Part shown: positions 1 to 64,000 of the stretch, in pieces | Layout of the letters: every line of letters starts with the position of its first letter | Numbering within the stretch: the stretch's first letter is position 1 | DNA from: Candidatus Collierbacteria bacterium RIFOXYD2_FULL_45_13 | GTDB taxonomy: Bacteria > Patescibacteriota > Microgenomatia > UBA1400 > MFAQ01 | DNA length: 64,000 nucleotides | Reading direction: 5' to 3' | Assembly: GCA_001774685.1 (NCBI GenBank) | Contig: MFAS01000001.1 | Location: 159,557-223,556, forward strand | Made by a program: the position numbers and the translations under genes | Notes under the pieces: model-generated | Seen by the model: only the letters and a program-made list of their open reading frames with translations | Database searches by the model: none | Told to the model about the DNA's origin: nothing

Positions 1-314
1 CCCGAGTTCTGCTCAAAGAAGACGGTGCTTACCTCATCGGCCTCAATATTCAAAAATACAAGTTTTCCAGCATACCGGAATATGACCCCGCCCGCACCAG
101 AAAGCTTCTCCTTCACAAGAAGGAAATCGTGGCTATTCAAACAAAAATGAGATCAGCCGGGTTGACTTTGGTGCCTCTGAAGCTGTATAATAAGGGTAGT
201 CTCGTGAAGGTGCAAATAGCTCTAGTTCGAGGCAAAAAGAAGTTTGAAAAGCGCGAGTTGATTAAAAAAAGGGTCTCAAACCTGAGCTTAGCGAGACGTT
301 TAAAAAACCAATAG
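1..314 (+). CDS. smpB: SsrA-binding protein SmpB, 5' end outside window
   Basis: In-frame translation from position 1 gives ...LLHKKEIVAIQTKMRSAGLTLVPLKLYNKGSLVKVQIALVRGKKKFEKRELIKK..., the conserved SmpB C-terminal region. The tmRNA gene lies immediately downstream. Confidence 0.8.
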   Translation, partial: RVLLKEDGAYLIGLNIQKYKFSSIPEYDPARTRKLLLHKKEIVAIQTKMRSAGLTLVPLKLYNKGSLVKVQIALVRGKKKFEKRELIKKRVSNLSLARRLKNQ

Positions 315-572
315 ATGAAAGGACAAAAAATGGATCTGTTCTGGACCAAAATTATCCCTGAATGTGTTTCCAAGTATCCTTGGGGTGGTGAATTTACGGC
401 TAAAATGAGCCTAAAAAAGTATCAAGAGGGCATCAAGTCCAAAATTAAGGCTATGGATGAAAACGAATTTGACTTGTTCCTGGCCGCTGTTGTTATGCAA
501 GCGAGCCGTGATCAGATGATGGGCGTTAATTTAACCGAAAAAGTTGGTTTCCTTAGAGGTCTTCGAGCCTAA
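315..572 (+). CDS. hypothetical small protein (85 aa)
   Basis: ORF abuts the smpB stop. No recognisable domain. Confidence 0.3.
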   Translation: MKGQKMDLFWTKIIPECVSKYPWGGEFTAKMSLKKYQEGIKSKIKAMDENEFDLFLAAVVMQASRDQMMGVNLTEKVGFLRGLRA

Positions 573-577
573 TCAAC

Positions 578-623
578 CGTCATTGCGAGTTTCGGTACCC
601 CGAACCGTGGCAATCTCACTCCA
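578..623. repeat. structured dispersed repeat, copy 1 (GTCATTGCGAG - short hairpin - GTGGCAATCTCACTCCA)
   Basis: Both flanks are near-identical to 31991..32033 and similar to 43353..43390. It contains an internal hairpin ttcgg-tacc-ccgaa. Confidence 0.5.
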
Positions 624-672
624 CGCGGTTTAGTTTGCATTTTACGCTCATTCGTGGTATATTATAGGCATT

Positions 673-1085
673 GGGGACGACAGGAATCGATGGAATGGTA
701 CGTTTACAGACGCAAGCCTCCTTTGGTAATAGGAGTCAAACAGACCAAAACACAACTGTCAATAAAGAAGACAAGTTACTTGGTTTCGTGGCTAGTGGAG
801 TCAAATCCCTCGCTAACGAAATCAAATCTTTCACTCCCGTTTACGCTTTTGCCTAAACTGTAGTTTAAAGACGTCTTGAGAGCCGGCGGATCCCGGGCTA
901 CTTTCAGGGCGAAAAAATACCGGATTGAATGCTTCAAGTTTGATTTAGGCTTGAAGACTAACTTTTTCTAAATCGACCATAAAGTGTTCTTGTTTGCCTG
1001 AAGCTTTATGGAAAATCGGCAATCTAAGCTTGTAGACTCTGTAATCAGATTACTCCAGACGAGGGTTCGACTCCCTCCGTCTCCA
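673..1085 (+). ncRNA. ssrA: tmRNA (ssrA)
   Basis: - The 5' end GGGGACGACAGGAATCGATGG matches the tmRNA 5' consensus.
- The 3' end carries a T-arm GAGGGTTCGACTCCCTC followed by CGTCTCC-A, which pairs with the 5' GGGGACG as a 7-bp acceptor stem.
- CCA is not encoded.
- An internal tag frame GCT AAC GAA ... TAA at 812..856 encodes ANEIKSFTPVYAFA*, with the typical A-N-D/E start and hydrophobic A-x-A end.
- The gene lies directly downstream of smpB. Confidence 0.8.
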
Positions 1086-1121
1086 CAAACAAAAAGTCCA
1101 CCCTCGCGGGAGAGTTTTTGG

Positions 1122-2996
1122 TTATTTCAACACCCCCACCGTCCCGTTGATCAGCACCATCAGATTCCCCTGACTATCAAACTCAATATCCGAAGCCTCC
1201 AGCAACTTTCCGGATTTCAATGTCTGGCTGCACACACCCGTTTCTTTACTGCACAGAGCCACCAAGCCGCGACTAACACCCAAAAGGGCAATCTTCGCCC
1301 CATTCTGTTCTACTGCGATCCGATTTATTTTTATCTCAGCCGGAAGACCGCTCAAAGAAAACGACTCTCTTGATCCTCGTCGAAATTTTTCGACTTCTCC
1401 TTTTTCGTAGGCCACCCAAACATCACTGTCAATCGCCATATCTACTGGTTCAAAGCTCATTGACTGATTTTGCTTAAACCATCTGGTCCTGTCACCAAAT
1501 CCATCTCCAGTGGCGGCGTATTTATATATCTCCTTGTTTCCTTGATCAAGTACGTATAAGTTACCCCCAAAACTACCCAGGACCTTTGGTTTTCCCACGG
1601 CCGAATCAAACTTTATCAGATCGACGCCGGTTACCGCGTTTCTAACACCTTCGTTACTTAGCACCATAATTTTATTTCCCTCGCCGGCAACATCCAACCA
1701 ACCCAAACCCTCCCCTTTCCCGGCCACCACTTTTATATCTTTCGTTTTAACCTCTGCCGTTACAATCACCCCCATTGATGTGTCAAGGACGATAAATTGG
1801 CCGTTATTCTGTAAATTCATTCTATTGCCTTTATACCCCTGCCGCACGAGGTTAATTTTTAAGATTTCTTCTATTTGGCTCTCCTTCTCTCCAGAAGCCA
1901 CCGTCCACCCATCGTTGATCATTTTTTCCAAATCAAAAAGTTCTTTGCTATATCGACCTGAAACAAAATGATCCTTACCGGCATCAAAACTCAACCTCAG
2001 ATCCTCAATCAGTTTCTTGGCACCGGTAGGATTAATGGAAACCAAACCCCCGGCTTCCTGTAAACTCTTTTCTATTGGCTCAGAAAAACTCTGCCATCTT
2101 TTCTGCTGAGCAGTTTGTTTCATCTTTATCGAACCGGAAACCAAACTTATCAACAATAGAATCAAAAACAAAACTCCCAAAAGCATCGACCACTTTTTCC
2201 TTTTTGGAGAAAGTCCTCTGTCTACCAACTCCCTACGTTCAACCGGTCGGAATTTCATCCACTGGTTGATCAGCTTCTCTTTCAAACCTATCGGACCAAC
2301 CAATTTATCTTCAGCCAAGTCCAAAACAGGCTTCCTCTCGTTCACTTCGGAAATATTGGAATCTTGTTCTACATACTCGCCAACCTCAATAGTATTGAGT
2401 TCCTGTTCCATCAATTCATTGAAGTTCAGAATTAGTCCGGCGGCAGCGTTGTTTTCTTCCACCAGCTCATGGTTCCAGCGCCGGACATCTTCCTCTGTCG
2501 CCACCGACAAGCTTTTAAAAATCTCGTCCTTAGCTACTCCGACAAGCACTATCATTTTGTCTCCACTTATGACACTCCCCTTCACCACCTTATCCGGTGT
2601 CAACCTCCCAGTAAAATCATACTCTTGTTGGTTACGGGTTAACACTACTTTTACCTTTCCCCACCCTGCAACCCTGATCTCCCGCTTTCCGTCAAAATAA
2701 CTAACCCACACCCAAACTCCGTTTAAGTTGGGGAATTTTTTCTCCCACTTTTTTCCAAAGTCTCCCAGATCTCCGCCCAGTTCTAAATTATTGAAATACT
2801 CCTCAACCCAAGCCATCTGTTCGGCATCTCTCTCCGCCCAGTTCTCCATGTTTTCATCGAAAACAGCACCAAAAAGGGCTCCTTTATACGCAAGCTCCTT
2901 ATCGTCAAAGGGAATTCGTGCATAAACTTGAGCCCAGCCATTGGCCCCTTCCTCATTTACAATTCTCCAAAAAGATAATCCTAAGCCGGTATTCAT
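1122..2996 (-). CDS. hypothetical membrane protein (624 aa)
   Basis: Long ORF with a single central TM helix (WSMLLGVLFLILLLISLVSG). The C-terminal half has repeated beta-strand-like GxG/DxG segments, propeller-like. No confident family assignment. Confidence 0.5.
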   Translation of the reverse strand: MNTGLGLSFWRIVNEEGANGWAQVYARIPFDDKELAYKGALFGAVFDENMENWAERDAEQMAWVEEYFNNLELGGDLGDFGKKWEKKFPNLNGVWVWVSYFDGKREIRVAGWGKVKVVLTRNQQEYDFTGRLTPDKVVKGSVISGDKMIVLVGVAKDEIFKSLSVATEEDVRRWNHELVEENNAAAGLILNFNELMEQELNTIEVGEYVEQDSNISEVNERKPVLDLAEDKLVGPIGLKEKLINQWMKFRPVERRELVDRGLSPKRKKWSMLLGVLFLILLLISLVSGSIKMKQTAQQKRWQSFSEPIEKSLQEAGGLVSINPTGAKKLIEDLRLSFDAGKDHFVSGRYSKELFDLEKMINDGWTVASGEKESQIEEILKINLVRQGYKGNRMNLQNNGQFIVLDTSMGVIVTAEVKTKDIKVVAGKGEGLGWLDVAGEGNKIMVLSNEGVRNAVTGVDLIKFDSAVGKPKVLGSFGGNLYVLDQGNKEIYKYAATGDGFGDRTRWFKQNQSMSFEPVDMAIDSDVWVAYEKGEVEKFRRGSRESFSLSGLPAEIKINRIAVEQNGAKIALLGVSRGLVALCSKETGVCSQTLKSGKLLEASDIEFDSQGNLMVLINGTVGVLK

Positions 2997-3017
2997 TGTT
3001 GGGCAGGTGTTCCTTTC

Positions 3018-3239
3018 CTAAGCTAATAGTACAATAACAGTCACAAAAAGCGAAAACAAAAAGTATCCCCAAGTCAAAACCTTGAGACTTTTCCCGATTG
3101 GTAGATTGACCACTTTGTCCATCAAACTTTCCTGTCTGACCATAATCAGAGAAAGAATCAAAAAGAGAATCATTGATACCTTTACCATTAGCCCTACAAT
3201 CATACTCAGACTAATGGTTACTCCTGGTATTATCTCCAT
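3018..3239 (-). CDS. small hydrophobic protein (73 aa, 2 predicted TM)
   Basis: Hydrophobic ORF overlapping the stop of the upstream minus-strand gene by 10 nt, an operon-like arrangement. Confidence 0.3.
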   Translation of the reverse strand: MEIIPGVTISLSMIVGLMVKVSMILFLILSLIMVRQESLMDKVVNLPIGKSLKVLTWGYFLFSLFVTVIVLLA

Positions 3240-3877
3240 GGTTTCTCAGCTTCTTCTGTTAATTGTGAAATTACCGATGCCACTTTGTCTGGGAAGGCCA
3301 CTGCTTCGAAAGTGAAGGCAGAGGTTTCTGTGTGAGTATCTGGAGTTCTCTGCTCGGATGCCGTCTGAACAATCACATCTCCATAGTTAAAAAAACTAGC
3401 CAGGATTCCCTTCTGTGTATAGTTGACGTCTTGGATCATTGAAATCTGCGCTACATTTACCGTCTTACTCAACAGTCCAATAAAGTCTACGTCCACCAAC
3501 CTCTCGTTGGTAATAATGTAGACATTGTAAAACCAGGTCAAAAAACTTTGCATGCCGAAGAATATCAGCCCCATGTACCACAACATCGTAATGCTAACCA
3601 GGGTGTTGCCGTCCAGTGCCTTTAGAAAAGGGAACTCCCCCCATACAAAGGGAATTACAAAAGCAAAGCACAGCATGGCTATCCATCCTAAATTGGTGAC
3701 AAGGTGCCTTCTTCCCAAGAGCAGAACGGTTTCGTCGTCTTGCTGAGATTCAAATCTAAACCTGTGGGGGCGGGGTATACAAGATCCAAAGGAGCTCCCT
3801 GAAAAACTCTCACCCAACAGTTTCTTTATCTCCGCTGATTCTCCTTTGACACTTCCCGCTTTAAAAACTTCCGGCAT
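3230..3877 (-). CDS. membrane protein with bacterial PH domain (bPH_2/DUF304, YdbS/YdbT-like)
   Basis: RRHLVTNLGWIAMLCFAFVIPFVWG ... ITNERLVDVDFIGLLSKTVNVAQISMIQDV...NYGDVIVQT is the classic two-TM plus PH-like signature. The longest ORF reaches 4030, but that start overlaps the SpoIID gene. The internal Met at 3877 is proposed as the start. Confidence 0.55.
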   Translation of the reverse strand: MPEVFKAGSVKGESAEIKKLLGESFSGSSFGSCIPRPHRFRFESQQDDETVLLLGRRHLVTNLGWIAMLCFAFVIPFVWGEFPFLKALDGNTLVSITMLWYMGLIFFGMQSFLTWFYNVYIITNERLVDVDFIGLLSKTVNVAQISMIQDVNYTQKGILASFFNYGDVIVQTASEQRTPDTHTETSAFTFEAVAFPDKVASVISQLTEEAEKPWR

Positions 3878-3902
3878 ACCTAATTGTACCAAACCAATCT
3901 CC

Positions 3903-5645
3903 CTACTTCTTTTCAATATTAAACAACCCGCTCTTGAGAGAAATCCATCCCGGAGCCCGGATATTGAAGACTTTCTTAAACTCCGAACCGGACATCTCCA
4001 CAGCACCTTTATTGGTCTCAAAATGAACATTGGCTGTGTAACCTCCGTCTGAATATGTCACACTCACTCCACTTACACTACTATAACCACCACCTACACT
4101 TTCAGCCTTACTCCTCAAGTCGCTCATGCTGTACGGATTGTCTCCACCACAACCACCCAAGGGTAAGACTCTCGAGTCTGAACCGTTTTTCAAAACTTTC
4201 CAAGCGTTCAATAAATCTGCCATTTCTTCTGAAGTTAACCAGGGGTGGCTTCTGCCGCAACTGGCTCCACTACTGCCTTTGTACCAAGCTTTGTAAAACC
4301 AAGGGCTACCGGCAATTTTTTCATAAGCCTGTGACGTCCAACCCGACCTTCCATTTGAAGTATCCCAAAAGGCGGATGTGGTATATCCGGCATAGCTATC
4401 GGTATACGACTCTTGATATCCACCGGAAGTCGACGCATACCAAGATTTGAATGGTTTTCCGTTGGCCATCATTACCCATCCCTTAGTCGCATTCACCGCC
4501 TCCTCCCACTTTCCACCCTTATTCGCATTCTTGTAAACTTGACATGCCTGAGTCGTACAAATCGCTCCTCCGTTTCCTTGATCGGTCCAAGCCAGAGCGT
4601 AAGATCTAGCCGCCACCGCTTGGGCCTTCAAGGCCTCCATTCCGCCACTATCCCCCCAACCACCTGGCATCTCGTAAATTCTTTTTACATATGTTTCAAT
4701 ATCCATCCGACCATATCCTTGGACGCTGATTTGTTTACCGGCATCATAATCCTTTTTTATCTCTACGCCTCCATAATAAGCATGTAATATTTCCTCGGCG
4801 TTTTGACCAGACTTGGCCCGCCCATAAGCTCCGTACTGGCTCATTCCCTTGAAGTGTGGCGCTCCGAAGGAAAACGCCGCGAAGGCAGGAGAGAAGCCAG
4901 GATTATAATCCGGCCGCGAAGCCGGATCATCTGCCAACGGTACATCTCCCACTGTAGTAGAAAAAGTTCCTTGTTTCTCGGCCAAGATCGCCGCCTGCTT
5001 GGCCGATAGTGCCGCAATCTTTCCCGACAAATCACTCTGAAAGGCTTTGGCCTTTTTTACCTCGGCTTGAAAAAAAAGGTTTTGTTTGTCCAGCTCCGCC
5101 TGCAGTTTACTAAGCTGTTCCTTTTGTTTTTCCAGAGTTTTTTTATCTTCTTCCAGTTGGCCAATTTCTTGAACCAAGCTCACAATTACTTGCCTGTCTT
5201 TATCATTACTCTCTTGTCTGTAAGCCAGTTCCCTCCTAGTTTGTCCCATGCTCGTGCTGGAAAGCAAACTCACCCACAACGGTTCGGATCGCAGTCGGAT
5301 ATACATTCCTCTTATCTTCACCGCCAATACCATGTATTGCGTCGACACTTTTTCACTTCTGTCTTTAATTCCAATTTCGGTCGTTTTTAGTTTGGCCAGA
5401 GCCGTGTTGATCCCTTTTTGTAAGGCTGCTATCCTGGATCCCAGTTTTTTGACCTCCGTTTCCAAAGGCGCGGTCGCCGCCAGTGACATATCTAGTTCTT
5501 TTTGCGATTCATTTTTACAAATCTCCAGCTGATCAATCGCCAAATTGTTGATATTCCCCTCCGAACAATCAATCGCCTCAGCCGAGTTAATGCCAGCAAA
5601 AAGGCCCACCCCTAATACCACCACTAATAAATACCGCCACTTCAT
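3903..5645 (-). CDS. SpoIID/LytB-domain protein with N-terminal signal peptide and coiled-coil region
   Basis: Signal peptide MKWRYLLVVVLGVGLFAGINSAEA. The SpoIID/LytB motif is HFKGMSQYGAYGRAKSGQNAEEILHAYYGGVEI, and ASTSGGYQESYTDSYAGYT is also present. Confidence 0.75.
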   Translation of the reverse strand: MKWRYLLVVVLGVGLFAGINSAEAIDCSEGNINNLAIDQLEICKNESQKELDMSLAATAPLETEVKKLGSRIAALQKGINTALAKLKTTEIGIKDRSEKVSTQYMVLAVKIRGMYIRLRSEPLWVSLLSSTSMGQTRRELAYRQESNDKDRQVIVSLVQEIGQLEEDKKTLEKQKEQLSKLQAELDKQNLFFQAEVKKAKAFQSDLSGKIAALSAKQAAILAEKQGTFSTTVGDVPLADDPASRPDYNPGFSPAFAAFSFGAPHFKGMSQYGAYGRAKSGQNAEEILHAYYGGVEIKKDYDAGKQISVQGYGRMDIETYVKRIYEMPGGWGDSGGMEALKAQAVAARSYALAWTDQGNGGAICTTQACQVYKNANKGGKWEEAVNATKGWVMMANGKPFKSWYASTSGGYQESYTDSYAGYTTSAFWDTSNGRSGWTSQAYEKIAGSPWFYKAWYKGSSGASCGRSHPWLTSEEMADLLNAWKVLKNGSDSRVLPLGGCGGDNPYSMSDLRSKAESVGGGYSSVSGVSVTYSDGGYTANVHFETNKGAVEMSGSEFKKVFNIRAPGWISLKSGLFNIEKK

Positions 5646-5680
5646 TACATCTAGTTTATATCAAGCTCTTACCATCATCC

Positions 5681-6115
5681 ATGATAAAATTACAGTGCAT
5701 GAAATACCTCTTTCGACTTCTCGCCATTACTTTATTGTTTCTAGCTCTACTCTCTCCAACTACCGCAAATGCCACATCTGTGGGACCAATCAATTTTGCC
5801 TCCCCTCAAGGATCGTGCGGACAAGACTCCGTGGAAACAGCTCTGGGGTGTATCTCCACATTAGCCGATGCCGGACCAAACTCCTTCTTTGCTTCAATAA
5901 TTAAAATTGCAGTCGGCTTAGGTGGCGGACTCGCCCTGATTCTTATGCTTTACGGAGTCTTCATTGTTACCACCTCGGCTGGCATACCCGACAAGCTCAA
6001 AGAGGGTCAAGAAGTGATTACCTCAGCAATTTCCGGTCTCATCTTCATCATCCTCTCTGTTTTTCTACTAAACTTTATTGGTATCAATATTCTTAGTCTC
6101 CCTGGTTTACAATAA
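5681..6115 (+). CDS. T4SS pilin-like protein (VirB2/TrbC-like, two-TM hairpin)
   Basis: Signal-like N-terminus, then two hydrophobic helices separated by a short polar loop (GIPDKLKEGQEVITSAISGL). The size and topology match the paralogs at 8601..11236. Confidence 0.55.
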   Translation: MIKLQCMKYLFRLLAITLLFLALLSPTTANATSVGPINFASPQGSCGQDSVETALGCISTLADAGPNSFFASIIKIAVGLGGGLALILMLYGVFIVTTSAGIPDKLKEGQEVITSAISGLIFIILSVFLLNFIGINILSLPGLQ

Positions 6116-6119
6116 AATC

Positions 6120-6479
6120 ATGTTCTTCATAAAATCAGCCTACGCCGTAAATATTGGTCAAACCACATTATCAGGTTCTGGAGCTGATATTTCCAAACTT
6201 TACAATCCCGCCGAATCCAAAATCAAGATTGGTTCAGCCTTAAACAGTCTTTTCTCCAAAGACCTCATTAATTTGGTTTTTGTCATCGCCGGACTTCTCT
6301 TTTTTGCCAGTCTTGTCATGGCCGGTTGGGACTATATGATGAGTTCCGGTGACCCCAAAAAGGTAGCAGGGGCATCCACCAGATTTATCAACAGCTTGCT
6401 GGGTATCATTATGTCCCTCGTTGCCTACCTTGTAGTCCGGATAGTTCTGTCATTCTTGGGTCTTGGCAATCTCATTTAA
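6120..6479 (+). CDS. T4SS pilin-like protein (VirB2/TrbC-like)
   Basis: TM1 - loop AGWDYMMSSGDPKKVAGAS - TM2. The loop motif is shared with the 10880 ORF (AGSDPKAVASAW). The start is taken as the ATG at 6120, just after the upstream stop. Confidence 0.5.
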   Translation: MFFIKSAYAVNIGQTTLSGSGADISKLYNPAESKIKIGSALNSLFSKDLINLVFVIAGLLFFASLVMAGWDYMMSSGDPKKVAGASTRFINSLLGIIMSLVAYLVVRIVLSFLGLGNLI

Positions 6480-6505
6480 CCTGTTTTGGTATAATTTACA
6501 CCTGC

Positions 6506-7216
6506 ATGGCCACCCTACCAAAACACATTGCAATTATGATGGACGGTAATCGCCGCTGGGCACGTACCAAGGGCTTAGACCCTGTAAAAGGTCACGAATA
6601 CGCCGCCAATCACACTATAGAACCGCTGATTGAAAAATGTGCTGATCTGGGCATACCTTATGTCACCTTTTGGGCCTTTTCAACCGAAAACTGGAAACGG
6701 GAGGAAAAAGAGGTCCAAGGCATCCTAGAGATATTCCGACTTGCCTTTGGAGCCCTTGCCCTTCGCTTTATCAGCAAAGGAGCCAAATTGCATATTCTTG
6801 GAGATATGAGTCGATTTCCAAAGGATATCGTCAACAAATCACTTGAGATGATTGCGAAGTCTTCAAAAAATAACAAGATCACGGTCTCCTTTGCCCTCAA
6901 CTATGGAGGTCGTGACGAGATTGTCCGGGCCGTTAAAAAAATAGTTGCTGAAAAAATTCCCGTTAACCAAATCAATGAAGAAGCTGTCTCGACCCACCTC
7001 GATACTGCTGGTATGCCCGATCCGGATCTTGTCATCCGCACCGGCGGAGAACGACGTACCTCAGGCTATCTCCCCTGGCAATCTGTTTACTCCGAACTAT
7101 ATTTCACTCCCATTCTATTTCCCGACTTCACTCCCGACCAACTCATGGAAGCTATTAACGACTTCTCCCAAAGAGATCGCCGATTCGGCGGGAATTCCAC
7201 CCCAAAGACGAAATAA
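6506..7216 (+). CDS. uppS: undecaprenyl-diphosphate synthase (isoprenyl transferase)
   Basis: HIAIMMDGNRRWARTKGL ... NYGGRDEIV ... RTGGERRTSGYLPWQSVYSELYF are canonical UppS motifs. An extended -10 TGGTATAAT lies 10 nt upstream of the ATG. Confidence 0.9.
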   Translation: MATLPKHIAIMMDGNRRWARTKGLDPVKGHEYAANHTIEPLIEKCADLGIPYVTFWAFSTENWKREEKEVQGILEIFRLAFGALALRFISKGAKLHILGDMSRFPKDIVNKSLEMIAKSSKNNKITVSFALNYGGRDEIVRAVKKIVAEKIPVNQINEEAVSTHLDTAGMPDPDLVIRTGGERRTSGYLPWQSVYSELYFTPILFPDFTPDQLMEAINDFSQRDRRFGGNSTPKTK

Positions 7217-7417
7217 GATTTCATCGATAGCTTCCTGAGCAAAACCTTTCTTTTCAAATCTTTCACGGATCTGATAATAATCTCCAACCAATGGAATAGA
7301 CCCCCCAGGATATTTAAATACCGTCATGTCTGAGTCTTTTAATGTTTTTTCTTCTCCGTCGAATCTCATCCTTGTCGGTTGTTCACGCCAGTGTCTTGGT
7401 ACTTCCATAAAATTCAT
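7115..7417 (-). CDS. hypothetical small protein (100 aa); 3' end overlaps uppS
   Basis: ORF in the convergent gap between uppS and the polyprenyl synthase gene. No domain recognised. It may be shorter or spurious. Confidence 0.2.
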   Translation of the reverse strand: MNFMEVPRHWREQPTRMRFDGEEKTLKDSDMTVFKYPGGSIPLVGDYYQIRERFEKKGFAQEAIDEILFRLWGGIPAESAISLGEVVNSFHELVGSEVGK

Positions 7418-7462
7418 CCTAAAACACCATTTCTCTCAAACACTCTCACAATTTGTCACCAC

Positions 7463-8611
7463 CTATACCTCCCTCTCCACCATATACCTCGCAATCCCCT
7501 CGAGGTAATCGATCGCTTCTTCATTTAACCCCTTACCTCTCAAAGAAGCCGCCGTATCCGCGGCTTTGGCCGCATATTTTCTGGCTACATTTACGGAATA
7601 GGTATGTGCCCCGCTTTCTCTGATCGCCAGTTTTGCCGCCTCTATATCGCCATCCTCCGCCATGAGTTTTCCCCAAACTTTTAACAAGGCCTCCTTTTGG
7701 TTTTCTGTTCCCATCTCCATAACTTTCACAACGAGGAGTGTCACTTTGCCTTGCAATAGATCCGAGTTGGCGGATTTTCCGATTTTTTCTTCGTTGCCAT
7801 AGACACCTAGTACATCATCCTGCAGTTGAAAGGCTATCCCGCCGTCCACCGAATACTTACTTAGTATTTCTAAGATATCTTCCGGCAAACCAGCCAGCAA
7901 ACCGCCAACCATCAAGGGGTTTTCGTATGTATAGATTGCTGTTTTGGCTCTATGCAAGCTCATCACCTTTTCTTCCGTTATCTCTCCTATTTTTGACAAA
8001 CTCACATCGTACGCTTGTCCAAAGGCCGTATTGGTAATTCCTCTCAACACTTGTTTCATTATTCTTTGAATCTTTTCTCTGTCGGAACTACACTCTAACA
8101 ATCTTTCAAATCCTAAGCACAAAATAGCATCCCCGACATTCACGGCCATCGTGTCTCCATAATGAGCATCTCCTTCGCCAAAAAACTCTTGGGTTGTGGG
8201 TCTCCCCCTCCTTATTTTGTCTCCATCCATAAAGTCATCGTGCATTAAAAGAGCCGTGTGCACCAGCTCCACCGCTTCCGCCGCTCTCCACACCCCCTCC
8301 ATATTTTCGAATTTTTGATTTTTTGATTTTTTGAGTTTTTTCCCCAGCCGATATCCATAAATCACAAAGGCTGACCTTGCCCTTTTTGCCGATCTCAAGT
8401 TGTGTTCCTTGCTGTGACACAATATTTTGTGTACCAGTTTCTTCTGTGTCGGATTAAAACCAAAATTTTTCTCAATTTCCTCATCCCAATATTTATTCAA
8501 TCTCAAATCCATTTCTTTAGCCAATTCCATCAACCTTGCTTTCGCCCACTCTCCTAGCTTGTTTGTTACCATGTGTCCAATTTTACTGTAAAATATTCGT
8601 ATGGTTATCAA
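7463..8611 (-). CDS. polyprenyl (farnesyl/geranylgeranyl) diphosphate synthase
   Basis: First Asp-rich motif LLMHDDFMDGDKIRRGRPT and second motif FQLQDDVLGV. The N-terminal region contains a KKLKKSKNQKF stretch encoded by the TTTTTGA repeat. Confidence 0.85.
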   Translation of the reverse strand: MITIRIFYSKIGHMVTNKLGEWAKARLMELAKEMDLRLNKYWDEEIEKNFGFNPTQKKLVHKILCHSKEHNLRSAKRARSAFVIYGYRLGKKLKKSKNQKFENMEGVWRAAEAVELVHTALLMHDDFMDGDKIRRGRPTTQEFFGEGDAHYGDTMAVNVGDAILCLGFERLLECSSDREKIQRIMKQVLRGITNTAFGQAYDVSLSKIGEITEEKVMSLHRAKTAIYTYENPLMVGGLLAGLPEDILEILSKYSVDGGIAFQLQDDVLGVYGNEEKIGKSANSDLLQGKVTLLVVKVMEMGTENQKEALLKVWGKLMAEDGDIEAAKLAIRESGAHTYSVNVARKYAAKAADTAASLRGKGLNEEAIDYLEGIARYMVEREV

Positions 8612-8921
8612 AACCTCTCTTGCCGCAGAATCACTGGAGAACCTCTATGCTCCAGCCAAAGCCTTGAGCGGGGGTAGTGGGGCCACTCTCGCCAAACTCA
8701 TCAATCCTCTGATATACAACGTACTTATTATCTCCGGCCTGATTGCCTTTATTGTCATCATCATCGCTGGCTTCAACTATGTTTCGGCAGGTGGTGACAA
8801 GGGCAAAATTGAACAAGCACAAAACATGCTAAACTATTCAATAATAGGCCTGATATTAGTCGTCCTCGCCTTTTTAATTACTCGGGTCATTGGAGCGATC
8901 TTCGGCTTTAAATTCTTTTAA
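8601..8921 (+). CDS. T4SS pilin-like protein (VirB2/TrbC-like), paralog
   Basis: TM1 (LIISGLIAFIVIIIAGFNYV) - loop SAGGDKGKIEQAQN - TM2. The GGDK loop motif is shared by the tandem paralogs. Confidence 0.6.
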   Translation: MVIKTSLAAESLENLYAPAKALSGGSGATLAKLINPLIYNVLIISGLIAFIVIIIAGFNYVSAGGDKGKIEQAQNMLNYSIIGLILVVLAFLITRVIGAIFGFKFF

Positions 8922-8926
8922 CAAAA

Positions 8927-9286
8927 ATGAACATCCTCAACCAACTTATCAATAGTGCTTATGCCACCGATGTCATTGGCACCATTGATTTACCCGCCGG
9001 AATCCCCAAAGAAACCAGCCAGACCACCGACATTATCTCGGCCCTTATTCGTTTTATCGTTGTTGTGGGCGGAGTTTTTGCCCTTTGGCAATTACTGTCC
9101 GGGGGTTTTCAATTTATCAGCTCCGGCGGAGACAAAGGTAAGTTGGCCGAAGCTCAAAATAAAATTACCATGAGTCTGGTCGGCCTAGTCATCATCGCCG
9201 CCAGTTTCATCATCATCGCCATTATCAGCAAGGTTCTTTTTGATGATTTCGGAGCCATCCTCGCCCCCAAATTACAATCCATCTGA
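8927..9286 (+). CDS. T4SS pilin-like protein, paralog
   Basis: Loop FISSGGDKGKLAEAQNKIT between two TM helices. Confidence 0.6.
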   Translation: MNILNQLINSAYATDVIGTIDLPAGIPKETSQTTDIISALIRFIVVVGGVFALWQLLSGGFQFISSGGDKGKLAEAQNKITMSLVGLVIIAASFIIIAIISKVLFDDFGAILAPKLQSI

Positions 9287-9287
9287 T

Positions 9288-9653
9288 ATGAACAGATTCA
9301 TCCCTACCATACACGCCGCCGACATACCTCTTGGATCAGAAGTCGGTGGAGTAGGCCCTTTTCAAACAGCCATCAGTGGAGGAGTACAGGCCGGACTTGG
9401 TAATTTGCTCTCTAATCTTATTACCACCATGACCGTCATCGGAGGTCTAGCCTTTGTTGTCTATTTCTCGCTTGGAGCGCTCGAATGGATTACCGCCGGT
9501 GGAGACAAAACGAAAGTCTCCGGTGCCCAAACCCAGATGACTCAGGCCGCCATCGGCTTGATCGCCATTGTCGCCTCCTACTTTATTATCGGTATCGTCG
9601 GAGCTGTACTCGGTTTTGATATTCTCAATCCGTTTGCCGCACTAAAACTCTAA
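9288..9653 (+). CDS. T4SS pilin-like protein, paralog
   Basis: Loop WITAGGDKTKVSGAQTQMT between two TM helices. The start is taken as the ATG at 9288, right after the upstream TGA. Confidence 0.6.
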   Translation: MNRFIPTIHAADIPLGSEVGGVGPFQTAISGGVQAGLGNLLSNLITTMTVIGGLAFVVYFSLGALEWITAGGDKTKVSGAQTQMTQAAIGLIAIVASYFIIGIVGAVLGFDILNPFAALKL

Positions 9654-9659
9654 ATATTT

Positions 9660-10010
9660 ATGTCTATCACAATCATCCGCCCCGCCCACGCTGTCAACGA
9701 AATTGTTAACAGAGCCCTTTCTCCCAATGTCCCTCAAGATCCCGGTGGCGGTTTGGCTTTTTATATAGCCAGTCTCTGGCAAACAGTTGTCACCGTCGGA
9801 GGAATTGCCTTTATCATCTATCTAGTCTGGGGCGGTATCGAGTATCTCACCTCCGGTGGGGACAAGGCCAAAATTGATGACGCCCAGAAAAAAATCACCA
9901 GTTCGGTTATCGGTGTCGGTATTTTAGTTGCCTCCTACGCCATTACCTATTTCATTCAAGCTGTCTTCAAGATTAATATTCTCAAACCTGTTTTTCCCAG
10001 CGCACTATGA
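9660..10010 (+). CDS. T4SS pilin-like protein, paralog
   Basis: Loop YLTSGGDKAKIDDAQKKIT between two TM helices. Confidence 0.6.
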   Translation: MSITIIRPAHAVNEIVNRALSPNVPQDPGGGLAFYIASLWQTVVTVGGIAFIIYLVWGGIEYLTSGGDKAKIDDAQKKITSSVIGVGILVASYAITYFIQAVFKINILKPVFPSAL

Positions 10011-10366
10011 TATTCCAAAAACTTTCTCAGGTATTTGCCGCCGATATCGAGCTCCCTATTGGAGAAATGGCCACCAAAAATAACTTTTTCGGCTATACCT
10101 GTATCGGACATCTCGTCAGCAATCTCGTCGCCGCCGCTTTTATCGTTGCCGGTATCGCTTTCTTTGTCTATCTCGTCATGGGAGGCATCCAGTGGCTTAC
10201 TTCCGGCGGAGACAAGGGAAAAATTGAGTCATCCCAGAAGATGATCTCTGCCGCCCTGATCGGCCTAGCCATCGTCGCTTCTAGCTATGCAGTCTATATG
10301 ATTGTTCTCACCTTCTTCGGTATCAATCTAGACGCCCTCTGTACCGACAATCCTCTCGGTAATTGA
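10007..10366 (+). CDS. T4SS pilin-like protein, paralog
   Basis: Loop WLTSGGDKGKIESSQKMIS between two TM helices. There is a 4-nt overlap with the upstream gene. Confidence 0.6.
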   Translation: MIFQKLSQVFAADIELPIGEMATKNNFFGYTCIGHLVSNLVAAAFIVAGIAFFVYLVMGGIQWLTSGGDKGKIESSQKMISAALIGLAIVASSYAVYMIVLTFFGINLDALCTDNPLGN

Positions 10367-10428
10367 CAATTAAAAAATCATATATAATAGTCAGTAATAC
10401 GCATAACAATTATTAAAAAATAAAAAAC

Positions 10429-10770
10429 ATGTCTTTAATTCCTCAAGCATTGGCAGCAGCTGGCACCATCGGAGTTCCCCAACCGACAGGTATGAAGATC
10501 ACCGATATTGGCGTCCTTATCAGCCGTGTTATTTCTCTAGCTTTCATCGTTGCCGGTATTCTCACTTTCGCTTTTCTCGTCATGGGAGGCATTGAGTGGC
10601 TTACTTCCGGAGGAGACAAGGGCAAAACCGAACAGGCCAGAAATCGTATCACCGCCGCGGTTGTCGGTCTTGCGATCGTGGCTGCTTCCTGGGCTTTAAT
10701 GAAACTAATCGCCTATTTCTTTGGCGTTGATGTCTTCGAGGGAAACATCAACATCCCCAAACCCTACTAA
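10429..10770 (+). CDS. T4SS pilin-like protein, paralog
   Basis: Loop WLTSGGDKGKTEQARNRIT between two TM helices. Confidence 0.6.
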   Translation: MSLIPQALAAAGTIGVPQPTGMKITDIGVLISRVISLAFIVAGILTFAFLVMGGIEWLTSGGDKGKTEQARNRITAAVVGLAIVAASWALMKLIAYFFGVDVFEGNINIPKPY

Positions 10771-10798
10771 GAATTTAGTATTAGAAAAAAACAAATTA

Positions 10799-10818
10799 CC
10801 GCCGTCAGGCGGTTTTTT
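10799..10818 (+). terminator. rho-independent terminator after the pilin array
   Basis: ccgcc-gtca-ggcgg followed by TTTTTT. Confidence 0.6.
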
Positions 10819-10830
10819 GTATCCTTTTTT

Positions 10831-10861
10831 AACTTGAGTTTTTGAGTTCTTGAGTTTTTTT
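10831..10861. repeat. tandem TTGAGTTYT repeat (3 units), intergenic copy
   Basis: aacTTGAGTTTTTGAGTTCTTGAGTTTTTTT. Related copies lie at 8311..8342, 33907..33925, 44524..44561 and 53105..53131. Confidence 0.5.
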
Positions 10862-10879
10862 ACGATATAATTATTCTCA

Positions 10880-11236
10880 ATGACCCTTTCTTTCATTCCC
10901 CAAGCATACGCCGCCAGCAATTGGTCTGGAGAATGCGTTGGTCAAAATGTCGCTGGTGTGGACGCCACAGATGTGGCTTCTATCCAAGGAATTACCTGTT
11001 TGCTAAGAAACGTTCTTTCCCCTATACCAGCCCTCATTGCTCTTGCCGCCGTGGGCATCATTATCATGGCCGGCATTCGTCTAACTACTGCCGGATCGGA
11101 TCCCAAAGCAGTAGCTAGTGCTTGGAACATGTTCACTTGGGCCGTCATTGGTCTTATCCTGCTCTCCGCCGTGTGGCTGGCTCTTGTCCTTATCGAAAAC
11201 TTCACTGGTGCCAAGGTTACCCAATTCGGCATTTAA
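10880..11236 (+). CDS. T4SS pilin-like protein (divergent paralog)
   Basis: Signal-like N-terminus, then TM1 - loop TTAGSDPKAVASAWN - TM2. Confidence 0.5.
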   Translation: MTLSFIPQAYAASNWSGECVGQNVAGVDATDVASIQGITCLLRNVLSPIPALIALAAVGIIIMAGIRLTTAGSDPKAVASAWNMFTWAVIGLILLSAVWLALVLIENFTGAKVTQFGI

Positions 11237-11266
11237 CCTTTTCCCTTACCAAGTATAATTATTTCA

Positions 11267-14200
11267 GTGAAGAAACTTGTCTTATTATTGTTGTGTCTTT
11301 TTGTCTTTTATCTTTTTGGTGTCGACTCCATTTCCGCCGCCACTCCCACCCCAACCCCTACAGCCAACACCAGTCATACTCCCTCTGTTGATGCCGGTGT
11401 CGACGGCCCAAATCCCGCTCCACCAATTGGCATCCCTTGTGGAAAGACTGTTTGTTTGGAAGGTGAGGTTTGTACCAAGTTTCCTGGAGATGTTGATGAG
11501 CACTGTGTCCCGGATCCCATTCCCACCAACGCTGCCGGTGAAAAATTCAACCCTGTCCTTCCACCCCAATGTCCCGCAGGCACAGGGGTCTTCCCTCCCA
11601 ACAGTGTTTGTTGGAATGAAATCATCAACACCCAAACCTCTATCAGAGAGTACGACCACACCTGTATTTACGAACCCGTTGCCGAATACTCAGACGATCG
11701 CTGGTTAAACCGAGGCCCTCAACCTTTTAACCAGTGTGGTATCGGCGACTCCGGCCCGGGTGGCCCACCGGCACCGGGTGGCGACACCTACGAATGCGCC
11801 GTCAACATGCTTGTTTATACCGATGTCCGTGACGCGGAACTGGGTGGCTATGCGCCCAGCACCCTTGCCGAAGCTAGTTACTCGGCCGACTTCTTGGCAC
11901 AGAACTATCTCTACAATTCACTATTTGGACGACCTATGAATCTTTCCAGTAGTTACGACAAAAAGAACGCTGCTCTGAACAACGGCTATCCAACTCGGGA
12001 AGCATATCGAACTTATTGGCGTTTACTTCCGGCCGCCAACCAAGCCAATCTGCGCTCTTTTGTTATGAATTCTGCCCACGATGATCAAATGGATAATTTT
12101 AGTTTTAATTACATTGATTCCAATGGCATGAAAAAGTCCACCAGTTTCAAGAAACTTTTTGATGCTCTCAGCAAACAAGTAATCCTGTTTTGGCATTTTC
12201 CCTTTATCCGTATTGGCTGTCTCACTCAATATCCCGTCTGTCCGGAATACGCTCAGGCTATTCGGGAACTAAAACCGGTCTTTCAGGATATTAGAAATCT
12301 TGTTCGTGATCTCAATCTAGGTCCACTCGCTACGATTCCTATTGATATATACGAAGGCGCTATCTCCGCTTTTGGAGGAGATTTGGATGGACCATACGCC
12401 GCTTTTGTCCCTCTAGATTTTAATAGTATGCGCGGCTACATCCTCAAGAAAAAAGATACCAAAGAAGAATCCTATTATGAGACTTATTACGACGAACTCG
12501 TCGACGAGTACAATTCCGGCCGTTATGGCAGAAACAAACCTCTTTTAACCAATATTTCTTATGAACACCTTCCCTATCTTAGTGCCATCTACCAAGGACT
12601 TCTCTCCCCCAAGTTCGGTATGATCCCTGCTCTTCAACCCCAAGCAATCATCGATAAATGGGCTACAGAAAGTGGCATCTCGGATTATCGTGCCGGCAAC
12701 ACCCCTCTCACCATGCCGGAAGTCAGAATCGCTCAAAAGAACTTTCTTCAACGAATAGTCGACGAAGCAGTCGCAATCATTTCTGACCCACTTGGCTGGA
12801 TTGCCACCAACATTCTGGGGATTGGTACTCCGGAAGATTACAAAAAAGTTGGCTATACCGAGAACGGAACCGATAACCCCAGAGACAGGATCAGATCTGT
12901 CTACGACAATCCGAGGGGTTGCCCCTTACCCACTAGTTATCACCTCCTAGCCCCTAAAACAGTACCCATCTCCTTAGACGATCATCACCAGGTCATCACT
13001 ATTGAAGGCAAACGAGTCCAATGGGCCTACGACCCCATCTGTCAGCCACTCGAGCAACAAAAATGTGATAAAAATGGGCAGAACTGCACGACCGAATATA
13101 TCGACTGCCCCGTCAGCCCTGAAACTTATATTGAGGGTGGTATGTGCTGTACCAGACATTGGCAGGTCTCCGGTCGGGAACATGGCAAAGCACTTGATGT
13201 CTTAAACAATCCCAAACAAACCGATATTCGAGAAGTGGTCGCTGCTAATAATAGTTATTCCTTCTACAAAACAATGCTCCCGGCAGGGGCGTCCAAAATT
13301 ACCGACGCTGCTATCGACGCTTATGAAGCTTTTCACTTTGTCTCTTATAGCGACAGGGGGGGGACAGTAGAAGCCATCGGCCCAAACGACGGTGGTAGTT
13401 CATCAAAAGTATTAAACCCCGCCGAACCGGTCAACCGCATTGACAACTTCTCTCAAGATACCATACACATGTTACAAAACTGCTGGACCGTTCCCGAGAC
13501 TCTTCAAAACTCTCCTCGCTGCAAAATCGAGTTCCCTCCAGAGGCTACATCATCCAGCTCTCTTTGTGGCGGAGAAGCTTTCAAAAAAATTGACCCGAAT
13601 CCCGCCGCCCCCAGTGCCAAGGCCACTGACTTCTTTGTCTCCACCATTGAACCCACTCTCTCTGATGAAGTAATTTCGGCTTATGCCGAAGCCGAAAAAC
13701 AAACTGGCGTTCCTTGTGAAGTCCTAGCCGGTATTCACTTCGAAGAAGGTGATAATGATCCTAAAAAGGATCTCCAAAGTGGTGCCCCTTTAAACGGTCG
13801 GTCTTTAACCGAGTCTGCCGTCCAAGCCGCAGAAGAGCTCAAAGGCAAGGCCGGTGGCGATATTACATCCATGGACCAGCTCGCCATGGCCCTCTCCTAC
13901 TACAACGGTGGTGGTAATGCGAACTGTCAAGCCAGTAGTAGTTACAACTGCCCTTCCGCCACTTCTGACCAGTGTGGAATGACGGCTGCCTGTAGTACTA
14001 ATACTAGTGCTTGCACCTGCACCGGTACCGCCGAGGCCGGAAGCTGTCGCGCAGCATGTACTGCCGGCTTCCCCTATCAATTCAGTTATCCTTACTGTCC
14101 GCCCTCGAACATCGGCTACGACGACCCTTATGTCGTTAACTGGTGGCAGTCTCCTCAGCACGACGAAATGTACCTTCTTTATATGTACGACTGCACTCAG

Positions 14201-14275
14201 ACCAGACCTCAGATACATACCAGACCTGGTTCTCTTACTGTCGCCATCAATTTATTTCTTTCGGAAACAAAATAA
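11267..14275 (+). CDS. large secreted Cys-rich protein (1002 aa), unknown function
   Basis: - GTG start 7 nt after a TATAAT hexamer.
- Signal peptide MKKLVLLLLCLFVFYLFGVDSISAA followed by a TPTPTPT linker.
- Many Cys residues throughout.
- The C-terminal region (GVPCEVLAGIHFEEGDND...LSYYNGGG) might be glycoside-hydrolase-like, but that is speculative. Confidence 0.6.
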   Translation: MKKLVLLLLCLFVFYLFGVDSISAATPTPTPTANTSHTPSVDAGVDGPNPAPPIGIPCGKTVCLEGEVCTKFPGDVDEHCVPDPIPTNAAGEKFNPVLPPQCPAGTGVFPPNSVCWNEIINTQTSIREYDHTCIYEPVAEYSDDRWLNRGPQPFNQCGIGDSGPGGPPAPGGDTYECAVNMLVYTDVRDAELGGYAPSTLAEASYSADFLAQNYLYNSLFGRPMNLSSSYDKKNAALNNGYPTREAYRTYWRLLPAANQANLRSFVMNSAHDDQMDNFSFNYIDSNGMKKSTSFKKLFDALSKQVILFWHFPFIRIGCLTQYPVCPEYAQAIRELKPVFQDIRNLVRDLNLGPLATIPIDIYEGAISAFGGDLDGPYAAFVPLDFNSMRGYILKKKDTKEESYYETYYDELVDEYNSGRYGRNKPLLTNISYEHLPYLSAIYQGLLSPKFGMIPALQPQAIIDKWATESGISDYRAGNTPLTMPEVRIAQKNFLQRIVDEAVAIISDPLGWIATNILGIGTPEDYKKVGYTENGTDNPRDRIRSVYDNPRGCPLPTSYHLLAPKTVPISLDDHHQVITIEGKRVQWAYDPICQPLEQQKCDKNGQNCTTEYIDCPVSPETYIEGGMCCTRHWQVSGREHGKALDVLNNPKQTDIREVVAANNSYSFYKTMLPAGASKITDAAIDAYEAFHFVSYSDRGGTVEAIGPNDGGSSSKVLNPAEPVNRIDNFSQDTIHMLQNCWTVPETLQNSPRCKIEFPPEATSSSSLCGGEAFKKIDPNPAAPSAKATDFFVSTIEPTLSDEVISAYAEAEKQTGVPCEVLAGIHFEEGDNDPKKDLQSGAPLNGRSLTESAVQAAEELKGKAGGDITSMDQLAMALSYYNGGGNANCQASSSYNCPSATSDQCGMTAACSTNTSACTCTGTAEAGSCRAACTAGFPYQFSYPYCPPSNIGYDDPYVVNWWQSPQHDEMYLLYMYDCTQTRPQIHTRPGSLTVAINLFLSETK

Positions 14276-14280
14276 ATTAT

Positions 14281-14850
14281 ATGAATAAGAAAATCCTCAT
14301 CCCCATTATCAGCGTTATCATTCTCTTTTTTGTTTTTTTACTGATCTCCATTCTTCGCTATCGCTCGGAGAGACCAAGCTTTTTGGAAACCATTCCTCTC
14401 TTCTCCCAACCTACTCCAAAAGTGACCAGAACTATAGTCCCGACCATTACCACTATACCCGGCGTACCCAACCAAACAAATCTTGAATCTATAGCCAAAG
14501 CAAAAGACAGTACCAAATCACTCGTCGAAAAAAACAAGATTTTTGACGCTCTGCCTATTAGGGAAGAAGACTTCTCCACGTCGGCAAATATCAAAACAAC
14601 CATCAATATATACAACTTACTTTATGATCCTGAGTCTGCCCTTCGAGTCGAAATCTATGGCATCAATTACAACAATCAGGATATTAACAGTAAAGACGCC
14701 CTCGCTTTTAAAGAGTCTTTCCTCAAGGCTAAACAATTTTTTAGCAAATACCAGGTAAACCTTAATAGTCTGCAAATTATTTACGGTAATCGTCAATATA
14801 TTCAAGACACGGCCACCTACTGGGTTAAAACCTTCAAACTCCTCGATTAA
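14281..14850 (+). CDS. membrane-anchored hypothetical protein (190 aa)
   Basis: N-terminal TM anchor (ILIPIISVIILFFVFLLISIL) with an extracytoplasmic domain. A VirB8-like role is only a guess from position. Confidence 0.5.
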   Translation: MNKKILIPIISVIILFFVFLLISILRYRSERPSFLETIPLFSQPTPKVTRTIVPTITTIPGVPNQTNLESIAKAKDSTKSLVEKNKIFDALPIREEDFSTSANIKTTINIYNLLYDPESALRVEIYGINYNNQDINSKDALAFKESFLKAKQFFSKYQVNLNSLQIIYGNRQYIQDTATYWVKTFKLLD

Positions 14851-14886
14851 TTACCCATGAGTGTTCATTTTCCTGTATAATTTTTC

Positions 14887-16674
14887 TTGACTATGCGATC
14901 GCTTCAAAAACATCTCAGCCTTATTTTTCTATTTCTTTTCACACTGACTTCAATTGTATTTGTACCTCAAGTCCGAGCCGCCACTTCTCCCACTACGAAC
15001 ACGTTTGGGGTACCCGGAGTCAAAACTCTTCAAGATTATGTCAAGGAGTTCTGTGATAAACGCTCCGGTGACTTGATGAACCTAGAAACCTGGTACTCCG
15101 GTAAATGTGGCCCGACAGTAGACACCCTTAGTGGTGACGGCGTGGGGTTTGTCGATATCGTTATCCTCCAAGGTATGGAGTGGGTCAATGCCCTAACCTT
15201 TAACTCACCAGGAGACAGTTATATTGATAGTGTCAAACGCCAGCTAGAATTCCTCCAAGCTATCAAGGACGCCCTTACTGCTTCCACCAACCAAACAAAT
15301 CTCAATGATATTGCCTTTATGTCCATTAAGGGAAGCGGCTTATTGGATTCTGCGGGCAGGGCAGTCGCGGGACTTGCCACCACCAGACCGGCTAGTTCTA
15401 TCGACTACGTTGCCTACGTATCCTCAAATCTTAGAAAACACAAAGTAATCGGTGATACCTATGCGGCCGGTCCGGGTTATGGCTTTACCGCTCTCGCCCC
15501 CATCCTTCCTCTCTGGCGTGCTTTCAGAAACATTGCCTACCTCTTGTTTGCACTCGGCTTCGTCCTCTACGGCATTATGATTATGTTCCGGGTCAAGATC
15601 GATTCAAAAACGGCCGCCACCATCCAGCTCGCCATACCCAAACTTATAGCCACTCTTCTGATGATCACTTTTTCTTACGCTATAGTTGGTTTCTTGGTCG
15701 ATATCTCCACCATCGCCGATGCCATGGCTATTAGTATTCTCCGAGCAGGCGGAATTCTCAACTCCAGCGGTTTTGGATCAAGTATCGGCAGCGGCCTTGT
15801 CGACGTCGTCAGTGGACAAACTATTTTCGGTGCCATTGGTTCTTTCCTAATCAACACCGTTACTGCCGTGATTATTTCCCCTTTCCTTTTTTTCAACCTC
15901 CTTCTTGGAGGTCTAGCAGGTATCATCGTCGCTGTATTCGTTTCCGGCTTAAGTATGATTACCGGACTGGGAATAATTGTCAGTATTATCATCATCATTG
16001 CCATTGCCATTTCTTATTTCAAGCTAATACTCAAACTTTTCCAAGCCTTCTTTGGTGTCATCATCAATCTTATTTTTGCCCCAATCATTCTATTGGGAAA
16101 TTTACTTCCGGGTTCCACTTCTTTCGGCGACTGGCTCAGAAGTATTTATGGCAATCTGGCCGTCTTTCCCGTCGCCATCTTTTTTCTTACTATGTCTTAT
16201 GCCCTAATGTGCCAACCACTCCTCTCTCTTGCAGGATCAGGTGGGCTACTCAGCGGTGTCATTACTGCCGGCCTAGAAAACCTGATTGGTGTCAACCAAC
16301 TCTCTACTCTTAGCAACATCTGGACACCACCCCTGACAATACCGGGAGGTCAATTCACCTCAGGTGGGGCAACTACTGGCACTGCCACAGGCAGTGTCGG
16401 CAGTCTCATGTTAGGAACTATCGGTTTTGGTCTTCTCCTTATGTCCAGTAAGTACTGTGAGATGGTCGAAAAGGCCCTCAAGACGCCTCCATTCCCCTAC
16501 GGCGCCGCCATCGGCGAAGCCCTCAAGACCGGAGTCAACCTGCAAGACAAGTGGGCTCAGAGCGGTTATAAACTACCTGCCGCAAAATACACTGCCCCAA
16601 TAAGCAGTTATCTACGAACAACCCCAGGACTCGAAGTTAAACCGACGGTCGACGCTCTCACAAAAGACGTTTAG
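14887..16674 (+). CDS. polytopic membrane protein, VirB6/TrbL-like candidate
   Basis: Signal peptide, then a soluble domain of about 190 aa, then at least 8 hydrophobic helices and a Gly/Thr-rich C-terminus. This architecture is typical of VirB6/TrbL/PrgH-like channel proteins. Assigned from topology and context. Confidence 0.45.
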   Translation: MTMRSLQKHLSLIFLFLFTLTSIVFVPQVRAATSPTTNTFGVPGVKTLQDYVKEFCDKRSGDLMNLETWYSGKCGPTVDTLSGDGVGFVDIVILQGMEWVNALTFNSPGDSYIDSVKRQLEFLQAIKDALTASTNQTNLNDIAFMSIKGSGLLDSAGRAVAGLATTRPASSIDYVAYVSSNLRKHKVIGDTYAAGPGYGFTALAPILPLWRAFRNIAYLLFALGFVLYGIMIMFRVKIDSKTAATIQLAIPKLIATLLMITFSYAIVGFLVDISTIADAMAISILRAGGILNSSGFGSSIGSGLVDVVSGQTIFGAIGSFLINTVTAVIISPFLFFNLLLGGLAGIIVAVFVSGLSMITGLGIIVSIIIIIAIAISYFKLILKLFQAFFGVIINLIFAPIILLGNLLPGSTSFGDWLRSIYGNLAVFPVAIFFLTMSYALMCQPLLSLAGSGGLLSGVITAGLENLIGVNQLSTLSNIWTPPLTIPGGQFTSGGATTGTATGSVGSLMLGTIGFGLLLMSSKYCEMVEKALKTPPFPYGAAIGEALKTGVNLQDKWAQSGYKLPAAKYTAPISSYLRTTPGLEVKPTVDALTKDV

Positions 16675-16717
16675 ATAGAATACCGCCACCTTCCTGTTTT
16701 GTTCCTAAAAAACTATT

Positions 16718-19537
16718 TTATAGAATTAGGTCTTTTTTCGCTCTATTCCAATAAGTCTCTGGAAACACCATCTTATTATCAAGTTTTTCAGCTCTTATCG
16801 ACTTCCTGGCCAGTTCAACAATTGCTGCCGTAGCGTGTACACCACTACCCCACCATGCCGGATAATCCTTCGGTTTAAAGTCATTAGCCAATGCGACGAT
16901 CACGCTAAAACAGTTCTTCCAAAGATGGTCCACATAATTCACATATTCCCTTTTGTTCGCTAGAAGAGGTTCTGATTTTTCCGTTGACTTCCCATCCCAC
17001 AAATAAGCTTTTACTTCAGGGGTCTGCACGTCGGTCGCTAATACCTGTTCGGCTTTTTCTGCTAGCTTCTTCATATCCCAGGGCTGTTGATTTTTGAAGT
17101 CAGCAACCGAATGTGCATGTAAGAAAGATTCGCAAGCGGTCAACATTGTCATTGAGACCCATTCATCTACACTTTGCCACTGACCATTAAAGGAAAATTC
17201 TGGCGGAATCATATCCTTCTCATTTACGATTCCAGCTGCCTTCATCGAGGTCTTCCAATGCACAATACATTTTGTTTTTAAGGCTCCCAATTTATCTATA
17301 TCCGATTCTGGCTTCAGGGCTTCTTTCAAGGCTACCAAAAGATCCAAAGCTGTCTTCATTTCCTCTATTCTTGACTCCGTGTCTGTTGCAATTTGAACCT
17401 TCCCTGATTCAGTCACAGCTTGTATCAAACTCTTCCATTCTTTGTCTTTTTGCTTTTCAAGTAATTTTTGGGCCTCTGATTTAACAGAATCTTCTGCAAC
17501 CCTACCTTTAGCCCCCATCACCACTCTGGCTTTCTTTCTTTCATATACCGCGATAACTTCAGCCTTTGTCCATTTCACAACCACACCGTCGACTTCAAAA
17601 CCATGGTTTGCAATCCTTATCCATTCATCTCCATTAGTTTCAAAGGTTACGTCGATTGCTCTCTGAGCCCCAGTATACAAGTTTTCCTGTACTCTCCACT
17701 TGAGCCATTCTCCAGCTTCGAGAGCTCTATCCCCACCATTCGATAGACCGGTTGGCACCAAATGGCTTGGGAAATGTTTTGACAACCAAACTTCAATTTC
17801 ATCTTGACTCGGTTTTCTACCATAGTTTGCCATTTGAAACTGAACAAAAGCTTGTGCTGTTTTTTCCCTATCGACAGCGACATCTCTCGATTTACGTCTC
17901 TTTGTGTCACCATGAACCATCAATAGGAACGGGTCTAAACTTGTCCCCTTTGTGTCGGTGGCCATTAGACTAGACATCAACATGGCAAAAGCAACTTCTC
18001 CAACATACCTATTCAAACCCAATTTCTTATATAACTCGGCTTTCTTTTCCGCCGCCACAGCCACATATCCGTCCCAATAGTCATTATTATCAAAAAAATT
18101 CTTGAGTTTAAGCATTGCCTTGCTTATCTCTATCTGTATATTCTTTGGACCAGCTTCCCCGGGAAGCATCATCATGTTATCACCCAACCGGTTTCCATCT
18201 TTGTCATATTTACCTTCAAATGCCAGTTCCGTGTACTTTGGAACAAACAGAGAGGAGTTTAGTCTGGCAGAGGTAATGTCCTCAAGACCTTTTAGCTTAT
18301 CCCATTCAGAAACAACGTTCTTAATGCTAATAAAGTTGTCTAGACTCATTTCTTCAACAATCCTTTGTACTTCCTCATTTAATAAAGGCACCTGCTCCAT
18401 CGGAATACCCATTTTTGTAGCCAATAACCCCTGCGGACCAAAAAATGAGCCACTAATGGATCTTTCGTTCGTCATTCCCAAGTCAAAGATACTATCCAAA
18501 CAATATTGCCTGATCGCATCCGCCTGAGATGGTGTTAACTTCAATTCAAAATCAATTACTTCCTGAACTCTGGCAACATCATCTGGAGATACACCCGGTT
18601 TCCCTCCAAAATCTCTCATCCACCGCAAAGCGGCTTCCTTTTGCTGTTTAATATTACCCATAAAAAAGGCCGGATTGATTACTTGTTCCAAACGTTCACT
18701 GGCGCCTTGCAAATTAGTTTGTGTCTGTAATGCCAATTCTGGTGACTCAAGCTTTTCTTCTACCAATTTAAGTATTCCAGCAGGAGCAAGACCTTTCACC
18801 ATTTCTCTCCGTAAATTCTCAAGGGCTTGTCTTTTGCTACCCAACGAATACCCATCGATAATGACCAAAGTGTCGTCTAATTTTTTTTGCCATTTGTTCA
18901 CAGGAGCGGCTTCATCGACGGGAATTGTTGGTTCAGACTCTATATCTCCGCCTGCTGACAGTACTACATCCACCCCTAAAGGAACATCAAGTCTAAGCGT
19001 TTTCTCCATAAAATCTTTTTGTTCTGCGGAAATTGCACCGTCCTTCAAAGACTCAGCCAAATCTCTTATTTTTTCTTTTCTTTCAGCAATTCTCTTTCTG
19101 CCATCTTGAGTTGCAAAACTTAAATCTCTGTTCAGGATAAAATCTAAATCTGCTCCATCCTCTCTTAGTCTTCTGATTGCGCCTAATCTTTCTCGTACTT
19201 TGTCCTGTTTCTCCGCAGCAGTTTTCCCCAAAGTGGCAAGTCGTAGATCCTCTGCAATCTCAGCTGCTTCCCGAATACCTTCTCCAACTTCCACAGCTCG
19301 CACTGGAGTACCCACCGGCTCCGGCAAAACTACAGTTCCCTTCAAAATAGAGGCCATTTCTGCCTGAGTACCCGGATCAGTCAGACTCTCTGCAATTTCC
19401 ATCACATCTGCATTAGTATCGTCTTCTTTCCAAGATATTCTCATTTCTCCAAGATTCTTTTGTGCCAAAGGATCGCCGGCTCTAGCCTGTTCGATCAACT
19501 TTGCCTGCATCGCCACCATTTTTTCGCTATGTTCCAT
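16718..19537 (-). CDS. large uncharacterised protein (939 aa), cytoplasmic, highly charged
   Basis: Uninterrupted 2.8 kb ORF with no signal peptide, TM helix or recognisable motif. In an operon with the 658-aa ORF (39-nt spacing). Confidence 0.6.
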   Translation of the reverse strand: MEHSEKMVAMQAKLIEQARAGDPLAQKNLGEMRISWKEDDTNADVMEIAESLTDPGTQAEMASILKGTVVLPEPVGTPVRAVEVGEGIREAAEIAEDLRLATLGKTAAEKQDKVRERLGAIRRLREDGADLDFILNRDLSFATQDGRKRIAERKEKIRDLAESLKDGAISAEQKDFMEKTLRLDVPLGVDVVLSAGGDIESEPTIPVDEAAPVNKWQKKLDDTLVIIDGYSLGSKRQALENLRREMVKGLAPAGILKLVEEKLESPELALQTQTNLQGASERLEQVINPAFFMGNIKQQKEAALRWMRDFGGKPGVSPDDVARVQEVIDFELKLTPSQADAIRQYCLDSIFDLGMTNERSISGSFFGPQGLLATKMGIPMEQVPLLNEEVQRIVEEMSLDNFISIKNVVSEWDKLKGLEDITSARLNSSLFVPKYTELAFEGKYDKDGNRLGDNMMMLPGEAGPKNIQIEISKAMLKLKNFFDNNDYWDGYVAVAAEKKAELYKKLGLNRYVGEVAFAMLMSSLMATDTKGTSLDPFLLMVHGDTKRRKSRDVAVDREKTAQAFVQFQMANYGRKPSQDEIEVWLSKHFPSHLVPTGLSNGGDRALEAGEWLKWRVQENLYTGAQRAIDVTFETNGDEWIRIANHGFEVDGVVVKWTKAEVIAVYERKKARVVMGAKGRVAEDSVKSEAQKLLEKQKDKEWKSLIQAVTESGKVQIATDTESRIEEMKTALDLLVALKEALKPESDIDKLGALKTKCIVHWKTSMKAAGIVNEKDMIPPEFSFNGQWQSVDEWVSMTMLTACESFLHAHSVADFKNQQPWDMKKLAEKAEQVLATDVQTPEVKAYLWDGKSTEKSEPLLANKREYVNYVDHLWKNCFSVIVALANDFKPKDYPAWWGSGVHATAAIVELARKSIRAEKLDNKMVFPETYWNRAKKDLIL

Positions 19538-19576
19538 TATTTTTGAAAAATATATCTAATCTCAGCCTCAATTATA

Positions 19577-21553
19577 TCACCCGAGACCCAATAAGCGTGC
19601 GTAGGCACCAGCTATCTTCGTCATTGCCGGGAACTCAGCTCTTTTTGCCTCGCTCATCCTCCAAACCTCTACTACTGCTCTAAGTTGCATCATCAGGTCC
19701 TTAGATTTACCTGGAGCAGCTTTCTCCATATCCGTCAAGAACTTCCTTATTTTTATCCCCTCAGCCTCGAGTGAAGCAAGAACAGGCTCCTTTGCCCCTT
19801 CGTCAACCAGCTCAGATAGTTGAATTAACATATTTTCAACACTAACTTTTTTGTTCTCTTTACTTTCAACCACAGGCCTAGCTTCAACAGCTTTCATTCC
19901 CTTTGCCTCCTCCGAATCCGGCAGATATGGAACCCCACCCTCTCTAATTTTCATTCTTTTTAACCACTCGACAATCTGTTCCCTATTTTCCCACTTTATC
20001 GAAGTACCTTCTAGTTTATATGGATACGTTACCTCTTTGTCAGACAACAACAACTCCGCTGCGTTTCTCAACCATTGTCTATTTTGATATGCTTGTTCCA
20101 TACTTGGGTCAAAGGAAATACTCGGTATATCAGCTCCCCGACGTATAAGATATTGTCTGATTTCTTCACTCCTCGCGGGATCTGTCCCTAAAACAGTAGC
20201 AGCTACTATATCCCCCAAGATGCCGTCATACCAAACTAAATTATCATTTTTCTCTCCCTCTTTGGTTCCTGTTTCCTCATCTATCCCATGCCCCTGTCCA
20301 AGACGTTTTTTAATCTCACCGTATAGCATCATCCATTTATAAAATTTCTCTAAGTTATTTCCTAAAAATACTTTTAGGTCTTTACTCATGGAAGCAATGT
20401 CATAATTTTCAGATTGTCTCTGAATTTCTGCTATAAGTTTTTGTATCTTTTTTCCTTCAACACCTCCAAGGTCTTTAGAATAAACTATCCCTAGTGTTGA
20501 AACATCAACTTTCGTATCTACGCCGATTACATTCAGATTGTACCCTCTACTTATTAGTCTCCTCACAGCCGCCAATCTCTCCGCATCACCAAACCGTAAA
20601 TCTCCCAACTGCTGGCGCATACTCTCATTCATGGGAACATTACCCAAGATCTTCAAAGCGGGAACCGGATCAACAAAAGAGGATTCGTCGCTAATCCTTA
20701 ACTCTGCCTTATCAACAATTCCGATATTTGTTATAGATGCTGTCTCTTTGAGCAGAGAATCTGCTGATGTTTGCTTCTCATCCGCCGGATGCTCACCTTT
20801 TTGTAGCAACATTCTCCGCGCTTCCCTCAAATCTTCTAGGTTAACTCTCGATTCAGATATGAGCGAAGTGTTTTCTTTCCAATCCAAAGGCTCTTCTGTT
20901 TCCAGATTCAAATATTTTTGTATCTCCAGCGTCATCCTTCGCCCATCCTCAAATCTCCTAACCGGCTTCCCTTCGCTACCAGCTCTGTCACTGGGTTTTG
21001 TCAACCACTTAATATGGAATTTCTTTATCCTTTCTTTTGCACCATTCCAAGCTTCAGGCGAAGCACTAACTTCATTTCTTTCTGGGTAAATTATCTTCAG
21101 GTCACCAACAAGTTGTGTTGCATAATATTCTGCACTATCAGCTTCCTTTGTCTCAGGCGCTCTATCAAATTCTTTAACTTCTGAGGTTATCACTCGTGGA
21201 GAACCAGTCTTTATTTCTACAGTACGGACATCACTACCACCCGTATCTGACATCACAACTTCAGCTATTCTTTGGCCGCCCTTTTGGCTACCTGTTTTTT
21301 CAACCACTTCCGGAATATCCTTATCTTCTTCGGCCAGGCTTCGCAAAGAAACCTTCTTTTTGTCAGGTTTTTTCTTTGTTGGAGCTATATTTCTAGCCTC
21401 CTCTTCTATCCTTAATCTCTCGGCTTTTGCTTCTTCAGATTCTACTAAGCCTTTTGGAACATCAGCCACCACAGATTGCCCTCCACTAGATTTTTCCAAT
21501 ATTTTTTTAAATCTATCTAATCGTGATTGTGTCGGTTCACTTGCTGGTGGCAT
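19577..21553 (-). CDS. large uncharacterised protein (658 aa), cytoplasmic, Lys/Glu-rich
   Basis: Uninterrupted ORF with no signal peptide, TM helix or recognisable motif. Divergently arranged from the PrgI-like gene. Confidence 0.6.
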   Translation of the reverse strand: MPPASEPTQSRLDRFKKILEKSSGGQSVVADVPKGLVESEEAKAERLRIEEEARNIAPTKKKPDKKKVSLRSLAEEDKDIPEVVEKTGSQKGGQRIAEVVMSDTGGSDVRTVEIKTGSPRVITSEVKEFDRAPETKEADSAEYYATQLVGDLKIIYPERNEVSASPEAWNGAKERIKKFHIKWLTKPSDRAGSEGKPVRRFEDGRRMTLEIQKYLNLETEEPLDWKENTSLISESRVNLEDLREARRMLLQKGEHPADEKQTSADSLLKETASITNIGIVDKAELRISDESSFVDPVPALKILGNVPMNESMRQQLGDLRFGDAERLAAVRRLISRGYNLNVIGVDTKVDVSTLGIVYSKDLGGVEGKKIQKLIAEIQRQSENYDIASMSKDLKVFLGNNLEKFYKWMMLYGEIKKRLGQGHGIDEETGTKEGEKNDNLVWYDGILGDIVAATVLGTDPARSEEIRQYLIRRGADIPSISFDPSMEQAYQNRQWLRNAAELLLSDKEVTYPYKLEGTSIKWENREQIVEWLKRMKIREGGVPYLPDSEEAKGMKAVEARPVVESKENKKVSVENMLIQLSELVDEGAKEPVLASLEAEGIKIRKFLTDMEKAAPGKSKDLMMQLRAVVEVWRMSEAKRAEFPAMTKIAGAYARLLGLG

Positions 21554-21682
21554 CTCACTCTCATCTTAACATTTTCACCCTTCAGACATATACAATATTT
21601 TTCCCAAATCTCACCAGACACGATATACTTAACTAGACTCATCGAACCAGCAACCAACAACTTAAGAACTTCTCACCAAGAC

Positions 21683-22600
21683 ATGGCCATTCAACAACAT
21701 CCACTACCGCAAGACATCAGCTCCTATCGCTTTCGCTTGATCGGTGACATGACCATCAAGCAGTTCGCTTCGCTGGGTATCTCCATTGTTGTTGCCGTCA
21801 TTGTTTATAGCCTTCCCTTACCCTTCTTTTTCAAATACCCGCTCTCTTTTATCTTTATCGTTCTCGGAGTCGGTATGGCTTTTGTTCCTGTTCAGGGACG
21901 CTCCTTAGATGTCTGGATCCTCGCCTTTATCCGTTCCATCTATTCCCCTACCCAATATGTCTGGAAACGCTCCAAGGATATTTCCGAAGAGATGACACTC
22001 CCCACCGGACCTCTTGTGGGAACTCAAGCGGTGTCCAACGCCAGAATAGAGCTCACTACCGCTTCACCAAACGCTCCGATTGTCTCCATTACCCCCGCTT
22101 CCGCTCCCCAAGCTCCGACTCCATCAATCTCTACGGAGCCCCCCCTTGTCGCTCCATCAACCTCTCCTGTGTCGATCACCCCCCCACCGGTTTCTCCTGT
22201 CCAAACAGAACAACCTCTTTCTGTACCCTCTTCACATCCAATATCTGATTCCACTTTAAACCCTACGGCCACGGCGACAACAACCAGCCTCTCTGCACCA
22301 ACCACTCCCCAAGTCGCCCAGCTTCCAATTCCTTTCACCCCCACCACTCCCAACACCCTTGTTGGTTTGACTCTTACACCCGAAGGAAAAATACTTGACG
22401 GAGTTCTGGTAGAAATTCAACACAATGGCCTTACTTCTCGAGCCACCAAAAGTAACAAACTCGGTCAGTTTATGTTTGCCCGTCCTCTGGAAAATGGCCT
22501 CTATCAAATCCTGGCCGAAAAAGAAGACTATACTTTCTCCCCCTATTCTCTAGATCTTACTGGCGAAATTATCCGACCTCTCAAAGTACAAGCAATCTAA
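21683..22600 (+). CDS. PrgI/VirB3-like membrane protein with Pro/Thr-rich linker and C-terminal carboxypeptidase-regulatory-like beta domain
   Basis: N-terminus PQDISSYRFRLIGDMTIKQFASLGISIVVAVIVY plus a second TM helix resembles PrgI-family (VirB3-analogue) proteins that precede VirB4 in Gram-positive-type T4SS. The C-terminus GKILDGVLVEIQHNGLTSRATKSNKLGQFMF...GLYQI is CarbopepD_reg-like. The start is chosen at the ATG at 21683. Confidence 0.45.
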   Translation: MAIQQHPLPQDISSYRFRLIGDMTIKQFASLGISIVVAVIVYSLPLPFFFKYPLSFIFIVLGVGMAFVPVQGRSLDVWILAFIRSIYSPTQYVWKRSKDISEEMTLPTGPLVGTQAVSNARIELTTASPNAPIVSITPASAPQAPTPSISTEPPLVAPSTSPVSITPPPVSPVQTEQPLSVPSSHPISDSTLNPTATATTTSLSAPTTPQVAQLPIPFTPTTPNTLVGLTLTPEGKILDGVLVEIQHNGLTSRATKSNKLGQFMFARPLENGLYQILAEKEDYTFSPYSLDLTGEIIRPLKVQAI

Positions 22601-22602
22601 AC

Positions 22603-23253
22603 ATGCCTGAAAACATCAAGTCATCGACCCAGGAAAGTCTCGATATTTACACTATCAAAAATCATCTTGTCTTTTTAAAAGACGGCTCTTGTTCGCTTGT
22701 CCTAAAAACTACAGCTATCAACTTCAATCTGCTTTCCGAAGAAGAGCAAGATGCCACTATCTATGGCTATGCCGGCTTACTGAACTCACTCTCTTTCTCT
22801 ATACAAATTCTTATCCGATCTCAACGAAAAAATATTTCCGATTATATTAATTTGTTAGACAATCGTATTCAGATTACTCCATCTCAAAAAGTCAAAGAGC
22901 AACTTCTTTCCTACCGTCAATTTGTCAAATCTCTCGTCAAAGAAAACCGTGTTCTGGAGAAAAAGTTTTATGTCATCGTTTCCTTTTCGGCTATCGAATT
23001 GGGTGTCACCAAATCAACCTTTAATCCCATGGCCAAAACCACCCAAAAACCTCCTTTTGACATCTCCTACATTGAAGAAAAAGCTTCGATGGCTCTCTAT
23101 CCTCGGCGCGATCACATTATTCGTCAGTTCGCTAGAATCGGACTCAAGGCCAGCCAGCTCACCACAAGCGAATTGGTGACTTTGTTTTACACTATTTATA
23201 ATCAAGGCAGTGTCACTCAGGCCATCACCCCGGGCAGATCCAACGCCTCCTAA
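22603..23253 (+). CDS. VirB4 N-terminal domain encoded as a separate ORF (split VirB4, part 1)
   Basis: LDIYTIKNHLVFLKDGSCSLVLKTTAINFNLLSEEEQDATIYGYAGLLNSLSFSIQILIRSQRK follows the N-terminal pattern of VirB4/TrbE proteins: (I/L)..hhhLkDGS....h.h.Gh.F.l...E......Y..LL. Recalled from Agrobacterium VirB4 and TrbE. Confidence 0.5.
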   Translation: MPENIKSSTQESLDIYTIKNHLVFLKDGSCSLVLKTTAINFNLLSEEEQDATIYGYAGLLNSLSFSIQILIRSQRKNISDYINLLDNRIQITPSQKVKEQLLSYRQFVKSLVKENRVLEKKFYVIVSFSAIELGVTKSTFNPMAKTTQKPPFDISYIEEKASMALYPRRDHIIRQFARIGLKASQLTTSELVTLFYTIYNQGSVTQAITPGRSNAS

Positions 23254-23282
23254 AACCTGTCGTCTTCAGTTATACTTAATTC

Positions 23283-25175
23283 ATGGCTTTGAACCTTTTT
23301 TCTCTTGGCAAAAAACAAAGCGTACCGCCTGCTACTGCACCTGTCTCTACACCGGTTCCTAACGTTACATCAACAAACTCTTCTTCCGTCGATCAAAAAT
23401 CTGCCGCCTCCAGTCAATCCATCCAAGATATTATTGCCCCCTCTGCCGTTGAAGTCGATTTTTCTCATATCAAAATCGACGATGTCTATATCCGCACCCT
23501 CTTCGTCACCGGCTACCCTCGCTATGTCTCCGCCAACTGGTTATCCCCCCTGGTCAACTTCAATCACTCTTTAGACATTTCCATGTTTGTCTACCCTTCA
23601 GATTCCAAGGATACCTTAGAGAGTCTCAGGAGACGCATCGCCGAGATGGAAGCGGAAATTAATACCGATATCGAACGAGGCCGCATCCCCCGTGCCGCCA
23701 CCGAAGCGGGCTTGGAAGACGCTAAAGTTCTCCAATCACAGCTGGTCAAGGGAGCCGAAAGATTTTTCCAGTTCTCTCTATATATCAGCATCTCCGCTGA
23801 TTCCGAAAAAGAACTAAACACCTCCACCGCTCAGATTCAGTCCATGTTGGCTTCTCTCTTGATTATCAGCAAAATTGCTTCCCTCTCTATGGAAGATGCT
23901 TTCAAAAGCACCCTTCCTTACTGCAAGGACAAGCTGATGTTAACGAGAAATATGGACACGACGGCTCTCTCTACTACTTTTCCTTTTACTTCCTCAGAAC
24001 TTTCTGATAACCAAGGGATTCTTTACGGCGTCAATGCCCACAACGACTCCCTGGTTATCTTCGACCGTTTCTCTCTGGAAAATGCCAACATGCTGATACT
24101 GGCCACTTCCGGTGCCGGCAAGTCATACGCTGTCAAGCTCGAGATCCTTCGCTCTCTGATGTTCGACTGTCAAGTCATTATTCTCGATCCTGAAAACGAG
24201 TATGAGATGGTCACTAAGTCTGTCGGCGGCAACTATCTCTCTTTTTCTACCAGCTCTCAACACAAAATTAATCCTTTCCAGATAGCCCGCCCCAAAGAAA
24301 GTACCGAAGATGAAATGGGTTATAAATATCTTTTTCTCATGTCTCTCCTCAAGATCATGATTGGCCAGATGGACCCTATCGAAGAGGCTACTATGAATAG
24401 GGCTCTCGTCCTGACCTATCGTCAAAAAGGCATTACCGAAGACCCAGCCACCCATACTCTCGAACCACCTCGCATGGAAGATCTTTATCGCTCTCTTATT
24501 GGTATGGAAGAATCAGTCAGTAAAACATTGGCCGCCAGACTCGAGCGGTTTGTCATGGGTGCCGTCAAGGGAATTTTCGACCAGCAAAGCAATATTGACA
24601 TCAACGCTCCCATCACCGTTTTTACTCTTCGAGATACCGCCGATGAGATTCGGCCCATCATCATGTTTATGATTCTGGACTTTGTCTGGAATGAAGTGCG
24701 AAAAAATCTTCGCAAAAGAATGCTTGTCGTCGATGAGGCCTGGTACCTCATGCGTTACGAAGACTCTGCCAAAATTCTTCAGGGCTTCGTTAAACGCGCA
24801 CGTAAGTATTACTTCGGTGTATCTATCATTTCTCAGAACGTTGATGACTTTCTTGGTTCGGCTTATGGTAAAGCCATTATCACGAACTCCGCCCTCAAAC
24901 TACTCCTCAAACAGTCATCCGCTGCCATCAACCAGATCTCCGAAGTTTTCTATCTTTCTCAAGGCGAAAAACAACTATTACTTTCGGCCGGAGTCGGAGA
25001 GGGTATTTTCTTTGCCGGTATGAACCACGTCGCCATCAAAATTATTTCCTCCGCCGATGAACATGCCTTAGCCACCAGTAAGCCTGCAGAAATTTTGGAA
25101 AGACAGAAACAAGAAAAAGCCCAAGCAGCCGCCGAAGCCGCTTCCCAAATACAACCACAGCTAAGTAATTCCTAA
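23283..25175 (+). CDS. virB4: VirB4/TrbE/PrgJ-family T4SS ATPase (split VirB4, part 2)
   Basis: DIIAPSAVEVDFSHIKIDDVYIRTLFVTGYPRYVSANWLSPLV...DISMFVYPSD matches the Gram-positive VirB4 (Orf16/TcpF/PrgJ) middle-domain pattern. Walker A is ILATSGAGKSYAVK and Walker B is RMLVVDEAWYLM. The start codon is directly preceded by TATACTTAATTC. Confidence 0.8.
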   Translation: MALNLFSLGKKQSVPPATAPVSTPVPNVTSTNSSSVDQKSAASSQSIQDIIAPSAVEVDFSHIKIDDVYIRTLFVTGYPRYVSANWLSPLVNFNHSLDISMFVYPSDSKDTLESLRRRIAEMEAEINTDIERGRIPRAATEAGLEDAKVLQSQLVKGAERFFQFSLYISISADSEKELNTSTAQIQSMLASLLIISKIASLSMEDAFKSTLPYCKDKLMLTRNMDTTALSTTFPFTSSELSDNQGILYGVNAHNDSLVIFDRFSLENANMLILATSGAGKSYAVKLEILRSLMFDCQVIILDPENEYEMVTKSVGGNYLSFSTSSQHKINPFQIARPKESTEDEMGYKYLFLMSLLKIMIGQMDPIEEATMNRALVLTYRQKGITEDPATHTLEPPRMEDLYRSLIGMEESVSKTLAARLERFVMGAVKGIFDQQSNIDINAPITVFTLRDTADEIRPIIMFMILDFVWNEVRKNLRKRMLVVDEAWYLMRYEDSAKILQGFVKRARKYYFGVSIISQNVDDFLGSAYGKAIITNSALKLLLKQSSAAINQISEVFYLSQGEKQLLLSAGVGEGIFFAGMNHVAIKIISSADEHALATSKPAEILERQKQEKAQAAAEAASQIQPQLSNS

Positions 25176-25177
25176 CC

Positions 25178-27709
25178 ATGGCCAATCACGAACAGGACAT
25201 CTATGATCTTGGACAGGTTCAAAAATATTTTCCAAAAAAATTAGAGGATCTTTCAGAACAAGAAAGAGCAGAGGCCTTACGACTTTTCAGTATAGGAGCT
25301 GGGTTTTATAACCAGTTTTTTCGAAAAGGTTCCGGTCACAAAGTAACCCCCTATACTTTTCAAAAAGAAGCCTCACCGGACGAAATTCAGCAAATCATAA
25401 ATTATTTGTCGAAAGAAGAGGAGGAGGAAACCAAAAAAACCAAAACTCCGGCCAAAGAAGAGTCGTCGGTTCCACCGGAGATCGAAGGTCTTGTCGAAGA
25501 ATACCGTCAAAATCAAGAACGTCTAAACGAAGAAGAGGTCAAATCCAGTGGTCAACGCACCGTCGCCGAACAAGTCAAAATTGCTCTCTCCCACTCCAAA
25601 ATCCGTGAGCAAATTATGGCCAATCGCCGAGAACGTGAAGCCGCAGGTGAAAAGTTTCAAGACCCAAACGAAGTAATCGTTAATCTGGGAGATCCAAAAA
25701 GCCAGAGTATCAACGCTGTTCTTTCCACCACCAAAAAAGCCATTGACTCTATCGCTTACACGTATCCTGGTTTTTCTTCTCTCTCAACTTCAGTTCAAAG
25801 ACAGGTCATCAACGATGCTGTTGACCTAAGTTTAGCTGGTATTGATGATTTAGACGTCGCTATTCAAACCGCCTCCATCCAACTAGGTGTTGATAGGATT
25901 CCCTCTAGCTACATTTCTGAGGTAGCTCGTGAGCTAAGTGATATAGAGAAAGATTCCGAAGAGCTGGAAGAAAGTCTTTCACAAAACGAATATGCCATTG
26001 ACAGTTTAAAAGCTAAAACCACACTATCTGACTCGGAACAACAGCAGTTAAATAAACTTCTTAAAGAAAATAACATTCTCACCTCCGGACTTAACAAGGC
26101 TTCTACCCGTTTCATCGATTTTGTCGATTCACAGAATGAAAGATATGGTCAATATCTTGCCGAAAAAAGGGACCACCTCAGAACCAACCCGGATCTGGAT
26201 GAACTTACCCTTGCCGCAAACACCAAAAGAGACAATCTTCACGAAAATCTTCTCAAAAACGGAGTTACTCCTAGAGGTTTTTCCGATCTGGACAAAATTG
26301 CCGGTTTGGTCACCGTCATTCAAAAAGACATTCCTGGCCTTCATCAATATGCCAGTTACGAAGGAGCTCAAGCCGCCGCCATCATTGGAGGAGGTCAGGG
26401 CCAGGCAATACTGGCCTATTCCAAAGGAGTCACCGGTGGAGTACTACGCCAAGCGGAAAAATATGCCGCTGCTAATCCCAATTCTGCTACAGCCAAATTT
26501 CTCGCCAACAATACTAAGGTTTTTCAAGCCGCCAGACGCTCCATTCGTGAAATAGAAAATTCCAAACTTGGAAAAGATGTTCTTCAGGCAGTCAGTAAGG
26601 GCAATCAAATCATCGGTATCGTCACCAATCCAGTCGGCGCTCTCAAACAATGGGCCGGTCAAAAAGCCGGCGAACAAATAGCTAAGAGGTTGGTTGAAAG
26701 ATTCGGGAGTGAGGCTCTCAAGAATGCCGCCAATCTGTTGTTGAAGGAGGGTCTCAAAGATGGAGTCAAAAAGCTAGCCTCTCAAGCTCTATCCAAAGTG
26801 GCTATCAAAGTTGCTACATGGGCGGCTTTAAAGTTAGGAATCAGTCTTACTGCCGAATCTTTGAACGCTATCATGCCCGGGCTAGGAGTTATTGTCGACA
26901 TTGTTGTTCAAGCCGTAATATATATCGCCGAAAAAACTATTGGTGCTGGCTATCAAGCCATGCAAAGTACGGCTAGAGAAATCTGGGGAGAGGAACTCAA
27001 ACCCCGCGATTTACTCGCTCCTCTGGCAGCATTGGGTGGACTCGCGGTTGCTCTATTTGGTACATTGAAGGCTGCTCAAAGAACCGCCCAAATAGCTGTA
27101 GTATCCGCCGCAGGTATCGTTATAGGATCTGTCAGTATTCTGTTAATTTATCTTTCTCTCGCCTTCCTAATTGCCCCCATGCTTTCCGCTTTGGTGCAAC
27201 TTGATAGTTTGGAGAAGGTTAAGTATTCCGAATATGCCGCGCCAGTCACCGCTACCAACTGTTCCAACGTACCTTGGCCCTTTTCAGACACTCATCCAAT
27301 TACACAAGGCCCTCGTCAAACAACTACCAGTTGTACCCACGCCGGCGACATCGCAGAATCTGCTGATTTCAGTGTCACTGTCGGAACTCCTATATTAAGC
27401 ATTTTCTCCGGAAAGATCGACTTCGCCGGATGGAGCGATGATGGCTATGGAAACAATGTTAAAATGACGGCAACCACCGACACGGGCACAAGCTTTACTG
27501 TCATTTACGGTCACTTCTCCAAAGTTTCAGTGACTACAGGTAGTACTGTTCAAGTTGGAGCTCAGTTGGGCTTATCGGGAAGCACTGGCTACAGCACAGG
27601 CCCTCATCTCCATCTCGGCTATCGTGGTATCGAATACAACTCGTGTCCTGCTGGCAATTTTAGAATTAACGAAAACTGTTGCACAACCGATACTTGCAAT
27701 CAGCCATAA
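25178..27709 (+). CDS. membrane protein with C-terminal M23 (LytM-type) peptidase domain; candidate T4SS cell-wall hydrolase (VirB1 analogue)
   Basis: C-terminus HAGDIAESADFSVTVGTPILSIFSGKIDFAGW...GYSTGPHLHLGYRGIEY carries the M23 HxxxD and HxH motifs. Two or three TM helices precede it around residues 600-660. The N-terminal region of about 600 aa is cytoplasmic and coiled-coil rich. Confidence 0.7.
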   Translation: MANHEQDIYDLGQVQKYFPKKLEDLSEQERAEALRLFSIGAGFYNQFFRKGSGHKVTPYTFQKEASPDEIQQIINYLSKEEEEETKKTKTPAKEESSVPPEIEGLVEEYRQNQERLNEEEVKSSGQRTVAEQVKIALSHSKIREQIMANRREREAAGEKFQDPNEVIVNLGDPKSQSINAVLSTTKKAIDSIAYTYPGFSSLSTSVQRQVINDAVDLSLAGIDDLDVAIQTASIQLGVDRIPSSYISEVARELSDIEKDSEELEESLSQNEYAIDSLKAKTTLSDSEQQQLNKLLKENNILTSGLNKASTRFIDFVDSQNERYGQYLAEKRDHLRTNPDLDELTLAANTKRDNLHENLLKNGVTPRGFSDLDKIAGLVTVIQKDIPGLHQYASYEGAQAAAIIGGGQGQAILAYSKGVTGGVLRQAEKYAAANPNSATAKFLANNTKVFQAARRSIREIENSKLGKDVLQAVSKGNQIIGIVTNPVGALKQWAGQKAGEQIAKRLVERFGSEALKNAANLLLKEGLKDGVKKLASQALSKVAIKVATWAALKLGISLTAESLNAIMPGLGVIVDIVVQAVIYIAEKTIGAGYQAMQSTAREIWGEELKPRDLLAPLAALGGLAVALFGTLKAAQRTAQIAVVSAAGIVIGSVSILLIYLSLAFLIAPMLSALVQLDSLEKVKYSEYAAPVTATNCSNVPWPFSDTHPITQGPRQTTTSCTHAGDIAESADFSVTVGTPILSIFSGKIDFAGWSDDGYGNNVKMTATTDTGTSFTVIYGHFSKVSVTTGSTVQVGAQLGLSGSTGYSTGPHLHLGYRGIEYNSCPAGNFRINENCCTTDTCNQP

Positions 27710-27714
27710 CGATT

Positions 27715-28722
27715 ATGATAAAAATAAATACCCATCTTTCCAAAAAGACGATCCTATTCGGAACTGCTATCCTCTTGCCTCTCGTAATTCTCACAAGTTA
27801 TTACTTGGCCTCCCGAACATCAAAAAACCAAGCAGCAACCATCAATCCTGAACCTGTTTCCACCAAAGAATCCTCTCCTTCTGCCGATCAAAATCCTTTC
27901 CAGAACAAATCCACCAAGTTAGAAGTAAATTGGGAAAATGCCAAAATCAATTTTCAAAAAGGGAACTACCCTACGTACGAGACAACACCTATTATCAATG
28001 ATGTAAATGTCGACTCGTTTGCCTCAATTCTCGGTTTTTCCGGCACAGATAGAAAGACATTACCAGACAATGATGCAATCTGGAAAAAAGGAAAGGAAAC
28101 ACTCCTTTATATTTCATCGGAGAACACTTTGGATTATCAAAATGAAAAGGTCTATGTTGGACCTTCCAGATTCAACGAAGCCAACCTTATCAACCGGGCC
28201 AAACAATATGCCTCCAATCTGTTCTCTCATACGGAGCTAGTACCTTCTCCTGTTACCTATTTCGGGGATAATGCCTATGAGCCAAATATTACCAATGTCA
28301 ACAACTCACTCTTAGCCCAAATCAACTTTAACCAAACTATAGGCGGCCATCTTGTAATACCGGCCAATCTAAAATCAGAGTACTTCATTTCGTTGTTTAT
28401 TACCCCTGATCTAACTATTCAAACATTCAAAAGCTCTCCCGGCTATCAATCGGCCAGAATTGCTTCAGGGGCTTCACTGGCAGATTTTGATAAGCTTAAG
28501 ACTATTCCCGCTAACTATTTTAGAAAAATAACAAACATGCCATTAGAAATAGAATCTATCATTACTTTCTCCAAAAAACTATATTATTCTGTCTCCTCTG
28601 TTGACATTGCTTATACAATTATTGGCTCCAAGGCCGTACCTGTTTACTATATCGACGGCACTGTTTACGGAGATAACATAAAAGTCAGTGACCATGTTGT
28701 TTACTTGGCGCCCTTGAACTAG
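27715..28722 (+). CDS. membrane-anchored extracytoplasmic hypothetical protein (335 aa)
   Basis: N-terminal TM anchor (ILFGTAILLPLVILTSYYLA). No known domain. Confidence 0.5.
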   Translation: MIKINTHLSKKTILFGTAILLPLVILTSYYLASRTSKNQAATINPEPVSTKESSPSADQNPFQNKSTKLEVNWENAKINFQKGNYPTYETTPIINDVNVDSFASILGFSGTDRKTLPDNDAIWKKGKETLLYISSENTLDYQNEKVYVGPSRFNEANLINRAKQYASNLFSHTELVPSPVTYFGDNAYEPNITNVNNSLLAQINFNQTIGGHLVIPANLKSEYFISLFITPDLTIQTFKSSPGYQSARIASGASLADFDKLKTIPANYFRKITNMPLEIESIITFSKKLYYSVSSVDIAYTIIGSKAVPVYYIDGTVYGDNIKVSDHVVYLAPLN

Positions 28723-29831
28723 TTCTGCGTCCTCACCGGCATCACCACCTGAATCCAGCCATCATCATCTTCTCGCTTAAAGACACTTGGCTTCAACTCT
28801 CCTTCAGTCTCCCATACCACCCTTTCACTATTATTCACTCCAAGGTAGTCTAGTAAATATCTGGCATTGAAAGCCACTGTCAGCCCGTCTCCTTCAACTT
28901 CCGTTTCGATCTCTGTTGAATTACTTCCAAGTTGGCTACTTTCAGCTTTTACGATTAGCTTTTCTCCTTCAATTGCCATCTTCACAATGTTGGCATTGTC
29001 CCTGGCAAACAAATTGGCTCTTTTGACGGCCTCTAATAGCTCTTCTCTGTTAAAGATGGCTTTTGTTGAATAGGTGTTCGGCATTATCTGTTGGTAGGGT
29101 GGAAACTCCCCTGCAATCAGTCGAGATGAGACTTCCATGTCGGCGATAGAAAATATTACCTGTTGATTATCTTTATCAAACTCAATTCCAAAAGAATCTT
29201 CTCCTGTTTCGGCCAACACTTTAGATACTTCCTGAAGAGACCTTGCCGGAAGAATAAACTTTGTGTTTTTCTCAACACTGGTTTTTACCACGTTAAGTTT
29301 GTCGACACATAGTCTATATCCATCCGTAGCCGCCAATACTGTTCTGTTTTCTTCCAAGCTCCAGAGAACTCCTGTCAACACCGGCCTAGTATCGTCCTTA
29401 GCCGCCGAAATACATACCCTATCCATCTTTTGCCGAAACTCACCACTCTTCAAAGTAATTTGAGTTTTCTTTGCTCTAGGAATGCTTGGAAAATCTTCCA
29501 CTCCTTGGCCTACCACCTCAGCATTAATTCCTTTCGCCAAGACTTTCAAAGAATTCTTTTCTGCCGAAAGAGTCACATTTCCTGCTGGCAGACTGGCAAC
29601 TAGTTCTCCAAAAAGTTTTGCGGGCACTACCATTTCACCTTCTTCGTCAATCTTGGCCGGTAACTTCACCCAAAAACTCACTTCCAAATCCGTTGACACC
29701 AAATTCACTTCATCCTTTGTTATTTTCAAAAGTACTCCCGAAAGAATTGGAAGCTGAGGTCTTACACCAATACCTCTATTTACAATTCCCAGATATTTCT
29801 TTAAATCCGTTGACTGTACAGTTATCTTCAT
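28719..29831 (-). CDS. dnaN: DNA polymerase III beta subunit (sliding clamp)
   Basis: MKITVQSTDLKKYLGIVNRGIGVRPQLPILSGVLLKI... is the typical DnaN N-terminus. Three-domain length of 370 aa. A TATACT hexamer lies 8 nt upstream of the ATG. Confidence 0.9.
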   Translation of the reverse strand: MKITVQSTDLKKYLGIVNRGIGVRPQLPILSGVLLKITKDEVNLVSTDLEVSFWVKLPAKIDEEGEMVVPAKLFGELVASLPAGNVTLSAEKNSLKVLAKGINAEVVGQGVEDFPSIPRAKKTQITLKSGEFRQKMDRVCISAAKDDTRPVLTGVLWSLEENRTVLAATDGYRLCVDKLNVVKTSVEKNTKFILPARSLQEVSKVLAETGEDSFGIEFDKDNQQVIFSIADMEVSSRLIAGEFPPYQQIMPNTYSTKAIFNREELLEAVKRANLFARDNANIVKMAIEGEKLIVKAESSQLGSNSTEIETEVEGDGLTVAFNARYLLDYLGVNNSERVVWETEGELKPSVFKREDDDGWIQVVMPVRTQN

Positions 29832-30217
29832 TTGTTTCTAGTATACATAATCTTCATGGCCATTCCGACCGAATGTTTTATGACATTGTAATCTGTTTAA
29901 GTTATTTGTTATTTCTTTACTGTTATATTGTTTTATTTAAATAAAAACAGTAGTGAATAGTAGTAGAAGTGGTGGACAAGTGGACAATAGCTTTACCACT
30001 TGCCTACTTTCTCTGTTGTTAATCTTTTATCGACTCTTACATCCACCCTTTCTATTCAAAAGTCAACAAATCCCTTCTTGACCGATTGCTATCAACTCTC
30101 TTTCTGTGTGGATTCTTTTCTGAATAACTTGATTGCTTATCCACCCATTTCTAAACAATCTAATACTTCTTCACAGTTGTTGAAGATATCCACAGAGCGT
30201 GGATAAGATGTGGATAG
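29832..30217. other. oriC: putative chromosomal replication origin (oriC) between dnaA and dnaN
   Basis: Cluster of DnaA-box-like 9-mers:
- TGTGGACAA x2 (complement of TTGTCCACA) at about 29967..29985.
- GATATCCACA at 30186.
- GTGGATAAG and TGTGGATAG at 30199..30218.
An AT-rich stretch at about 29880..29950 is a candidate DNA unwinding element. Confidence 0.6.
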
Positions 30218-31597
30218 TTAAGTGTATAACGCTTGCTTCAAAGCCATCACCTTTCGCCGTATATCCATGTTTTTTTCAATTTCCAGTTCCATTTTATCGC
30301 ATGCATGCATGACAGTGGTGTGATCTCGACCTCCCATTAGTTCTGCCACCTCCGTTAAGTTTAGTTTTAATGTTTCTCTCAGAATGTACATCGCGATATG
30401 TCTCGCCACTACCAAGTCAGCCTTCCGGCTTTCTCCTAAAAGATCTTTGTTTCTAAAATCAAAATACTTAGCCACAGTCGAAATTACCTTGATCGGTCGC
30501 ACCTTAATATCTTTCACTGTATTGGCCGGGAGTCCCATCGTCTGCTGAACCATCTCTCTCGTCAAGACTCCTCCGTCAATACTGGCTCCTGTTGCCAGTC
30601 TGACAAAGGTACCCTCAAGCTCGCGGGCGTTCGTTGGGAAACTATTAGCAATCAGTTCAAAGGCACTATCCTCAACCTCAGCTTTAATATCCAGCGCCCG
30701 CTGGCGCAATATCGCCACTCTCATTTCATAATCCGGTAATCCAATGTCCACCATCATTCCTCCAAGGAACCTGCTTCGCAGTCTATCCTCCAAACCGACA
30801 ATCTCCTGAGGCTTCCGGTCACTTGTCATGATGATCTGTGCTTGTTTATTTGTCAGCTCGTTAAAAGTATGGAAAAACTCTTCTTGAGTTGAATCCTTTC
30901 CACCAAAGAATTGGACATCGTCTACTAGTAGCGCTCCCACTTGCCGGTATTTCTTTTTAAAGGCATCCGTCATTTTTGATTTGAAAGAACCAACCAGGTC
31001 GTTAGTAAATTGCTCACTGGTCACACAGACTACTTTACCAACTCCTTTTCTGACTAGTTCGTGCCCTACAGCATGCATCAAATGTGTCTTCCCTACTCCG
31101 ACCCCTCCATAGATAAATAGTGGATTGTGTCTGGTGCCCGGGTAATCTACCACTGCTTTGGCCGCCGCAAAAGCTAAGCGGTTCGAACTCCCCACCATAT
31201 ATGATTCAAAGACGTAACGCGGGTTTAGATTAGTTCCTGTTTGTCTATTCTCTTCCGGCGGAGTAAAAAGTCCAATATTTGTCTCCCTAATCTCAGAGTC
31301 TTTAAGCTCTTTCTTACTGGCCTCAACTTCTCTTGTTGCCTCTACCACAACCAAGGCCATATCACATTTCTTGCCGGTGATCTTCTCCGCTGCCTGTTTG
31401 ATAATGCTGTAATACTTGGTTTCAATGGTGTGGCTTAAGAACATCGAAGAGGCCGCCAGTTCTAAAAGAAGTCTTTGTTCGTCAATTGGTGTCACCGATC
31501 TGAGAAAACAAGGCTTGATAAAGCCCGCAAAACTGGCGGGAGACATGGAAACACCTAACTCGCCGCAAATGCTATGCCACAACTTCTCACTGTCCAT
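30218..31597 (-). CDS. dnaA: chromosomal replication initiator DnaA
   Basis: Walker A FIYGGVGVGKTHLMHAVG. Box VII/DNA-binding domain region ARHIAMYILRETLKLNLTEVAELMGGRDHTTVMHACDKM. Likely start MDSEKLWHSICGEL at 31597. The longest ORF extends to 31672. Confidence 0.9.
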   Translation of the reverse strand: MDSEKLWHSICGELGVSMSPASFAGFIKPCFLRSVTPIDEQRLLLELAASSMFLSHTIETKYYSIIKQAAEKITGKKCDMALVVVEATREVEASKKELKDSEIRETNIGLFTPPEENRQTGTNLNPRYVFESYMVGSSNRLAFAAAKAVVDYPGTRHNPLFIYGGVGVGKTHLMHAVGHELVRKGVGKVVCVTSEQFTNDLVGSFKSKMTDAFKKKYRQVGALLVDDVQFFGGKDSTQEEFFHTFNELTNKQAQIIMTSDRKPQEIVGLEDRLRSRFLGGMMVDIGLPDYEMRVAILRQRALDIKAEVEDSAFELIANSFPTNARELEGTFVRLATGASIDGGVLTREMVQQTMGLPANTVKDIKVRPIKVISTVAKYFDFRNKDLLGESRKADLVVARHIAMYILRETLKLNLTEVAELMGGRDHTTVMHACDKMELEIEKNMDIRRKVMALKQALYT

Positions 31598-31721
31598 ACG
31601 CCCATTCTCACTACTTATCCACATTTTTACAACCCCCAATTTACCCAAAAAGAATAATACTATCCACATCACCTCCTTTGAGGGTATAATGTCCTGTTCC
31701 CATCAATGTTAAAATAATCAT

Positions 31722-31859
31722 ATGCCCAAAAGAGTCTACCAACCCAAAAAAGTCAAACGTATTAGAAAACACGGTTTTCGTATTAAGATGGCCAGTGCCT
31801 CAGGTCGTAATGTCATCAAACGCCGACGTGCTAAGGGTCGAACCAAGTTAGCGCTCTAA
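31722..31859 (+). CDS. rpmH: 50S ribosomal protein L34
   Basis: Translation is [45 protein letters not shown]. It is below the 60-aa ORF-track cutoff. Confidence 0.85.
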
Positions 31860-31860
31860 C

Positions 31861-32250
31861 ATGCCACTTCCGGCCATAAACCGGCTTCCCTTACGCAAAG
31901 AAAGAGATCGTCTCACCCGTGAAGGAAAATCTTTCCACACCCGCCACTTCACCCTCGTCACCGCCCCTATCCCCGTCATCCCGATCTCTTCGTCATTGCG
32001 AGGAGGCAAAGCCGACGTGGCAATCTCACTCCATCAAGTTCCCCGCTTCTCCATCCTGCTCTCCAAAAAAACCGCCCGTCTCGCCGTCGACCGCAATCAA
32101 ATCAAGCGTGTCACCTCTGCTCTCCTGGCCGAACTCCACTCCCAATTCCCTTCAGCCGACTACCTGGTCATCCCCAAACGTTCCGTCCTCAACACCCCTC
32201 ACTCAGATCTTCTCTCCGACCTCTCCTCCCTCCTCCCCAAGCTCAAATAG
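31861..32250 (+). CDS. rnpA: RNase P protein component, with an in-frame 22-aa insertion derived from a dispersed repeat
   Basis: Position immediately after rpmH. ...FTLVTAPIP[VIPISSSLRGGKADVAISLHQV]PRFSILLSKKTARLAVDRNQIKR carries the RnpA signature KKxxxAVxRNxxKR. The bracketed segment is encoded by repeat copy 31991..32033. Confidence 0.7.
   Translation: MPLPAINRLPLRKERDRLTREGKSFHTRHFTLVTAPIPVIPISSSLRGGKADVAISLHQVPRFSILLSKKTARLAVDRNQIKRVTSALLAELHSQFPSADYLVIPKRSVLNTPHSDLLSDLSSLLPKLK
31991..32033. repeat. structured dispersed repeat, copy 2 (inside rnpA coding sequence, in frame)
   Basis: cgtcattgcgag-gaggcaaagccgac-gtggcaatctcactcca. Both flanks are nearly identical to copy 1 at 578..623. 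Confidence 0.5.
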
Positions 32251-32368
32251 TTACATCCTCCGACCTCTCCCTGACATCCCATAACTATCTTTTTGCCCGA
32301 TTTGAAGGTACAATCCCCTCTTAGAACGCATCCGCACTCTAAAAAGGAGAATTTACCCATGTCATGGA

Positions 32369-32776
32369 TTGACGACGCCAAAAAACAAGCCGAGCTCAAG
32401 CACATTCAGGAAAGTTATTCCCGAAGATATTGAAGCCATCGAAAAAGTATTAGAAAAATCAAAGGATGAAGGAATAATAATAGTTTCCGTCAAAATGGGA
32501 CGAAGTGGAGATGGTAGTCTTCGAGAAGTTGGAAATTTTGAGCAACTGAGGCATCGTGGTACAAGTATGGGTAGTGATATGGGCGAATCTGACTACGATT
32601 ACACTAGTTGCTTAGTCATTCAATGGAATTTGAGATTTAGAAATGAGAACGGATCTTTCTGCGAGAAGGAATTAAATTTGGGTATAAATTGTGAAGATAA
32701 CACTTTTGTACCAACAATGACCGCAAAAGAATTTGAGGAAGAAATACGGAAATGGCTTGTCAGCATATTTTATTAA
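32369..32776 (+). CDS. hypothetical protein (135 aa, TTG start); possible frameshifted gene
   Basis: An SD (aaggag) plus ATG at 32359 opens a 24-codon frame (MSWIDDAKKQAELKHIQESYSRRY*). The long ORF is in another frame. No domain recognised. Confidence 0.3.
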   Translation: MTTPKNKPSSSTFRKVIPEDIEAIEKVLEKSKDEGIIIVSVKMGRSGDGSLREVGNFEQLRHRGTSMGSDMGESDYDYTSCLVIQWNLRFRNENGSFCEKELNLGINCEDNTFVPTMTAKEFEEEIRKWLVSIFY

Positions 32777-32826
32777 CAACAAAACTACCAACAGGGTTCA
32801 CCACCTTGTTTTTTTATTGTCAAGAA

Positions 32827-32886
32827 CCCGTCATTTCGACCGAAGTGGAGAAATCTCAAAGTATTCGCATCAAAATGGAGTGAGAT
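32827..32886. repeat. degenerate copy or copies of the structured repeat, partly inverted
   Basis: cccgtcatttcgaccgaagtggagaaatctca ... tggagtgagatc. The last part is the reverse complement of the ATCTCACTCCA arm. Confidence 0.35.
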
Positions 32887-33000
32887 CTTCCCCTACGGGG
32901 ATCAACGAGACTCACTAAACTCGAGATGACAAATAAATAATACTTAACTCCAATAATGCTAATTATTGACTTCGGGTATCTTATGGCATAAATTAAATAT

Positions 33001-33837
33001 ATGCCCAAAAAAGTAATTGATCCTACCAAGATCGCTATTTTTCAGAAGAAAGAAATCCGCAAAACCATTTACAAAAACGAATGGTGGTTTGTGATTACTG
33101 ATATTGTAGTGGCCTTAACCGATTCCGTTCAACCTGTCGGATATATAAAAGATATGCGACGCAGAGATGAACAACTCTCCAAAGGGTGGGGGCAGATCGC
33201 CACCCCCCTTTCAATCGCAACCAGTGGAGGTAATCAAAAGATAAATTGTGCCAATACAGAAGGCATCTTCCGAATCATCCAATCGATCCCCTCTCCCAAA
33301 GCCGAACCATTCAAGCGTTGGCTGGCCAAAGTCGGCTACGAAAGAATCCAAGAAATAGAAGATCCGGAACTCGCCCAAAAAAGAGCCAGAGCCATTTACA
33401 AAGCCAAAGGCTACCCCGATAGTTGGATAGAAAAACGCATAAGGTCAATCGCTATTCGTGAAGATCTCACCGAACAATGGGAAATTCACGGAGTCAATCT
33501 CCAAAAGGAATATGCCATTCTTACGGCCGAAATCTCCCAAGCCGCTTTTGGAGTCACTCCCTCACAACACAAACAGATAAAGGGATTGGAAAGACAAAAT
33601 CTCCGGGATCACATGTCCGACCTGGAACTACTCTTCTCCATGCTAGGGGAAGCTTCCACTACCGCCATTACCAAGACCGAACACCCCAAAGGTTTCACCG
33701 AAAACAAAAAGGTCTCTCGTCGAGGTGGAAAGATCGCCGGAGATGCTCGGGTAAACCTGGAAAAAGAAATCGGCCAGAGTGTTGTCACACCCAAAAACTT
33801 CCTCCCCAATCAAAATGACAAAAAGAAACTAAAATAA
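33001..33837 (+). CDS. Bro-N domain protein (phage antirepressor-like, KilA-C-type C-terminus)
   Basis: EIRKTIYKNEWWFVITDIVVALTDSVQPVGYIKDM...GNQKINCANTEGIFRIIQSIPSPKAEPFKRWLAKVG is the Bro-N signature. The gene is inserted between rnpA and yidD. Confidence 0.7.
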   Translation: MPKKVIDPTKIAIFQKKEIRKTIYKNEWWFVITDIVVALTDSVQPVGYIKDMRRRDEQLSKGWGQIATPLSIATSGGNQKINCANTEGIFRIIQSIPSPKAEPFKRWLAKVGYERIQEIEDPELAQKRARAIYKAKGYPDSWIEKRIRSIAIREDLTEQWEIHGVNLQKEYAILTAEISQAAFGVTPSQHKQIKGLERQNLRDHMSDLELLFSMLGEASTTAITKTEHPKGFTENKKVSRRGGKIAGDARVNLEKEIGQSVVTPKNFLPNQNDKKKLK

Positions 33838-33840
33838 TCA

Positions 33841-33880
33841 GTCATTCCCGACCTGAGTGGGCCTCTGCTACCCGAAGAGG
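33841..33880. repeat. weak, degenerate copy of the structured repeat
   Basis: gtcattcccgacctgagtgggcctctgctacccgaagagg shares GTCATT and taccc-gaa with copy 1. Confidence 0.25.
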
Positions 33881-33906
33881 TAACTCTATACAAATTACTC
33901 CAAAAA

Positions 33907-33925
33907 TTTGATTTTTTGAGTTCTT
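33907..33925. repeat. TTTGATTTTTTGAGTTCTT repeat, intergenic copy
   Basis: Same TTGAGTTYT / TTTTTGA family as 10831..10861. Confidence 0.4.
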
Positions 33926-33970
33926 CCGCAACACAAATGTAAAATATACAATGTAAAATCTAAAATATTT

Positions 33971-34222
33971 ATGATTTCTTTTTACCAAAAATATATCTCT
34001 CCCTATTACCACACACTAGGCCACGCTCTATTTGGCAATTCCTTTGCCTGTCGCTTCTCCCCTACCTGCTCCGAGTATGCCAAAGAATCCTACCGCCTTC
34101 ATGGTATCATTATCGGGACAAAACTCAGTCTCGGCCGTTTTCTCCGTTGTCAACCCTTTAGTAAAGGAGGAATCGACCCCGTCCCACCCCGCCAAGCGGC
34201 AGGGCCTGCTAAAATCAAATAA
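33971..34222 (+). CDS. yidD: membrane protein insertion efficiency factor YidD
   Basis: ISPYYHTLGHALFGNSFACRFSPTCSEYAKESYRLHG is the YidD signature. Confidence 0.8.
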   Translation: MISFYQKYISPYYHTLGHALFGNSFACRFSPTCSEYAKESYRLHGIIIGTKLSLGRFLRCQPFSKGGIDPVPPRQAAGPAKIK

Positions 34223-34224
34223 CT

Positions 34225-34962
34225 ATGCTCGCACCAATTAACTACGTCCTCTATCAAATCCTAGTCTTCTTTTATAGTCTTTTTGGTGGCAATCTCGGTT
34301 TGCCTATTATCGCCATCACCCTTATCACCAAATTCCTATTAATCCCCTTCGTTCTTCCTTCGATGAAGTCTGCGAAAAAAATGCAGGAACTCAAGCCGGC
34401 TTTGGATAGACTCAAAGAAAAGCACAAGGACAAAAAAAAACTCCAAGTGGCTCAAATGGCACTCTACAAAGAGCAAGGTATCAACCCTGCCGCCGGCTGT
34501 CTACCTCAGATAGTTCAAATTATCATTCTTATTTCCCTCTACCAGGTCTTCATGGAGTTCATCAAACAGCCTTCCATCGGAGGTCTTCTCGTAAATCCTC
34601 ACTTCCTTTATCTGGATCTTACCAAGCCGGACCACACTTATATCATGCCTGTGCTGGCCGGAGTCACTCAATTCATCTTTTCGCTTATGATGCAGTCCGG
34701 CGTCGAGTCCCATATTCAAAACCCCAAACAGAAAGAAGAAAAGAAAAAAGAAGAGAACAGTTTGGAAATGGCCACCAGTATGCAGCAACAGATGCTCTAC
34801 ATGATGCCCGTTATGACCGTTATCATCTCCCTGAACTTCCAGTCTGGGCTTATCCTCTACTGGGTCGTCTCCACCATTTTCTCGATTGTTCAGCAATACT
34901 ACTTCTCCGGCTTGGGAGGTGTAAAACCCTTCCTTCTTAAATTAAGGATTATCAAACAGTAA
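34225..34962 (+). CDS. yidC: membrane protein insertase YidC (short form)
   Basis: PIIAITLITKFLLIPFVLPSMKSAKKMQELKPALDRLKEKHKDKKKLQVAQMALYKEQGINPAAGCLPQIVQI is the YidC/Oxa1 core. Position after yidD. Confidence 0.8.
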   Translation: MLAPINYVLYQILVFFYSLFGGNLGLPIIAITLITKFLLIPFVLPSMKSAKKMQELKPALDRLKEKHKDKKKLQVAQMALYKEQGINPAAGCLPQIVQIIILISLYQVFMEFIKQPSIGGLLVNPHFLYLDLTKPDHTYIMPVLAGVTQFIFSLMMQSGVESHIQNPKQKEEKKKEENSLEMATSMQQQMLYMMPVMTVIISLNFQSGLILYWVVSTIFSIVQQYYFSGLGGVKPFLLKLRIIKQ

Positions 34963-34966
34963 TAAC

Positions 34967-35428
34967 ATGGACCAATCAAAGGTTACCGAAATACTTTCCA
35001 ACGTTTTAACTCAGCTGGAGCTTAACGAGGATCAAATCAAAATAGAAGTTGTCGACGAGGACAATATCAATATTCTCCTGACCCCTTCTACAGACGCCGC
35101 CGGTATCTTTGTCGGACATCATGGTGAGGGCCTGGCTTCTCTCCGCATGATTTTCTCTCTTATGATCTACCAACGCTTCAGTGTCTGGCCCAAACTTCAC
35201 ATCAACGTCAACGACTACCAGGAGCGTCGGGAAGATTCGCTCAAAGAACTCGCTCAAGACGCTGCGGATAGAGCCGTCTCTCTCCAAAAGGAAATAATCC
35301 TTCCCAACCTCAGCTCTTTCGAGCGACGCATTATCCACCTGTTTCTTGAAGAGTACAAGGGAGTCCGCACCGAGTCCCGTGGTGAAGCCCCCTACCGCCA
35401 AATGGTCATCATCCCCACCGCCGAGTAA
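34967..35428 (+). CDS. jag: Jag/KhpB (EloR) RNA-binding protein with KH and R3H domains
   Basis: R3H motif LSSFERRIIHLFLEEYKGVRTESRGEAPYRQMVI. Conserved yidC-jag order. Confidence 0.75.
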   Translation: MDQSKVTEILSNVLTQLELNEDQIKIEVVDEDNINILLTPSTDAAGIFVGHHGEGLASLRMIFSLMIYQRFSVWPKLHINVNDYQERREDSLKELAQDAADRAVSLQKEIILPNLSSFERRIIHLFLEEYKGVRTESRGEAPYRQMVIIPTAE

Positions 35429-35647
35429 ATATTCCTAAAATCGCGTTTTAGCATAGGTAATTCACCGCAGACCATGTGCCTTCAGGAAATTATCCGGAGT
35501 CGCAAAAGCGTGGTATTTTTCTGTTAAGAAAAATTTTTGAGACGAGGCTAAAACAACCGCGAATCGCCGGAATGAGCGGATTGTGGTTTCCACGAAGGGA
35601 TATGGTCGAGAGGTGAGGCAGTTCCTGACTAGGGTACAATCTGAGTA

Positions 35648-36787
35648 GTGTTTTCTACCATCTTTCTCCAACTAATTGTCTTCTTCCTTCCCACCCAACT
35701 TGGTCTTCATTTTTGGCCTGAGTTCTCCCGCGCAGCTGGAATCAAAGTCGACTATCTCTCCCCCACACTTTATCTAGTCGACCTACTACTCATTTTCTAT
35801 ATTTCTCTATCGTTCTCCTCAATCATAAAATGGATTCGGCACCATCTTTCTCCAGTTCTTATCTTCTTAGTCTTTGTTTTCGTTAACACTTTCTTTAGTA
35901 TCTCGCCTCTAAACGCTTTGTTTTGGTGGGCTCATTTAATCCTCTACACCGTCTTTTTTCTAGTCCTTCGTCTGAGAAAGGTTCGTTGGACAGATATCAA
36001 AACTCCCCTGCTCGCCTCTACACTTCTGATAATTTTTTTGGAAGTCATCCAGCTTGTAAACCAGTCCTCTGTTGGCGGACTCTTCTATTGGCTCGGAGAA
36101 CGAGCGTTTAGTACCTCCACTCCTGGGCTCGCACGAATTTCCTTCTTTGGCCACGATTTTGTTCGTGCTCCTTCAACTTTTTCCCACCCAAACTCTCTGG
36201 CTGGATACTTAATGGTTGTCTATTATTTGTTTCATGTATACAGATCCTCACTTTGGCAAAGGCTCGTGATCTTTCTCGGCCTTCTTCTGACTTTTTCAAA
36301 AGCAGCCCTATTAGCATTCCTTCTTGTTATTTCTCTTCATGCAAACCCCGTCTTTTTGATTTGGTTCTTTACTATATTCTCTTTCCTACAACCTTTTGTT
36401 TCCGCAATACCCACTTCTATTCAATTCATTTCGGATCGTGTGTTTCTCCTAACGCCAACAAAAGACATTATTCTGGAATCCTCTCTTATGGGAGTCGGTC
36501 TTGGAGGCTTCATTCCGTCTCTCGCTCTCCATCTCCCGGGATCTCATCTTTTGTCGGAAAAACTCCAACCCGTCCACAACCTTCCCCTACTCCTCCTGTC
36601 GGAAATTGGTCTGATCGGTCTCGGAATCATAATCCTTCTTATTCGGAACAAATATAAGAAAAACCACTATAAAAAGATTCTCGCCTTACTGGCTATTGTC
36701 ATAATCACCGGAGCCTTTGATCATTATTGGTGGACCTTGCCACAAAACAAGCTAATACTTCTTCTCGCAGGCGCCGTTTTGTTGTAG
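35648..36787 (+). CDS. O-antigen ligase/polymerase-family (Wzy_C) polytopic membrane protein
   Basis: More than 10 TM helices. PVHNLPLLLLSEIGLIGLGIIILL resembles the Wzy_C/WaaL motif HN.yL..l.E.G.iG. Confidence 0.6.
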   Translation: MFSTIFLQLIVFFLPTQLGLHFWPEFSRAAGIKVDYLSPTLYLVDLLLIFYISLSFSSIIKWIRHHLSPVLIFLVFVFVNTFFSISPLNALFWWAHLILYTVFFLVLRLRKVRWTDIKTPLLASTLLIIFLEVIQLVNQSSVGGLFYWLGERAFSTSTPGLARISFFGHDFVRAPSTFSHPNSLAGYLMVVYYLFHVYRSSLWQRLVIFLGLLLTFSKAALLAFLLVISLHANPVFLIWFFTIFSFLQPFVSAIPTSIQFISDRVFLLTPTKDIILESSLMGVGLGGFIPSLALHLPGSHLLSEKLQPVHNLPLLLLSEIGLIGLGIIILLIRNKYKKNHYKKILALLAIVIITGAFDHYWWTLPQNKLILLLAGAVLL

Positions 36788-36790
36788 ACT

Positions 36791-37228
36791 ATGGCTATGT
36801 CAAAAACGCTCGACTTTCTGGAAATCAACACCGACGGCGGATCCCGGGGAAACCCCGGACCGGCGGCTATTGGCGTCGTGGCAAAGAGTCAAGGACTGGT
36901 AATTTTCACTCTTTCTGAAAAAATAGGCGAAAACACCAATAACGTTGCCGAATACACCGCAGTTCTCCGTGCCTTGGAAAAAATAGAAGAGGATAAAATT
37001 TTTACGGAAAAAATTCGTTTCGTTCTGGACTCAGAATTAATTGTCAAACAAATCACCGGTCTCTACAAAGTCAAGCAACCACACCTCCAAGTATTACGCA
37101 AACAGATTATTGACTTGATCAAAAAGCTGAGAGACACAGGACAAATAAAATTGATGTCTTTTGTAAATGTCTTAAGGGATAGAAACAAGGAAGCTGACAG
37201 ACTTGTAAACGAAGCACTCGATAGTTAG
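36791..37228 (+). CDS. rnhA: ribonuclease HI
   Basis: INTDGGSRGNPGPAAIGVV ... NNVAEYTAVLRALE ... LDSELIVKQITG are RNase H1 catalytic motifs. Confidence 0.8.
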   Translation: MAMSKTLDFLEINTDGGSRGNPGPAAIGVVAKSQGLVIFTLSEKIGENTNNVAEYTAVLRALEKIEEDKIFTEKIRFVLDSELIVKQITGLYKVKQPHLQVLRKQIIDLIKKLRDTGQIKLMSFVNVLRDRNKEADRLVNEALDS

Positions 37229-37462
37229 ACTCTCAACTTTCACAAAGAAAAAATTCAGCAGAATGAGGATTCCTTGGCTATGCATAGTATGTGGACAAGT
37301 CTAATTGATCCTGTGCCCAGATTTTCACATGTAGAAAGTAAGTACAAGAAAAGGAAACACCAGGCAGAAGAGATGCAAAAAAACGAGGCTAGAAAAAAAG
37401 CAAAATAAGTAAGAACGAAAAAAAGTAAAAGTATAAAACAGGAAATCATCTATACTTAATTC

Positions 37463-40186
37463 ATGGACGCGGGAAAAATTAAGATTGCTGTCTGGAGCAA
37501 CAACTCGTTTGTGGAGGATTCTTTCGTTGGTCAGACGAGTGTCCTTGAGCTGGATTTTAAAGAGTTCAAAACCACCGTCTCGACACCCTATTTCCTTGCC
37601 ATCATAGACTTGGATAAAAGCCTCTCGAACGTAAGTCAACAACTAATAGACCTGTATTCGTTGGCGCGTGAAAAAGATCAAAAACTGGCCGTCATCCTAC
37701 TTCACGGCGCTGAAGTCGACACCGAAAAAAACCTCTACTTCCAGGAACTACTTGGTAAAATGGGGGGAGATAGGCCTTTACATCGTCTAGTAATCGTTAA
37801 AGATCTCTTTCAGGTTAATCTTCTCTATTCCGAAACCTACCTCGAAAAATATATCTTGGAGGCGATTGCTGATCGAAAAATTATCATATCCGTAAAAGGC
37901 GAAAACACGCTGTTCCCAATATCTTTTTCAGATATAACAAACTGCCTTAAAAAAATTCTTTTTCTTCAGGGTACTGCCGGCAAAACTTTCTGGGTGCTGG
38001 GAGATCCTGTTACCGACCTTGAAATAGCATACCTTATTAAAAAAAATCTTGAGGATACCGAAGGGGCCGAGTTCGAAATTGATGCCACAGGAGAGAACCA
38101 GAAACTCTCTCTAGATCTTAATGCCTTGGGAAATCAGACAAGAGCAATGCTCACCTGGGAGCCCAAAGAGGAGTTCTCGTCAAGTCTCAAGGACGCTGTT
38201 CATCGGCTTTCCGAGGACCGGTCCCTATTGCTTACGAAACTTCATCATAACCAAAAACAGAACGGCTCACCCGCACAAAAAACAATCGAAAAATACTTCC
38301 GGATTTTCACGAAGACCATCCTCACGATAAAACTCAAAAAGAAAGAAATCAAAAACATCGAAACTAGCCGACAACTGCTGCGCAGCCTTTTTGAAAGGCT
38401 ACTAATTTTGGCAACCTCGGTGTATCTAATTCTCACTGTGAGTTTTATTATGTTTACCTCACTCTCTCTGAGATACGTCGAAAAAACCTTATTTGTTATG
38501 AGGAGGGGAGATATTGCCACCTCGGTCAAATATCTCAAACAATCTAGATTCTTTTCCAAAATAGGGGAAGACAGTTACTCTGCCATCTCCCCATTAATCT
38601 CCTTGATAGCAGACGACATCCACGAAAAGAACTACAACCTCTTTATTTTTCTTCATTATTCGCAGTCTAGTCTGGTCAGCCTCCAGCAAACATATCAGTT
38701 AGCCGAAAGTATTTATCGGACCATAGGTGACACTTCGAAAGGTCAGTTTTATATCGATTCCAGTCTTGCGCTGCGCTCAAATCTTAGCCAAGTATATGAA
38801 AATCTGAATCAAATTGAACTGCTTAGCGGACAGGGAAAACTCCCCAAAATACTTCAAGACAAGATAAGCTCTAGTCCGGAATTCAAAAACTTGAAACTGA
38901 TTGAACAACAAATCACTGATCTACTAAAAACTATCGAACTTATTCCGGCCTTTCTGGCGGGGGACTCAGCCAAGAATATTGTCATTCTGTTTCAAAACAG
39001 CCAAGAAATCCGCAGTACTGGAGGAGCCATCGACTATATCTTGGCGCTTGTCCTCGACCAGGGACGTGTTGTGTCCAAAAATATATACCGTAGCGACGAG
39101 ATTGATAAATTGGCCGTGGGTATTATTAGTGCGCCCCCTTTTGTCAGCCAATTTACCGGCCTAAGCGATTGGAAGATGAGAGATCTCAATTACAATCCGG
39201 ACTTTCCCCAGACGGCGACCAACGTCTCTTGGTTTATAGAAAAGACTCTGAAGTTCAAGCCGGACATCATCATGGCCATGAACGACAAACTCATCAGCAG
39301 TTTGCTGATTGAAGACAAGGGGGTTATGTTACAAGGCCAAAATATTACCGCAGACTCGTTCAGACAAGAATTGAGGTCTGTTTCACCCAGCTCTCTTTAC
39401 AGAGACCTTATCAACTATTATCTGGATGGTATTTTCAACCACACCCGAACGCTCGTATCCCTTGGCAGGGTAATTGCCAAGCAGTCGGACGAAAATCAAT
39501 TACTGTTTTGGTCAGCGGACGACAATGTTGAAGAGTCAATAATCACTCAATCCTTTGCTGGCGCGCTCTATCCGCACTCATGTCATGGGGGACTATCAAA
39601 CGTTCGAACCTGCATAGCTCAAACGACCTATTTAAATGAGTCAAACTATTCTCTCTTACCGCTTTCCGACATCCTTGAACGCAAGACTCTACACACGGTC
39701 TGGCTTGAACCGGATATCATCAGGCACGAATATCACCTTCAGTATCAATTCAAGGACAAGATAACCAATCAGAATCGGGACATTAATGAACTCTTTCAAA
39801 TTTATGCTCCACAAAACTCTACGCTGGATCAGGTTCAACTTGACGACAAGATTCTCTCTCTACGCTTGGGCACAGAACAACAAGACAATGACTTGAAAAG
39901 GTTCCAATTTCCCATATCTTTCACCCTCAATCAACCGCATAACCTTATCTTTAGATTTAGTACTCGCCTATCAAACACCAGCCTCCTTCCTTATGCTTAT
40001 TCTCTGACCGAATACCACCAGCCGGGAATTTCCAACCAGTATGCAGAGTTAAACATCAACATCCCGGAAACGGCGAGACCGGCAACAATCACCTCCCCAG
40101 TTAGTACTGGACCAAACAGTTTAAAGCTGGTTATGCCGGCCAAAACAACTACCTTTGGTGTCAGCTTGACAGTTGGAAGTCGGTAA
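37463..40186 (+). CDS. DUF4012-domain membrane protein with N-terminal cytoplasmic domain
   Basis: A central TM helix is followed by AKNIVILFQNSQEIRSTGGAIDYILALVLDQGRVV, the DUF4012 consensus (LllfQNnaElR.tGGfiGsy). The start codon is preceded by TATACTTAATTC. Confidence 0.65.
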   Translation: MDAGKIKIAVWSNNSFVEDSFVGQTSVLELDFKEFKTTVSTPYFLAIIDLDKSLSNVSQQLIDLYSLAREKDQKLAVILLHGAEVDTEKNLYFQELLGKMGGDRPLHRLVIVKDLFQVNLLYSETYLEKYILEAIADRKIIISVKGENTLFPISFSDITNCLKKILFLQGTAGKTFWVLGDPVTDLEIAYLIKKNLEDTEGAEFEIDATGENQKLSLDLNALGNQTRAMLTWEPKEEFSSSLKDAVHRLSEDRSLLLTKLHHNQKQNGSPAQKTIEKYFRIFTKTILTIKLKKKEIKNIETSRQLLRSLFERLLILATSVYLILTVSFIMFTSLSLRYVEKTLFVMRRGDIATSVKYLKQSRFFSKIGEDSYSAISPLISLIADDIHEKNYNLFIFLHYSQSSLVSLQQTYQLAESIYRTIGDTSKGQFYIDSSLALRSNLSQVYENLNQIELLSGQGKLPKILQDKISSSPEFKNLKLIEQQITDLLKTIELIPAFLAGDSAKNIVILFQNSQEIRSTGGAIDYILALVLDQGRVVSKNIYRSDEIDKLAVGIISAPPFVSQFTGLSDWKMRDLNYNPDFPQTATNVSWFIEKTLKFKPDIIMAMNDKLISSLLIEDKGVMLQGQNITADSFRQELRSVSPSSLYRDLINYYLDGIFNHTRTLVSLGRVIAKQSDENQLLFWSADDNVEESIITQSFAGALYPHSCHGGLSNVRTCIAQTTYLNESNYSLLPLSDILERKTLHTVWLEPDIIRHEYHLQYQFKDKITNQNRDINELFQIYAPQNSTLDQVQLDDKILSLRLGTEQQDNDLKRFQFPISFTLNQPHNLIFRFSTRLSNTSLLPYAYSLTEYHQPGISNQYAELNINIPETARPATITSPVSTGPNSLKLVMPAKTTTFGVSLTVGSR

Positions 40187-40225
40187 CGCTTGAGAAGGCA
40201 GGCATTCTAAGATACAATACCACTC

Positions 40226-40903
40226 ATGAACAAATATGTATTAAAGGCCGAAAAACGAATTTTAACAGGCAGCAAGGTAAAGAAGCTCAGACGACAGGGA
40301 GTCATTCCTGCCAACGTCTTTGGCCACACCATCAAAAGCCAGGCAATTCAAGTTTCCGAGGTCGAATTCAGTCGTGTTTACAAAGATGCAGGAGAGACCA
40401 GTCTTATCTGGCTTAAAGTCGAAGGTGAAGATAAAGAAAGGCCTACACTCATTAAAGCCTTAACCAACAACCCTACAACCGGTAAGAGGTATCATGTTGA
40501 TTTCCACCAGGTTAATCTGAAGGAAAAAGTCTCCGCCAATGTGCCTGTAGAAATCACTGGTGAAGCTCAAATGGTTAAAGATGGTTTGGCCGTACTGGAT
40601 ATCAACTTGCATGAAATTGAAGTTGAGGCTCTGCCTACCGATATTCCCGAAAGTGTCATTTTCGACATATCTACTCTCAAGGAAATCGGTGACAATCTTA
40701 AGCTTTCGGATGTTAAGATCCCGGCAGAGGTCTCCGTGTTGACCGACTTAGAGACAATTATCGTCGCTCTAGGTGCTCCTCAGAAGGAAGAAGCTCTGCT
40801 GGTTGAAGAAGTCCCGGCAGAGGCTGAGGTTACCGGTACTGTACCAACCGAAGGCGAAGCTACCGCAGGCGAGAAGCCAGCTGAGACTCCAAAGGCCGAA
40901 TAA
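40226..40903 (+). CDS. rplY: 50S ribosomal protein L25 / general stress protein Ctc
   Basis: MNKYVLKAEKRILTGSKVKKLRRQGVIPANVFGH is the L25 N-terminus. Acidic C-terminal extension as in Ctc. Confidence 0.8.
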   Translation: MNKYVLKAEKRILTGSKVKKLRRQGVIPANVFGHTIKSQAIQVSEVEFSRVYKDAGETSLIWLKVEGEDKERPTLIKALTNNPTTGKRYHVDFHQVNLKEKVSANVPVEITGEAQMVKDGLAVLDINLHEIEVEALPTDIPESVIFDISTLKEIGDNLKLSDVKIPAEVSVLTDLETIIVALGAPQKEEALLVEEVPAEAEVTGTVPTEGEATAGEKPAETPKAE

Positions 40904-41015
40904 TTCATTGCCATTGCCCGCCTAGCCCAGTCACCGGCTCCGGTCAAACTTGACACAGCATATTCTCGATCCTATAATACCCAACTGTAAGGCCACTTTA
41001 ACTAAAGGAGTTGAA

Positions 41016-41210
41016 ATGACAGCGAATTCTGGGAATAATATGCTTCGGAAAATCGTGATCGTTGTAATGTCCTTAATTGCCTCGATCTATGTGGGGTGGT
41101 TACTTTCCCACTGGGGAATCATATTCGGAATCGTTGTTGGGGGTGCTCTCTTTGTCATCTCCGTCTACTCCGGAATGAAAAACCCAAACAGTTTTTTCAA
41201 ACAGTGGTAA
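41016..41210 (+). CDS. small membrane protein (64 aa, 2 TM)
   Basis: Strong SD AAGGAG 5 nt upstream of the ATG at 41016. Two hydrophobic helices. Confidence 0.4.
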   Translation: MTANSGNNMLRKIVIVVMSLIASIYVGWLLSHWGIIFGIVVGGALFVISVYSGMKNPNSFFKQW

Positions 41211-41228
41211 ACCAAACTCCCCGCACAG

Positions 41229-41258
41229 AACCGTCCTTTAAAAAGGGGCGGTTTTTAT
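41229..41258. terminator. candidate bidirectional terminator between convergent genes
   Basis: accgtccttt-aaaa-aggggcggt forms a bulged stem followed by TTTTTATTTTT. Confidence 0.35.
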
Positions 41259-41270
41259 TTTTAAAAATAA

Positions 41271-43343
41271 CTACCACTTTTCAGAGATAAGTAACTTTTG
41301 ATTTGAATACACCTCTTTCCATACCGCTTCCGTTACAAAGGGGACAAAAGGATGAAGCATTACCAAAAATGATTTGAACCCATCCTTTAGAACCTCATCG
41401 CTTATCTTTCCTTGCTTGTTCTCTTCTATCTGCACATCACAGAACCAGTGCCAAAATTCATTATAGACATACTCCGCCGCCAGACCGACCCGGTTCTCCT
41501 CTAGCAGTCTCGTCAATTCCTGCCTTACCTCTTGAATTTTCATCCTAAAATCATCGTCTCGTTCATTGTTTCCTGCCTTAAGTTCTTGAGTTATTGATGT
41601 TTTGAGATCTTGAACATATCGTCCCGCATTCCAAATTTTATTTGCAAAATTTCTCATTCCTCTTACCTTATTTTCTCCGGTGTTACTATCTTGTCCTGCT
41701 GTAGTACTCATCACCAGAGCCATTCTCAGGGAATCTGCTCCATATTTTTCAACCAGCTCCAGGGGGTTAATCACGTTTCCTATACTCTTGCTCATTTTTC
41801 TGCCCTGTTCATCTCTTACCAATCCATGTAAATACACTGTTTTGAATGGGGATTTCCCTGTCATATAAATCCCCAACATCATCATTCTCATTACCCAGAA
41901 GGGGAGAATGTCATAAGCTGTTTCCATGACCGTTGTTGGATAGAAAGCTTCAAAATCACCCGGCTTACCCGTTTCTAATGTGACTACCGGCCACTGGCCG
42001 GAAGAAAACCAGGTATCAAACGTGTCCGTTTCTTGTACCCACCCATCGCCTGGGCTCGTCTCACTCACTACGTAATCATCGTTTTGAGTTTTATACCACA
42101 CCGGCATTCTTATTCCCCAAACAATCTGCCGGCTGATATTCCAGTCTCTTAGGTTTGTCAACCAATGCCGCAGTATCTTATCGTGGCCTGATCCCAAAAT
42201 CACCGTTTCCCCTGAGTCTAATGCTGCAAGCGCTTTGTCGGCCAATGTTTTTACTTTTACAAAAAATTGTTTCATTGGCAGAGGCTCAATTGCTCGATGA
42301 CATCGATAACAAGTACCCACACTGTGCAGGTATGGTTTTGTTTCCAACAAGGCTTCTCCCAAATCACTCGCGACTTTCTCTCTGGCCTCTGCCACACTCA
42401 ATCCTTCATATTTCCCGGCGTTCTTAGTCATCTTGCCGTTGGTCCCAATTATCTGATGATCCCTCACTATTTCATCCATATTCCACCCTTGTCGTACCGC
42501 CACTTCCCAATCATTGTTGTCATGTGCCGGAGTAATTTTTACCGCCCCGGTTCCAAACTCCATATCCACCATTGAGTCTCCGACAATTGGGATCTCTCTA
42601 CCTACCAAAGGCAAGATAACTTTCTGACCGATTAGGTGTTTGTATCTTAAGTCCTCTGGATTAACGGCCACGGCTACATCTCCGAGCATTGTCTCTGGTC
42701 TCGTTGTCGCTACTACTATTTGTCCATAGCGGATCATATACAGCTTGTCTTCTTTGTCCTCATGATCAACTTCCAGCTCGGAATAAGCGGTTCCACATTT
42801 GGTACAGTAATTTACTAGTTTTACACTTCTGTAAACCAATCCTTCTTCATGAAGTTTGAAGAAATTCTTTTTTACCTCTTTCACAATTTCCGGGTCAAGT
42901 GTAAATTTGTATCTACTCCAGTCTGCGCTTGCACCCAATCTCTTCATCTGATCAATGGCGACACCGGAGTTCTCGTGTACATAATCCCAGATCATCTGAT
43001 AAAGGGTTTCTCGGTCAAAATCAAACCTGCTCTTACCCCGTTTTGTCAGTTTCTTTTCAAATACAAACTGGGTTTCGATTCCTGCGTGGTCTGTACCGGG
43101 TAACCAGAGAACAGCCTCACCCTTCATTCGGTGAAATCTGACAAATATATCTTCAATCGTTACAAACATTGCATGCCCCACGTGCAATGGATCGTTAGCG
43201 TTCGGGGGCGGCATGATAATTGTAAAAGTCTTCCGTCCTGTCTTCGCCACGTCGTCTCCGGCTAGAGGAGTAAAGACCCCACTATTCTCCCATTCCGTGT
43301 AGATTTTTGTCTCGCTGTCTTTGTGATTATAATTTTTATCCAT
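41271..43343 (-). CDS. valS: valyl-tRNA synthetase (short form lacking C-terminal coiled-coil)
   Basis: HIGH motif PPPNANDPLHVGHA and KMSKS motif GRKMSKSIGNVI. TWFSSGQWP...FYPTTVMETAYDILPFWVMRMMM is ValS-type. Confidence 0.85.
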   Translation of the reverse strand: MDKNYNHKDSETKIYTEWENSGVFTPLAGDDVAKTGRKTFTIIMPPPNANDPLHVGHAMFVTIEDIFVRFHRMKGEAVLWLPGTDHAGIETQFVFEKKLTKRGKSRFDFDRETLYQMIWDYVHENSGVAIDQMKRLGASADWSRYKFTLDPEIVKEVKKNFFKLHEEGLVYRSVKLVNYCTKCGTAYSELEVDHEDKEDKLYMIRYGQIVVATTRPETMLGDVAVAVNPEDLRYKHLIGQKVILPLVGREIPIVGDSMVDMEFGTGAVKITPAHDNNDWEVAVRQGWNMDEIVRDHQIIGTNGKMTKNAGKYEGLSVAEAREKVASDLGEALLETKPYLHSVGTCYRCHRAIEPLPMKQFFVKVKTLADKALAALDSGETVILGSGHDKILRHWLTNLRDWNISRQIVWGIRMPVWYKTQNDDYVVSETSPGDGWVQETDTFDTWFSSGQWPVVTLETGKPGDFEAFYPTTVMETAYDILPFWVMRMMMLGIYMTGKSPFKTVYLHGLVRDEQGRKMSKSIGNVINPLELVEKYGADSLRMALVMSTTAGQDSNTGENKVRGMRNFANKIWNAGRYVQDLKTSITQELKAGNNERDDDFRMKIQEVRQELTRLLEENRVGLAAEYVYNEFWHWFCDVQIEENKQGKISDEVLKDGFKSFLVMLHPFVPFVTEAVWKEVYSNQKLLISEKW

Positions 43344-43352
43344 AAAAGGTTT

Positions 43353-43390
43353 GTCATTGCGAAGTCATCTAAGGCGACTGTGGCAATCTA
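43353..43390. repeat. structured dispersed repeat, copy 3 (valS 5' leader)
   Basis: gtcattgcgaa-gtcatctaaggcgact-gtggcaatct. Confidence 0.4.
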
Positions 43391-43394
43391 TATA

Positions 43395-43797
43395 AATAAT
43401 ATCTTAAAAAACCCTCATCAATCTCCCTTCTGGGGGACTGACGAGGGCCTTTTGGGCGGTACCACCTCGCATTCTACTCTTTAACTTCTAGCTCACGGTT
43501 GACAACTCCGATCATCGCTCTCTTTGTTAATTCTATCATGGATTTGTTAAAGCCAAAAAAAGTCCGCTGGCTCAGTAGCGGACAATAAATCACCGGATGG
43601 TTCGAGGAGAGGGATGTGTCCTCGCTATCCTGTGTGTTTTAGCTTGAGCCCAATGCTTGAGAGTTTCTGGATCACTAAGTTTCTTTACTCTTCTCTCCAG
43701 ATTCTTCTTCTAACCGTGATTGACGGCCACTCAAACATCCGCACGGAGCCTTCGTAGCCTTACGGCCAGTATTCTCCTCGACGTGACTAACTTCAAG
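43395..43797 (-). promoter_or_regulatory. T-box riboswitch leader of valS
   Basis: On the minus strand:
- GAATGCGAGGTGGTACCGCCC matches the T-box core (AAUUAGGGUGGUACCGCG).
- A terminator hairpin ccctcgtcagtcccccagaagggagattgatgaggg + TTTTTT (43405..43446) follows it.
- The leader is about 400 nt and ORF-free, and runs into the aaRS gene.
- Purine-rich agaagaagaatctggagagaagagtaaag is Stem-I-like. Confidence 0.55.
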
Positions 43798-43803
43798 TCT
43801 CAT

Positions 43804-43832
43804 AGTATACACCAAAGGCTCTAATTTGTCAA
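43804..43832 (-). promoter_or_regulatory. sigma70-type promoter driving the valS T-box leader
   Basis: Minus-strand TTGACA - 17 nt - TATACT. Confidence 0.5.
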
Positions 43833-43850
43833 GTAGTTTCACAATCAAGC

Positions 43851-44921
43851 CTACACTACAGCCAGGCTTGGATCTGGCCTTAAATCCATCTCAGATTCTT
43901 CAGGTCGCAGTAAGGCTGAAGCTCCTACCATGGCAGCATTGTCTCCACAATATTTAAGTTCAGGCACGAAGAATGACAATCCAGCCATTGCAATCTCTTG
44001 TCTCAGAGTCTCCCGCAACTTTTTGTTTGCCGCAACTCCGCCGGCCAAAAGGACGCTTTTAGGCTTAAATTGTTCCACTGCTAGCATTGTTTTCTTCACT
44101 AAGACCTCCGACACCGCCTGGCTAAACTCCCTCGCCACCAAATTTCTAAAACTTTCCTCCGATATCTGAGGATTGGCTTCTGAGAACTGACTTCGGTTTT
44201 CCACCATCCTAGCCACCGCGGCTTTTATTCCGGAGAAGCTCATCTCAAGTCTTGGATCATGGATCAATGGTCTGGGAAGCTTGAATAGATTCTTGTATTT
44301 ATCCCATTCTTCATTTGTTACCTTATTCGCTGCCCTATCTATTTCCGGCCCTCCCGGATAGGGGAGTCCGAGAATCCTCGCCGCTTTATCAAATGCTTCT
44401 CCCGCCGCATCATCCCTTGTTCCGCCAATCCATGTCCATTTTGTTAGGCTCTCCATAAGAATTAAATCGGTATGTCCTCCACTTACTACCAAACCTACCG
44501 CCGGCAATTTCGGCACCCCAGTGCTTTGAGTTTTTGAGTTTTCGATTTTTTGAGTTTTTTCAACTATCCAATTCGCCATTACATGCGCCGCCATGTGGTT
44601 GACTTTTAATAGTGGTTTTTTCCACACCCAAGCTAGAACTTTCGCGGATTCGACGCCTACCAGCAGACTCCCCATGAGCCCGGGGCCATAGCTTACCGCC
44701 ACCGCGTCGATATTTTCACCGTTCATTGCCTCAGTTATTACGGGAATAATACTCTTGATCTGTTCCCTAGCCGCCACCTCAGGCACGATACCTCCATATT
44801 TTTCGTGCATTTCCACTGAGCTGGCCACCACACTATTTATTACTCTGACTCCCTCGCCAAAGTTTTCCACTACAGCCGCCGCTGTTTCGTCACACGTGCT
44901 TTCAATCGCCAACATCTTCAT
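43851..44921 (-). CDS. tsaD: tRNA N6-adenosine threonylcarbamoyltransferase TsaD (Kae1/Gcp family)
   Basis: MKMLAIESTCDETAAAV ... LVVSGGHTDL ... GGVAANKKLR. It contains a low-complexity insertion KTQKIENSKTQSTG encoded by the TTGAGTT repeat at 44524..44561. Confidence 0.85.
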   Translation of the reverse strand: MKMLAIESTCDETAAAVVENFGEGVRVINSVVASSVEMHEKYGGIVPEVAAREQIKSIIPVITEAMNGENIDAVAVSYGPGLMGSLLVGVESAKVLAWVWKKPLLKVNHMAAHVMANWIVEKTQKIENSKTQSTGVPKLPAVGLVVSGGHTDLILMESLTKWTWIGGTRDDAAGEAFDKAARILGLPYPGGPEIDRAANKVTNEEWDKYKNLFKLPRPLIHDPRLEMSFSGIKAAVARMVENRSQFSEANPQISEESFRNLVAREFSQAVSEVLVKKTMLAVEQFKPKSVLLAGGVAANKKLRETLRQEIAMAGLSFFVPELKYCGDNAAMVGASALLRPEESEMDLRPDPSLAVV

Positions 44922-44974
44922 CCTTATATTCTAATCTGAGAACTGACATCCTGCCTGCCCGCCTAATTGTGCAA

Positions 44975-46690
44975 CTATTGGCGGGTTCCTTTTAGATATA
45001 TTGCCTGCCATGGCTGATAGTTGCTCACAAAAGTTTTTTCGTAAATAGTTTCTCCTCCTCTTACCACAGAATAATTAAAGACCACTTTGGCACCCCAAGC
45101 CGACCAATCAATTTGTTTCATAGTGCCTAGTGGTAAGGTGGGATCATCTACATACATCGTAGCTGGTGGTGGTGTCTGGTTCGATATTTGCGGTTTCGAA
45201 ATCGTCGCTTTCCTGCCGTCGCTGGTTCCATAAATATCCACCTGCATCGATAAGCTCTTCGTGTCAACAGTTTCTTGGATCAATATGTAGTGACCGGTAT
45301 CATTCAGAAATTTTAGATCTGCCGTCGGGTAATACACTGTAGCATCAATTCCCGGTGGGCTGTCCTGCTCATAATAGCCAACCCGATACGCATGCGCCTT
45401 TCTCTCCGTAATTGGCAAACCGGCATCTAGCGCCGCCCTGAAAGTCGTGGTGGATACTTGGCAAACCCCACCACCGTCGCCAAGGACAGTTCTGCCCTGA
45501 CTGATGATATATGCTGTTTGATATCCGGTAGCTCTCGAAATGTCTCCCACTGCAGCAACGAAGGAGAACTCTTCTCCAGGGGCCACCAATGTCCCGTTTA
45601 TTCTTGATGCAGCCAAGTTCACATTAAAGACTCTGCCTGGTATCGAGTGGAAAAAGGTTGACTTTCCGGTGCCAATTAACTCTTTAATTCCCAAGTTATT
45701 AATATCACCGGTTTTAATCTTTGGATAAGTTAGGATTACCGGAATATCCAAGGCCTTGTCTTCTGCTGACAGGAGAGATTGTGCCAGTTTTGTCCTGAAC
45801 TGCGGGATGTCTATCGTGGCTCCAACAATCTCCGGTTGAAATTCGTTAACTTTGTTATTCTCAAAAACGAAAACAGCGTCTCTCGGCTCAACTTCCACAG
45901 AAGGCTTGATTTCATTTACTAAGGATTCGAATCTGCCATTCTCAATTTGCTCGTTTATGAGTCCAAACAAGGGGGACATCTCGTCGGCACTTAATCGTTT
46001 CTCAAAACCCCTGAAACGAATTATCAATTTGTTACTGCCCCATTTCTCTAAGCTTTGTATGGCAGCATTAACCAAGTCACCATTTTCCTTCGTTTCGACC
46101 AAGTTGGTTGGTACTTGTATTACATGGTTACCAGGCCTACCAAATTGCTTAACAATTTCCCCAATTAAATCATTTTGTTTGACCTCGACGCCGTTTTTAC
46201 CGGAAACAAGTATATATTTATCGTTTTCTTTTCGTAACTCTGGCCATATCGGTTTTTGATTCAACTTTTCGGAAATCTGTTCGGTCAGACCCAGAATATC
46301 ATCCTTGTCGTAACTTACCGGAACATCAATATCCCGACCGAATATAATTGCTCTCGAGCCTTCAGTGATCTGGGTCAAAACATTTCCGTTTCTCCCCACC
46401 CCCATGGCCTGATCGACTGCCCAAACCAGATCGTACTCGACTCTTATTCCGGCTAATTTTGATACAATCTTACCGTCAGATTCTAAAGTAACCTTGCTTG
46501 GATCACTTTCAAAATATGAGGTTATTAGTTTTAGTGCCGTCGGCTTATCCATTCCGGTCATATCTACCCCGGCAATGTTTACTTTTGGGAAAATCAACTT
46601 CCTAAAAGCCAGCCTAAAACCGCCATAGACAGTAATTGTCATCAGCAGAATTATCGTCAGTGTGCCCAAAAGGTATTTTAATTTTTCCAT
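44975..46690 (-). CDS. VanW-family protein with N-terminal TM anchor
   Basis: GRTVLGDGGGVCQVSTTTFRAALDAGLPITERKAHAYRVGYY...GIDATVYYP is the VanW domain signature. Confidence 0.7.
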   Translation of the reverse strand: MEKLKYLLGTLTIILLMTITVYGGFRLAFRKLIFPKVNIAGVDMTGMDKPTALKLITSYFESDPSKVTLESDGKIVSKLAGIRVEYDLVWAVDQAMGVGRNGNVLTQITEGSRAIIFGRDIDVPVSYDKDDILGLTEQISEKLNQKPIWPELRKENDKYILVSGKNGVEVKQNDLIGEIVKQFGRPGNHVIQVPTNLVETKENGDLVNAAIQSLEKWGSNKLIIRFRGFEKRLSADEMSPLFGLINEQIENGRFESLVNEIKPSVEVEPRDAVFVFENNKVNEFQPEIVGATIDIPQFRTKLAQSLLSAEDKALDIPVILTYPKIKTGDINNLGIKELIGTGKSTFFHSIPGRVFNVNLAASRINGTLVAPGEEFSFVAAVGDISRATGYQTAYIISQGRTVLGDGGGVCQVSTTTFRAALDAGLPITERKAHAYRVGYYEQDSPPGIDATVYYPTADLKFLNDTGHYILIQETVDTKSLSMQVDIYGTSDGRKATISKPQISNQTPPPATMYVDDPTLPLGTMKQIDWSAWGAKVVFNYSVVRGGETIYEKTFVSNYQPWQAIYLKGTRQ

Positions 46691-46754
46691 TCTTGATATA
46701 CTTTAACTGTAATCGGATGTCCCGTTTATATATTCTAACTTGACTACTTAATTT

Positions 46755-48263
46755 ATGGATAATCAATTTCCACTACCAGGTCCGGTTGCTTCCGTTCCGG
46801 AGCCATCAACTTTCCCTCCCTCGACGTCTGATGTCTCACCTTTGCCTAGTCCCGAAGAGGCAGCACCTCCACCACCCGGATATCAGCCACCCGCCGCAGC
46901 CAACCCTCCAGCCGTTTCGAGCTCACCTTTCAAAATGATTACTCCTATAATCATTGGCTTGGTCGTCATTGGTCTGATTGCCTATATTTTGTTCCGCCTC
47001 CTTGGTAAGACCGTCAGCAGCAAAACTCAGTCAGTCTCTCCGTCCACAACCGTCACTTTGACATACTATGGCCTTTGGGAGCCATCTTCCGTTATGAAAC
47101 CGGTTATCGATGCCTTCGAAAAACAAAATCCCAACATCAAGATCGACTACCAGCTCCAATCACCACAGGACTACCAAGACCGTGTAAAAACAGCATTGGA
47201 AAGTCAGACTCCACCTGATATCGTTCGATTGCACACCACCTGGCTACCTCTTTTTGCAGCCGCTTTGCTTCCGGCTCCCCCCAACACCTTATCGGCAACA
47301 GAGCTTGCTACTAATTTTTATCCCATCGTCAGCAAGCTTCTGGTATCCGGGAATCAAGTTTACGGTGCACCCATGACCGCGGAAACCCTGGGGCTTTTTG
47401 TTAACACCGCCATTCTTCAGCAAAAACAGCTCCAACCACCCAAAACTTGGGAGGATCTGCTTACAGCCGCCAAAGCAGTAAGAGAGCTAGAGCCGATTAC
47501 CGGAAAGATTAGACGTGCAGGTGTCGCTCTTGGCAACACCACCAACGTCGAATACTGGCCCGACATTGTCTCCATGATGCTTCTACAAGCCGGTGTTTCC
47601 CTTACCGACATCAAAGGACCGGAAGTGGGTGTCACTCTGAAGTACTACACAGATTTTGTTTCCAAACATCAAGTTTGGGACGACACACTGCCTCCTTCAA
47701 CGGTTGCATTTTCAAATGAGAAAGTAGCCATGATTATTGCTCCCAGTTGGGTTGCTAAAGATATCAAAGCTATCAACCCGTCACTTTCTTGGCAGGTTGT
47801 TCCGGTTCCCCAGCTTCCGGATATTGATCCGATTAGCTGGACATCAATCTGGTTTGAGGCTGTTGCCAAGAATAGTGCTCACCCGCAGGAAGCATGGAAA
47901 TTTGTTAGTTTCTTGGCTTCGGCAAACGCCCAGCAAATACTTTTTGACTCGGCTACTCAAGATAGAGGATTCCCCCAGCCTCCCGCCAACAAGGCTGTTG
48001 CCGAAATTGCTTCTAAGAATCCGGTTCTTGCTCCCTTTGTTGACAGCCTTAACACGGCCAAGACCTTTTACACTGCCTCAAAGACTCAAGATTCCAAAAC
48101 CGCCTTGAATTCTCGCCTGATCAAATACCTGGAAGACGCCATTAATAGTACTTCCACTAACCAAGAGGACAACAAAATCGTGGAAACCTTACACAACGGC
48201 TTCGTTCAGGTATTATCTCAATACGGCTTGGTAGCCGCACCACCTCCTTCACCCACTCCGTAA
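46755..48263 (+). CDS. extracellular solute-binding protein (ABC-type, family 1) with Pro-rich N-terminus and TM anchor
   Basis: Pro-rich segment, then a TM helix, then TLTYYGLWEPSSVMKPVIDAFEKQNPNIKIDYQ...YQDRV, which is sugar-SBP-like. No permease genes are adjacent. Confidence 0.6.
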   Translation: MDNQFPLPGPVASVPEPSTFPPSTSDVSPLPSPEEAAPPPPGYQPPAAANPPAVSSSPFKMITPIIIGLVVIGLIAYILFRLLGKTVSSKTQSVSPSTTVTLTYYGLWEPSSVMKPVIDAFEKQNPNIKIDYQLQSPQDYQDRVKTALESQTPPDIVRLHTTWLPLFAAALLPAPPNTLSATELATNFYPIVSKLLVSGNQVYGAPMTAETLGLFVNTAILQQKQLQPPKTWEDLLTAAKAVRELEPITGKIRRAGVALGNTTNVEYWPDIVSMMLLQAGVSLTDIKGPEVGVTLKYYTDFVSKHQVWDDTLPPSTVAFSNEKVAMIIAPSWVAKDIKAINPSLSWQVVPVPQLPDIDPISWTSIWFEAVAKNSAHPQEAWKFVSFLASANAQQILFDSATQDRGFPQPPANKAVAEIASKNPVLAPFVDSLNTAKTFYTASKTQDSKTALNSRLIKYLEDAINSTSTNQEDNKIVETLHNGFVQVLSQYGLVAAPPPSPTP

Positions 48264-48265
48264 TT

Positions 48266-49087
48266 ATGGATCTCCGTCAAGCCATCTCCGATACCCTTAA
48301 GTATGCGGATTATTTTCACTACCCGCTTACCTCTCGAGAGATTCACTATTGGCTAACTACACCGTGTCTAACTCCTTTTGCTACGATAAGGCCATTACTT
48401 CCTCCGAAACTTACAAAATCACAAAGAAGTCTTCGATCTTTGGTTTTGCACTCATCGGAACAAAAACGATCTCATGCCCGCAGATTGGCGGCCACTCTCC
48501 GGTTTGTTCCTGGACTACGCCTGGTTGCTCTCACCGGCTCTGTTGCGGCCGGTAACTCCTACCCCAATGATGACATCGATCTGTTCTTTATTACTTCCCC
48601 GCACTGTCTGTGGTTGGTTCGCCCATTGGTCATTATCCTAATATCCATCTTCTTTCGTCGACGCCATCCGGGGGAAGATCACTCCAAAGCGGCCAATGCA
48701 TTTTGCCCCAATCTATGGTTGGATTCTTTGTCTCTCGCCGTTCCTGAAAACAAACGCAATCTATATACAGCTCACGAGGTACTCCAAACAATTCCGCTCC
48801 TAGATAGGGGAGATACCTATCTGGCTTTTTTACATGAGAACCGGTGGGCTAAAAGGTTCTTGGCCAACGCCTTTTCTTCCCTTGCTTCGGCACACAAACC
48901 ATTGCGATCAGCTGAGATCTTGTATAACCTTTTCGCACCCTTAAATTACATTTTCTATCTTATTCAGCTTCTGTACATGAACCCCAAGAAAACTAGTGAG
49001 GTTGTTCACCTCCACGCCGCTTTTCTTCACACCACAGACTTCGCTAGTGCGATCAGCCACCACCTAAAAACTTCGAAAGACATATAA
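48266..49087 (+). CDS. hypothetical protein, possible nucleotidyltransferase fold
   Basis: LVALTGSVAAGNSYPNDDIDLFFIT resembles the NTase GS-x9-DxD motif. Weak. Confidence 0.4.
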   Translation: MDLRQAISDTLKYADYFHYPLTSREIHYWLTTPCLTPFATIRPLLPPKLTKSQRSLRSLVLHSSEQKRSHARRLAATLRFVPGLRLVALTGSVAAGNSYPNDDIDLFFITSPHCLWLVRPLVIILISIFFRRRHPGEDHSKAANAFCPNLWLDSLSLAVPENKRNLYTAHEVLQTIPLLDRGDTYLAFLHENRWAKRFLANAFSSLASAHKPLRSAEILYNLFAPLNYIFYLIQLLYMNPKKTSEVVHLHAAFLHTTDFASAISHHLKTSKDI

Positions 49088-49099
49088 TTACATCTGAAT

Positions 49100-49897
49100 A
49101 TGGATATCTTTACCCTATACATCTACCAACCTTTCTTCAATATCTTGGTCGGTCTTTACTGGTTTGTGGGGCAAATTCTTCCTTCTCCGGACATGGGCAT
49201 CGCTGTTATTCTTTTCGCTGTCGCCGTTCGGATTATTCTTCTTCCAATAGATCTCATAGGAGAACAGTCTGACGAAGAAAAGCTTCAAATTGCTCTCAAA
49301 GTTAAAAAAGTCAAAAAAGAATTCGCTTCCGATCCTGTTCGGCAAAAAGAAGGCATCAGACAGTTAATGCGCCAAAGCCCGGGAGCTATCTTTTCCGAGG
49401 TTTTTACCATCACTGTTCAAGTGTTAATCATTTTAATCCTATACCGTATTTTTACGACAGGCTTGGAAGGTGCGGATATGCACCTTCTTTACAAATTTAT
49501 GCCTTCGGTCCGCCAACCCATCAACCTCATGTTCCTTGGAAAATACGACCTATCCCATACTAACAGTGCCCTGAACCTCCTTCAGTCTGTAATGATCTGT
49601 CTCAGTGAAATAGTTCACCTCTATTTTGAACCTGTTAGGCCTTCGAGAAAAGACTTCCTTTCTCTGGTGATCATCCTTCCCATTGTTAGTTTCCTCATTT
49701 TTATGTTCCTTCCGGCAGGCAAAAAGGTCTTTATTATCACCTCGCTCGCCTTCGGCATCGCCCTCAAAATCGTTAGACAAATTCTCTATCTTACTTACTC
49801 TTTTAGGCATCAGACTCCTGAAAACATCTCCCAGCCTGCCCTCTCTACACCCGCACCGTCAATCGGGGCCTCTACGACCACCCCTCCAACAGCTTAA
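49100..49897 (+). CDS. second YidC/Oxa1-family insertase paralog
   Basis: LYIYQPFFNILVGLYWFV...GIAVILFAVAVRIILLPIDLIGEQSDEEKLQIALKVKKVKKEFASDPVRQKEGIRQLMRQSPG follows the YidC core pattern. Confidence 0.6.
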   Translation: MDIFTLYIYQPFFNILVGLYWFVGQILPSPDMGIAVILFAVAVRIILLPIDLIGEQSDEEKLQIALKVKKVKKEFASDPVRQKEGIRQLMRQSPGAIFSEVFTITVQVLIILILYRIFTTGLEGADMHLLYKFMPSVRQPINLMFLGKYDLSHTNSALNLLQSVMICLSEIVHLYFEPVRPSRKDFLSLVIILPIVSFLIFMFLPAGKKVFIITSLAFGIALKIVRQILYLTYSFRHQTPENISQPALSTPAPSIGASTTTPPTA

Positions 49898-49920
49898 AAA
49901 AGGTTATAATAGACCAAGTT

Positions 49921-50532
49921 ATGGCTGATTTTGATAAATTGGTAGTTTCCTTTCTCGTCGACGAAGTTGTTGGCGGTTTCTTTATTTCCGTCCCACCCGG
50001 GCATGTCGCCTGTGTTTATGATCGAGGTGCCGGAGTTCTTAAACGAGTTTGGGGACCGGGGCTTCATCTCAAGATCCCTTTTTGGCAAATAGCCAAACTC
50101 TTTAATGCTCAAGTTCTGGAATACACCATTAGGCACGGGTTCGACCTTTCCGTGAAGGAAGCTCTTGGTGACGAGCCTGTCATTGCCACCACCAAGGATA
50201 ACAAAACCATCTCTATCGAGGGCTCAATTCTCTTCAGGTTGGATAAGGCTAACGCCCCTCTTCTTTGGGAGAACATTGGGGACAACTTTGTATCCAAGGT
50301 TATTCGTCCATATTCCAGAAGCCGGATCGCTTCTGCTTTCAGCAAGTTCGGTTCCAAAGAGATCGGTTCAGAGCGATCCAAAATCGAAGGAATGCTAAAA
50401 AGTGAACTAAACGAACTTTTTCATAGCAGTGCTTTAATCATTGAGAATGTTCTGTTCTCCGAAGTTAAGATTGCTGATCCGGAAGCCCACCATTCCGGGA
50501 AGAGTATCCTTTCTGCTACGCCCACTGTTTAG
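49921..50532 (+). CDS. SPFH/Band-7 (prohibitin-like) domain protein
   Basis: GHVACVYDRGAGVLKRVWGPGLHLKIPFWQIAKLFNAQVLEYTI is the SPFH N-terminal signature. Confidence 0.65.
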   Translation: MADFDKLVVSFLVDEVVGGFFISVPPGHVACVYDRGAGVLKRVWGPGLHLKIPFWQIAKLFNAQVLEYTIRHGFDLSVKEALGDEPVIATTKDNKTISIEGSILFRLDKANAPLLWENIGDNFVSKVIRPYSRSRIASAFSKFGSKEIGSERSKIEGMLKSELNELFHSSALIIENVLFSEVKIADPEAHHSGKSILSATPTV

Positions 50533-50553
50533 TTTTTTTAATATACTTAACTC

Positions 50554-53500
50554 ATGGCCTTGCCCAAATACTCTGTTTTGCAGATACGTCCAGCCAAAGA
50601 CTCCCTCACTGGGCAGGCGGCCTTTATCGAATTTCTGGCTTCACTCAGAACGGCTCTAAAATCAGGTTTCCTGGATAGGCTTCTTGGAACGTATGAAACT
50701 ATCTGTCTTGAAATTGTCAATTTAAATCAGACTACCTTTTTTATTCTTGCCTGTCCGGAACGACTCGAACATTTAGTACGCGCTCAGATTGCAGCCCAGT
50801 ATCCCACCGCACTCATTACCCCTATGAAAGATTATCTATCCGACTGGCTGAACCACGGTCAGACCGCTCTCGGTCAGCTTGTTCTCACCGGTCCCTCATA
50901 TCTTTCACTCAACAACACCTTGGACGATAAAGTCGACCAAATGGCCTCCATTCTTGGCAGTCTCGCAAGAATTCCTGCCGGTCAGGCTGGAATAATCCAG
51001 ATATGTCTTTTTGCTGCTCCGAAGAACTGGCAAAAATCCGCCCGCGCACAGCTGGAAGTTGTTACCCCCGCTACAGCCACCGATGCCGCCAAAAGTAAGC
51101 CTAGTCCCTACAAAGCCATTATCGAAAAAAAATTAATTTATCCGGCTTATTCTTGTGATATACGTCTGGCGACTATTGCACACGACCAGCAAACGTCCAA
51201 ACAACTCCTGTCTCAAATTGCAGCCGCGTTCGGTACTTATGCTCTTTCAGAAGGTAATAGCTTCAAACTAAAAACACCCAAGCACTCTGGGTCACTCAAC
51301 AAGCTTCGTCAGATGATATTGGATCGCTCTGCCAAGTATGCGAACCAATATCAATATCTCAACTATGGCGAAATTACCGCCATGTTCCACCTTCCTGGGG
51401 TATTACTGGCACCCATCAAGGGAATTGCGTGGGGTAAGACCCTAAAAGGTGAGGCTCCCACCAACCTACCGGTTGATGAGAATCTTCCGGAGAACGAAAG
51501 ACATCTGTACAATTTTTTTGCCAAAACCGAGTACAAGAATCACTTAGCAATCTTCGGTATGAAAAAGGGGATCGATCGCCTTCGCCATACTTACATTTTG
51601 GGGAAGTCGGGAACCGGTAAATCAACCCTCATCGGCCGCATGGCCATTAACGATATTCAGCACGGAGAAGGGGTTGCCTTTGTTGATCCTCATGGTGACG
51701 CAGCCGAAGTTCTTTTAGATTATATTCCAGAGAGCCGTATCGATGAAGTTGCTTATTTAGACCCTTCAGTTCCCGGCATATCTTTTTGGATGAATCCTCT
51801 CTATGTCAAAAACCCTGCTCAGGGTGAAATGGTTGCCTCCAGCATTGTCTCTATTTTTAGCAAACTTTACGGTAATTCCTGGGGACCTCGTCTGGAGTAT
51901 ATATTAAGAAATACCTTACTAACCCTGGTTTACAAGCCGGAAACTACCTTAGCGGATGTACCCCGTATACTTACCAACAAAGATTTCCGCGAAAAAGAGT
52001 GTTTGATCCACGTTACCGACCCGATTCTTGTCAATTTCTGGCGTGACGAATACGATAAGTATTCCGAAAAGTTTCAAACCGAAGCCATTGCTCCGATCTT
52101 AAATAAAGTTGGTCAGTTTGTCACCTCTCCTACCATCCGCGATATCATCAATCATCCCAAAAGCACCGTCGATTTTGAGGAGATGATGAACACCGGCAAG
52201 ATCATTATCCTGAATCTACCCCAGGGAAAGATAGGAGAAGACAATGCCGCCTTACTTGGAGCCATGTTCATTTCTCAAATCCAAATTGCGGCGATGAATC
52301 GGGCCCATGTGGCCGAAGAAAAAAGGAGAGATTTCTTTCTTTATGTCGATGAGTTCCAAAACTTCGCCACCTCTTCCTTTGTGAAGATCCTTTCCGAGGC
52401 TCGGAAATATAGGCTTGGATTAATCCTAGCCAATCAGTACATCGCACAACTGCCAGAAGAGATTCAAAATGCCATTTTTGGCAACGTCGGAACTGTTATG
52501 AGTTACGTTGTAGGGGCCTCGGACGCCGATCGAATCGTAAAAGAATTGAATAATCTGTACACAGCTGACGATCTTGTTGGTTTGGGTAAATATCAACTGG
52601 CTATGAAAATGTCTGTCGACTCCCAAATGACCCAACCTTTCTCCTCATATGGATTACCATTACCTGATACCCGAACCCAGCAAAAAGAAAAGGTTCTCGC
52701 CGCCACCTACGAGAAATACTATCGCAAAATAGAGCCTATGGATATGTCCCAGGTTACTGCCATTATGACCCCGGCACCCAAACGATATACCGAACCACCT
52801 TACATCCCAAAAGCGCTTAGAGAACCTTCCGCTGCAATCTCAGATCAAAAAGAAGCCACACGAAGTTATGAAGACACTCAGCGTTTTAACAAGCCGCCTT
52901 TTGTAAGTGTCTCTACTTCCACTACCGTGCCACCAAAACTTCCATATCAGCCCCAACTCCCTCCCACTCCGGCATTATCCAAGCCGAACCCATTCAAAAT
53001 TCCTCCATCAGGATCTCCTCCGGTTTCTTCGCCACCCGTAGTGGATCGTCGTGGCCTGCCCATTTCACCCCCCACAAAACCGGTCGACTCAATAAAACCA
53101 CTAACTGAGAACCGAGAACTGAGAACTGAGATCTCTACCTCGACCTCTCTCAAAGAACCTTCCTTGGAAGAACTCGATGGTCTTCGCAAACAGGGTTTGC
53201 GCCCCAGTGTCGTCGGCTGTTTCTTAAATAATAAAAAAATTCTTCTAGCTTACCAAAAATCGTTTAATCAATGGACTCTTCCTCAGGGGGGAGTGGACAA
53301 CGGAAAAACCATTAAGGAAACGTTCTTTCAGGAAATGGGAGAGGAGGTCACGGAGGACTTTATCAAAACATGTAGTGAAGATATCAAACTTGTCGCTGTC
53401 GATAAAATCGAATTTCCCCCAAGCAAACAAGGACTCAGAGATATGGTTACTGATTCAGACGAACCCGTAGTGATGAAAGGGAAATATTACTATTTCTATA

Positions 53501-53985
53501 CTAGCGATGCCCAATCAACCGATATAACTATCGGAGCTAGCGAATTCGACGATATAAAATGGCTAAATTACGACGAAGCGTATAAACTAATTAAAGAGAC
53601 CAACTCCGGCGGCAGGTTGAGGACGATCACCAACCTTCTCCGAGTGCTCATGGAAAAGGGTCTTCTGTCTACCAATCAACCTTCAAAACATGGATCCGAA
53701 CCGGAACCAAAACCAGAAAGACCAAAAACTAATACTTCCTCCGGAAGATACTCTCCTGGCGAGTCCAGAAACTTTCAGAACGGTAGTTTCGGATCCGGAC
53801 CCATCGCCGGTGACATCAGGAGTCAGTTACACCCCGCCTCAGTCGTGGGGGGCAGACCAGTCAGCGGTCCCGATGGGAACTCCAACAGTCGAACCCCTTC
53901 AAACTCCATCTCGGAATCCTCAACTCTCGGAATCGACGACTCCACCAAGCCATCAGGAGACTCTACCCCTCCCTCCGCGTACTGA
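50554..53985 (+). CDS. VirD4/TrwB (type IV coupling protein)-like P-loop NTPase with long disordered Pro-rich region and Nudix-like C-terminal module (1143 aa)
   Basis: - Walker A HTYILGKSGTGKSTLIG, then HGEGVAFVDPHGDAAEVL...VAYLDP...FWMNPL. This parallels TrwB/TraD motifs (GTTGSGKS...VIVDPNGD...ILNP).
- Walker B FFLYVDEFQNF ... RKYRLGLILANQ.
- No N-terminal TM helix.
- C-terminus WTLPQGGVDNGKTIKETFFQEMGEEV is a degenerate Nudix-box-like segment.
- The start codon is preceded by TATACTTAACTC. Confidence 0.55.
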   Translation: MALPKYSVLQIRPAKDSLTGQAAFIEFLASLRTALKSGFLDRLLGTYETICLEIVNLNQTTFFILACPERLEHLVRAQIAAQYPTALITPMKDYLSDWLNHGQTALGQLVLTGPSYLSLNNTLDDKVDQMASILGSLARIPAGQAGIIQICLFAAPKNWQKSARAQLEVVTPATATDAAKSKPSPYKAIIEKKLIYPAYSCDIRLATIAHDQQTSKQLLSQIAAAFGTYALSEGNSFKLKTPKHSGSLNKLRQMILDRSAKYANQYQYLNYGEITAMFHLPGVLLAPIKGIAWGKTLKGEAPTNLPVDENLPENERHLYNFFAKTEYKNHLAIFGMKKGIDRLRHTYILGKSGTGKSTLIGRMAINDIQHGEGVAFVDPHGDAAEVLLDYIPESRIDEVAYLDPSVPGISFWMNPLYVKNPAQGEMVASSIVSIFSKLYGNSWGPRLEYILRNTLLTLVYKPETTLADVPRILTNKDFREKECLIHVTDPILVNFWRDEYDKYSEKFQTEAIAPILNKVGQFVTSPTIRDIINHPKSTVDFEEMMNTGKIIILNLPQGKIGEDNAALLGAMFISQIQIAAMNRAHVAEEKRRDFFLYVDEFQNFATSSFVKILSEARKYRLGLILANQYIAQLPEEIQNAIFGNVGTVMSYVVGASDADRIVKELNNLYTADDLVGLGKYQLAMKMSVDSQMTQPFSSYGLPLPDTRTQQKEKVLAATYEKYYRKIEPMDMSQVTAIMTPAPKRYTEPPYIPKALREPSAAISDQKEATRSYEDTQRFNKPPFVSVSTSTTVPPKLPYQPQLPPTPALSKPNPFKIPPSGSPPVSSPPVVDRRGLPISPPTKPVDSIKPLTENRELRTEISTSTSLKEPSLEELDGLRKQGLRPSVVGCFLNNKKILLAYQKSFNQWTLPQGGVDNGKTIKETFFQEMGEEVTEDFIKTCSEDIKLVAVDKIEFPPSKQGLRDMVTDSDEPVVMKGKYYYFYTSDAQSTDITIGASEFDDIKWLNYDEAYKLIKETNSGGRLRTITNLLRVLMEKGLLSTNQPSKHGSEPEPKPERPKTNTSSGRYSPGESRNFQNGSFGSGPIAGDIRSQLHPASVVGGRPVSGPDGNSNSRTPSNSISESSTLGIDDSTKPSGDSTPPSAY

Positions 53986-54001
53986 AGAATCTTCTTCCCC
54001 T

Positions 54002-54664
54002 ATGATGAAAACCTTACTTACCGGAGTTGCCTTAATTCTTTTCGGTGCCTTGCTTGGAGTTCTGGCTTCACGCTTCCTCCCCATGTCTCCCTCGGTCACG
54101 CCTTCCCAAGATATAGAACCCACTACAGATACCAACCCCACTGAAGCTGAAATTGAGACTTCACCAACTGTCGAAATTACCCTGCCCTTAACTCCCACGG
54201 CTACACCATCATCATTATTAAATCTCAAGTGGAATATGATGACCGTTAAGTCGCCATTGGCCGCTTTTACTTCCTATCGTATCTACTACCCAACAACCTG
54301 GTCTATCAAGGAATATCGAAACTTTTCCACCTCAAAAGATGGCGGCAACTCTACTCTTACTCTGGAAAAGGGGACGGCAATCTTAAGTATTCGTCAGGCA
54401 CCTGGAGAAGTTCAAGATTGTTCTCCGGCTCTTTACTCTGATTTTCATATTCTAATCAAGCGAGACATTGTTGCCTGGAAGTGGGCCAAAAAAGCCACCG
54501 ACGAAGCAGCTTCCACCTATGATGTCTGCGAAAGCCTCTCTGGTAGCAAATACATTTCGCCCACATCGATCGGTTACATCATTGCAAATAGCCCGACCGT
54601 CGTTGACGCAGAGACTCTTGATGAAATAAACTACATTCTCGAAAAGATCGTCATCTTAAAATAA
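54002..54664 (+). CDS. membrane-anchored hypothetical protein (220 aa)
   Basis: MMKTLLTGVALILFGALLGVLASRF is a TM anchor. The longest ORF (53690) would overlap the upstream gene by about 300 nt, so the internal start at 54002 is proposed. Confidence 0.45.
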   Translation: MMKTLLTGVALILFGALLGVLASRFLPMSPSVTPSQDIEPTTDTNPTEAEIETSPTVEITLPLTPTATPSSLLNLKWNMMTVKSPLAAFTSYRIYYPTTWSIKEYRNFSTSKDGGNSTLTLEKGTAILSIRQAPGEVQDCSPALYSDFHILIKRDIVAWKWAKKATDEAASTYDVCESLSGSKYISPTSIGYIIANSPTVVDAETLDEINYILEKIVILK

Positions 54665-54684
54665 ACGGACCTGGTCCTGGGGTC

Positions 54685-54736
54685 TTGACAAAATTTTCTC
54701 TTTTTATAAAATAGCAATCGAGACGGAAGAGTGCTA
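54685..54736 (+). promoter_or_regulatory. groESL promoter (TTGACA-16-TAAAAT) with overlapping degenerate CIRCE inverted repeat
   Basis: TTGACA at 54685..54690 and TAAAAT at 54707..54712. TAGCAATC-N9-GAGTGCTA at 54712..54736 matches CIRCE (TTAGCACTC-N9-GAGTGCTAA) with one mismatch in the left arm. Confidence 0.5.
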
Positions 54737-54808
54737 CTTTTCTGGTATACTCATCTCTGTCAATGTTCGTCTCCAGTTAGTTTTTATCATTTAACACAAA
54801 TAACCAAC

Positions 54809-56748
<1,940 letters not shown>

Positions 56749-56771
56749 CTTCAGCTTCAAAAGACAAAAAA

Positions 56772-56794
56772 AGACCCCGCAAGGGGTCTTTTTG
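56772..56794 (+). terminator. rho-independent terminator after groEL
   Basis: agacccc-gcaa-ggggtct followed by TTTTT. Confidence 0.7.
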
Positions 56795-56840
56795 TGAGTC
56801 AAGACTAGACAGAGAAAAACATCTCATATAATATGTAAAC

Positions 56841-57674
56841 ATGGAACAATTGATGGAAGCTCAAGGAGAATTATCATACTTAGCAAATGGCAACCTCGCT
56901 CTTATCGAGGGAACCCCTCTTGCTATCACCAGGGAGGTGTGGGAGAAGCCAAATGGTTTTCGTCTACTTTCCGGCACCCATACGAAAACTGAGTCTGATA
57001 TTAAGCCTGTCGAGGTTGTTGGTAGTGAGATGACTGAACTTCAGGATCAGGTTGACGTCCAAATATCTGTCAATCCCGATGGAAGACTGGTTCTTACCAA
57101 TAACCACTCCTCTGAGATATCTCTATGGATCTATGGGAAAGAAGTGATAGTCAAGCCGGGTGCTGAGAACAGCCAAACGATTTCTCCAAAACCGGAAGAG
57201 TATCAGAATATGGATGGGATAGAGGATAACGCCTTCTACCTCTGTCTCGGCAACGAACGTGTCGTAAAAGTATCCAAACAGTTGCTGGACAATAAAGTAG
57301 TTCTCAGGAACTCCTCTCTTGACCGAAAAGGTTCTGGGGTTGCAGGTAATCTTCTAGATACGCCAGAAGGCGAAAACCGTCGAATTGACTATGGGTTTGC
57401 AGGGGCTCATGAGGGTGGTTTTGTCGAATTCACCGTAGACCAAGATTCTCAGGCTCCAAAAATCACGGTCGACACGCAGCACGATAAATATTTCTTGGTT
57501 CCTACAGACAACAATCCTCTCTATGTTCGCCCAGAAAATGATCTACAGAGTGTTGAGGTGACTCAAAGGTACCACATGCAACCAGGCACATATTTTCGTT
57601 TCAAAGAACGCGCCTACTATTTTGTGGGTCTTGACGAACACAAAAAGCCTCGCGTTATTGAGATAAAAAAATAG
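56841..57674 (+). CDS. hypothetical protein (277 aa)
   Basis: Long ORF with no recognisable domain. TATAAT 8 nt upstream of the start. Confidence 0.5.
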   Translation: MEQLMEAQGELSYLANGNLALIEGTPLAITREVWEKPNGFRLLSGTHTKTESDIKPVEVVGSEMTELQDQVDVQISVNPDGRLVLTNNHSSEISLWIYGKEVIVKPGAENSQTISPKPEEYQNMDGIEDNAFYLCLGNERVVKVSKQLLDNKVVLRNSSLDRKGSGVAGNLLDTPEGENRRIDYGFAGAHEGGFVEFTVDQDSQAPKITVDTQHDKYFLVPTDNNPLYVRPENDLQSVEVTQRYHMQPGTYFRFKERAYYFVGLDEHKKPRVIEIKK

Positions 57675-57697
57675 TACAGCCAAACTAAGATAAAAAA

Positions 57698-57722
57698 ATC
57701 TGCCCGATAGGCGGATTTTTTT
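57698..57722 (+). terminator. rho-independent terminator
   Basis: atctgcc-cgata-ggcggat followed by TTTTTTT, with an upstream A-run. Confidence 0.55.
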
Positions 57723-57843
57723 ATAGCATCTATATGTGAAACGGAGTTAATGTATGATTGATATCCACAAAATAATTGAGTTATTCACACCACAGAAACC
57801 ATTGATATATCAATCCGAAACAAGTACAAAACTGTTGAAATCT

Positions 57844-58434
57844 TTACTTAGCTTTAGCAAGAGATAGATACGATCTTGGGTTCACGGCTCGGCCATTTTT
57901 CAGTACCTCTATGTGGAGGTGGGGTCCGGTAGTTTTACCGGTCAGTCCTACTTCTCCTACGACCATATCGGTGGTGACCTTATCACCCTCTTCTACAAAA
58001 ATCTTTCCCATATGGGCATACCTGGTTTGCATTCCGTTTCCGTGATCAACGACGACGGAACGACCATAATCCCATCTGGTAATACTCATCAAAACGACCA
58101 CACCATCTTTCAGAGGGTGTATCTTGGATCCTAGAGTGGCGGTAATGTCTAGTCCCGGATGACCCAAATGGAACTCTTGAGACACACCCGTGTTTTCAGA
58201 TATGACGGTTACCAGACTTCTCTTGGTTTCAATTACTATTTTTTCATCAAAAGGCTGGATGTTGGCCGAGGCCAATATGGTTTGATCTCCAGGCAACACA
58301 AACATGCCTGAAGCTAAAGTGGTGATCGAAATAACACCGCCCAAGGCGGCTTTAAGACTTCTTTTTTCGAACATCGGCCTGAAAAGCTTGGAGAGGGGAT
58401 GCGACGTTCTTTTTTGAGGTTGGTTTTGTATCAT
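57844..58434 (-). CDS. M23-family metallopeptidase
   Basis: HLGHPGLDITATLGSKIHPLKDGVVV...VVVDHGNGMQTRYAHM...GLTGKTTGPHLHIEV carries the HxxxD and HxH motifs. N-terminal TM/signal anchor. Confidence 0.75.
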   Translation of the reverse strand: MIQNQPQKRTSHPLSKLFRPMFEKRSLKAALGGVISITTLASGMFVLPGDQTILASANIQPFDEKIVIETKRSLVTVISENTGVSQEFHLGHPGLDITATLGSKIHPLKDGVVVLMSITRWDYGRSVVVDHGNGMQTRYAHMGKIFVEEGDKVTTDMVVGEVGLTGKTTGPHLHIEVLKNGRAVNPRSYLSLAKAK

Positions 58435-58569
58435 AGATGCGGGCGAAAGCCCGCGTAAGGCACAAAAAACGCTCGATCACTCAAGCGAAACAGTATCATA
58501 CCATATCAAGCCACCAAAAGTCAAGTTAAACATGATGTCGTCAAGCCCAATTCGTGCCCAAATTTATCA

Positions 58570-59562
58570 GTGGTAAACTCAATCTATATGATTACAGCCA
58601 ACGAACTCTTGGGCAAGAATGTGCTCCTCAGAGCCGATCTTGACGTGCCTATTAAGGACGGCAGGGTGGAGAACACTTTCCGACTTGAGTCTCTTTTACC
58701 CACCCTCAAGCTCTGTCTGGAAAACGCCCGTCGTACCTGTTTGATAGGGCATTTAGGCCGACCTGAAGGCCTGGATCCTGCTTTTAGCCTCGCTCCGGTT
58801 CTAGATGAGTTAAAAAGGTTGACCCATCAAGACATTTTGTTTGTATCTTCGGGTTATTCTCCAGGGGAGTGCTGGAAGGGGGAACTCCCCCTCGCCTTAA
58901 TTGAGAACCTAAGGTTCGACCCTCGTGAAGAAAAAATTGACAGGGGATTCGCCAGTGTTTTGTCCCAAGGTGCCGATATTTATGTTTATGAAGCATTTGC
59001 TTCTTTTAACCCCGCTACCAGCCTCCAAACAGTTCCCGAAGTTCTACCCACAGCCACCGGACTCCAGTTTGATCGGGAGATTACCACTCTAGGTAGGGTG
59101 CTCAGGAGCCCAATCCACCCCACTCTCCTCCTAGCCTCAGGTGCCAAGATGGATAAGCTCGAAATCATCAAACAAATCATGCCCAAGTTCGACCGCAGCC
59201 TCCTTGGTGGCAAATTTGCCTCGCCAAACCACCTGACACCAGACGGACTGGATCTGAACGAAGAGGCCACTTCCCTCTTCAAAAAGGCCATTTCTGAGGC
59301 ACAAACCATCGTGCTCAATGGCCCCTTGGGTTATTATGAGGATGGCGCCCACGCCAAAGCCACCAAAGAGGTCTTCCAGTCCCTTAAAGATAGCTCCGCC
59401 ATGACCATTCTCGGAGGTGGAGATACCATCGCCGCCATCCCCGATCTTGGCTTCAGTTACGCTGACTTTGGCTTCGTCAGCACTGGCGGCGGTGCCATGC
59501 TCGATTTTCTAGCTACCGGCACCCACCCCCTTCTCGAAATCCTCAAAAACCGCACCCCATAA
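58570..59562 (+). CDS. pgk: phosphoglycerate kinase (short form, 330 aa)
   Basis: LLGKNVLLRADLDVPIKDGRV ... ILGGGDTIAAI ... FVSTGGGAMLDFL are PGK motifs. Confidence 0.85.
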   Translation: MVNSIYMITANELLGKNVLLRADLDVPIKDGRVENTFRLESLLPTLKLCLENARRTCLIGHLGRPEGLDPAFSLAPVLDELKRLTHQDILFVSSGYSPGECWKGELPLALIENLRFDPREEKIDRGFASVLSQGADIYVYEAFASFNPATSLQTVPEVLPTATGLQFDREITTLGRVLRSPIHPTLLLASGAKMDKLEIIKQIMPKFDRSLLGGKFASPNHLTPDGLDLNEEATSLFKKAISEAQTIVLNGPLGYYEDGAHAKATKEVFQSLKDSSAMTILGGGDTIAAIPDLGFSYADFGFVSTGGGAMLDFLATGTHPLLEILKNRTP

Positions 59563-59625
59563 CTATCTTTTTTGAACTAATACCTTTAAAATCATCCAAG
59601 TTTAATTTGAAGGAGGCACTTTACA

Positions 59626-59895
59626 ATGTTGCTTTATGGGTTCTTGATTCTTTTAGGTTCGATTGTTCTGCTTGTTCTCGATATAAAACTAATTATGGAG
59701 AATGATAAGACTAACTTATTCTTGAAAATGTTGGGAGGTCTATTCATTCCAGCCATTTTCTGGATCAATGTATTAAATTTCGGTGCCAACTTTCTCCCTA
59801 CACTTTTGTCCATCCCAGGCGTCCAAGCTGTCGGACCCATAATTGGGATTATCTTAGTCATCGGCTACATTTTCCTTAGAATAACTTTAAAATAA
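59626..59895 (+). CDS. small membrane protein (89 aa, 3 TM)
   Basis: Strong SD GAAGGAGG 8 nt upstream of the start. Hydrophobic throughout. Confidence 0.45.
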   Translation: MLLYGFLILLGSIVLLVLDIKLIMENDKTNLFLKMLGGLFIPAIFWINVLNFGANFLPTLLSIPGVQAVGPIIGIILVIGYIFLRITLK

Positions 59896-59908
59896 ACACT
59901 ATCACGCA

Positions 59909-59934
59909 CCTCTCCCAATTCGGGGGAGGTTTTT
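59909..59934 (+). terminator. rho-independent terminator
   Basis: cctctccc-aattc-gggggagg followed by TTTTT. Confidence 0.6.
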
Positions 59935-59986
59935 GTAGCAGTCCCCTCCTTGTGCTACAGTTTAATTAGTTACTATTACTGCCCAT

Positions 59987-61075
59987 ATGACAAATTTTTC
60001 CATCAACGGCTTCGGTCGCATTGGTCGCTCGGCCACCCGCGTCTGGCTCGCCAGTCATCTCGACGAATCAAACCTGGTTGCCATTAACACTTCCGGGTCT
60101 CAGGGAGTTCATGGCTGGGCGTATCTCCTCAAATACGATACTTCCTATGGTCCATTACCTTATGAGATTTCTGCCGAGGAAGTGCAGAAACCAGATCAAG
60201 TTTCTGACGCCAACCCTCTCCTCGGCTACCTAAACATCAAACACCCTCAGAAAGACCTCCGTATTCCTGTTCTCGCCCAAAGAGATCCTTCTCGTATCCC
60301 CTGGGACAAGTATGGCACCGAAATTGTTGTCGAATCTACCGGGGCTTTTACTTCTCTCGAAAAAGCCATTCTTCATATCTGTGGTGGAGTTAAGATGGTC
60401 GTTCTCTCGGCTCCTGCCAAAGGTGCCGGCGTCCCCACTGCCGTCCTGGGTGTCAACGATAAAGAAATATTTCATAAAGATAGAGTCAACGTTATTTCCG
60501 TCATCAGTAACGCTTCGTGTACCACCAACAGTGTCGCTCCGGTCGCGGATATCCTTCACGAAAAACTTGGAATCTTAAAAGCCATGCTGACCACGGTTCA
60601 TGGTTATACCGACGATCAGAATCTTCAGGACAACTCTCACCGCGATCTTCGTCGTTCTCGGGCTGCTGCGATGAATATTGTTCCCACCAGTACCGGAGCC
60701 GCTATTGCCGCTACTCAGGCCATTCCGGAATTAAAAGGACTTTTTGACGGTATTTCTCTTCGTGTTCCAGTCCTTACCGGCTCTATTACCGACTTTACTT
60801 TTATCACTCAACACTCCACTAGCGTTGAAGAAATAAATCAAATTTTTATCGATGCCGCCAGAACTCCACGCTATCGTAGTATCTTGGCCGTGACGGATGA
60901 GCCTATTGTTTCTTCCGATATTATTGGCCGATCAGAATCCAGCATCATCGACTTGGACATGACTCGAGTCGTCGACGGCACGATGGTTAAAGTTCTCGCT
61001 TGGTACGATAACGAGTGGGGTTACGCCAATAGACTGGTGGAAGAAACCATCAAGGTGGGCAAGGCTCTGGAGTAA
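59987..61075 (+). CDS. gap: glyceraldehyde-3-phosphate dehydrogenase
   Basis: INGFGRIGR ... SNASCTTNSVAPV (catalytic Cys) ... WYDNEWGYANR. Confidence 0.9.
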   Translation: MTNFSINGFGRIGRSATRVWLASHLDESNLVAINTSGSQGVHGWAYLLKYDTSYGPLPYEISAEEVQKPDQVSDANPLLGYLNIKHPQKDLRIPVLAQRDPSRIPWDKYGTEIVVESTGAFTSLEKAILHICGGVKMVVLSAPAKGAGVPTAVLGVNDKEIFHKDRVNVISVISNASCTTNSVAPVADILHEKLGILKAMLTTVHGYTDDQNLQDNSHRDLRRSRAAAMNIVPTSTGAAIAATQAIPELKGLFDGISLRVPVLTGSITDFTFITQHSTSVEEINQIFIDAARTPRYRSILAVTDEPIVSSDIIGRSESSIIDLDMTRVVDGTMVKVLAWYDNEWGYANRLVEETIKVGKALE

Positions 61076-61092
61076 ATAGAAACAATTATTTG

Positions 61093-61164
61093 AGGCCGGA
61101 GAGGGAATCGAACCCTCGCATAAGAGTTTTGCAGACTCTCGACTTTCCACTTGTCTATCCGGCC
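61093..61164 (-). tRNA. tRNA-Cys (GCA)
   Basis: - Minus-strand read: GGCCGGA-TA-GAC-AAGTGGAAA-GTC-G-AGAGT-CTGCAAA-ACTCT-TATGC-GAGGG-TTCGATT-CCCTC-TCCGGCC-T.
- 7-bp acceptor stem.
- Anticodon loop CU-GCA-AA.
- T-arm GGTTCGATTCC.
- Discriminator U73, typical of tRNA-Cys.
- CCA not encoded. Confidence 0.8.
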
Positions 61165-61209
61165 AACTGCACGCACTATTCTAACATTTTCTGATAAACT
61201 AAGGATATT

Positions 61210-62091
61210 ATGAGGTCACGTCTTTTACGCACACTGCCCATTTTGTTATTCTCAGTCTTTCTCGCCGGCTGTCAGCTAAATCCCTTTGCCAAGAAGTCCG
61301 GTATCCAAATTACATCACATCCCGATGCCAATGTGGTAATCAACGGCAAATCTGTGAGCAAGACTCCTTTCTACGACGAAAATCTTTCACCTGGTCTGGC
61401 GACTATCCAGATGACCGCGATCGACTCAGGTCAATCTTGGGAAACAAAAGTCAATCTGGTCAGTGGCACCTTGACCACCGTTCACAGGGAATTCGGCACC
61501 ACCCCGGACAAAGCCCATAGCTACACTCTTTCTTTCGAAAAATTATCCAACAACAAAGACTCTTCGGTAAACATTATTAGTCTTCCTGCCAACGCCACCG
61601 TTAGTGTCGATGGAAAACCGGCCGGCTTTACTCCGGTGACCGCCGATATTGCCCCCGGTCCTCACGTTTTTTCTTTCACCGCCCCAGGTTATCAGGACAA
61701 AATAGTTAACGCCGCTGTCCAAACAGGATACCGACTGGTTCTCAACCTCACGATGGCCACCATGGAGATCGTTCCCACCCCTACACCTACACCGATTGCC
61801 ACTCCTTCAGCCACCCCTAAGCCTACCGGCACTACAGTCATTACCCCTCTGCCCAAACAGGCAACTTCTTCCGCAACACCTGTCAAACCCTACGTCGAGA
61901 TCCTCTCTACTCCTACTGGCTGGCTCAAGGTTCGCGAAACGCCTTCCACCAGTGGTACTGAACTAGCCAAAGTTAACCCAGGTGACACCTTTAACTTCAA
62001 AGAGTCGGACACTACCGGCTGGTACTACATCGAATATCTAAAAGGTTCATGGGGCTACGTCTCCTCCCAATACGCCAAGTTGGTCAAATAA
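61210..62091 (+). CDS. lipoprotein with PEGA domains and C-terminal SH3b domain
   Basis: Signal peptide plus lipobox LAGC. PANATVSVDGKPAGFTP is PEGA-like, after an earlier ANVVINGKSVSKTP. A TPTPTP linker follows. C-terminus GWLKVRETPSTSGTELAKVNPGDTF...GWYYIEY is SH3_3. Confidence 0.6.
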   Translation: MRSRLLRTLPILLFSVFLAGCQLNPFAKKSGIQITSHPDANVVINGKSVSKTPFYDENLSPGLATIQMTAIDSGQSWETKVNLVSGTLTTVHREFGTTPDKAHSYTLSFEKLSNNKDSSVNIISLPANATVSVDGKPAGFTPVTADIAPGPHVFSFTAPGYQDKIVNAAVQTGYRLVLNLTMATMEIVPTPTPTPIATPSATPKPTGTTVITPLPKQATSSATPVKPYVEILSTPTGWLKVRETPSTSGTELAKVNPGDTFNFKESDTTGWYYIEYLKGSWGYVSSQYAKLVK

Positions 62092-62124
62092 TCTACAAAA
62101 AAGCCCCGACTTTAGCCTCGGGGC
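62091..62124 (-). terminator. rho-independent terminator, serving the minus-strand lipoprotein gene and possibly bidirectional
   Basis: On the minus strand, gccccga-ggctaaag-tcggggc is followed by TTTTTTGT. Confidence 0.5.
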
Positions 62125-62134
62125 ATTATAAAAG

Positions 62135-63091
62135 TTAAGGGGTAGTTGTCGGCGTTGCCGTGGGAAGCTGGTCAATCGGAATGATCGCTCCTCCAAAGTA
62201 ACACACTTGGTTGGATTCAGAGCATACAAAAGTGCGTTCGCACTCCGCTCGCAACGAAGTACCAATCTCATACTGGGCACAGAACAGGTCTCTGCGGTGA
62301 AGGAAGTCTTGAAACTCCTGATCCTCCAGGACCTGACTTGAGCTTCCGGAGTCCCCCGAGTCGCTTTTCTCCGGTTCAAAGTACCGAACCGCTAAGTCTT
62401 CGAACTTAAACAAGCGGAAGTACTGCCAGTCGGTCATATACTTCGATTTTTCAAGCTTCTCGAGCCAAATCGCCGCCACATCTGGACGTTTCATCTCACC
62501 GCTGATGTACTTTTGCGGATCGATATCTGTTGAATCTCGAAGCGTATCCCGCGAACGGTCATTGAACTTCACCATCAGCTGGGCAGCTCCGCCGACCTCA
62601 TACAGCAAGCGCAGGTTTTCCTGGGAGCTGAAGTCCAATGAGACGTCCAGGGCGTAACTGGCACCGAATTTCTGGTAACCTTTCAGTGTCACGTTACTCA
62701 ACGCTTTTACGCAGTTGAAGTCATTGTAGGTGCCTCCGCAGGCATTAGGGTCAATATCCGACACGATATGGATTTGCTGCCGCGTATAAACGCGGACATA
62801 GTCACTTGGGGTCGGATGATACCCAACGCCTTCATATATACCATATTCTTCGGCATTGACGCGATAGACTCCCACTTCGTCCACGCCGAGCCTTACCGCC
62901 GGTAACTCCTGGCTGGTGAGAGCGTCGTACGTTTCTTCAGCAGATAGCCGCACCGTGCACTTTGAGCTGGCAGGATCGTAATCTTTCGGGCAAATTAACG
63001 TCGAGCCTTTCTCAAATGCCGCTGGTGCACACGCCCCGAGCAGTATCAGTAGTATGGAGGTCAATCCGAACCACACCTTCAGTTTACGCAT
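62135..63091 (-). CDS. putative lipoprotein, unknown function (318 aa)
   Basis: Signal peptide with lipobox LLGAC. Several Cys residues. No known domain. Confidence 0.5.
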   Translation of the reverse strand: MRKLKVWFGLTSILLILLGACAPAAFEKGSTLICPKDYDPASSKCTVRLSAEETYDALTSQELPAVRLGVDEVGVYRVNAEEYGIYEGVGYHPTPSDYVRVYTRQQIHIVSDIDPNACGGTYNDFNCVKALSNVTLKGYQKFGASYALDVSLDFSSQENLRLLYEVGGAAQLMVKFNDRSRDTLRDSTDIDPQKYISGEMKRPDVAAIWLEKLEKSKYMTDWQYFRLFKFEDLAVRYFEPEKSDSGDSGSSSQVLEDQEFQDFLHRRDLFCAQYEIGTSLRAECERTFVCSESNQVCYFGGAIIPIDQLPTATPTTTP

Positions 63092-63201
63092 GACTCTACT
63101 CCTTACAAAATAGATTTTTATCGTGCAGACTTACAGATGGAATCATACTACGAAAGCCCTATAATGTCAATAACTTCATGGACTTACCCACCGAAAATTT
63201 G

Positions 63202-64000
63202 TTAGCCTACGTAATACAGTACCCCAATCACCATCACCGCCCAGCTTACGCCCGTAATCATCAAGGGCTTGTCCGAAAGCAGGATTCTCTCCGGGCTTTC
63301 ACCTTCATTCTTTTCGTAAATCAGCTGTAGATAACGCATAATTCCGTAGACCACAAAGGGAATTGTTATCATCATCCATTTTTCTGAGACAAGGGTTTTG
63401 GGCAAAATCGAGATAATATCAAGCGCTCGGCCATCTGGAACAATTCGGGGATGATTGAAGGAAAACAGCGCGTAGGTAATCCAGGTGCTCGTTGCGAACA
63501 TTGCCGTATAAATATCCAGTAAGTGCTCCGTGTATCTCTTTAGAGTAGCTCTGGTCTCCACCTCCTTATAGTTTAGGAGCAGAGTCATCTCCCCCCTCCT
63601 TTTCCCGACGGCCAGAAACAGTGAAGCCGCTATGACCGTCATCAGGAACCAGACATCCATGTGAGCAGATATAGTAAAGGCTCCGGCATAGACTCGAATA
63701 AGATACCCGGAGGCAATCACAATGACATCGACAATTGGCACTTTTTTTAGATATTGAGAATAGGCCACCTGGACCAGTAAGTAAGTAACACCACTCAGGA
63801 AGAGATAGTAGTTTATGGCATATGCCCAGGTGAGACCTGTCACCACACCCAAAATCAAGACGAATACCGCGATAGACAAGGGTAAATCCCCGTTAGCGAT
63901 CGGTCTGAATTTTTTGTACGGGTGTTTCCGGTCCGCTTCTACATCAATTAAGTCGTTAAAGATGTAAGTAACACTACTAAAAATCGTAAATATAATAAAT
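63202..64000 (-). CDS. UbiA-family prenyltransferase (decaprenyl-phosphate phosphoribosyltransferase-like), 5' end beyond window
   Basis: Extending the frame upstream of the annotated TTG start gives NDLIDVEADRKHPYKKFRPIANGDL, the UbiA/DPPR-synthase Asp-rich motif NDxxDxxxDRxHPxKxxRPIAxG. Multiple TM helices downstream. Confidence 0.6.
   Translation of the reverse strand, partial: FIIFTIFSSVTYIFNDLIDVEADRKHPYKKFRPIANGDLPLSIAVFVLILGVVTGLTWAYAINYYLFLSGVTYLLVQVAYSQYLKKVPIVDVIVIASGYLIRVYAGAFTISAHMDVWFLMTVIAASLFLAVGKRRGEMTLLLNYKEVETRATLKRYTEHLLDIYTAMFATSTWITYALFSFNHPRIVPDGRALDIISILPKTLVSEKWMMITIPFVVYGIMRYLQLIYEKNEGESPERILLSDKPLMITGVSWAVMVIGVLYYVG

Follow-up and report, generated by a model that had tools for sequence, protein, structure and literature searches.

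Polymorphic effectors encoded in exchangeable cassettes are known from several secretion systems, among them the LXG toxins of the T7SS, Rhs/PAAR of the T6SS, CdiA-CT and the X-Tfe effectors (XVIPCD) of the Xanthomonas T4SS. Substrates of the VirB/D4 systems, such as VirE2, VirE3 and VirF of Agrobacterium and the Beps of Bartonella, have positively charged C-termini, which constitute the export signal. A different type of pairing is represented by TraG/TraS of F-like systems and TraG/Eex of SXT/R391, where a variable segment of a VirB6-family protein is matched by a type-specific partner. The known exclusion proteins are small and reside in the membrane.

The closest described apparatus is the T4SS of Patescibacteria, which is derived from MPF-FATA (Quinonero-Coronel et al. 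2025, PMC12102498). In Southlakia epibionticum, the sole Patescibacteria species tested, epibiotic growth cannot proceed without it (Wang et al. 2023, via PMC12102498). Its substrate is described as "completely unknown" (PMC11665869), and a relaxase is lacking as a rule (the part of PMC12102498 used here, PMC11665869, PMC12857230). According to the same part of PMC12102498, most Patescibacteria clusters are devoid of a relaxase, and very divergent ones are raised as a possibility. Neither an antisense slot, nor soluble orphan proteins, nor cassette polymorphism is mentioned in that part of the source.

The T4SS locus and its antisense genes

The window, a stretch of 64,000 nucleotides from the ultra-small, uncultivated Candidatus Collierbacteria bacterium RIFOXYD2_FULL_45_13, contains a T4SS locus of this Patescibacteria (MPF-FATA-like) type. 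The genome also occurs in the groundwater metagenomes ERZ27254748, SRR4389122 and SRR2090174. It agrees with the described systems (PMC12102498, in the part used) in VirB4, a TrsD-like protein, PrgI/VirB3 and VirB2-like pilins, in the presence of a peptidoglycan hydrolase and the proximity of dnaN/dnaA, and in that no relaxase was recognised within the locus. The VirB4 ATPase (23283-25175) matches P-loop_TraG (2.8e-26) and CagE_TrbE_VirB in Pfam, and PrgI, encoded upstream of virB4, matches PF12666 (E 5.5e-9). The region 22603-23253 matches the NCBIfam TrsD and VirB4 N-terminal models with scores under the curated cut-offs; TraC-like PF26593 is annotated on the orthologue of this gene. The VirB2-like array consists of seven small two-TM ORFs (8601-11236), orthologous to the PF18895 T4SS_pilin genes of L001 (L-numbers denote the related loci compared with that of the window).

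Two genes, A and B, lie antisense in a slot flanked on the left by a polytopic VirB6-like gene, g595, and on the right by PrgI, TrsD/TraC-like and VirB4-like genes, which are followed by an M23 peptidase and then dnaN and dnaA (Table 1). The first-pass annotation had reported both ORFs at these positions, and they proved to be genuine genes: relatives of A reach E 1e-268, and the C-terminal 240-270 aa of B are common to its positional orthologues. The two ORFs are separated by 39 nt and both start with ATG; public gene callers place the starts later, giving 933 aa for A and 631 aa for B.

Both proteins were rightly described as highly charged, with 29.8% charged residues in A (pI 5.4) and 33.5% in B (pI 5.8), and as cytoplasmic. 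Neither has a signal peptide or TM helix, and the maximal hydropathy (19-residue Kyte-Doolittle) is 1.04 in A and 1.31 in B, compared with more than 2 in the membrane neighbours. Apart from the slot proteins, VirB4 and TrsD, all proteins of the locus carry a TM helix or a signal peptide. The conserved Walker A P-loop of the T4SS ATPases (VirD4/T4CP, VirB11) was found in neither protein, in agreement with the first-pass annotation; a regular-expression match in A (844-851, AYLWDGKS) is attributed to chance, falling in a low-confidence loop and reading GKD in relatives. The coiled-coil-like stretches that had been predicted were not confirmed, as no Pro/Gly-free run of at least 35 residues occurs in A or B.

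Table 1. Coordinates of the slot, its contents and the flanking features, given as positions in the window.
Feature	Position	Strand	Basis
g595, 595 aa, polytopic membrane protein with signal peptide, convergent with A	14887-16674	+	
Residues 548-595 of g595 (C-terminal tail, after the conserved PPFPYGAAIGEALK motif)	16528-16671	+	
Variable cassette: VirB6-like tail (last ~48 codons), A and B	16527-21555		nucleotide similarity breakpoints
Protein A (939 aa), a soluble acidic protein of core type I in the A position of the slot	16718-19537	-	ORF
A C-terminal 20 residues, net charge +1	16721-16780	-	
Type-I-specific core of A (residues ~290-939), largely helical, most of it with pLDDT >90	16721-18670	-	AlphaFold2 model
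A N-terminal module region, residues ~60-290, common to other core types	18668-19360	-	BLAST and profile
Protein B (658 aa), encoded upstream of A; a soluble accessory slot protein of mosaic make-up	19577-21553	-	ORF
B conserved C-terminal region, residues 415-658, ending in ...LGL motif	19580-20311	-	
"WY module" of B, residues 438-492 (LVWYxxILxDLxxAT...RLxxxG)	20078-20242	-	module HMM
Divergent intergenic region, B to likely true PrgI start (ATG 21684)	21554-21683		
Conserved machinery block: PrgI (VirB3-like), TrsD/TraC-like, VirB4-like ATPase	21684-25175	+	Pfam and NCBIfam
dnaN and dnaA	28719-31672		

The description of the proteins as uncharacterised held in searches of Pfam, NCBIfam, PADLOC and PDB sequences, where no family, housekeeping or other, accounts for A or B. 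Matches to DUF4252, KH_5, MAT1 and DpsA (E > 0.01) and to TcdA_TcdB_pore in one of 27 A-family members (E 0.0045) were taken as chance, and the pAgo match of B in PADLOC (E 0.0028, 13 bits) is at noise level. A word-indexed homologue search with B returned B itself only. The AlphaFold2 model of A depends on the depth of the alignment, with a pLDDT of 81.5 from 27 sequences and 44 from three; it consists of many helices, the longest of about 30 residues, and Foldseek found no structural neighbour for it in PDB or BFVD. A and B are not full-length homologues of each other (hhalign probability 0.5%).

Core types, cassette exchange and the VirB6-like tail

The slot is filled in each of the 63 loci in which both borders are present (29 genome-derived and 34 metagenome-derived), with at least one antisense ORF of at least 631 aa between g595 and PrgI, and this occupancy is universal over TrsD identities of 49-96%. 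Every locus contains exactly one A-position gene, always convergent with g595, which in turn always borders the slot. The slot proteins are soluble, 630-1070 aa long and acidic (pI 5-6). According to the first-pass annotation, absence of the genes from otherwise syntenic loci would speak against a role in secretion. The slot is indeed never empty, but its contents are not constant: a B-type gene is found in about half of the loci, and other core types replace the A type of the window in roughly 60% of the unique proteins. The conserved unit is thus the slot with its architecture and not the sequences of A and B.

The 51 unique A-position proteins form 11 clusters, four of them major, when compared by their C-terminal 450 aa, referred to as the core. 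Their N-terminal parts behave differently, as a single cluster takes in 38 of the 51, with members from each of the four major core types, and 97% of the HSPs between types end inside the first 350 aa. In A itself, BLAST HSPs at residues 96-258 reach type III/IV proteins, and the N-terminal profile matches L027, L073, L011 and L015. The profile of the A core matches no other slot type; the type I and type II cores are remotely related (hhalign 83%, E 9e-6), which is the case for no other pair of types. The assignment of all A-position proteins to one "A family", obtained by transitive BLAST and iterated HMMs, was withdrawn because a core-only profile traced the connections to the N-terminal modules.

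A similar mosaic is present in B, whose similarity to other B-position proteins is confined to parts of the chain. The C-terminal region (~260 aa) is 48% identical to that of L062 and 37% to that of L015, and the last 77 aa of the B-position proteins are conserved between L001 and L004. The HMM of the WY module matches B-family proteins as well as the N-terminal part of the A-position proteins of L001, L037, L020 and L072, with domain E-values of 1e-15 to 1e-22.

The slot contents are exchanged as a cassette between close relatives. Nucleotide similarity of the window to L089, L091 and L093 ends at 16526 and returns at 21556-21614, so that one edge of the cassette is located inside g595 and the other exactly at a start codon. 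Boundaries of the same sharp kind separate L017 from L027. In the comparison of L017 and L047 with L027, the other genes of the locus are 86-98% identical (dS 0.4-0.84) and the slot proteins 23-25%; even a 98% identical VirB4 occurs in genomes whose slot proteins share about 25%. Among the tabulated relatives, TrsD and VirB4 are 78-95% identical, whereas the identity of the slot proteins drops to 0-49%, and the distribution of core types is patchy relative to the VirB4 clades. The slot genes are under purifying selection, as indicated by a dN/dS of 0.13 in the closest pair of genomes, for a slot gene whose type differs from that of the window.

The exchange also involves the end of g595, a protein called VirB6-like solely by its position and about seven hydrophobic segments, with no Pfam match. 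Across VirB4 clades, the g595 tails of loci with the same slot type are 32% identical and those of different types 22% (p = 8e-6), a gap not seen in the g595 body (p = 0.26). In type I, the tail motif N..WA[KQ].GY is kept where the identity of A falls to about 30%. The tail therefore co-varies with the slot type, and physical linkage of the adjacent genes could be part of the cause.

The C-termini of the A-position proteins have a property in common that extends beyond sequence similarity. Over the last 20 residues their net charge averages +2.45, whereas 216 control ORFs, likewise soluble and acidic, average -0.44 (p = 1e-6); a charge of +4 or more is observed in 45% of the A-position proteins and in 1.9% of the controls. 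Basic tails also occur in five analogues by position for which sequence similarity was not detectable. In the window, the tail of B, like that of A, carries +1.

Possible roles: cargo, gate or passenger

Tentatively, A and B are best explained as the contents of a polymorphic cassette in a Collierbacteria-like Microgenomates T4SS locus, with A as a cargo whose docking site would be the VirB6-like tail. In such a mechanism, the A-position protein would be synthesised in the cytoplasm with cross-type N-terminal helical modules, a large type-specific core and a usually basic C-terminal tail. As a dedicated strain-specific effector of the apparatus, it would bind the g595 C-terminal tail of the matching type and then be exported towards a host or competitor cell. 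B, with its modules in common with the N-terminal region of A, may be an optional second cargo or a targeting partner.

Several observations argue for this interpretation: the slot is filled in all 63 two-border loci, no protein of the locus is soluble except A, B, VirB4 and TrsD, and the slot genes are functional by dN/dS. Further support comes from the basic tails on otherwise acidic proteins, from the co-variation of core type with the tail and not the body of g595, and from an apparatus with no known substrate and generally no relaxase. The architecture, a common N-terminus joined to 11 core clusters that are patchily distributed and exchanged at sharp breakpoints, resembles that of polymorphic effectors. 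Of the roles offered by the first-pass annotation, the effector or docking end may be favoured, as it agrees with the cassette exchange, the shared N-terminal region, the basic tails and the g595-tail co-variation.

Like polymorphic toxins and effectors, A has no signal peptide, is encoded in a secretion locus and combines a common, trafficking-type region with a variable payload that is exchanged between strains. In contrast to these systems, the whole gene is swapped together with the tail of the neighbouring membrane protein, and not only a C-terminal tip; the common region is N-terminal, whereas XVIPCD of the X-Tfe effectors is C-terminal. In addition, a recognisable toxin or enzyme domain was found in no core type (Pfam), and there is no candidate immunity gene next to A, which is followed by 43 nt and then the stop codon of the convergent g595. 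With VirB/D4 substrates, the A-position proteins as a group share the positive last 20 residues; they differ in having no sequence similarity to those substrates, in the tail of only +1 in the A of the window, and in that the sole T4CP-like gene of the window, fused to a NUDIX domain, lies ~29 kb from the slot. Other points also weigh against cargo: a single, ever-present A gene resembles a machine part more than an effector repertoire, the g595 tail may or may not face the cytoplasm, as judged by hydropathy alone, its co-variation could partly stem from linkage, and no comparable slot exists in T4SS loci of the Saccharibacteria and WWE3 types. The wider proposal takes the A-position proteins as the first candidates for the substrate of a Patescibacteria T4SS and as a new class of polymorphic, tail-matched effectors with a modular targeting region at the N-terminus and large novel-fold cores, whose cassette swap would re-programme the choice of host or competitor by an ultra-small epibiont; it is rather unlikely.

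The main rival explanation, a somewhat unlikely one, is that the A-position protein is not secreted and acts as a specificity or gating factor. A cytoplasmic gate, a regulator or an exclusion-like self/non-self determinant would bind the g595 tail, and its diversity would stem from kin discrimination or from inhibitors and not from hosts. One A gene per locus, always present and convergent with g595, would suit such a factor, and the same applies to the allele-specific co-variation with the tail, the cassette edge inside g595 and the lack of a toxin-like domain in all core types. TraG/TraS and TraG/Eex offer precedents by analogy, since there, too, a VirB6-family protein has a short variable stretch that co-varies with the partner, with linkage as a possible contribution in the present case. 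However, their partner is a small inner-membrane protein, unlike the large soluble slot proteins. Moreover, the slot was swapped between L017 and L027 with all other machine genes unchanged, which limits any tight structural integration to the g595 tail, and a gate leaves the basic C-terminal tails and the common N-terminal modules unexplained. For either cargo or a specificity determinant, the always-filled, exchanged slot with its co-varying tail provides concrete candidates, and the prediction that a cognate A and a cognate g595 tail bind each other is testable. The slot type may also be a genetic marker of host-range differences among near-identical Collierbacteria strains.

It is improbable that A and B are passengers, lineage-specific genes with some other function that were collected in a recombination hotspot between blocks of the T4SS operon. 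In favour of such a hotspot, plainly unrelated genes are inserted at the junction of B and PrgI in other genomes: BrnT/BrnA in L004, AbiEii with an AAA_14/DUF4143 ATPase in L012, AbiEii in L089 and CTP synthase in L006; in L051, the corresponding position is taken by a 562-aa ORF linked to the latter by BLAST. A PEMT-like methyltransferase adjoins g595 in L089, and the slot genes are transcribed separately, from the opposite strand. The view of the first-pass annotation that the pair is embedded inside one locus goes too far in view of these insertions on the PrgI side; the tie of the pair to the T4SS-like genes is confirmed. Passenger genes would hardly account for a universal large soluble antisense ORF, for an N-terminal region common to different types or for a g595 tail that follows the type. 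The type I core is, furthermore, very rare, with 34 matches among 1.84 billion representatives and none observed in an unrelated context; of three remote profile matches whose context was checked, one is in a full slot, one is convergent with a 606-aa g595-like gene, and the third is on a contig of only 3.7 kb, which does not allow a judgement. No relatives of A or B were found in PADLOC or in annotated phages or plasmids.

Least probable by far is that A is a highly divergent nucleic-acid-processing module that stands in for the missing relaxase, primase or DNA/RNA handling: its size, cytoplasmic nature and HUH-like HAH string (807-809), together with the relaxase-free clusters noted in the part of PMC12102498 used here, would suit such a role, but the string is not kept (HEN in L001, YTH in L004 and L051), the 27-member alignment contains no conserved His/Tyr/Asp/Glu catalytic set and only S810 and P819 as invariant residues, HUH-type relaxase features (His triad/HUH with catalytic Tyr, family match) were not found in A by Pfam, NCBIfam or alignment, the proteins are acidic, and exchange between core types with no detectable similarity is hard to square with a conserved enzymatic job.

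The divergent intergenic region between B and PrgI contains a sigma-70-like match on the + strand (21601-21629), and such matches are no commoner there than in shuffled sequence; promoter and terminator scans likewise gave no excess over shuffled sequence. In the comparison with relatives, this region tracks the genomic backbone rather than the cassette.

Genes A and B and their surroundings

The two large antisense ORFs A and B are separated by 39 nt. On re-reading, their positions and sizes matched the first-pass annotation exactly, and the flanking genes bear out the placement that it claimed, between a VirB6-like gene and PrgI/VirB4. To the right, the plus strand carries a PrgI-family gene, a TrsD/TraC-like gene and the genes for a VirB4-like ATPase and an M23 peptidase, beyond which lie dnaN and dnaA. 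On the left side come a pilin-like array and the genes for a secreted 1002-aa protein rich in Cys, a 235-aa protein with one TM segment, and g595, a polytopic 595-aa membrane protein without a match in the Pfam search, which is VirB6-like judged from position and topology. The surrounding T4SS is of an already known kind. Relatives anchored on VirB4 place the organism within the Microgenomates, as a Candidatus Collierbacteria-like member. The mechanically called PrgI ORF begins with a TTG at 21527 and shares 27 nt with the start of B. PrgI orthologues are about 60 residues shorter, and the true start is likely the ATG at 21684, which gives a divergent intergenic region of 130 nt between B and PrgI.

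Both proteins are acidic (pI 5.4 for A, 5.8 for B), lack a signal peptide or TM segment, and are as highly charged as first described, with 30–34% charged residues. A conserved P-loop is absent from both, as had been stated, and the sole Walker A-like regex match, located in A, was rejected as a chance match. The proposed coiled-coil-like stretches did not hold up as long coiled coils in either protein. The reported lack of any recognisable motif agrees with the Pfam, NCBIfam, PADLOC and PDB-sequence searches, which returned nothing significant for A, B or any of their relatives; tblastn against annotated phages and plasmids found nothing. Among 5.8 billion proteins, a word-indexed search returned three matches for A and none but itself for B, and the A profile, run exhaustively with HMMER against 1.84 billion representatives, matched 34 proteins. 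The AlphaFold2 model of A, built with 27 of these 34 sequences, is confident and mostly helical (mean pLDDT 81.5, pTM 0.66), with pLDDT mostly above 90 in residues ~290–939; Foldseek gave it no neighbour in PDB or BFVD, so its fold matches none known there.

Features of the window and of related loci (handles beginning with L)
Feature	Location	Strand	Remark
A	16718-19537	-	ORF, 939 aa
B	19577-21553	-	ORF, 658 aa
Window cassette	16527-21555		
g595	14887-16674	+	
g1002	11267-14275		
M23-peptidase protein	25178-27709		
g347	27679-28722		
T4CP-like gene	50554-53985	+	1143 aa
Two pilin-like ORFs	5681-6479	+	144 and 133 aa
tmRNA gene and one tRNA	673-1088; 61093-61164	+; -	Rfam matches
BrnT/BrnA insertion	L004:6225-6798		junction beside PrgI
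AbiEii + AAA_14/DUF4143 ATPase (PADLOC PDC-S01)	L012:6156-8128		junction beside PrgI
CTP synthase	L006:6552-8237		junction beside PrgI; counterpart site L051:6554-8242
AbiEii insertion	L089:2508-3119 and 7682-8781 (together with the methyltransferase)		
PEMT/ICMT-like methyltransferase insertion	L089:2508-3119 and 7682-8781 (together with AbiEii)		g595 side
Intein-bearing VirB4	L089:10680-14066		also L061, L064, L065, L072, L075, L090-L094, L143

A polymorphic cassette in the slot

Related loci were anchored on VirB4 in species-representative genomes or on TrsD in metagenomes, and those with both borders present were counted. In all of them (29/29 genome and 34/34 metagenome loci) the slot, i.e., the interval between g595 and PrgI, holds at least one antisense ORF of at least 631 aa, convergent with g595. 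Conservation along the T4SS locus is very uneven. Among the tabulated relatives, identity to the window is 77–94% for TrsD and VirB4 and 50–92% for dnaN/dnaA, and goes down to 2–49% for A and 0–20% for B; fast evolution is also seen for the M23 protein, g347 and g1002. The slot is also kept filled in the distant Microgenomates L024, L026, L028, L049 (the Woesebacteria complete genome CP055308), L054, L130, L145 and L154. Their slot ORFs are antisense, 640–990 aa long, soluble and acidic, and are unrelated by sequence to A, B and each other, except for the L049/L054 pair.

L017 and L047 form the closest genome pair; their slot genes share 94% identity, and a dN/dS of 0.13 indicates that the gene is functional. 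The related locus L027 is 86–98% identical to both in all other locus genes (dS 0.4–0.84), and its slot protein is 23–25% identical to theirs. Nucleotide similarity between L017 and L027 is lost near the end of g595, about 45 codons short of its stop, and restarts just upstream of the slot-gene start; equivalent breakpoints between the window and three relatives delimit the window cassette. Slot identity tracks VirB4 identity weakly (Spearman 0.28), spanning 23 to 94% in pairs with 95–100% identical VirB4. In kind, the locus feature is a secretion-system-associated polymorphic cassette. Since the swap leaves the other machine genes unchanged, any type-specific contact of the slot protein is probably limited to the g595 tail.

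A single family of A-position proteins, suggested by transitive BLAST, was dropped: the core-only profile (window A residues 290–939) matches no other slot types, and profile comparison finds the N-terminal region as the common element. Clustering of the C-terminal 450 aa, taken as the core, divided 51 unique A-position proteins into 11 clusters, the major ones being type I (n=21, window included), III/IV (n=8), V (n=8) and II (n=6). One N-terminal cluster holds 38/51 proteins and covers all four major types, and 97% of inter-type HSPs terminate inside the first 350 residues. No Pfam domain was found in any core type. In profile–profile comparison, types I and II are remotely linked (83%, E 9e-6, 312 collinear columns) and all remaining pairs stay below 3%, so the types may be alleles of a single gene that have diverged extremely, or they may be genes without a common origin.

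Roughly half of the loci have a further large antisense ORF, seen with several core types, and B is accessory. In sequence B is a mosaic, in which residues 137–247, 333–403 and 415–658 each match different B-position proteins. Its most conserved part is the extreme C-terminus (...LGL). A ~60-aa "WY module" is found among B proteins and, within their N-terminal part, in some A-position proteins.

The g595 tail and the role of the slot protein

Beyond (3′ of) the conserved PPFPYGAAIGEALK motif, the g595 tail (residues 548–595) is type-specific. In pairs from different VirB4 clades, tail identity is 32% for the same slot type vs 22% for different types (p = 8e-6); the equal comparison for the g595 body gives no slot-type effect (p = 0.26). 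Such co-variation may partly reflect physical linkage of adjacent genes. The other border of the cassette lies exactly at the slot-gene start codon, and inclusion of the tail therefore looks more than accidental. A-position proteins, acidic overall, end in basic tails, with a mean C-terminal net charge of +2.45 vs −0.44 in a control set of soluble, acidic ORFs (n = 216; p = 1e-6). The tail of the window's own A carries +1 only; five positional analogues without detectable sequence similarity are likewise basic-tailed, as are the distant slot ORFs examined (L024, L026, L028, L049, L054).

Three papers (PMC12102498, PMC11665869, PMC12857230) describe the role and substrate of Patescibacteria T4SS as unknown and relaxases as mostly absent. 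The soluble protein with its shared N-terminal region, polymorphic core and basic C-terminus, the cassette exchange under purifying selection and the co-variation with the tail of a channel-like subunit jointly fit best, though tentatively, with a strain-specific cargo that would dock on the g595 tail. Close behind comes a non-secreted gating or specificity factor, a possible but less likely reading to which the strict one-per-locus presence and the absence of toxin and immunity signatures point. The junction beside PrgI gathers unrelated genes, as expected if the slot genes were unrelated island cargo, which is improbable; a relaxase-like role is very unlikely. Excerpts of the dedicated survey PMC12102498 do not mention an antisense polymorphic slot, its orphan families or a co-varying VirB6-like tail, and no paper in the literature collection searched links Collierbacteria with type IV secretion.

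Other variable parts of the locus and window

Unrelated insertions were observed at the junction between slot genes and PrgI and once on the g595 side. The M23 protein (a long N-terminal soluble part, three TM segments, then M23; 32% identical between window and L031), the single-TM 347-aa g347 and the secreted g1002 with 33 Cys are also hypervariable when genomes with a VirB4 identity of ~90% are compared, so the T4SS locus holds several variable modules. The VirB4 of several close relatives reaches 1100–1220 aa and carries an intein (Intein_splicing + LAGLIDADG_3) directly after the Walker A GKS, at a site equivalent to window ~24120; the window VirB4 (630 aa) is intein-free. Rfam matches in the window are limited to the tmRNA gene (98 bits) and one tRNA. 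Only one T4CP-like gene was seen in the window; it lies ~29 kb away from the T4SS locus and encodes TrwB_AAD_bind, TraG-D_C and a C-terminal NUDIX domain. The two small pilin-like ORFs are weakly similar to the pilin array and lie ~2 kb upstream of it, with prenyl-transferase genes between.

What the first reader, a model, noticed from the sequence alone, without database searches (positions are those of the whole stretch)
22603..25175. VirB4 ATPase split into two ORFs, the second with its own leaderless promoter motif
The 216-aa ORF 22603..23253 carries the characteristic VirB4/TrbE N-terminal pattern (I..hhhLKDGS...F.L..EE..Y..LL). The 630-aa ORF 23283..25175 carries the middle domain plus Walker A and Walker B. 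Together they come to about 846 aa, a normal VirB4 length.

The two parts are in different frames and separated by 30 nt. The second part begins immediately after the conserved TATACTTAATTC motif, so it can be expressed independently. This is either a genuine two-gene VirB4, a recent frameshift, or an assembly error.
Basis: partly seen in the sequence, partly recalled or inferred. Interest (0 to 1): 0.6.

Follow-up and report, generated by a model that had tools for sequence, protein, structure and literature searches.

The report
Natural two-gene VirB4 (TrsD + ATPase)

Summary
ORF1 (22603..23253, 216 aa) is the VirB4 N-terminal domain. ORF2 (23283..25175, 630 aa) is the rest of VirB4, with Walker A and B motifs. 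The gap is 29 nt and the frames differ.

It is not a frameshift or an assembly error:
- Stop codons in both frames mean no single indel can fuse the ORFs.
- The identical ORF1 protein occurs in at least 55 collection blocks, including independent assemblies.
- No fused case was found in 70 species-level loci. About 50 have the ATPase gene directly downstream.
- Among close relatives the gap is 23-45 nt and all three frame offsets occur.

The halves are exactly complementary to fused orthologues in syntenic loci of Candidatus Amesbacteria. ORF1 5-209 matches P0144 6-208, and ORF2 51-618 matches P0144 213-782. A model of that fused protein overlays full-length R388 TrwK/VirB4 (TM 0.74).

The arrangement matches TrsD/TrsE of plasmid pGO1. 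It was reported across Patescibacteria in 2025 (PMC12102498).

A 16-nt block (TTnnGTTATACTTAAA) ending 3 nt before the ATG is conserved in 27 of 28 Collierbacteria-level sequences, inside an otherwise variable spacer. The same -10 box precedes about 10 other genes in the window.

Small additions: fused and split forms interconvert repeatedly, and the break carries a conserved -10-only promoter.

The parts
21601..21629 (+). Sigma-70-like promoter candidate upstream of prgI (TTCCCA-17-TATACT). It contains one of the four TATACTTAA cores (21624..21632).
   Evidence: Inferred only; it lies about 53 nt before the prgI ATG.
21683..22600 (+). PrgI / VirB3-like membrane protein with a C-terminal beta-sandwich-like extension. 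Its stop is 2 nt before the ORF1 ATG.
   Evidence: Pfam PF12666 PrgI, E 5.5e-9. The gene call of 305 aa in L001-L002 maps to 21683.
22603..23253 (+). ORF1: TrsD-like protein, a standalone VirB4 N-terminal domain (216 aa).
   Evidence: NCBIfam hits to the N-terminal parts of VirB4 models and to TrsD/TraD. Precomputed Pfam PF26593 TraC-like. 49% identity, E 2e-61, to residues 6-208 of the fused VirB4 P0144. Its model's top 11 PDB hits are all TrwK/VirB4. Profile against pGO1 TrsD gives E 1.9e-4 over 179 columns.
23254..23282 (+). 29-nt intergenic spacer between the two VirB4 halves. No SD-like sequence and no terminator-like structure.
   Evidence: In close relatives the spacer is 23-45 nt with variable sequence and frame offset.
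23265..23280 (+). Conserved block TTnnGTTATACTTAAn. The -10 hexamer TATACT is at 23271..23276, with G at -14 and no -35 element. It is placed so that transcription would start at or next to the A of the ATG at 23283 (leaderless mRNA).
   Evidence: Conserved in 24-28 of 28 Collierbacteria-level sequences at each position, against near-random flanks. TATACT spacing to the ATG is 6 nt in 25, 5 nt in 2, absent in 1. TATA[AC]T lies 8-10 nt before the ATG in 14 of 26 more distant loci. Genome-wide enrichment at gene starts.
23283..25175 (+). ORF2: VirB4 ATPase lacking the N-terminal domain (630 aa). Residues 1-11 are a conserved MALNLFSLGKK peptide. Residues about 12-48 are a low-complexity linker. 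From residue about 49 (DIIAP) come the middle domain and the P-loop domain, with Walker A at 24102..24125 and Walker B at 24720..24743.
   Evidence: NCBIfam CD1110 VirB4, 359 bits against a cut-off of 325, model positions 179-733. Pfam P-loop_TraG and CagE_TrbE_VirB. PDB 4ag5 VirB4, E 1e-45. 59% identity to P0144 213-782. 26% identity, E 1e-45, to pGO1 TrsE starting at the equivalent residue.
25178..27709 (+). Large protein with a C-terminal M23 peptidase domain, probably the T4SS cell-wall hydrolase (VirB1 role). It starts 2 nt after the ORF2 stop.
   Evidence: Pfam PF01551, E 2e-19. Same position in all syntenic loci.
8601..11236 (+). Array of seven tandem VirB2-like T4SS pilin genes belonging to the same secretion system.
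   Evidence: Pfam PF18895 T4SS_pilin hits for the five tested. Translations share the SGGDKGK motif.
50554..53985 (+). T4CP/VirD4-like ATPase fused to a NUDIX domain, preceded by TATACTTAACTC directly before its ATG. Possibly part of the same system.
   Evidence: Pfam TrwB_AAD_bind, TraG-D_C and NUDIX. Motif.

Best explanation
[quoted passage not shown] The window is from a Candidatus Collierbacteria genome (class Microgenomatia).

ORF1 is a TrsD-like protein, that is, the VirB4 N-terminal domain made as its own polypeptide. ORF2 is the remainder of VirB4: the middle domain plus the P-loop ATPase.

By analogy with the solved R388 machine, the VirB4 N-terminal domain contacts VirB3 and VirB8 and anchors the ATPase ring to the membrane. 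I infer that TrsD is made together with the VirB3-like PrgI, since the two genes are 2 nt apart. It would form the membrane-proximal platform, and the ATPase half would dock onto it in trans.

The ATPase half is separated from trsD by a short non-coding spacer. That spacer carries a conserved -10-only promoter placed so that transcription starts at the ATG. ORF2, and the tightly coupled M23 hydrolase gene behind it, can therefore be expressed from a leaderless mRNA independently of prgI-trsD. This solves translation initiation at a start with no Shine-Dalgarno sequence.

Shown here: complementarity of the halves, conservation of the split, variability of the spacer and frame, conservation and positional enrichment of the -10 box, and structural equivalence of the fused relative to full-length VirB4.

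Inferred: physical association of the two halves, the PrgI-TrsD contact, actual promoter activity, and the leaderless transcription start.
For: Complementary halves:
- ORF1 maps to model positions 13-141 and ORF2 to 179-733 of the CD1110 VirB4 model.
- ORF1 5-209 = P0144 6-208 (E 2e-61) and ORF2 51-618 = P0144 213-782.
- P0144 lies in a locus with the same gene order: PrgI, VirB4, M23, 332 aa, dnaN, dnaA.
- The model of P0144 overlays full-length TrwK/VirB4 with TM 0.74 over 833 columns, E 1e-26. ATPase-domain-only structures reach TMq 0.39.
- The ORF1 model's top 11 PDB hits are all TrwK.

Conservation of the split:
- 1113 homologues of ORF1, and the top 120 are all 211-234 aa.
- 1570 representatives have the domain, always N-terminal, and only one of the top 150 is fused.
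- The exact protein is in at least 55 collection blocks.
- None of 70 species loci is fused, about 50 have the ATPase directly downstream, and gap and frame vary.

Known precedent:
- pGO1 has TrsC-TrsD-TrsE in the same order and with the same break point.
- The literature reports TrsD next to virB4 in 1,664 Patescibacteria cases, and the Southlakia homologue is essential.

Promoter:
- Footprint of 16 nt.
- The box lies 4-10 nt before 10 of 50 gene starts against 1 of 812 internal start-like codons.
- No -35 element, no terminator and no SD in the spacer.
Against: - There is no transcript, protein or interaction data.
- The ORF1-alone model is only moderate (pLDDT 71) and its TrwK match is weak (E 6e-3, TMq 0.38).
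- ORF1 does not reach the curated cut-off of the TrsD/TraD NCBIfam model (25 against 200 bits). The profile match to pGO1 TrsD has only 47% probability.
- The -10 box is dispensable in some lineages: one Collierbacteria species (L032) and the L035-L040 group have overlapping or abutting genes without it.
- Read-through transcription from the prgI promoter is not excluded, so the internal promoter may be auxiliary.
- In Gracilibacteria and Peribacteria the TrsD-like gene is not next to a VirB4 gene (also stated). Adjacency is therefore not universal.
Confidence: 0.85

Rival explanations
1. Recent frameshift or nonsense mutation. A once-continuous virB4 was broken in this lineage and is a pseudogene, or is decaying.
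For: Fused orthologues of 783-897 aa exist in related Microgenomatia, so a continuous gene is a possible state.
Against: - Both halves are under strong purifying selection across dozens of species. ORF1 homologues are 70-96% identical with many invariant columns.
- The split is present in every Collierbacteria-level species and far beyond.
- The spacer is non-coding, of variable length and frame.
- Stops at 23251, 23277 and 23290 prevent repair by one indel.
- The ATPase half has its own conserved N-terminal peptide and start-site signal.
Confidence: 0.01
2. An assembly or sequencing error created an artificial break.
For: None beyond the a priori possibility for metagenome-assembled genomes.
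Against: The identical ORF1 protein and the same layout occur in independent NCBI, ENA and Logan assemblies, including a 1.09-Mb contig. They also occur in 70 different species genomes.
Confidence: 0.01
3. Programmed ribosomal frameshifting or stop read-through produces a full-length VirB4 from the two ORFs.
For: The ORFs are adjacent, in different frames, and only 29 nt apart.
Against: - Among close relatives the frame offset is 0, +1 or +2 and the gap is 23-45 nt. No fixed recoding geometry is conserved.
- Stops occur in both relevant frames inside the spacer.
- The conserved block is a -10-like box, not a slippery heptamer with a downstream structure.
Confidence: 0.01
4. ORF1 is an accessory T4SS protein that only descends from a VirB4 N-terminal domain and now does something else. 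The truncated ATPase would work without any N-terminal domain.
For: [quoted passage not shown]
- In Gracilibacteria and Peribacteria the gene is not adjacent to virB4.
- Many family members carry long disordered tails with their own terminal motifs, suggesting extra partners.
Against: - The ATPase half lacks exactly the segment that ORF1 supplies.
- Fused and split forms alternate on the ATPase tree, with at least 6 changes. The two states therefore appear functionally interchangeable.
- The Southlakia homologue is essential, like the other T4SS parts.
Confidence: 0.1
5. The conserved TTnnGTTATACTTAAA block is not a promoter but another signal. It could be a regulator binding site or an SD-independent translation-initiation or standby element on a polycistronic prgI-trsD-virB4 mRNA.
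For: - The block extends beyond a plain -10 hexamer (TT at -18/-17 and TTAAA at -6 to -2).
- The extended core TATACTTAA is shared by only four sites in the window, three of them before T4SS-related or large genes. That could indicate a common regulator.
- There is no -35 element.
Against: - TATA[AC]T is the canonical -10 consensus.
- The same hexamer, with other flanks, lies 5-10 nt before about 10 unrelated genes including dnaN.
- The spacing of 6 nt puts the usual start position on the A of the ATG.
Confidence: 0.15

Closest known systems
TrsD + VirB4 of the Patescibacteria chromosomal T4SS (Quinonero-Coronel et al. 2025, Microb Genom, PMC12102498; essentiality from Wang et al. 2023 as cited there)
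   Same: - A TrsD-like gene sits immediately upstream of virB4.
- PrgI/VirB3-like gene, VirB2-like pilin array, and proximity to dnaA/dnaN are all present.
- The class is Microgenomatia.
- The window shows all of these.
   Different: Nothing essential. The paper describes TrsD as remotely homologous to the VirB4 N-terminal portion with no assigned function.

In the passages I retrieved by term search (I did not read the whole paper) none of the following came up:
- exact complementarity of the two halves
- fused orthologues
- the conserved promoter at the break
TrsD/TrsE of Staphylococcus aureus conjugative plasmid pGO1 (and TraD/TraE of pIP501-type plasmids), MPF_FATA class
   Same: - Same gene order: VirB3-like TrsC, TrsD (227 aa), TrsE (672 aa)..., cell-wall hydrolase.
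- ORF2 aligns with TrsE from ORF2 residue 61 to TrsE residue 48. The break point and the roughly 50-aa leader are therefore equivalent.
- The ORF1 profile aligns nearly end to end with TrsD.
   Different: - Sequence similarity of the N-terminal proteins is remote (24% identity, E 1.9e-4; below the NCBIfam cut-off).
- pGO1 is a conjugative plasmid with relaxase genes annotated on the record. Here the system is chromosomal and next to the replication origin genes.
- The pGO1 genes are 14 nt apart, without the -10 box seen here.
Full-length VirB4 (R388 TrwK, PDB 7O3J-series/8RTD; Agrobacterium VirB4)
   Same: - The ATPase core has Walker A and B motifs.
- The N-terminal domain fold matches: the fused relative's model overlays TrwK with TM 0.74.
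- A VirB3-like gene lies adjacent.
   Different: - There are two polypeptides here instead of one.
- The system is monoderm-type, with no VirB7, VirB9 or VirB10.
VirB3-VirB4 fusions (e.g. Campylobacter and Actinobacillus systems, mentioned in PMC12102498)
   Same: They show that domain boundaries around the VirB3/VirB4-NTD/ATPase module are evolutionarily plastic.
   Different: The direction is opposite (fusion rather than fission). No VirB3-VirB4 fusion is seen here.
Leaderless transcripts with a -10 box about 6-7 nt upstream of the start codon (Mycobacterium, Deinococcus, many Actinobacteria; e.g. PMC3898074)
   Same: TANNNT-type -10 box at a fixed short distance from the ATG, no SD, and a weak or absent -35 element.
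   Different: Not experimentally mapped in Microgenomatia. Here the site is internal to an operon-like cluster, at a protein-domain break.

Membership tests
VirB4 / TrbE / CagE T4SS ATPase (ORF2) | P-loop ATPase domain with Walker A and Walker B motifs, homologous to the VirB4 C-terminal domain | tested here: met
   Walker A ATSGAGKS (residues 274-281) and Walker B MLVVDEAW (480-487). PDB 4ag5 VirB4, E 1e-45. Pfam P-loop_TraG, E 3e-26.
VirB4 / TrbE / CagE T4SS ATPase (ORF2) | Score above the curated family cut-off of a VirB4 equivalog model | tested here: met
   NF045971 conju_CD1110, 359 bits against a cut-off of 325.
VirB4 / TrbE / CagE T4SS ATPase (ORF2) | Single polypeptide containing the N-terminal domain plus the ATPase domain | tested here: not met
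   ORF2 covers only model positions 179-733 of 752 and P0144 residues 213-782. The N-terminal domain is supplied by ORF1.
VirB4 / TrbE / CagE T4SS ATPase (ORF2) | Encoded within a T4SS gene cluster next to a VirB3-like gene | tested here: met
   PrgI (PF12666) upstream, M23 hydrolase downstream, pilin array at 8.6-11.2 kb.
VirB4 N-terminal domain (ORF1) | Sequence homology to the N-terminal about 200 residues of bona fide full-length VirB4 | tested here: met
   49% identity, E 2e-61, to residues 6-208 of the fused P0144. NCBIfam VirB4 models are matched in their N-terminal parts. Precomputed PF26593 TraC-like.
VirB4 N-terminal domain (ORF1) | Fold equivalent to the N-terminal domain of a solved VirB4 (TrwK) | tested here: met
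   Directly: the ORF1 model's top 11 hits are all TrwK, but weakly (E 6e-3, TMq 0.38). Indirectly and strongly: the fused homologue's model overlays full-length TrwK with TM 0.74 over 833 columns.
VirB4 N-terminal domain (ORF1) | Binds VirB3 and VirB8 and anchors the ATPase to the membrane complex | not testable with these tools
   Known for R388 from the literature (summarised). No multimer prediction or experiment was available here.
TrsD/TraD family (NCBIfam NF041427) | Score above the curated cut-off (200 bits) | tested here: not met
   25 bits, E 1.4e-5, model positions 16-144 of 201. This is remote homology only.
TrsD/TraD family (NCBIfam NF041427) | Protein of about 200-230 aa encoded immediately upstream of an N-terminally short VirB4, after a VirB3-like gene | tested here: met
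   Window layout compared with pGO1 trsC-trsD-trsE. The break point is equivalent.
TrsD/TraD family (NCBIfam NF041427) | End-to-end profile similarity to pGO1 TrsD | tested here: inconclusive
   hhalign probability 47%, E 1.9e-4, 179 aligned columns, 24% identity. The query profile is shallow (Neff 1.6).
Patescibacteria-clade T4SS (PMC12102498) | Chromosomal cluster with VirB4, TrsD, PrgI/VirB3 and VirB2-like pilin array, often near dnaA/dnaN | tested here: met
   dnaN and dnaA lie at 28719..31672 (Pfam families listed).
Patescibacteria-clade T4SS (PMC12102498) | Absence of a relaxase in the cluster | not tested
   I did not scan every ORF of the window for relaxase domains.
Leaderless-type promoter | -10 hexamer ending about 6-7 nt before the start codon, with no SD between | tested here: met
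   TATACT at 23271..23276, ATG at 23283, and no GGAGG-like sequence.
Leaderless-type promoter | Conservation of the element and its spacing among orthologous loci beyond neutral expectation | tested here: met
   27 of 28 sequences have TATACT, 25 of them at 6 nt. The flanks at -40 to -19 are near-random.
Leaderless-type promoter | Mapped primary transcription start at the start codon | not testable with these tools
   No transcriptome data are available.

The most novel reading that the evidence does not exclude
The break in VirB4 may be a regulated joint rather than a neutral gene fission.

In Collierbacteria and several other Microgenomatia, a conserved -10-only, leaderless promoter sits exactly at the domain boundary. 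The membrane platform (PrgI + TrsD) and the motor (ATPase + cell-wall hydrolase) would then be expressed as two separately controlled modules.

The halves would assemble in trans through short peptides. Candidates are the conserved M-x-L-N-L-F..KK N-terminus of the ATPase half and, in other lineages, the LPPIAEI or PFVVEEL..DYG ends of long disordered TrsD tails.

The repeated switching between fused, overlapping and promoter-separated forms would be a natural experiment on how much independent control of VirB4 docking an epibiotic cell needs.
Probability: 0.3. Interest if true: 0.45.

Novelty: already known. Interest (0 to 1): 0.27.

Why it matters
The T4SS of Patescibacteria is one of the few systems shown to be essential for the epibiotic lifestyle of these ultrasmall bacteria. 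Its mechanism is unknown.

This work clarifies that TrsD, the 'most abundant T4SS component' with no assigned function, is exactly the missing N-terminal domain of the accompanying VirB4. Fused orthologues exist that overlay the solved R388 VirB4. This gives TrsD a concrete, testable role as the membrane or VirB3 adaptor of the motor.

For genome annotation, it warns against flagging these pairs as frameshifted pseudogenes.

The conserved -10 box at the junction, and its general enrichment a few bases before start codons, suggest that leaderless transcription is common in Microgenomatia. That is relevant for gene-start prediction in these genomes.

None of this changes the overall picture already published. 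The finding is ordinary for this phylum.

Tried and rejected
- The local Pfam copy gave no hit for ORF1. It lacks PF26593, which appears only in the precomputed annotations.
- A profile search of the ORF1 family against PDB sequences found nothing.
- I hypothesised that the C-terminal 'LPPIAEI' motif of long-tailed TrsD proteins corresponds to the 'DIIAPxAIEVDF' strand at the start of the ATPase half, i.e. a shifted break point with strand complementation. I rejected this because in locus L004 the downstream ATPase still carries its own QDIIAPEAIEVDF segment.
- My first Walker A regex missed the AxxGxGKS variant. I replaced it with BLAST-based domain detection.
- The simple sigma-70 scan does not call the ORF2 site because it requires a -35 element. 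I therefore treat the site as -10-only.
- Literature searches for a function of pIP501 TraD or pGO1 TrsD, and for leaderless transcription in CPR, returned nothing specific.
- Programmed frameshifting was considered and rejected.
Full report
**Observation**

They are separated by 29 nt, not 30, and lie in different frames. The 12-mer TATACTTAATTC ends at 23282, directly before the ATG.

**Family assignment**

- ORF2 scores above the curated cut-off of the CD1110 VirB4 equivalog (359 against 325 bits), but only over model positions 179-733 of 752.
- ORF1 matches positions 13-141 of the same model and the N-terminal part of a second VirB4 model. It also matches, weakly, the standalone TrsD/TraD family.
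- ORF2 has Walker A and B motifs and matches the solved VirB4 ATPase domain 4AG5 at E 1e-45.
- Upstream lies a PrgI/VirB3-like gene and downstream a large M23-peptidase protein.

**Is the split real?**

- ORF1's frame has stops at 23251 and 23290, and ORF2's frame has a stop at 23277. No single indel can join them.
- The identical ORF1 protein is recorded in at least 55 blocks of the assembly collection. These include two NCBI genomes (one a 1.09-Mb contig) and an ENA assembly, all with the same layout.
- ORF1 has 1113 word-indexed homologues, and the best 120 are all 211-234 aa at 69-94% identity.
- An exhaustive phmmer scan of 1.84 billion cluster representatives found 1570 relatives. In all 150 listed the domain is at the N-terminus.
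- I examined the sequences of nine of those 150 and the C-terminal ends of all of them. Only one (P0144) continues into an ATPase. The others stop, or continue as low-complexity tails.
- A scan of one genome per GTDB species returned 70 loci, from Collierbacteria (96% identity) to Gracilibacteria, Peribacteria and Paceibacterota (32-37%). None is fused. About 50 have the ATPase gene directly downstream. The rest are cut by contig ends or, in Gracilibacteria and Peribacteria, have no adjacent VirB4.
- Among the 27 Collierbacteria-level species the spacer is 23-45 nt (1 nt in one case) and the frame offset takes all three values.

This excludes a recent frameshift, an assembly artefact and programmed recoding.

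**Are the halves one protein cut in two?**

Yes.

- P0144 (787 aa, Candidatus Amesbacteria) is a continuous VirB4 in a locus with the same gene order as the window.
- ORF1 5-209 aligns with P0144 6-208 (49% identity, E 2e-61). ORF2 51-618 aligns with P0144 213-782 (59% identity).
- Compared with the fused form, the split form adds only ORF1's last few residues, the spacer, and a 50-residue leader on ORF2.
- An AlphaFold model of P0144 (pLDDT 74) overlays full-length R388 TrwK/VirB4 chains with TM 0.74/0.73 over 833 columns, E 1e-26. ATPase-domain-only structures reach TMq 0.39, so the N-terminal part is included in the match.
- The model of ORF1 alone (pLDDT 71) has the same order of secondary-structure elements. 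Its top 11 PDB hits are all TrwK chains, though weakly.

**Fused and split states**

Searching with P0144 showed that fused forms are not rare in its neighbourhood. Of the best 120 hits, 43 are fused (738-897 aa), 68 are ATPase-only (573-667 aa) and 9 are ATPase-only with an intein.

I built a neighbour-joining tree of the shared ATPase part, rooted on pGO1 TrsE. On it the root state is split, at least six state changes are required, and fused proteins form about five clades. The tree has no support values. I also did not verify an upstream trsD gene for every ATPase-only tip, so this is indicative only.

Junctions come in several styles:
- a spacer with a -10 box
- 4- or 8-nt overlaps (L035-L039)
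- abutting genes (L032, L040)
- fusion

**What is already known**

- pGO1 of Staphylococcus aureus has the order trsC (VirB3-like), trsD (227 aa), trsE (672 aa), followed by a cell-wall hydrolase gene.
- ORF2 aligns with TrsE from ORF2 residue 61 to TrsE residue 48, which is the same break point.
- The ORF1 profile aligns nearly end to end with TrsD (E 1.9e-4, probability 47%).
- Quinonero-Coronel et al. 2025 (PMC12102498) report TrsD as the most abundant T4SS component in Patescibacteria. They describe it as remotely homologous to the N-terminal portion of VirB4, adjacent to virB4 in 1,664 cases, with no assigned function. The Southlakia homologue is essential. They also note VirB2-like pilin arrays and proximity to dnaA/dnaN (also the review).
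- The window shows all of these: seven tandem pilin genes at 8601-11236 and dnaN and dnaA at 28.7-31.7 kb.

The finding is therefore an instance of a published arrangement.

**The promoter claim**

I aligned 28 Collierbacteria-level junctions on the ATPase start codon.

- Positions -18 to -3 (TTnnGTTATACTTAAA) are conserved in 24-28 of 28 sequences, with no three-base periodicity.
- Positions -40 to -19, including the trsD stop, are near-random.
- Downstream of the ATG the variation falls on third codon positions.
- TATACT is 6 nt from the ATG in 25 sequences, 5 nt in 2, and absent in 1.
- Fourteen of 26 more distant Microgenomatia loci keep TATA[AC]T 8-10 nt before the ATG.
- In the window, TATA[AC]T lies 4-10 nt before the start of 10 of 50 candidate genes (dnaN among them). 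The figure for internal start-like codons is 1 of 812, and only 48 such hexamers exist on both strands.
- There is no -35 match, no SD and no terminator in the spacer.

The simplest reading is a -10-only promoter that starts transcription at the ATG. This is inferred, not measured.

The neighbouring junctions (prgI-trsD and virB4-M23) are 2-nt gaps. The cluster therefore looks like two tightly coupled pairs separated by this promoter.

**Mechanism proposed**

This rests on the R388 structure literature summarised, where the VirB4 N-terminal domain contacts VirB3 and VirB8 and anchors the ATPase. TrsD would be made with PrgI and form the membrane-side adaptor. The ATPase half would be made from its own leaderless transcript together with the hydrolase and dock in trans. 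The association itself is untested.

**Verdict**

The frameshift and assembly-error options are refuted.

The arrangement is already known. My modest additions are the exact complementarity of the halves, the structural link to TrwK, the repeated fusion and fission, and the conserved -10 box at the break.

Noticed in passing
window 8601-11236 (+): Seven tandem genes of 106-137 aa encoding VirB2-like T4SS pilins (PF18895 for the five tested), all sharing an SGGDKGK motif. This matches the pilin arrays reported for Microgenomatia and Saccharimonadia.
   Followed up: partly
window 50554-53985 (+): A 1143-aa protein combining T4CP/VirD4-like domains (TrwB_AAD_bind, TraG-D_C) with a C-terminal NUDIX domain. 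TATACTTAACTC lies directly before its ATG. A coupling-protein-NUDIX fusion is unusual.
   Followed up: partly
window 37451-40186 (+): The exact 12-mer TATACTTAATTC also directly precedes the ATG of a 907-aa DUF4012 protein. The 9-mer core TATACTTAA occurs only four times in the window (21624, 23271, 37451, 50542; 0.39 expected). This raises the possibility of a co-regulated promoter subclass.
   Followed up: partly
window-wide: gene starts at 6506, 10880, 11267, 14887, 23283, 29831(-), 37463, 49921, 50554, 56841: A TATAAT or TATACT box lies 5-10 nt before about a fifth of candidate gene starts (against 1 of 812 internal start-like codons). This suggests that leaderless or very short-leader mRNAs are common in this genome.
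   Followed up: yes
proteins P0150, P0156, P0167, P0175, P0188, P0191, P0206 and P0213-P0269 (relatives of ORF1; e.g. locus L004 5001-6725): Standalone TrsD-like proteins of other Microgenomatia carry Q/N/P/S/T-rich tails of 50-500 aa. These end in short conserved motifs, either LPP[IL][AP]EI[KTE] or PF[VI]VEEL.D[DE]YG. The window's ORF1 has no such tail. Their role is unknown; they may be docking peptides.
   Followed up: partly
window 23283-23430 (ORF2 residues 1-49) and orthologues: ATPase halves of split systems begin with a conserved hydrophobic and basic peptide (MALNLFSLGKK here; MNLPKIKFF.KK or MKLPF.KKK elsewhere) followed by a low-complexity linker. Third-codon variation shows protein-level constraint. 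Fused forms lack it at the junction, but some carry a similar LP-rich peptide at their extreme N-terminus (P0382, P0384-P0386).
   Followed up: partly
proteins P0308, P0309, P0312, P0318, P0319, P0360, P0362, P0371, P0387: Nine relatives of the VirB4 ATPase half are 1158-1215 aa and carry intein and LAGLIDADG homing-endonuclease domains (PF14890, PF14528). These are intein-interrupted VirB4 genes in Microgenomatia.
   Followed up: no
loci L035-L040 and L032: In a sister group (66-71% identity) the trsD-like and ATPase genes overlap by 4 or 8 nt or abut, with no -10 box. One Collierbacteria species (L032) has a 1-nt gap and no box. The promoter is therefore lineage-specific, and translational coupling is an alternative solution.
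   Followed up: partly
window 28719-31672 (-): dnaN and dnaA lie immediately downstream of the T4SS cluster, so the system sits next to the replication origin. dnaN also has a TATACT box 8 nt before its ATG.
   Followed up: partly
window 11267-14275 (+) and 16718-21553 (-): Large ORFs within the T4SS neighbourhood have no Pfam match: a 1002-aa Cys-rich protein with a signal-like N-terminus, and proteins of 939 aa and 658 aa. They are conserved in position in the syntenic loci L001-L003 and could be lineage-specific T4SS components or substrates.
   Followed up: no
window 673-1086 (+) and 61092-61164 (-): A tmRNA gene (tag peptide ...SFTPVYAFA) and a tRNA-Cys(GCA).
   Followed up: no

Follow-up and report, generated by a model that had tools for sequence, protein, structure and literature searches.

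A Pribnow box 6-8 nt ahead of the gene start is the signature of bacterial leaderless genes, which GeneMarkS-2 places in its 'group C' (PMC6028130). In the Actinobacteria and Deinococcus-Thermus of this group, for instance Mycobacterium tuberculosis and Deinococcus deserti, a TAnnnT box stands 6-8 nt before the starts of first genes, no Shine-Dalgarno sequence is present, and Shine-Dalgarno-led genes coexist in the same genome (PMC6028130). The PRM-cI mRNA of phage lambda is described as starting at the A of the AUG, with no 5' untranslated region (PMC10491246). Two further kinds of promoter invite comparison, namely the -10-only and extended -10 (TGn) sigma-70 promoters and the late promoters of phage T4. 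The latter (TATAAATA) are read by the gp55 sigma factor, and consist of an 8-9 bp motif in the -10 region, without a -35 element, that serves a functional gene set. CPR bacteria have not been cultured or are hardly tractable, and to our knowledge there is essentially no description of the signals that govern their gene expression; a literature search on leaderless genes and Shine-Dalgarno sequences in CPR, Patescibacteria, Saccharibacteria, Parcubacteria and Microgenomates found no paper in the collection searched.

The window, i.e. the whole stretch of 64,000 nucleotides that was analysed, is chromosomal DNA of a Candidatus Collierbacteria (CPR/Microgenomates). The 12-mer TATACTTAAYTC occurs in it three times, on the plus strand only, at positions 23271, 37451 and 50542, and each copy directly adjoins the ATGG that opens a long open reading frame (23283..25175, 630 aa; 37463..40186, 907 aa; 50554..53985, 1143 aa). 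The original prediction of exact copies before virB4, the DUF4012 gene and the T4CP-like gene is thus confirmed, and 100 dinucleotide-preserving shuffles gave no exact match. The three looser copies that had been proposed before the PrgI-like, Bro-N and solute-binding-protein genes are also present, at 21624, 32939 and 46697. Allowing up to two mismatches gave no enrichment of the 12-mer (15 matches vs. 10 ± 3 expected); the signal is limited to exact or near-exact copies, and no similarity among the copies was found outside the motif. The repeated 12-mer is real and selected, but it is no special type IV secretion signal.

At the first site, the TATACT hexamer (23271-23276) is followed by the 6-nt A/T-rich discriminator TAATTC, and the whole element (23271..23282, plus strand) lies in the 29-nt spacer between a TraC/TrsD-like gene and virB4. 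No -35 match was found here and the two-hexamer scan does not call a promoter. The virB4 gene itself (23283..25175, plus strand; a VirB4-type ATPase with Pfam P-loop_TraG and CagE_TrbE_VirB), whose ATG is predicted to be where a leaderless mRNA begins (+1), had been labelled 'virB4 part 2'. This label has to be dropped, as hundreds of VirB4 proteins from CPR align with the 630-aa protein over its full length and the gene is a normal full-length one with a separate TraC/TrsD-like gene before it; its N-terminus, MALNLF, is kept among orthologues. Because virB4 lies within an operon, 29 nt behind the preceding gene, there must also be read-through transcripts in which the AUG is internal, which counts against a purely leaderless reading at this gene. 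The second site (37451..37462, plus strand) consists of TATACT and the discriminator TAATTC before the DUF4012 gene (37463..40186, plus strand; 907 aa, assigned by Pfam and homologues), again with no recognisable -35 element in the two-hexamer scan. At the third (50542..50553, plus strand), a T-run precedes TATACT, and the discriminator TAACTC leads into a gene for a T4CP-like ATPase fused to a NUDIX domain (50554..53985, plus strand; 1143 aa; Pfam TrwB_AAD_bind, TraG-D_C and NUDIX).

All three genes start with ATG and their N-termini are kept in orthologues; an in-frame TAA 6 nt upstream of each start excludes a longer reading frame. This TAA is unlikely to be a functional stop, since the spacing of 5 nt in four virB4 orthologues (L010 and L017, for example) shifts the frame, and it is not the stop codon of the upstream gene. 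The region 4-18 nt ahead of the three starts contains none of the Shine-Dalgarno-like 4-mers GGAG, GAGG, AGGA and AAGG. At each start (23283, 37463 and 50554) TATACT stands exactly 6 nt ahead of the ATG, within the 5-8 nt that define a leaderless-gene promoter for a TAnnnT hexamer.

Orthologous loci from dozens of species retain TATACT and the 6 nt between it and the ATG, with the surrounding spacer scrambled. Among 22 unique virB4 upstreams the block gTTATACTTAA is conserved to at least 91% per column, compared with about 40-50% in the flanking columns, and the distance from hexamer to ATG is 6 nt in 18 and 5 nt in 4. For T4CP, all 14 unique upstreams carry TATACT, 13 of them at 6 nt, down to 59% protein identity. 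The DUF4012 orthologues (37-73% identity) have it 6-7 nt ahead of the start, with 6 nt in 3/4. Within 90 nt upstream, TATACT was found for PrgI-like genes in 30/31, virB4 in 22/32, DUF4012 in 4/4, the solute-binding protein in 16/16 and T4CP in 14/14. The motif has thus been retained by the same genes across species, in 86 of the 97 unique upstreams that make up these five orthogroups; the sample is biased in that the related loci were all fetched via these genes. Conservation was originally proposed to extend beyond the hexamer into the start region, and in part it does: there is mostly a T directly after TATACT, the TAA is kept in closer relatives (and only there), where it is common to virB4 and T4CP, and position -1 is a pyrimidine in 14/14 T4CP and 29/32 virB4 upstreams. 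Apart from this pyrimidine, the last three bases of the 12-mer vary freely across species. The 12-mer as a functional unit is ruled out by this pattern. Given the class frequencies, identity of two discriminator 6-mers has a p of about 0.04 per pair.

The arrangement of a -10-like box next to the start codon is not confined to these sites. Across 53 window genes, the distance from the end of TAnnnT to the start peaks at 6-9 nt (23 matches vs. 5.7 expected; Poisson p about 4e-8), and a Shine-Dalgarno-like 4-mer was found in only about 4 of the 53. In the related loci (1.29 Mb), TATAAT and TACAAT peak 5-8 nt ahead of long open reading frames. The rpmH, L25, tsaD, smpB, Wzy-like and Bro-N genes have the same layout, the boxes of the first five being TAAAAT, TACAAT or TATAAT, and for rpmH it is seen in several CPR lineages. 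A canonical leaderless promoter for comparison is that of ribosomal protein L25, TTGAGA-17-TACAAT (40190..40218, plus strand), 7 nt ahead of the ATG at 40226. Internal operon genes have no Shine-Dalgarno sequence and follow the upstream stop codon by 2-12 nt. In this Collierbacteria genome, a -10 box abutting the start seems to be the layout of most genes. The suggestion that the 12-mer is a signal shared by type IV secretion system (T4SS) genes did not survive this comparison, as its last three nucleotides vary and the layout is genome-wide. Indeed, the T4SS pilin genes and the gene at 11267 use TAAAAT or TATAAT, which rules out a T4SS-wide signal, and TATACT also stands at the non-T4SS genes for DUF4012, the solute-binding protein and dnaN; elsewhere in CPR loci it precedes rpmH, dnaN and the Wzy-like gene.

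The looser copies belong in part to leadered genes. TATACTTAACTA at 21624 lies 47 nt ahead of the conserved PrgI-like start at 21683, and the two-hexamer scan calls a leadered PrgI/VirB3-like promoter here, TTCCCA-17-TATACT followed by TAA (21601..21632, plus strand), with a predicted transcription start at about 21636. In 30/31 orthologous upstreams cgaTATACT is present, 6-73 nt from the ATG. TATACTTTAACT at 46697 lies 46 nt ahead of the solute-binding-protein gene (46755..48263) and overlaps TGaTATACTTTAA, a leadered extended -10 promoter (46694..46706, plus strand) that adjoins the start codon of a divergent VanW gene (46690, minus strand) and is kept in all 16 orthologous upstreams at a spacing of 14-59 nt. 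The motif is thus also found at variable distance in such leadered genes, which fits a promoter rather than a ribosome site. The near-copy AATACTTAACTC (32939..32950, plus strand), 50 nt ahead of the Bro-N gene, is not conserved and is probably non-functional. Only the closest relative (L043) has retained it, and the two-hexamer scan assigns Bro-N a separate promoter, TTGACT-17-TAAATT-6-ATG (32966..32994, plus strand), which rules out an autoregulatory site. At dnaN, TATACT (29840..29845, minus strand) lies 8 nt ahead of the ATG at 29831 (minus strand), and its place is taken in orthologues by TATAAT, TACAAT, TAGAAT or TAAGAT. A further TATACT is combined with a perfect TTGACA at 17 nt (43838-43804, minus strand). 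TATACT acts as an ordinary -10 variant, alternating at dnaN with others and pairing with -35-like hexamers at 17 nt.

The anatomy of the sites, their positional enrichment and their conservation across species argue for sigma-70-type, mostly -10-only promoters giving leaderless mRNAs, which we regard as the probable explanation. Each 12-mer would be the core of such a promoter, with TATACT as the -10 hexamer at -12 to -7, the six A/T-rich bases after it as the discriminator, and the A of the ATG, judged purely by the geometry, as the transcription start. The originally proposed reading of TATACT as a -10 box with +1 at this A agrees with the conserved spacing, the missing Shine-Dalgarno sequences, the window-wide enrichment and the pyrimidine at -1, which in the T4CP and virB4 upstreams matches the usual start-site preference for a pyrimidine at -1 and a purine at +1. 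The mRNAs of virB4, DUF4012 and T4CP-NUDIX would then begin with 5'-AUG, their translation would follow the leaderless route, with no Shine-Dalgarno sequence involved, and this layout would be the ordinary way of expressing the first genes of transcription units in this genome and its relatives. The three copies would look alike because they share the same stably kept -10 variant, the TAA of closer relatives and the pyrimidine at -1; the identity of the ATGG would stem from an Ala or Asp second codon, and what identity is left in the last three bases would be a mild coincidence.

The leaderless mechanism itself is already known, and the sites resemble group C in the position of TAnnnT before first-gene starts, the missing Shine-Dalgarno sequences and the coexistence with some Shine-Dalgarno-led genes. 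They differ in that the lineage is CPR/Microgenomates, the hexamers are fully E. coli-like (TATAAT, TACAAT, TATACT) rather than a loose TANNNT, Shine-Dalgarno use seems rarer still, and one such promoter, that of virB4, lies inside an operon. The predicted transcription start at the A of the AUG is shared with lambda PRM-cI; PRM, however, is a single regulated, activator-dependent phage promoter, whereas the layout here is constitutive-looking and genome-wide. The weak or absent -35 at virB4 and DUF4012 and the frequent G at -14 are reminiscent of -10-only and extended -10 promoters, but the full TG is present only at the solute-binding-protein promoter. Our data suggest that first genes in Collierbacteria mostly use start-abutting -10 boxes and almost never Shine-Dalgarno sequences, a point of consequence for how start codons are called in thousands of CPR metagenome-assembled genomes. 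Ribosomal protein bS21 is often missing in Collierbacteria (PMC9297842), a loss that may be connected with leaderless translation. The sites also provide concrete promoter predictions for T4SS genes, which in a cultured Saccharibacterium are reported to be essential for epibiotic growth (10.1101/2025.01.22.634366).

A different view would be that a dedicated alternative sigma factor, or a regulator acting over the -10 region, recognises TATACT-W-A-A, often with a G at -14; the T4 late promoters are the model for a dedicated sigma factor. We consider this view doubtful, even though the hexamer is invariant at all six positions, including the non-consensus C, in the 86 unique upstreams (orthologues of at least 45% identity), with no C-to-A change to TATAAT among them, and 25 further orthogroups have it upstream only 0-2 times each. 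This invariance is tighter than a generic -10 box strictly needs and counts against the generic reading, which also accounts for the shared TAA only loosely, as an A/T-rich discriminator. The class logo of the TATACT sites is G(-14) n TATACT W A A, the G being present in 94-100% of the PrgI-like, virB4 and solute-binding-protein sites but missing from those of T4CP and DUF4012. It is conceivable, if improbable, that this logo marks a host-interaction regulon of envelope and T4SS genes, made up of the VirB3-like (PrgI/VirB3-like) operon, virB4, T4CP-NUDIX, the gene for a large DUF4012 envelope protein and the solute-binding-protein cluster, and these episymbionts could then switch their type IV secretion machinery as a unit, partly via leaderless mRNAs. 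Consistent with this, all three inner-membrane/ATPase T4SS genes with their own promoter have TATACT, the solute-binding-protein gene is syntenic with a YidC2/SPFH/T4CP cluster, and 19 kb of extra flank with 25 more genes contained no further TATACT promoter. On the other hand, other variants are equally gene-specific and stable, with TACAAT in 10/11 upstreams of the Wzy-like gene and 5/6 of L25, and TATAAT in all 14 listed for the SPFH gene. A single position (C at 5), plus the W-A-A extension, separates TATACT from TATAAT, and outside the -10 and discriminator the five genes have no common sequence. The exchange for generic variants at dnaN, the occurrence before rpmH and dnaN in other CPR loci, the pairing with sigma-70-like -35 hexamers and the pilin genes without the box, which deny it restriction to one functional set (T4SS), all speak against a dedicated site, and the biased sample weakens the case further. 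Unlike for the T4 late promoters, no dedicated sigma factor is known here or was found in the window, where Bro-N is the sole DNA-binding-type candidate among the Pfam-annotated genes.

Ordinary -10 promoters of leaderless mRNAs also explain the sites better than transcription from further upstream, with UAUACUUAA as an element of the 5'-leader RNA, either a non-Shine-Dalgarno ribosome-binding site or a translation enhancer. Given the scarce use of Shine-Dalgarno sequences, leadered and internal genes do have to rely on some other signal for start selection, and the motif adjoins the ATG at three genes. Such an element is nevertheless very unlikely, as a ribosome site would not tolerate the distances at which the motif is kept from the PrgI-like and solute-binding-protein starts, internal operon genes lack it, and the letters kept (T1, A2, T6) are the ones that define a -10 box, whose distance fits a +1 at the A, the three bases adjoining the ATG being the least conserved. 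Over their first 50 nt, the three predicted mRNAs show no more stable folding than shuffled sequences, and Rfam shows no known RNA family at the sites. That the copies arose by chance, or are left over from a repeated or mobile sequence, and serve no function is hardly credible and already contradicted by the comparative data: the core is kept at orthologous positions in dozens of species with diverged flanks. The lack of enrichment at two mismatches and the non-conserved Bro-N copy would fit chance, but not the three exact copies against none in the shuffles, all adjoining start codons, and no similarity beyond the motif links the copies. As a side observation, the Rfam matches in the window are one tmRNA and one tRNA, both located away from the motif sites.

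The 12-mer TATACTTAAYTC, which the original prediction placed directly against three start codons, indeed occurs as three exact copies in the 64-kb window (starts 23271, 37451 and 50542, all on the + strand), compared with none in 100 dinucleotide-preserving shuffles. In all three cases ATGG follows immediately and opens a long ORF, assigned by Pfam to a VirB4-type ATPase (23283..25175, +), a DUF4012 protein (37463..40186, +) and a T4CP-like ATPase with a C-terminal NUDIX domain (50554..53985, +). A window search with mismatches allowed also recovered the predicted looser copies at 21624, 32939 and 46697; the one at 32939, ahead of the Bro-N gene, is conserved in the closest relative only. Exact copies exceed the shuffles, but copies with two mismatches are not enriched (15 matches in the window versus 10 expected). 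Based on the base frequencies of 34 orthologous discriminators with 6-nt spacing, any pair of these 6-nt stretches is identical with p ~0.04, and so virB4 and DUF4012 share all 12 bases by a mild coincidence atop a real 9-mer consensus. ATGG stems from second codons for Ala, Gly or Asp, and DUF4012 does not keep it.

For virB4 we compared the loci of 70 species-level genomes, for T4CP those of 30 metagenome contigs and for DUF4012 six loci found by exact-protein look-up, a biased sample in that every locus was fetched through the TATACT genes themselves. For virB4, gTTATACTTAA is 91–100% conserved per column among 22 unique upstreams, compared with 40–50% for the remaining short spacer; the hexamer lies 6 nt from the ATG in 18 and 5 nt in 4 of them, and the three bases next to the ATG vary. 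All 14 unique T4CP upstreams, which reach down to 59% protein identity, have TATACT, and in 13 it sits 6 nt from the ATG; closer relatives continue with TAA, and distant ones with TTA, TAT or TAG. DUF4012 orthologues down to 37% identity carry TATACT 6–7 nt 5' of ATG/GTG, with the discriminators AAATTA, AAACAT, GAGAGT and TAATCTA. At the other two TATACT genes the distance to the ATG is variable: cgaTATACT is found in 30/31 PrgI-like upstreams at 6–73 nt, and cttGaTATACTTTA in 16/16 solute-binding-protein upstreams at 14–59 nt. The invariant part is thus the hexamer, mostly with the following T. From this comparison of the five genes we infer that the TATACT element is real and under selection. 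Its fixed spacing where it abuts a start codon, together with its presence far from start codons elsewhere, argues for a -10 promoter box and not a ribosome-binding site.

The same layout extends well beyond these genes. For the window we took 53 curated gene starts and measured how far ahead of the start codon any TAnnnT hexamer ends; these distances peak at 6–9 nt (counts 8, 4, 4 and 7 versus ~1.4 background per position; 23 observed versus 5.7 expected, p ~4e-8). A Shine-Dalgarno-like 4-mer was found in only ~4 of the 53 genes; clear GGAGG-type sites exist, e.g. at 59626 and 62135(-). Housekeeping orthologue sets share the leaderless layout, as seen for rpmH (tgaTAAAAT-6/7-ATG, also in Shapirobacteria-, Nealsonbacteria- and Paceibacterota-labelled loci), L25 (TTGAGA-17-TACAAT-7-ATG), tsaD (TAAAAT or TAGAAT), a Wzy-like gene (TACAAT-7/8-GTG), Bro-N (TTGACT-17-TAAATT-6-ATG) and smpB (TATAAT-6-ATG), and in 1.29 Mb of related loci TATAAT and TACAAT peak 5–8 nt ahead of long ORFs. 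Internal operon genes (e.g. 22603, 25178, 27715, 34225, 34967, 48266 and 55126) also lack a Shine-Dalgarno sequence and start 2–12 nt past, or overlapping, the upstream stop codon, which points to termination-reinitiation coupling as the second major route of initiation. Leaderless transcription in bacteria, described mostly for Actinobacteria and Deinococcus-Thermus, has a -10 box at this distance from starts as its published signature (PMC6028130), and the start-proximal boxes of the window match it. Our literature search on leaderless or Shine-Dalgarno initiation in CPR groups found nothing on the subject, which could still be described elsewhere; the anti-Shine-Dalgarno motif is lost in part of Parcubacteria, and bS21 is frequently absent in Collierbacteria (PMC9297842).

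The predicted reading of TATACT as the -10 box of leaderless mRNAs is therefore well supported by sequence and comparative evidence, including the preserved spacing and the 6–9 nt peak, with the start sites themselves predicted. A sigma-70-type holoenzyme would recognise TATACT at -12..-7. A G at -14 would assist it at three of the five genes, and the PrgI-like gene alone adds a -35-like TTCCCA. Initiation would occur at the A of ATG, past a 6-nt A/T-rich discriminator, and the resulting 5'-AUG mRNA would be translated without a leader. Consistent with this, a pyrimidine occupies position -1 in every T4CP upstream and in 29/32 of those of virB4, and the predicted 5' ends show no unusual RNA structure. 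This would extend a known mechanism to a further lineage, and it raises the modest question of a TATACT promoter class.

Such a class, read by a dedicated sigma factor or regulator, appears unlikely to us, even though TATACT is found within 90 nt upstream in most unique orthologous sequences of these genes (PrgI-like 30/31, virB4 22/32, DUF4012 4/4, solute-binding protein 16/16, T4CP 14/14) and only 0–2 times for each of 25 other orthogroups. Its non-consensus C was never seen to revert, W-A-A after the hexamer is common to the class, and 19 kb of extra flank with 25 more genes held no additional TATACT promoter. However, TACAAT is equally gene-specific and stable (Wzy-like gene 10/11, L25 5/6), as is TATAAT at the SPFH gene (all 14 upstreams listed), and the selection of loci through the TATACT genes biases these counts. 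At dnaN, TATACT in the window is replaced by TATAAT, TACAAT, TAGAAT or TAAGAT in orthologues; other CPR loci have TATACT ahead of rpmH, dnaN and the Wzy-like gene. Sigma-70-like -35 hexamers accompany TATACT as well, one case being a perfect TTGACA-17-TATACT at 43838-43804(-), and outside the -10 and discriminator the five genes have nothing in common. Specificity of the 12-mer for the T4SS is likewise unsupported, given that the pilin genes do not use TATACT and housekeeping genes share the leaderless layout.

The predicted virB4 promoter lies within a 29-nt spacer inside the PrgI-TrsD-virB4 operon. Because more distant relatives (66–75% VirB4 identity) lack the virB4 box yet keep the PrgI-like promoter, it appears to be an internal promoter that Collierbacteria proper gained. 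Short repeats containing GATCT fill a long PrgI-like leader in one subclade of the orthologous loci (L007, L008, L011, L031), and L011 has also lost the virB4 box.

The window DNA is chromosomal, with dnaA, dnaN, rpmH, rnpA, yidD and yidC at 28.7–35 kb and groES/EL, leuS, tsaD, gap and pgk among its further genes. GC skew is negative (C > G, + strand) across 1-64000, with no sign change at dnaA/dnaN (28.7–31.7 kb); an unusual strand composition disparity has reportedly been described for another Microgenomates genome. The T4SS set comprises seven or eight pilin paralogues, PrgI/VirB3-like, TraC/TrsD-like, virB4 and an M23 peptidase, an arrangement that agrees with published Patescibacteria T4SS loci near replication genes, in a paper that left promoters unanalysed (10.1101/2025.01.22.634366). 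The small T4SS_pilin genes (PF18895; 5681-11236) form a run interrupted by two isoprenoid-synthesis genes, and several have their own TAAAAT or TATAAT box near the ATG.

Other sites were noted in passing. The solute-binding-protein leader (46709-46754; also at the orthologous sites of L074-L109) has a conserved TTTTAACTTGACTA..TAA..T block directly before the ATG, without Shine-Dalgarno; the window version, ACTACTTAATTT followed by ATGG, resembles the 3' half of the predicted motif. A gap of 6 nt separates the solute-binding-protein TATACT box from the start codon of the divergent VanW gene (CAT on the + strand, 46688-46690). The complement of ACTTTA (TAAAGT) could serve VanW as a -10 box, and 46688-46706 may be an overlapping bidirectional promoter. 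Past the perfect TTGACA-17-TATACT site, ~235 nt hold no convincing ORF and end in a hairpin and T-run at 43590-43563 (-). This stretch (43838-43563, -) could be a small RNA; Rfam gave no match for it, and the tsaD-leuS spacers of the orthologous loci L104-L109 contain nothing similar. Within ~43470-43400 (-), ahead of leuS (start 43343), GGTGGTACCGC resembles the T-box core sequence, with a hairpin and T-run downstream, and the 11-mer recurs 80–158 nt ahead of leuS in 4/6 orthologous loci. With the T-box model of Rfam there was no match upstream of leuS at E <= 1, so a T-box here would have to be short or divergent. Lastly, the VirB4 protein of the window has identical counterparts in the Candidatus Collierbacteria assemblies GCA_001000625.1 and GCA_001774675.1. 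In some Collierbacteria the VirB4 ORF is longer (L042:1233-4892; also L044, L045, L047), reaching 1128–1220 aa through a ~590-aa insertion near residue 280, which in L042 is an intein with a LAGLIDADG homing endonuclease (Pfam).
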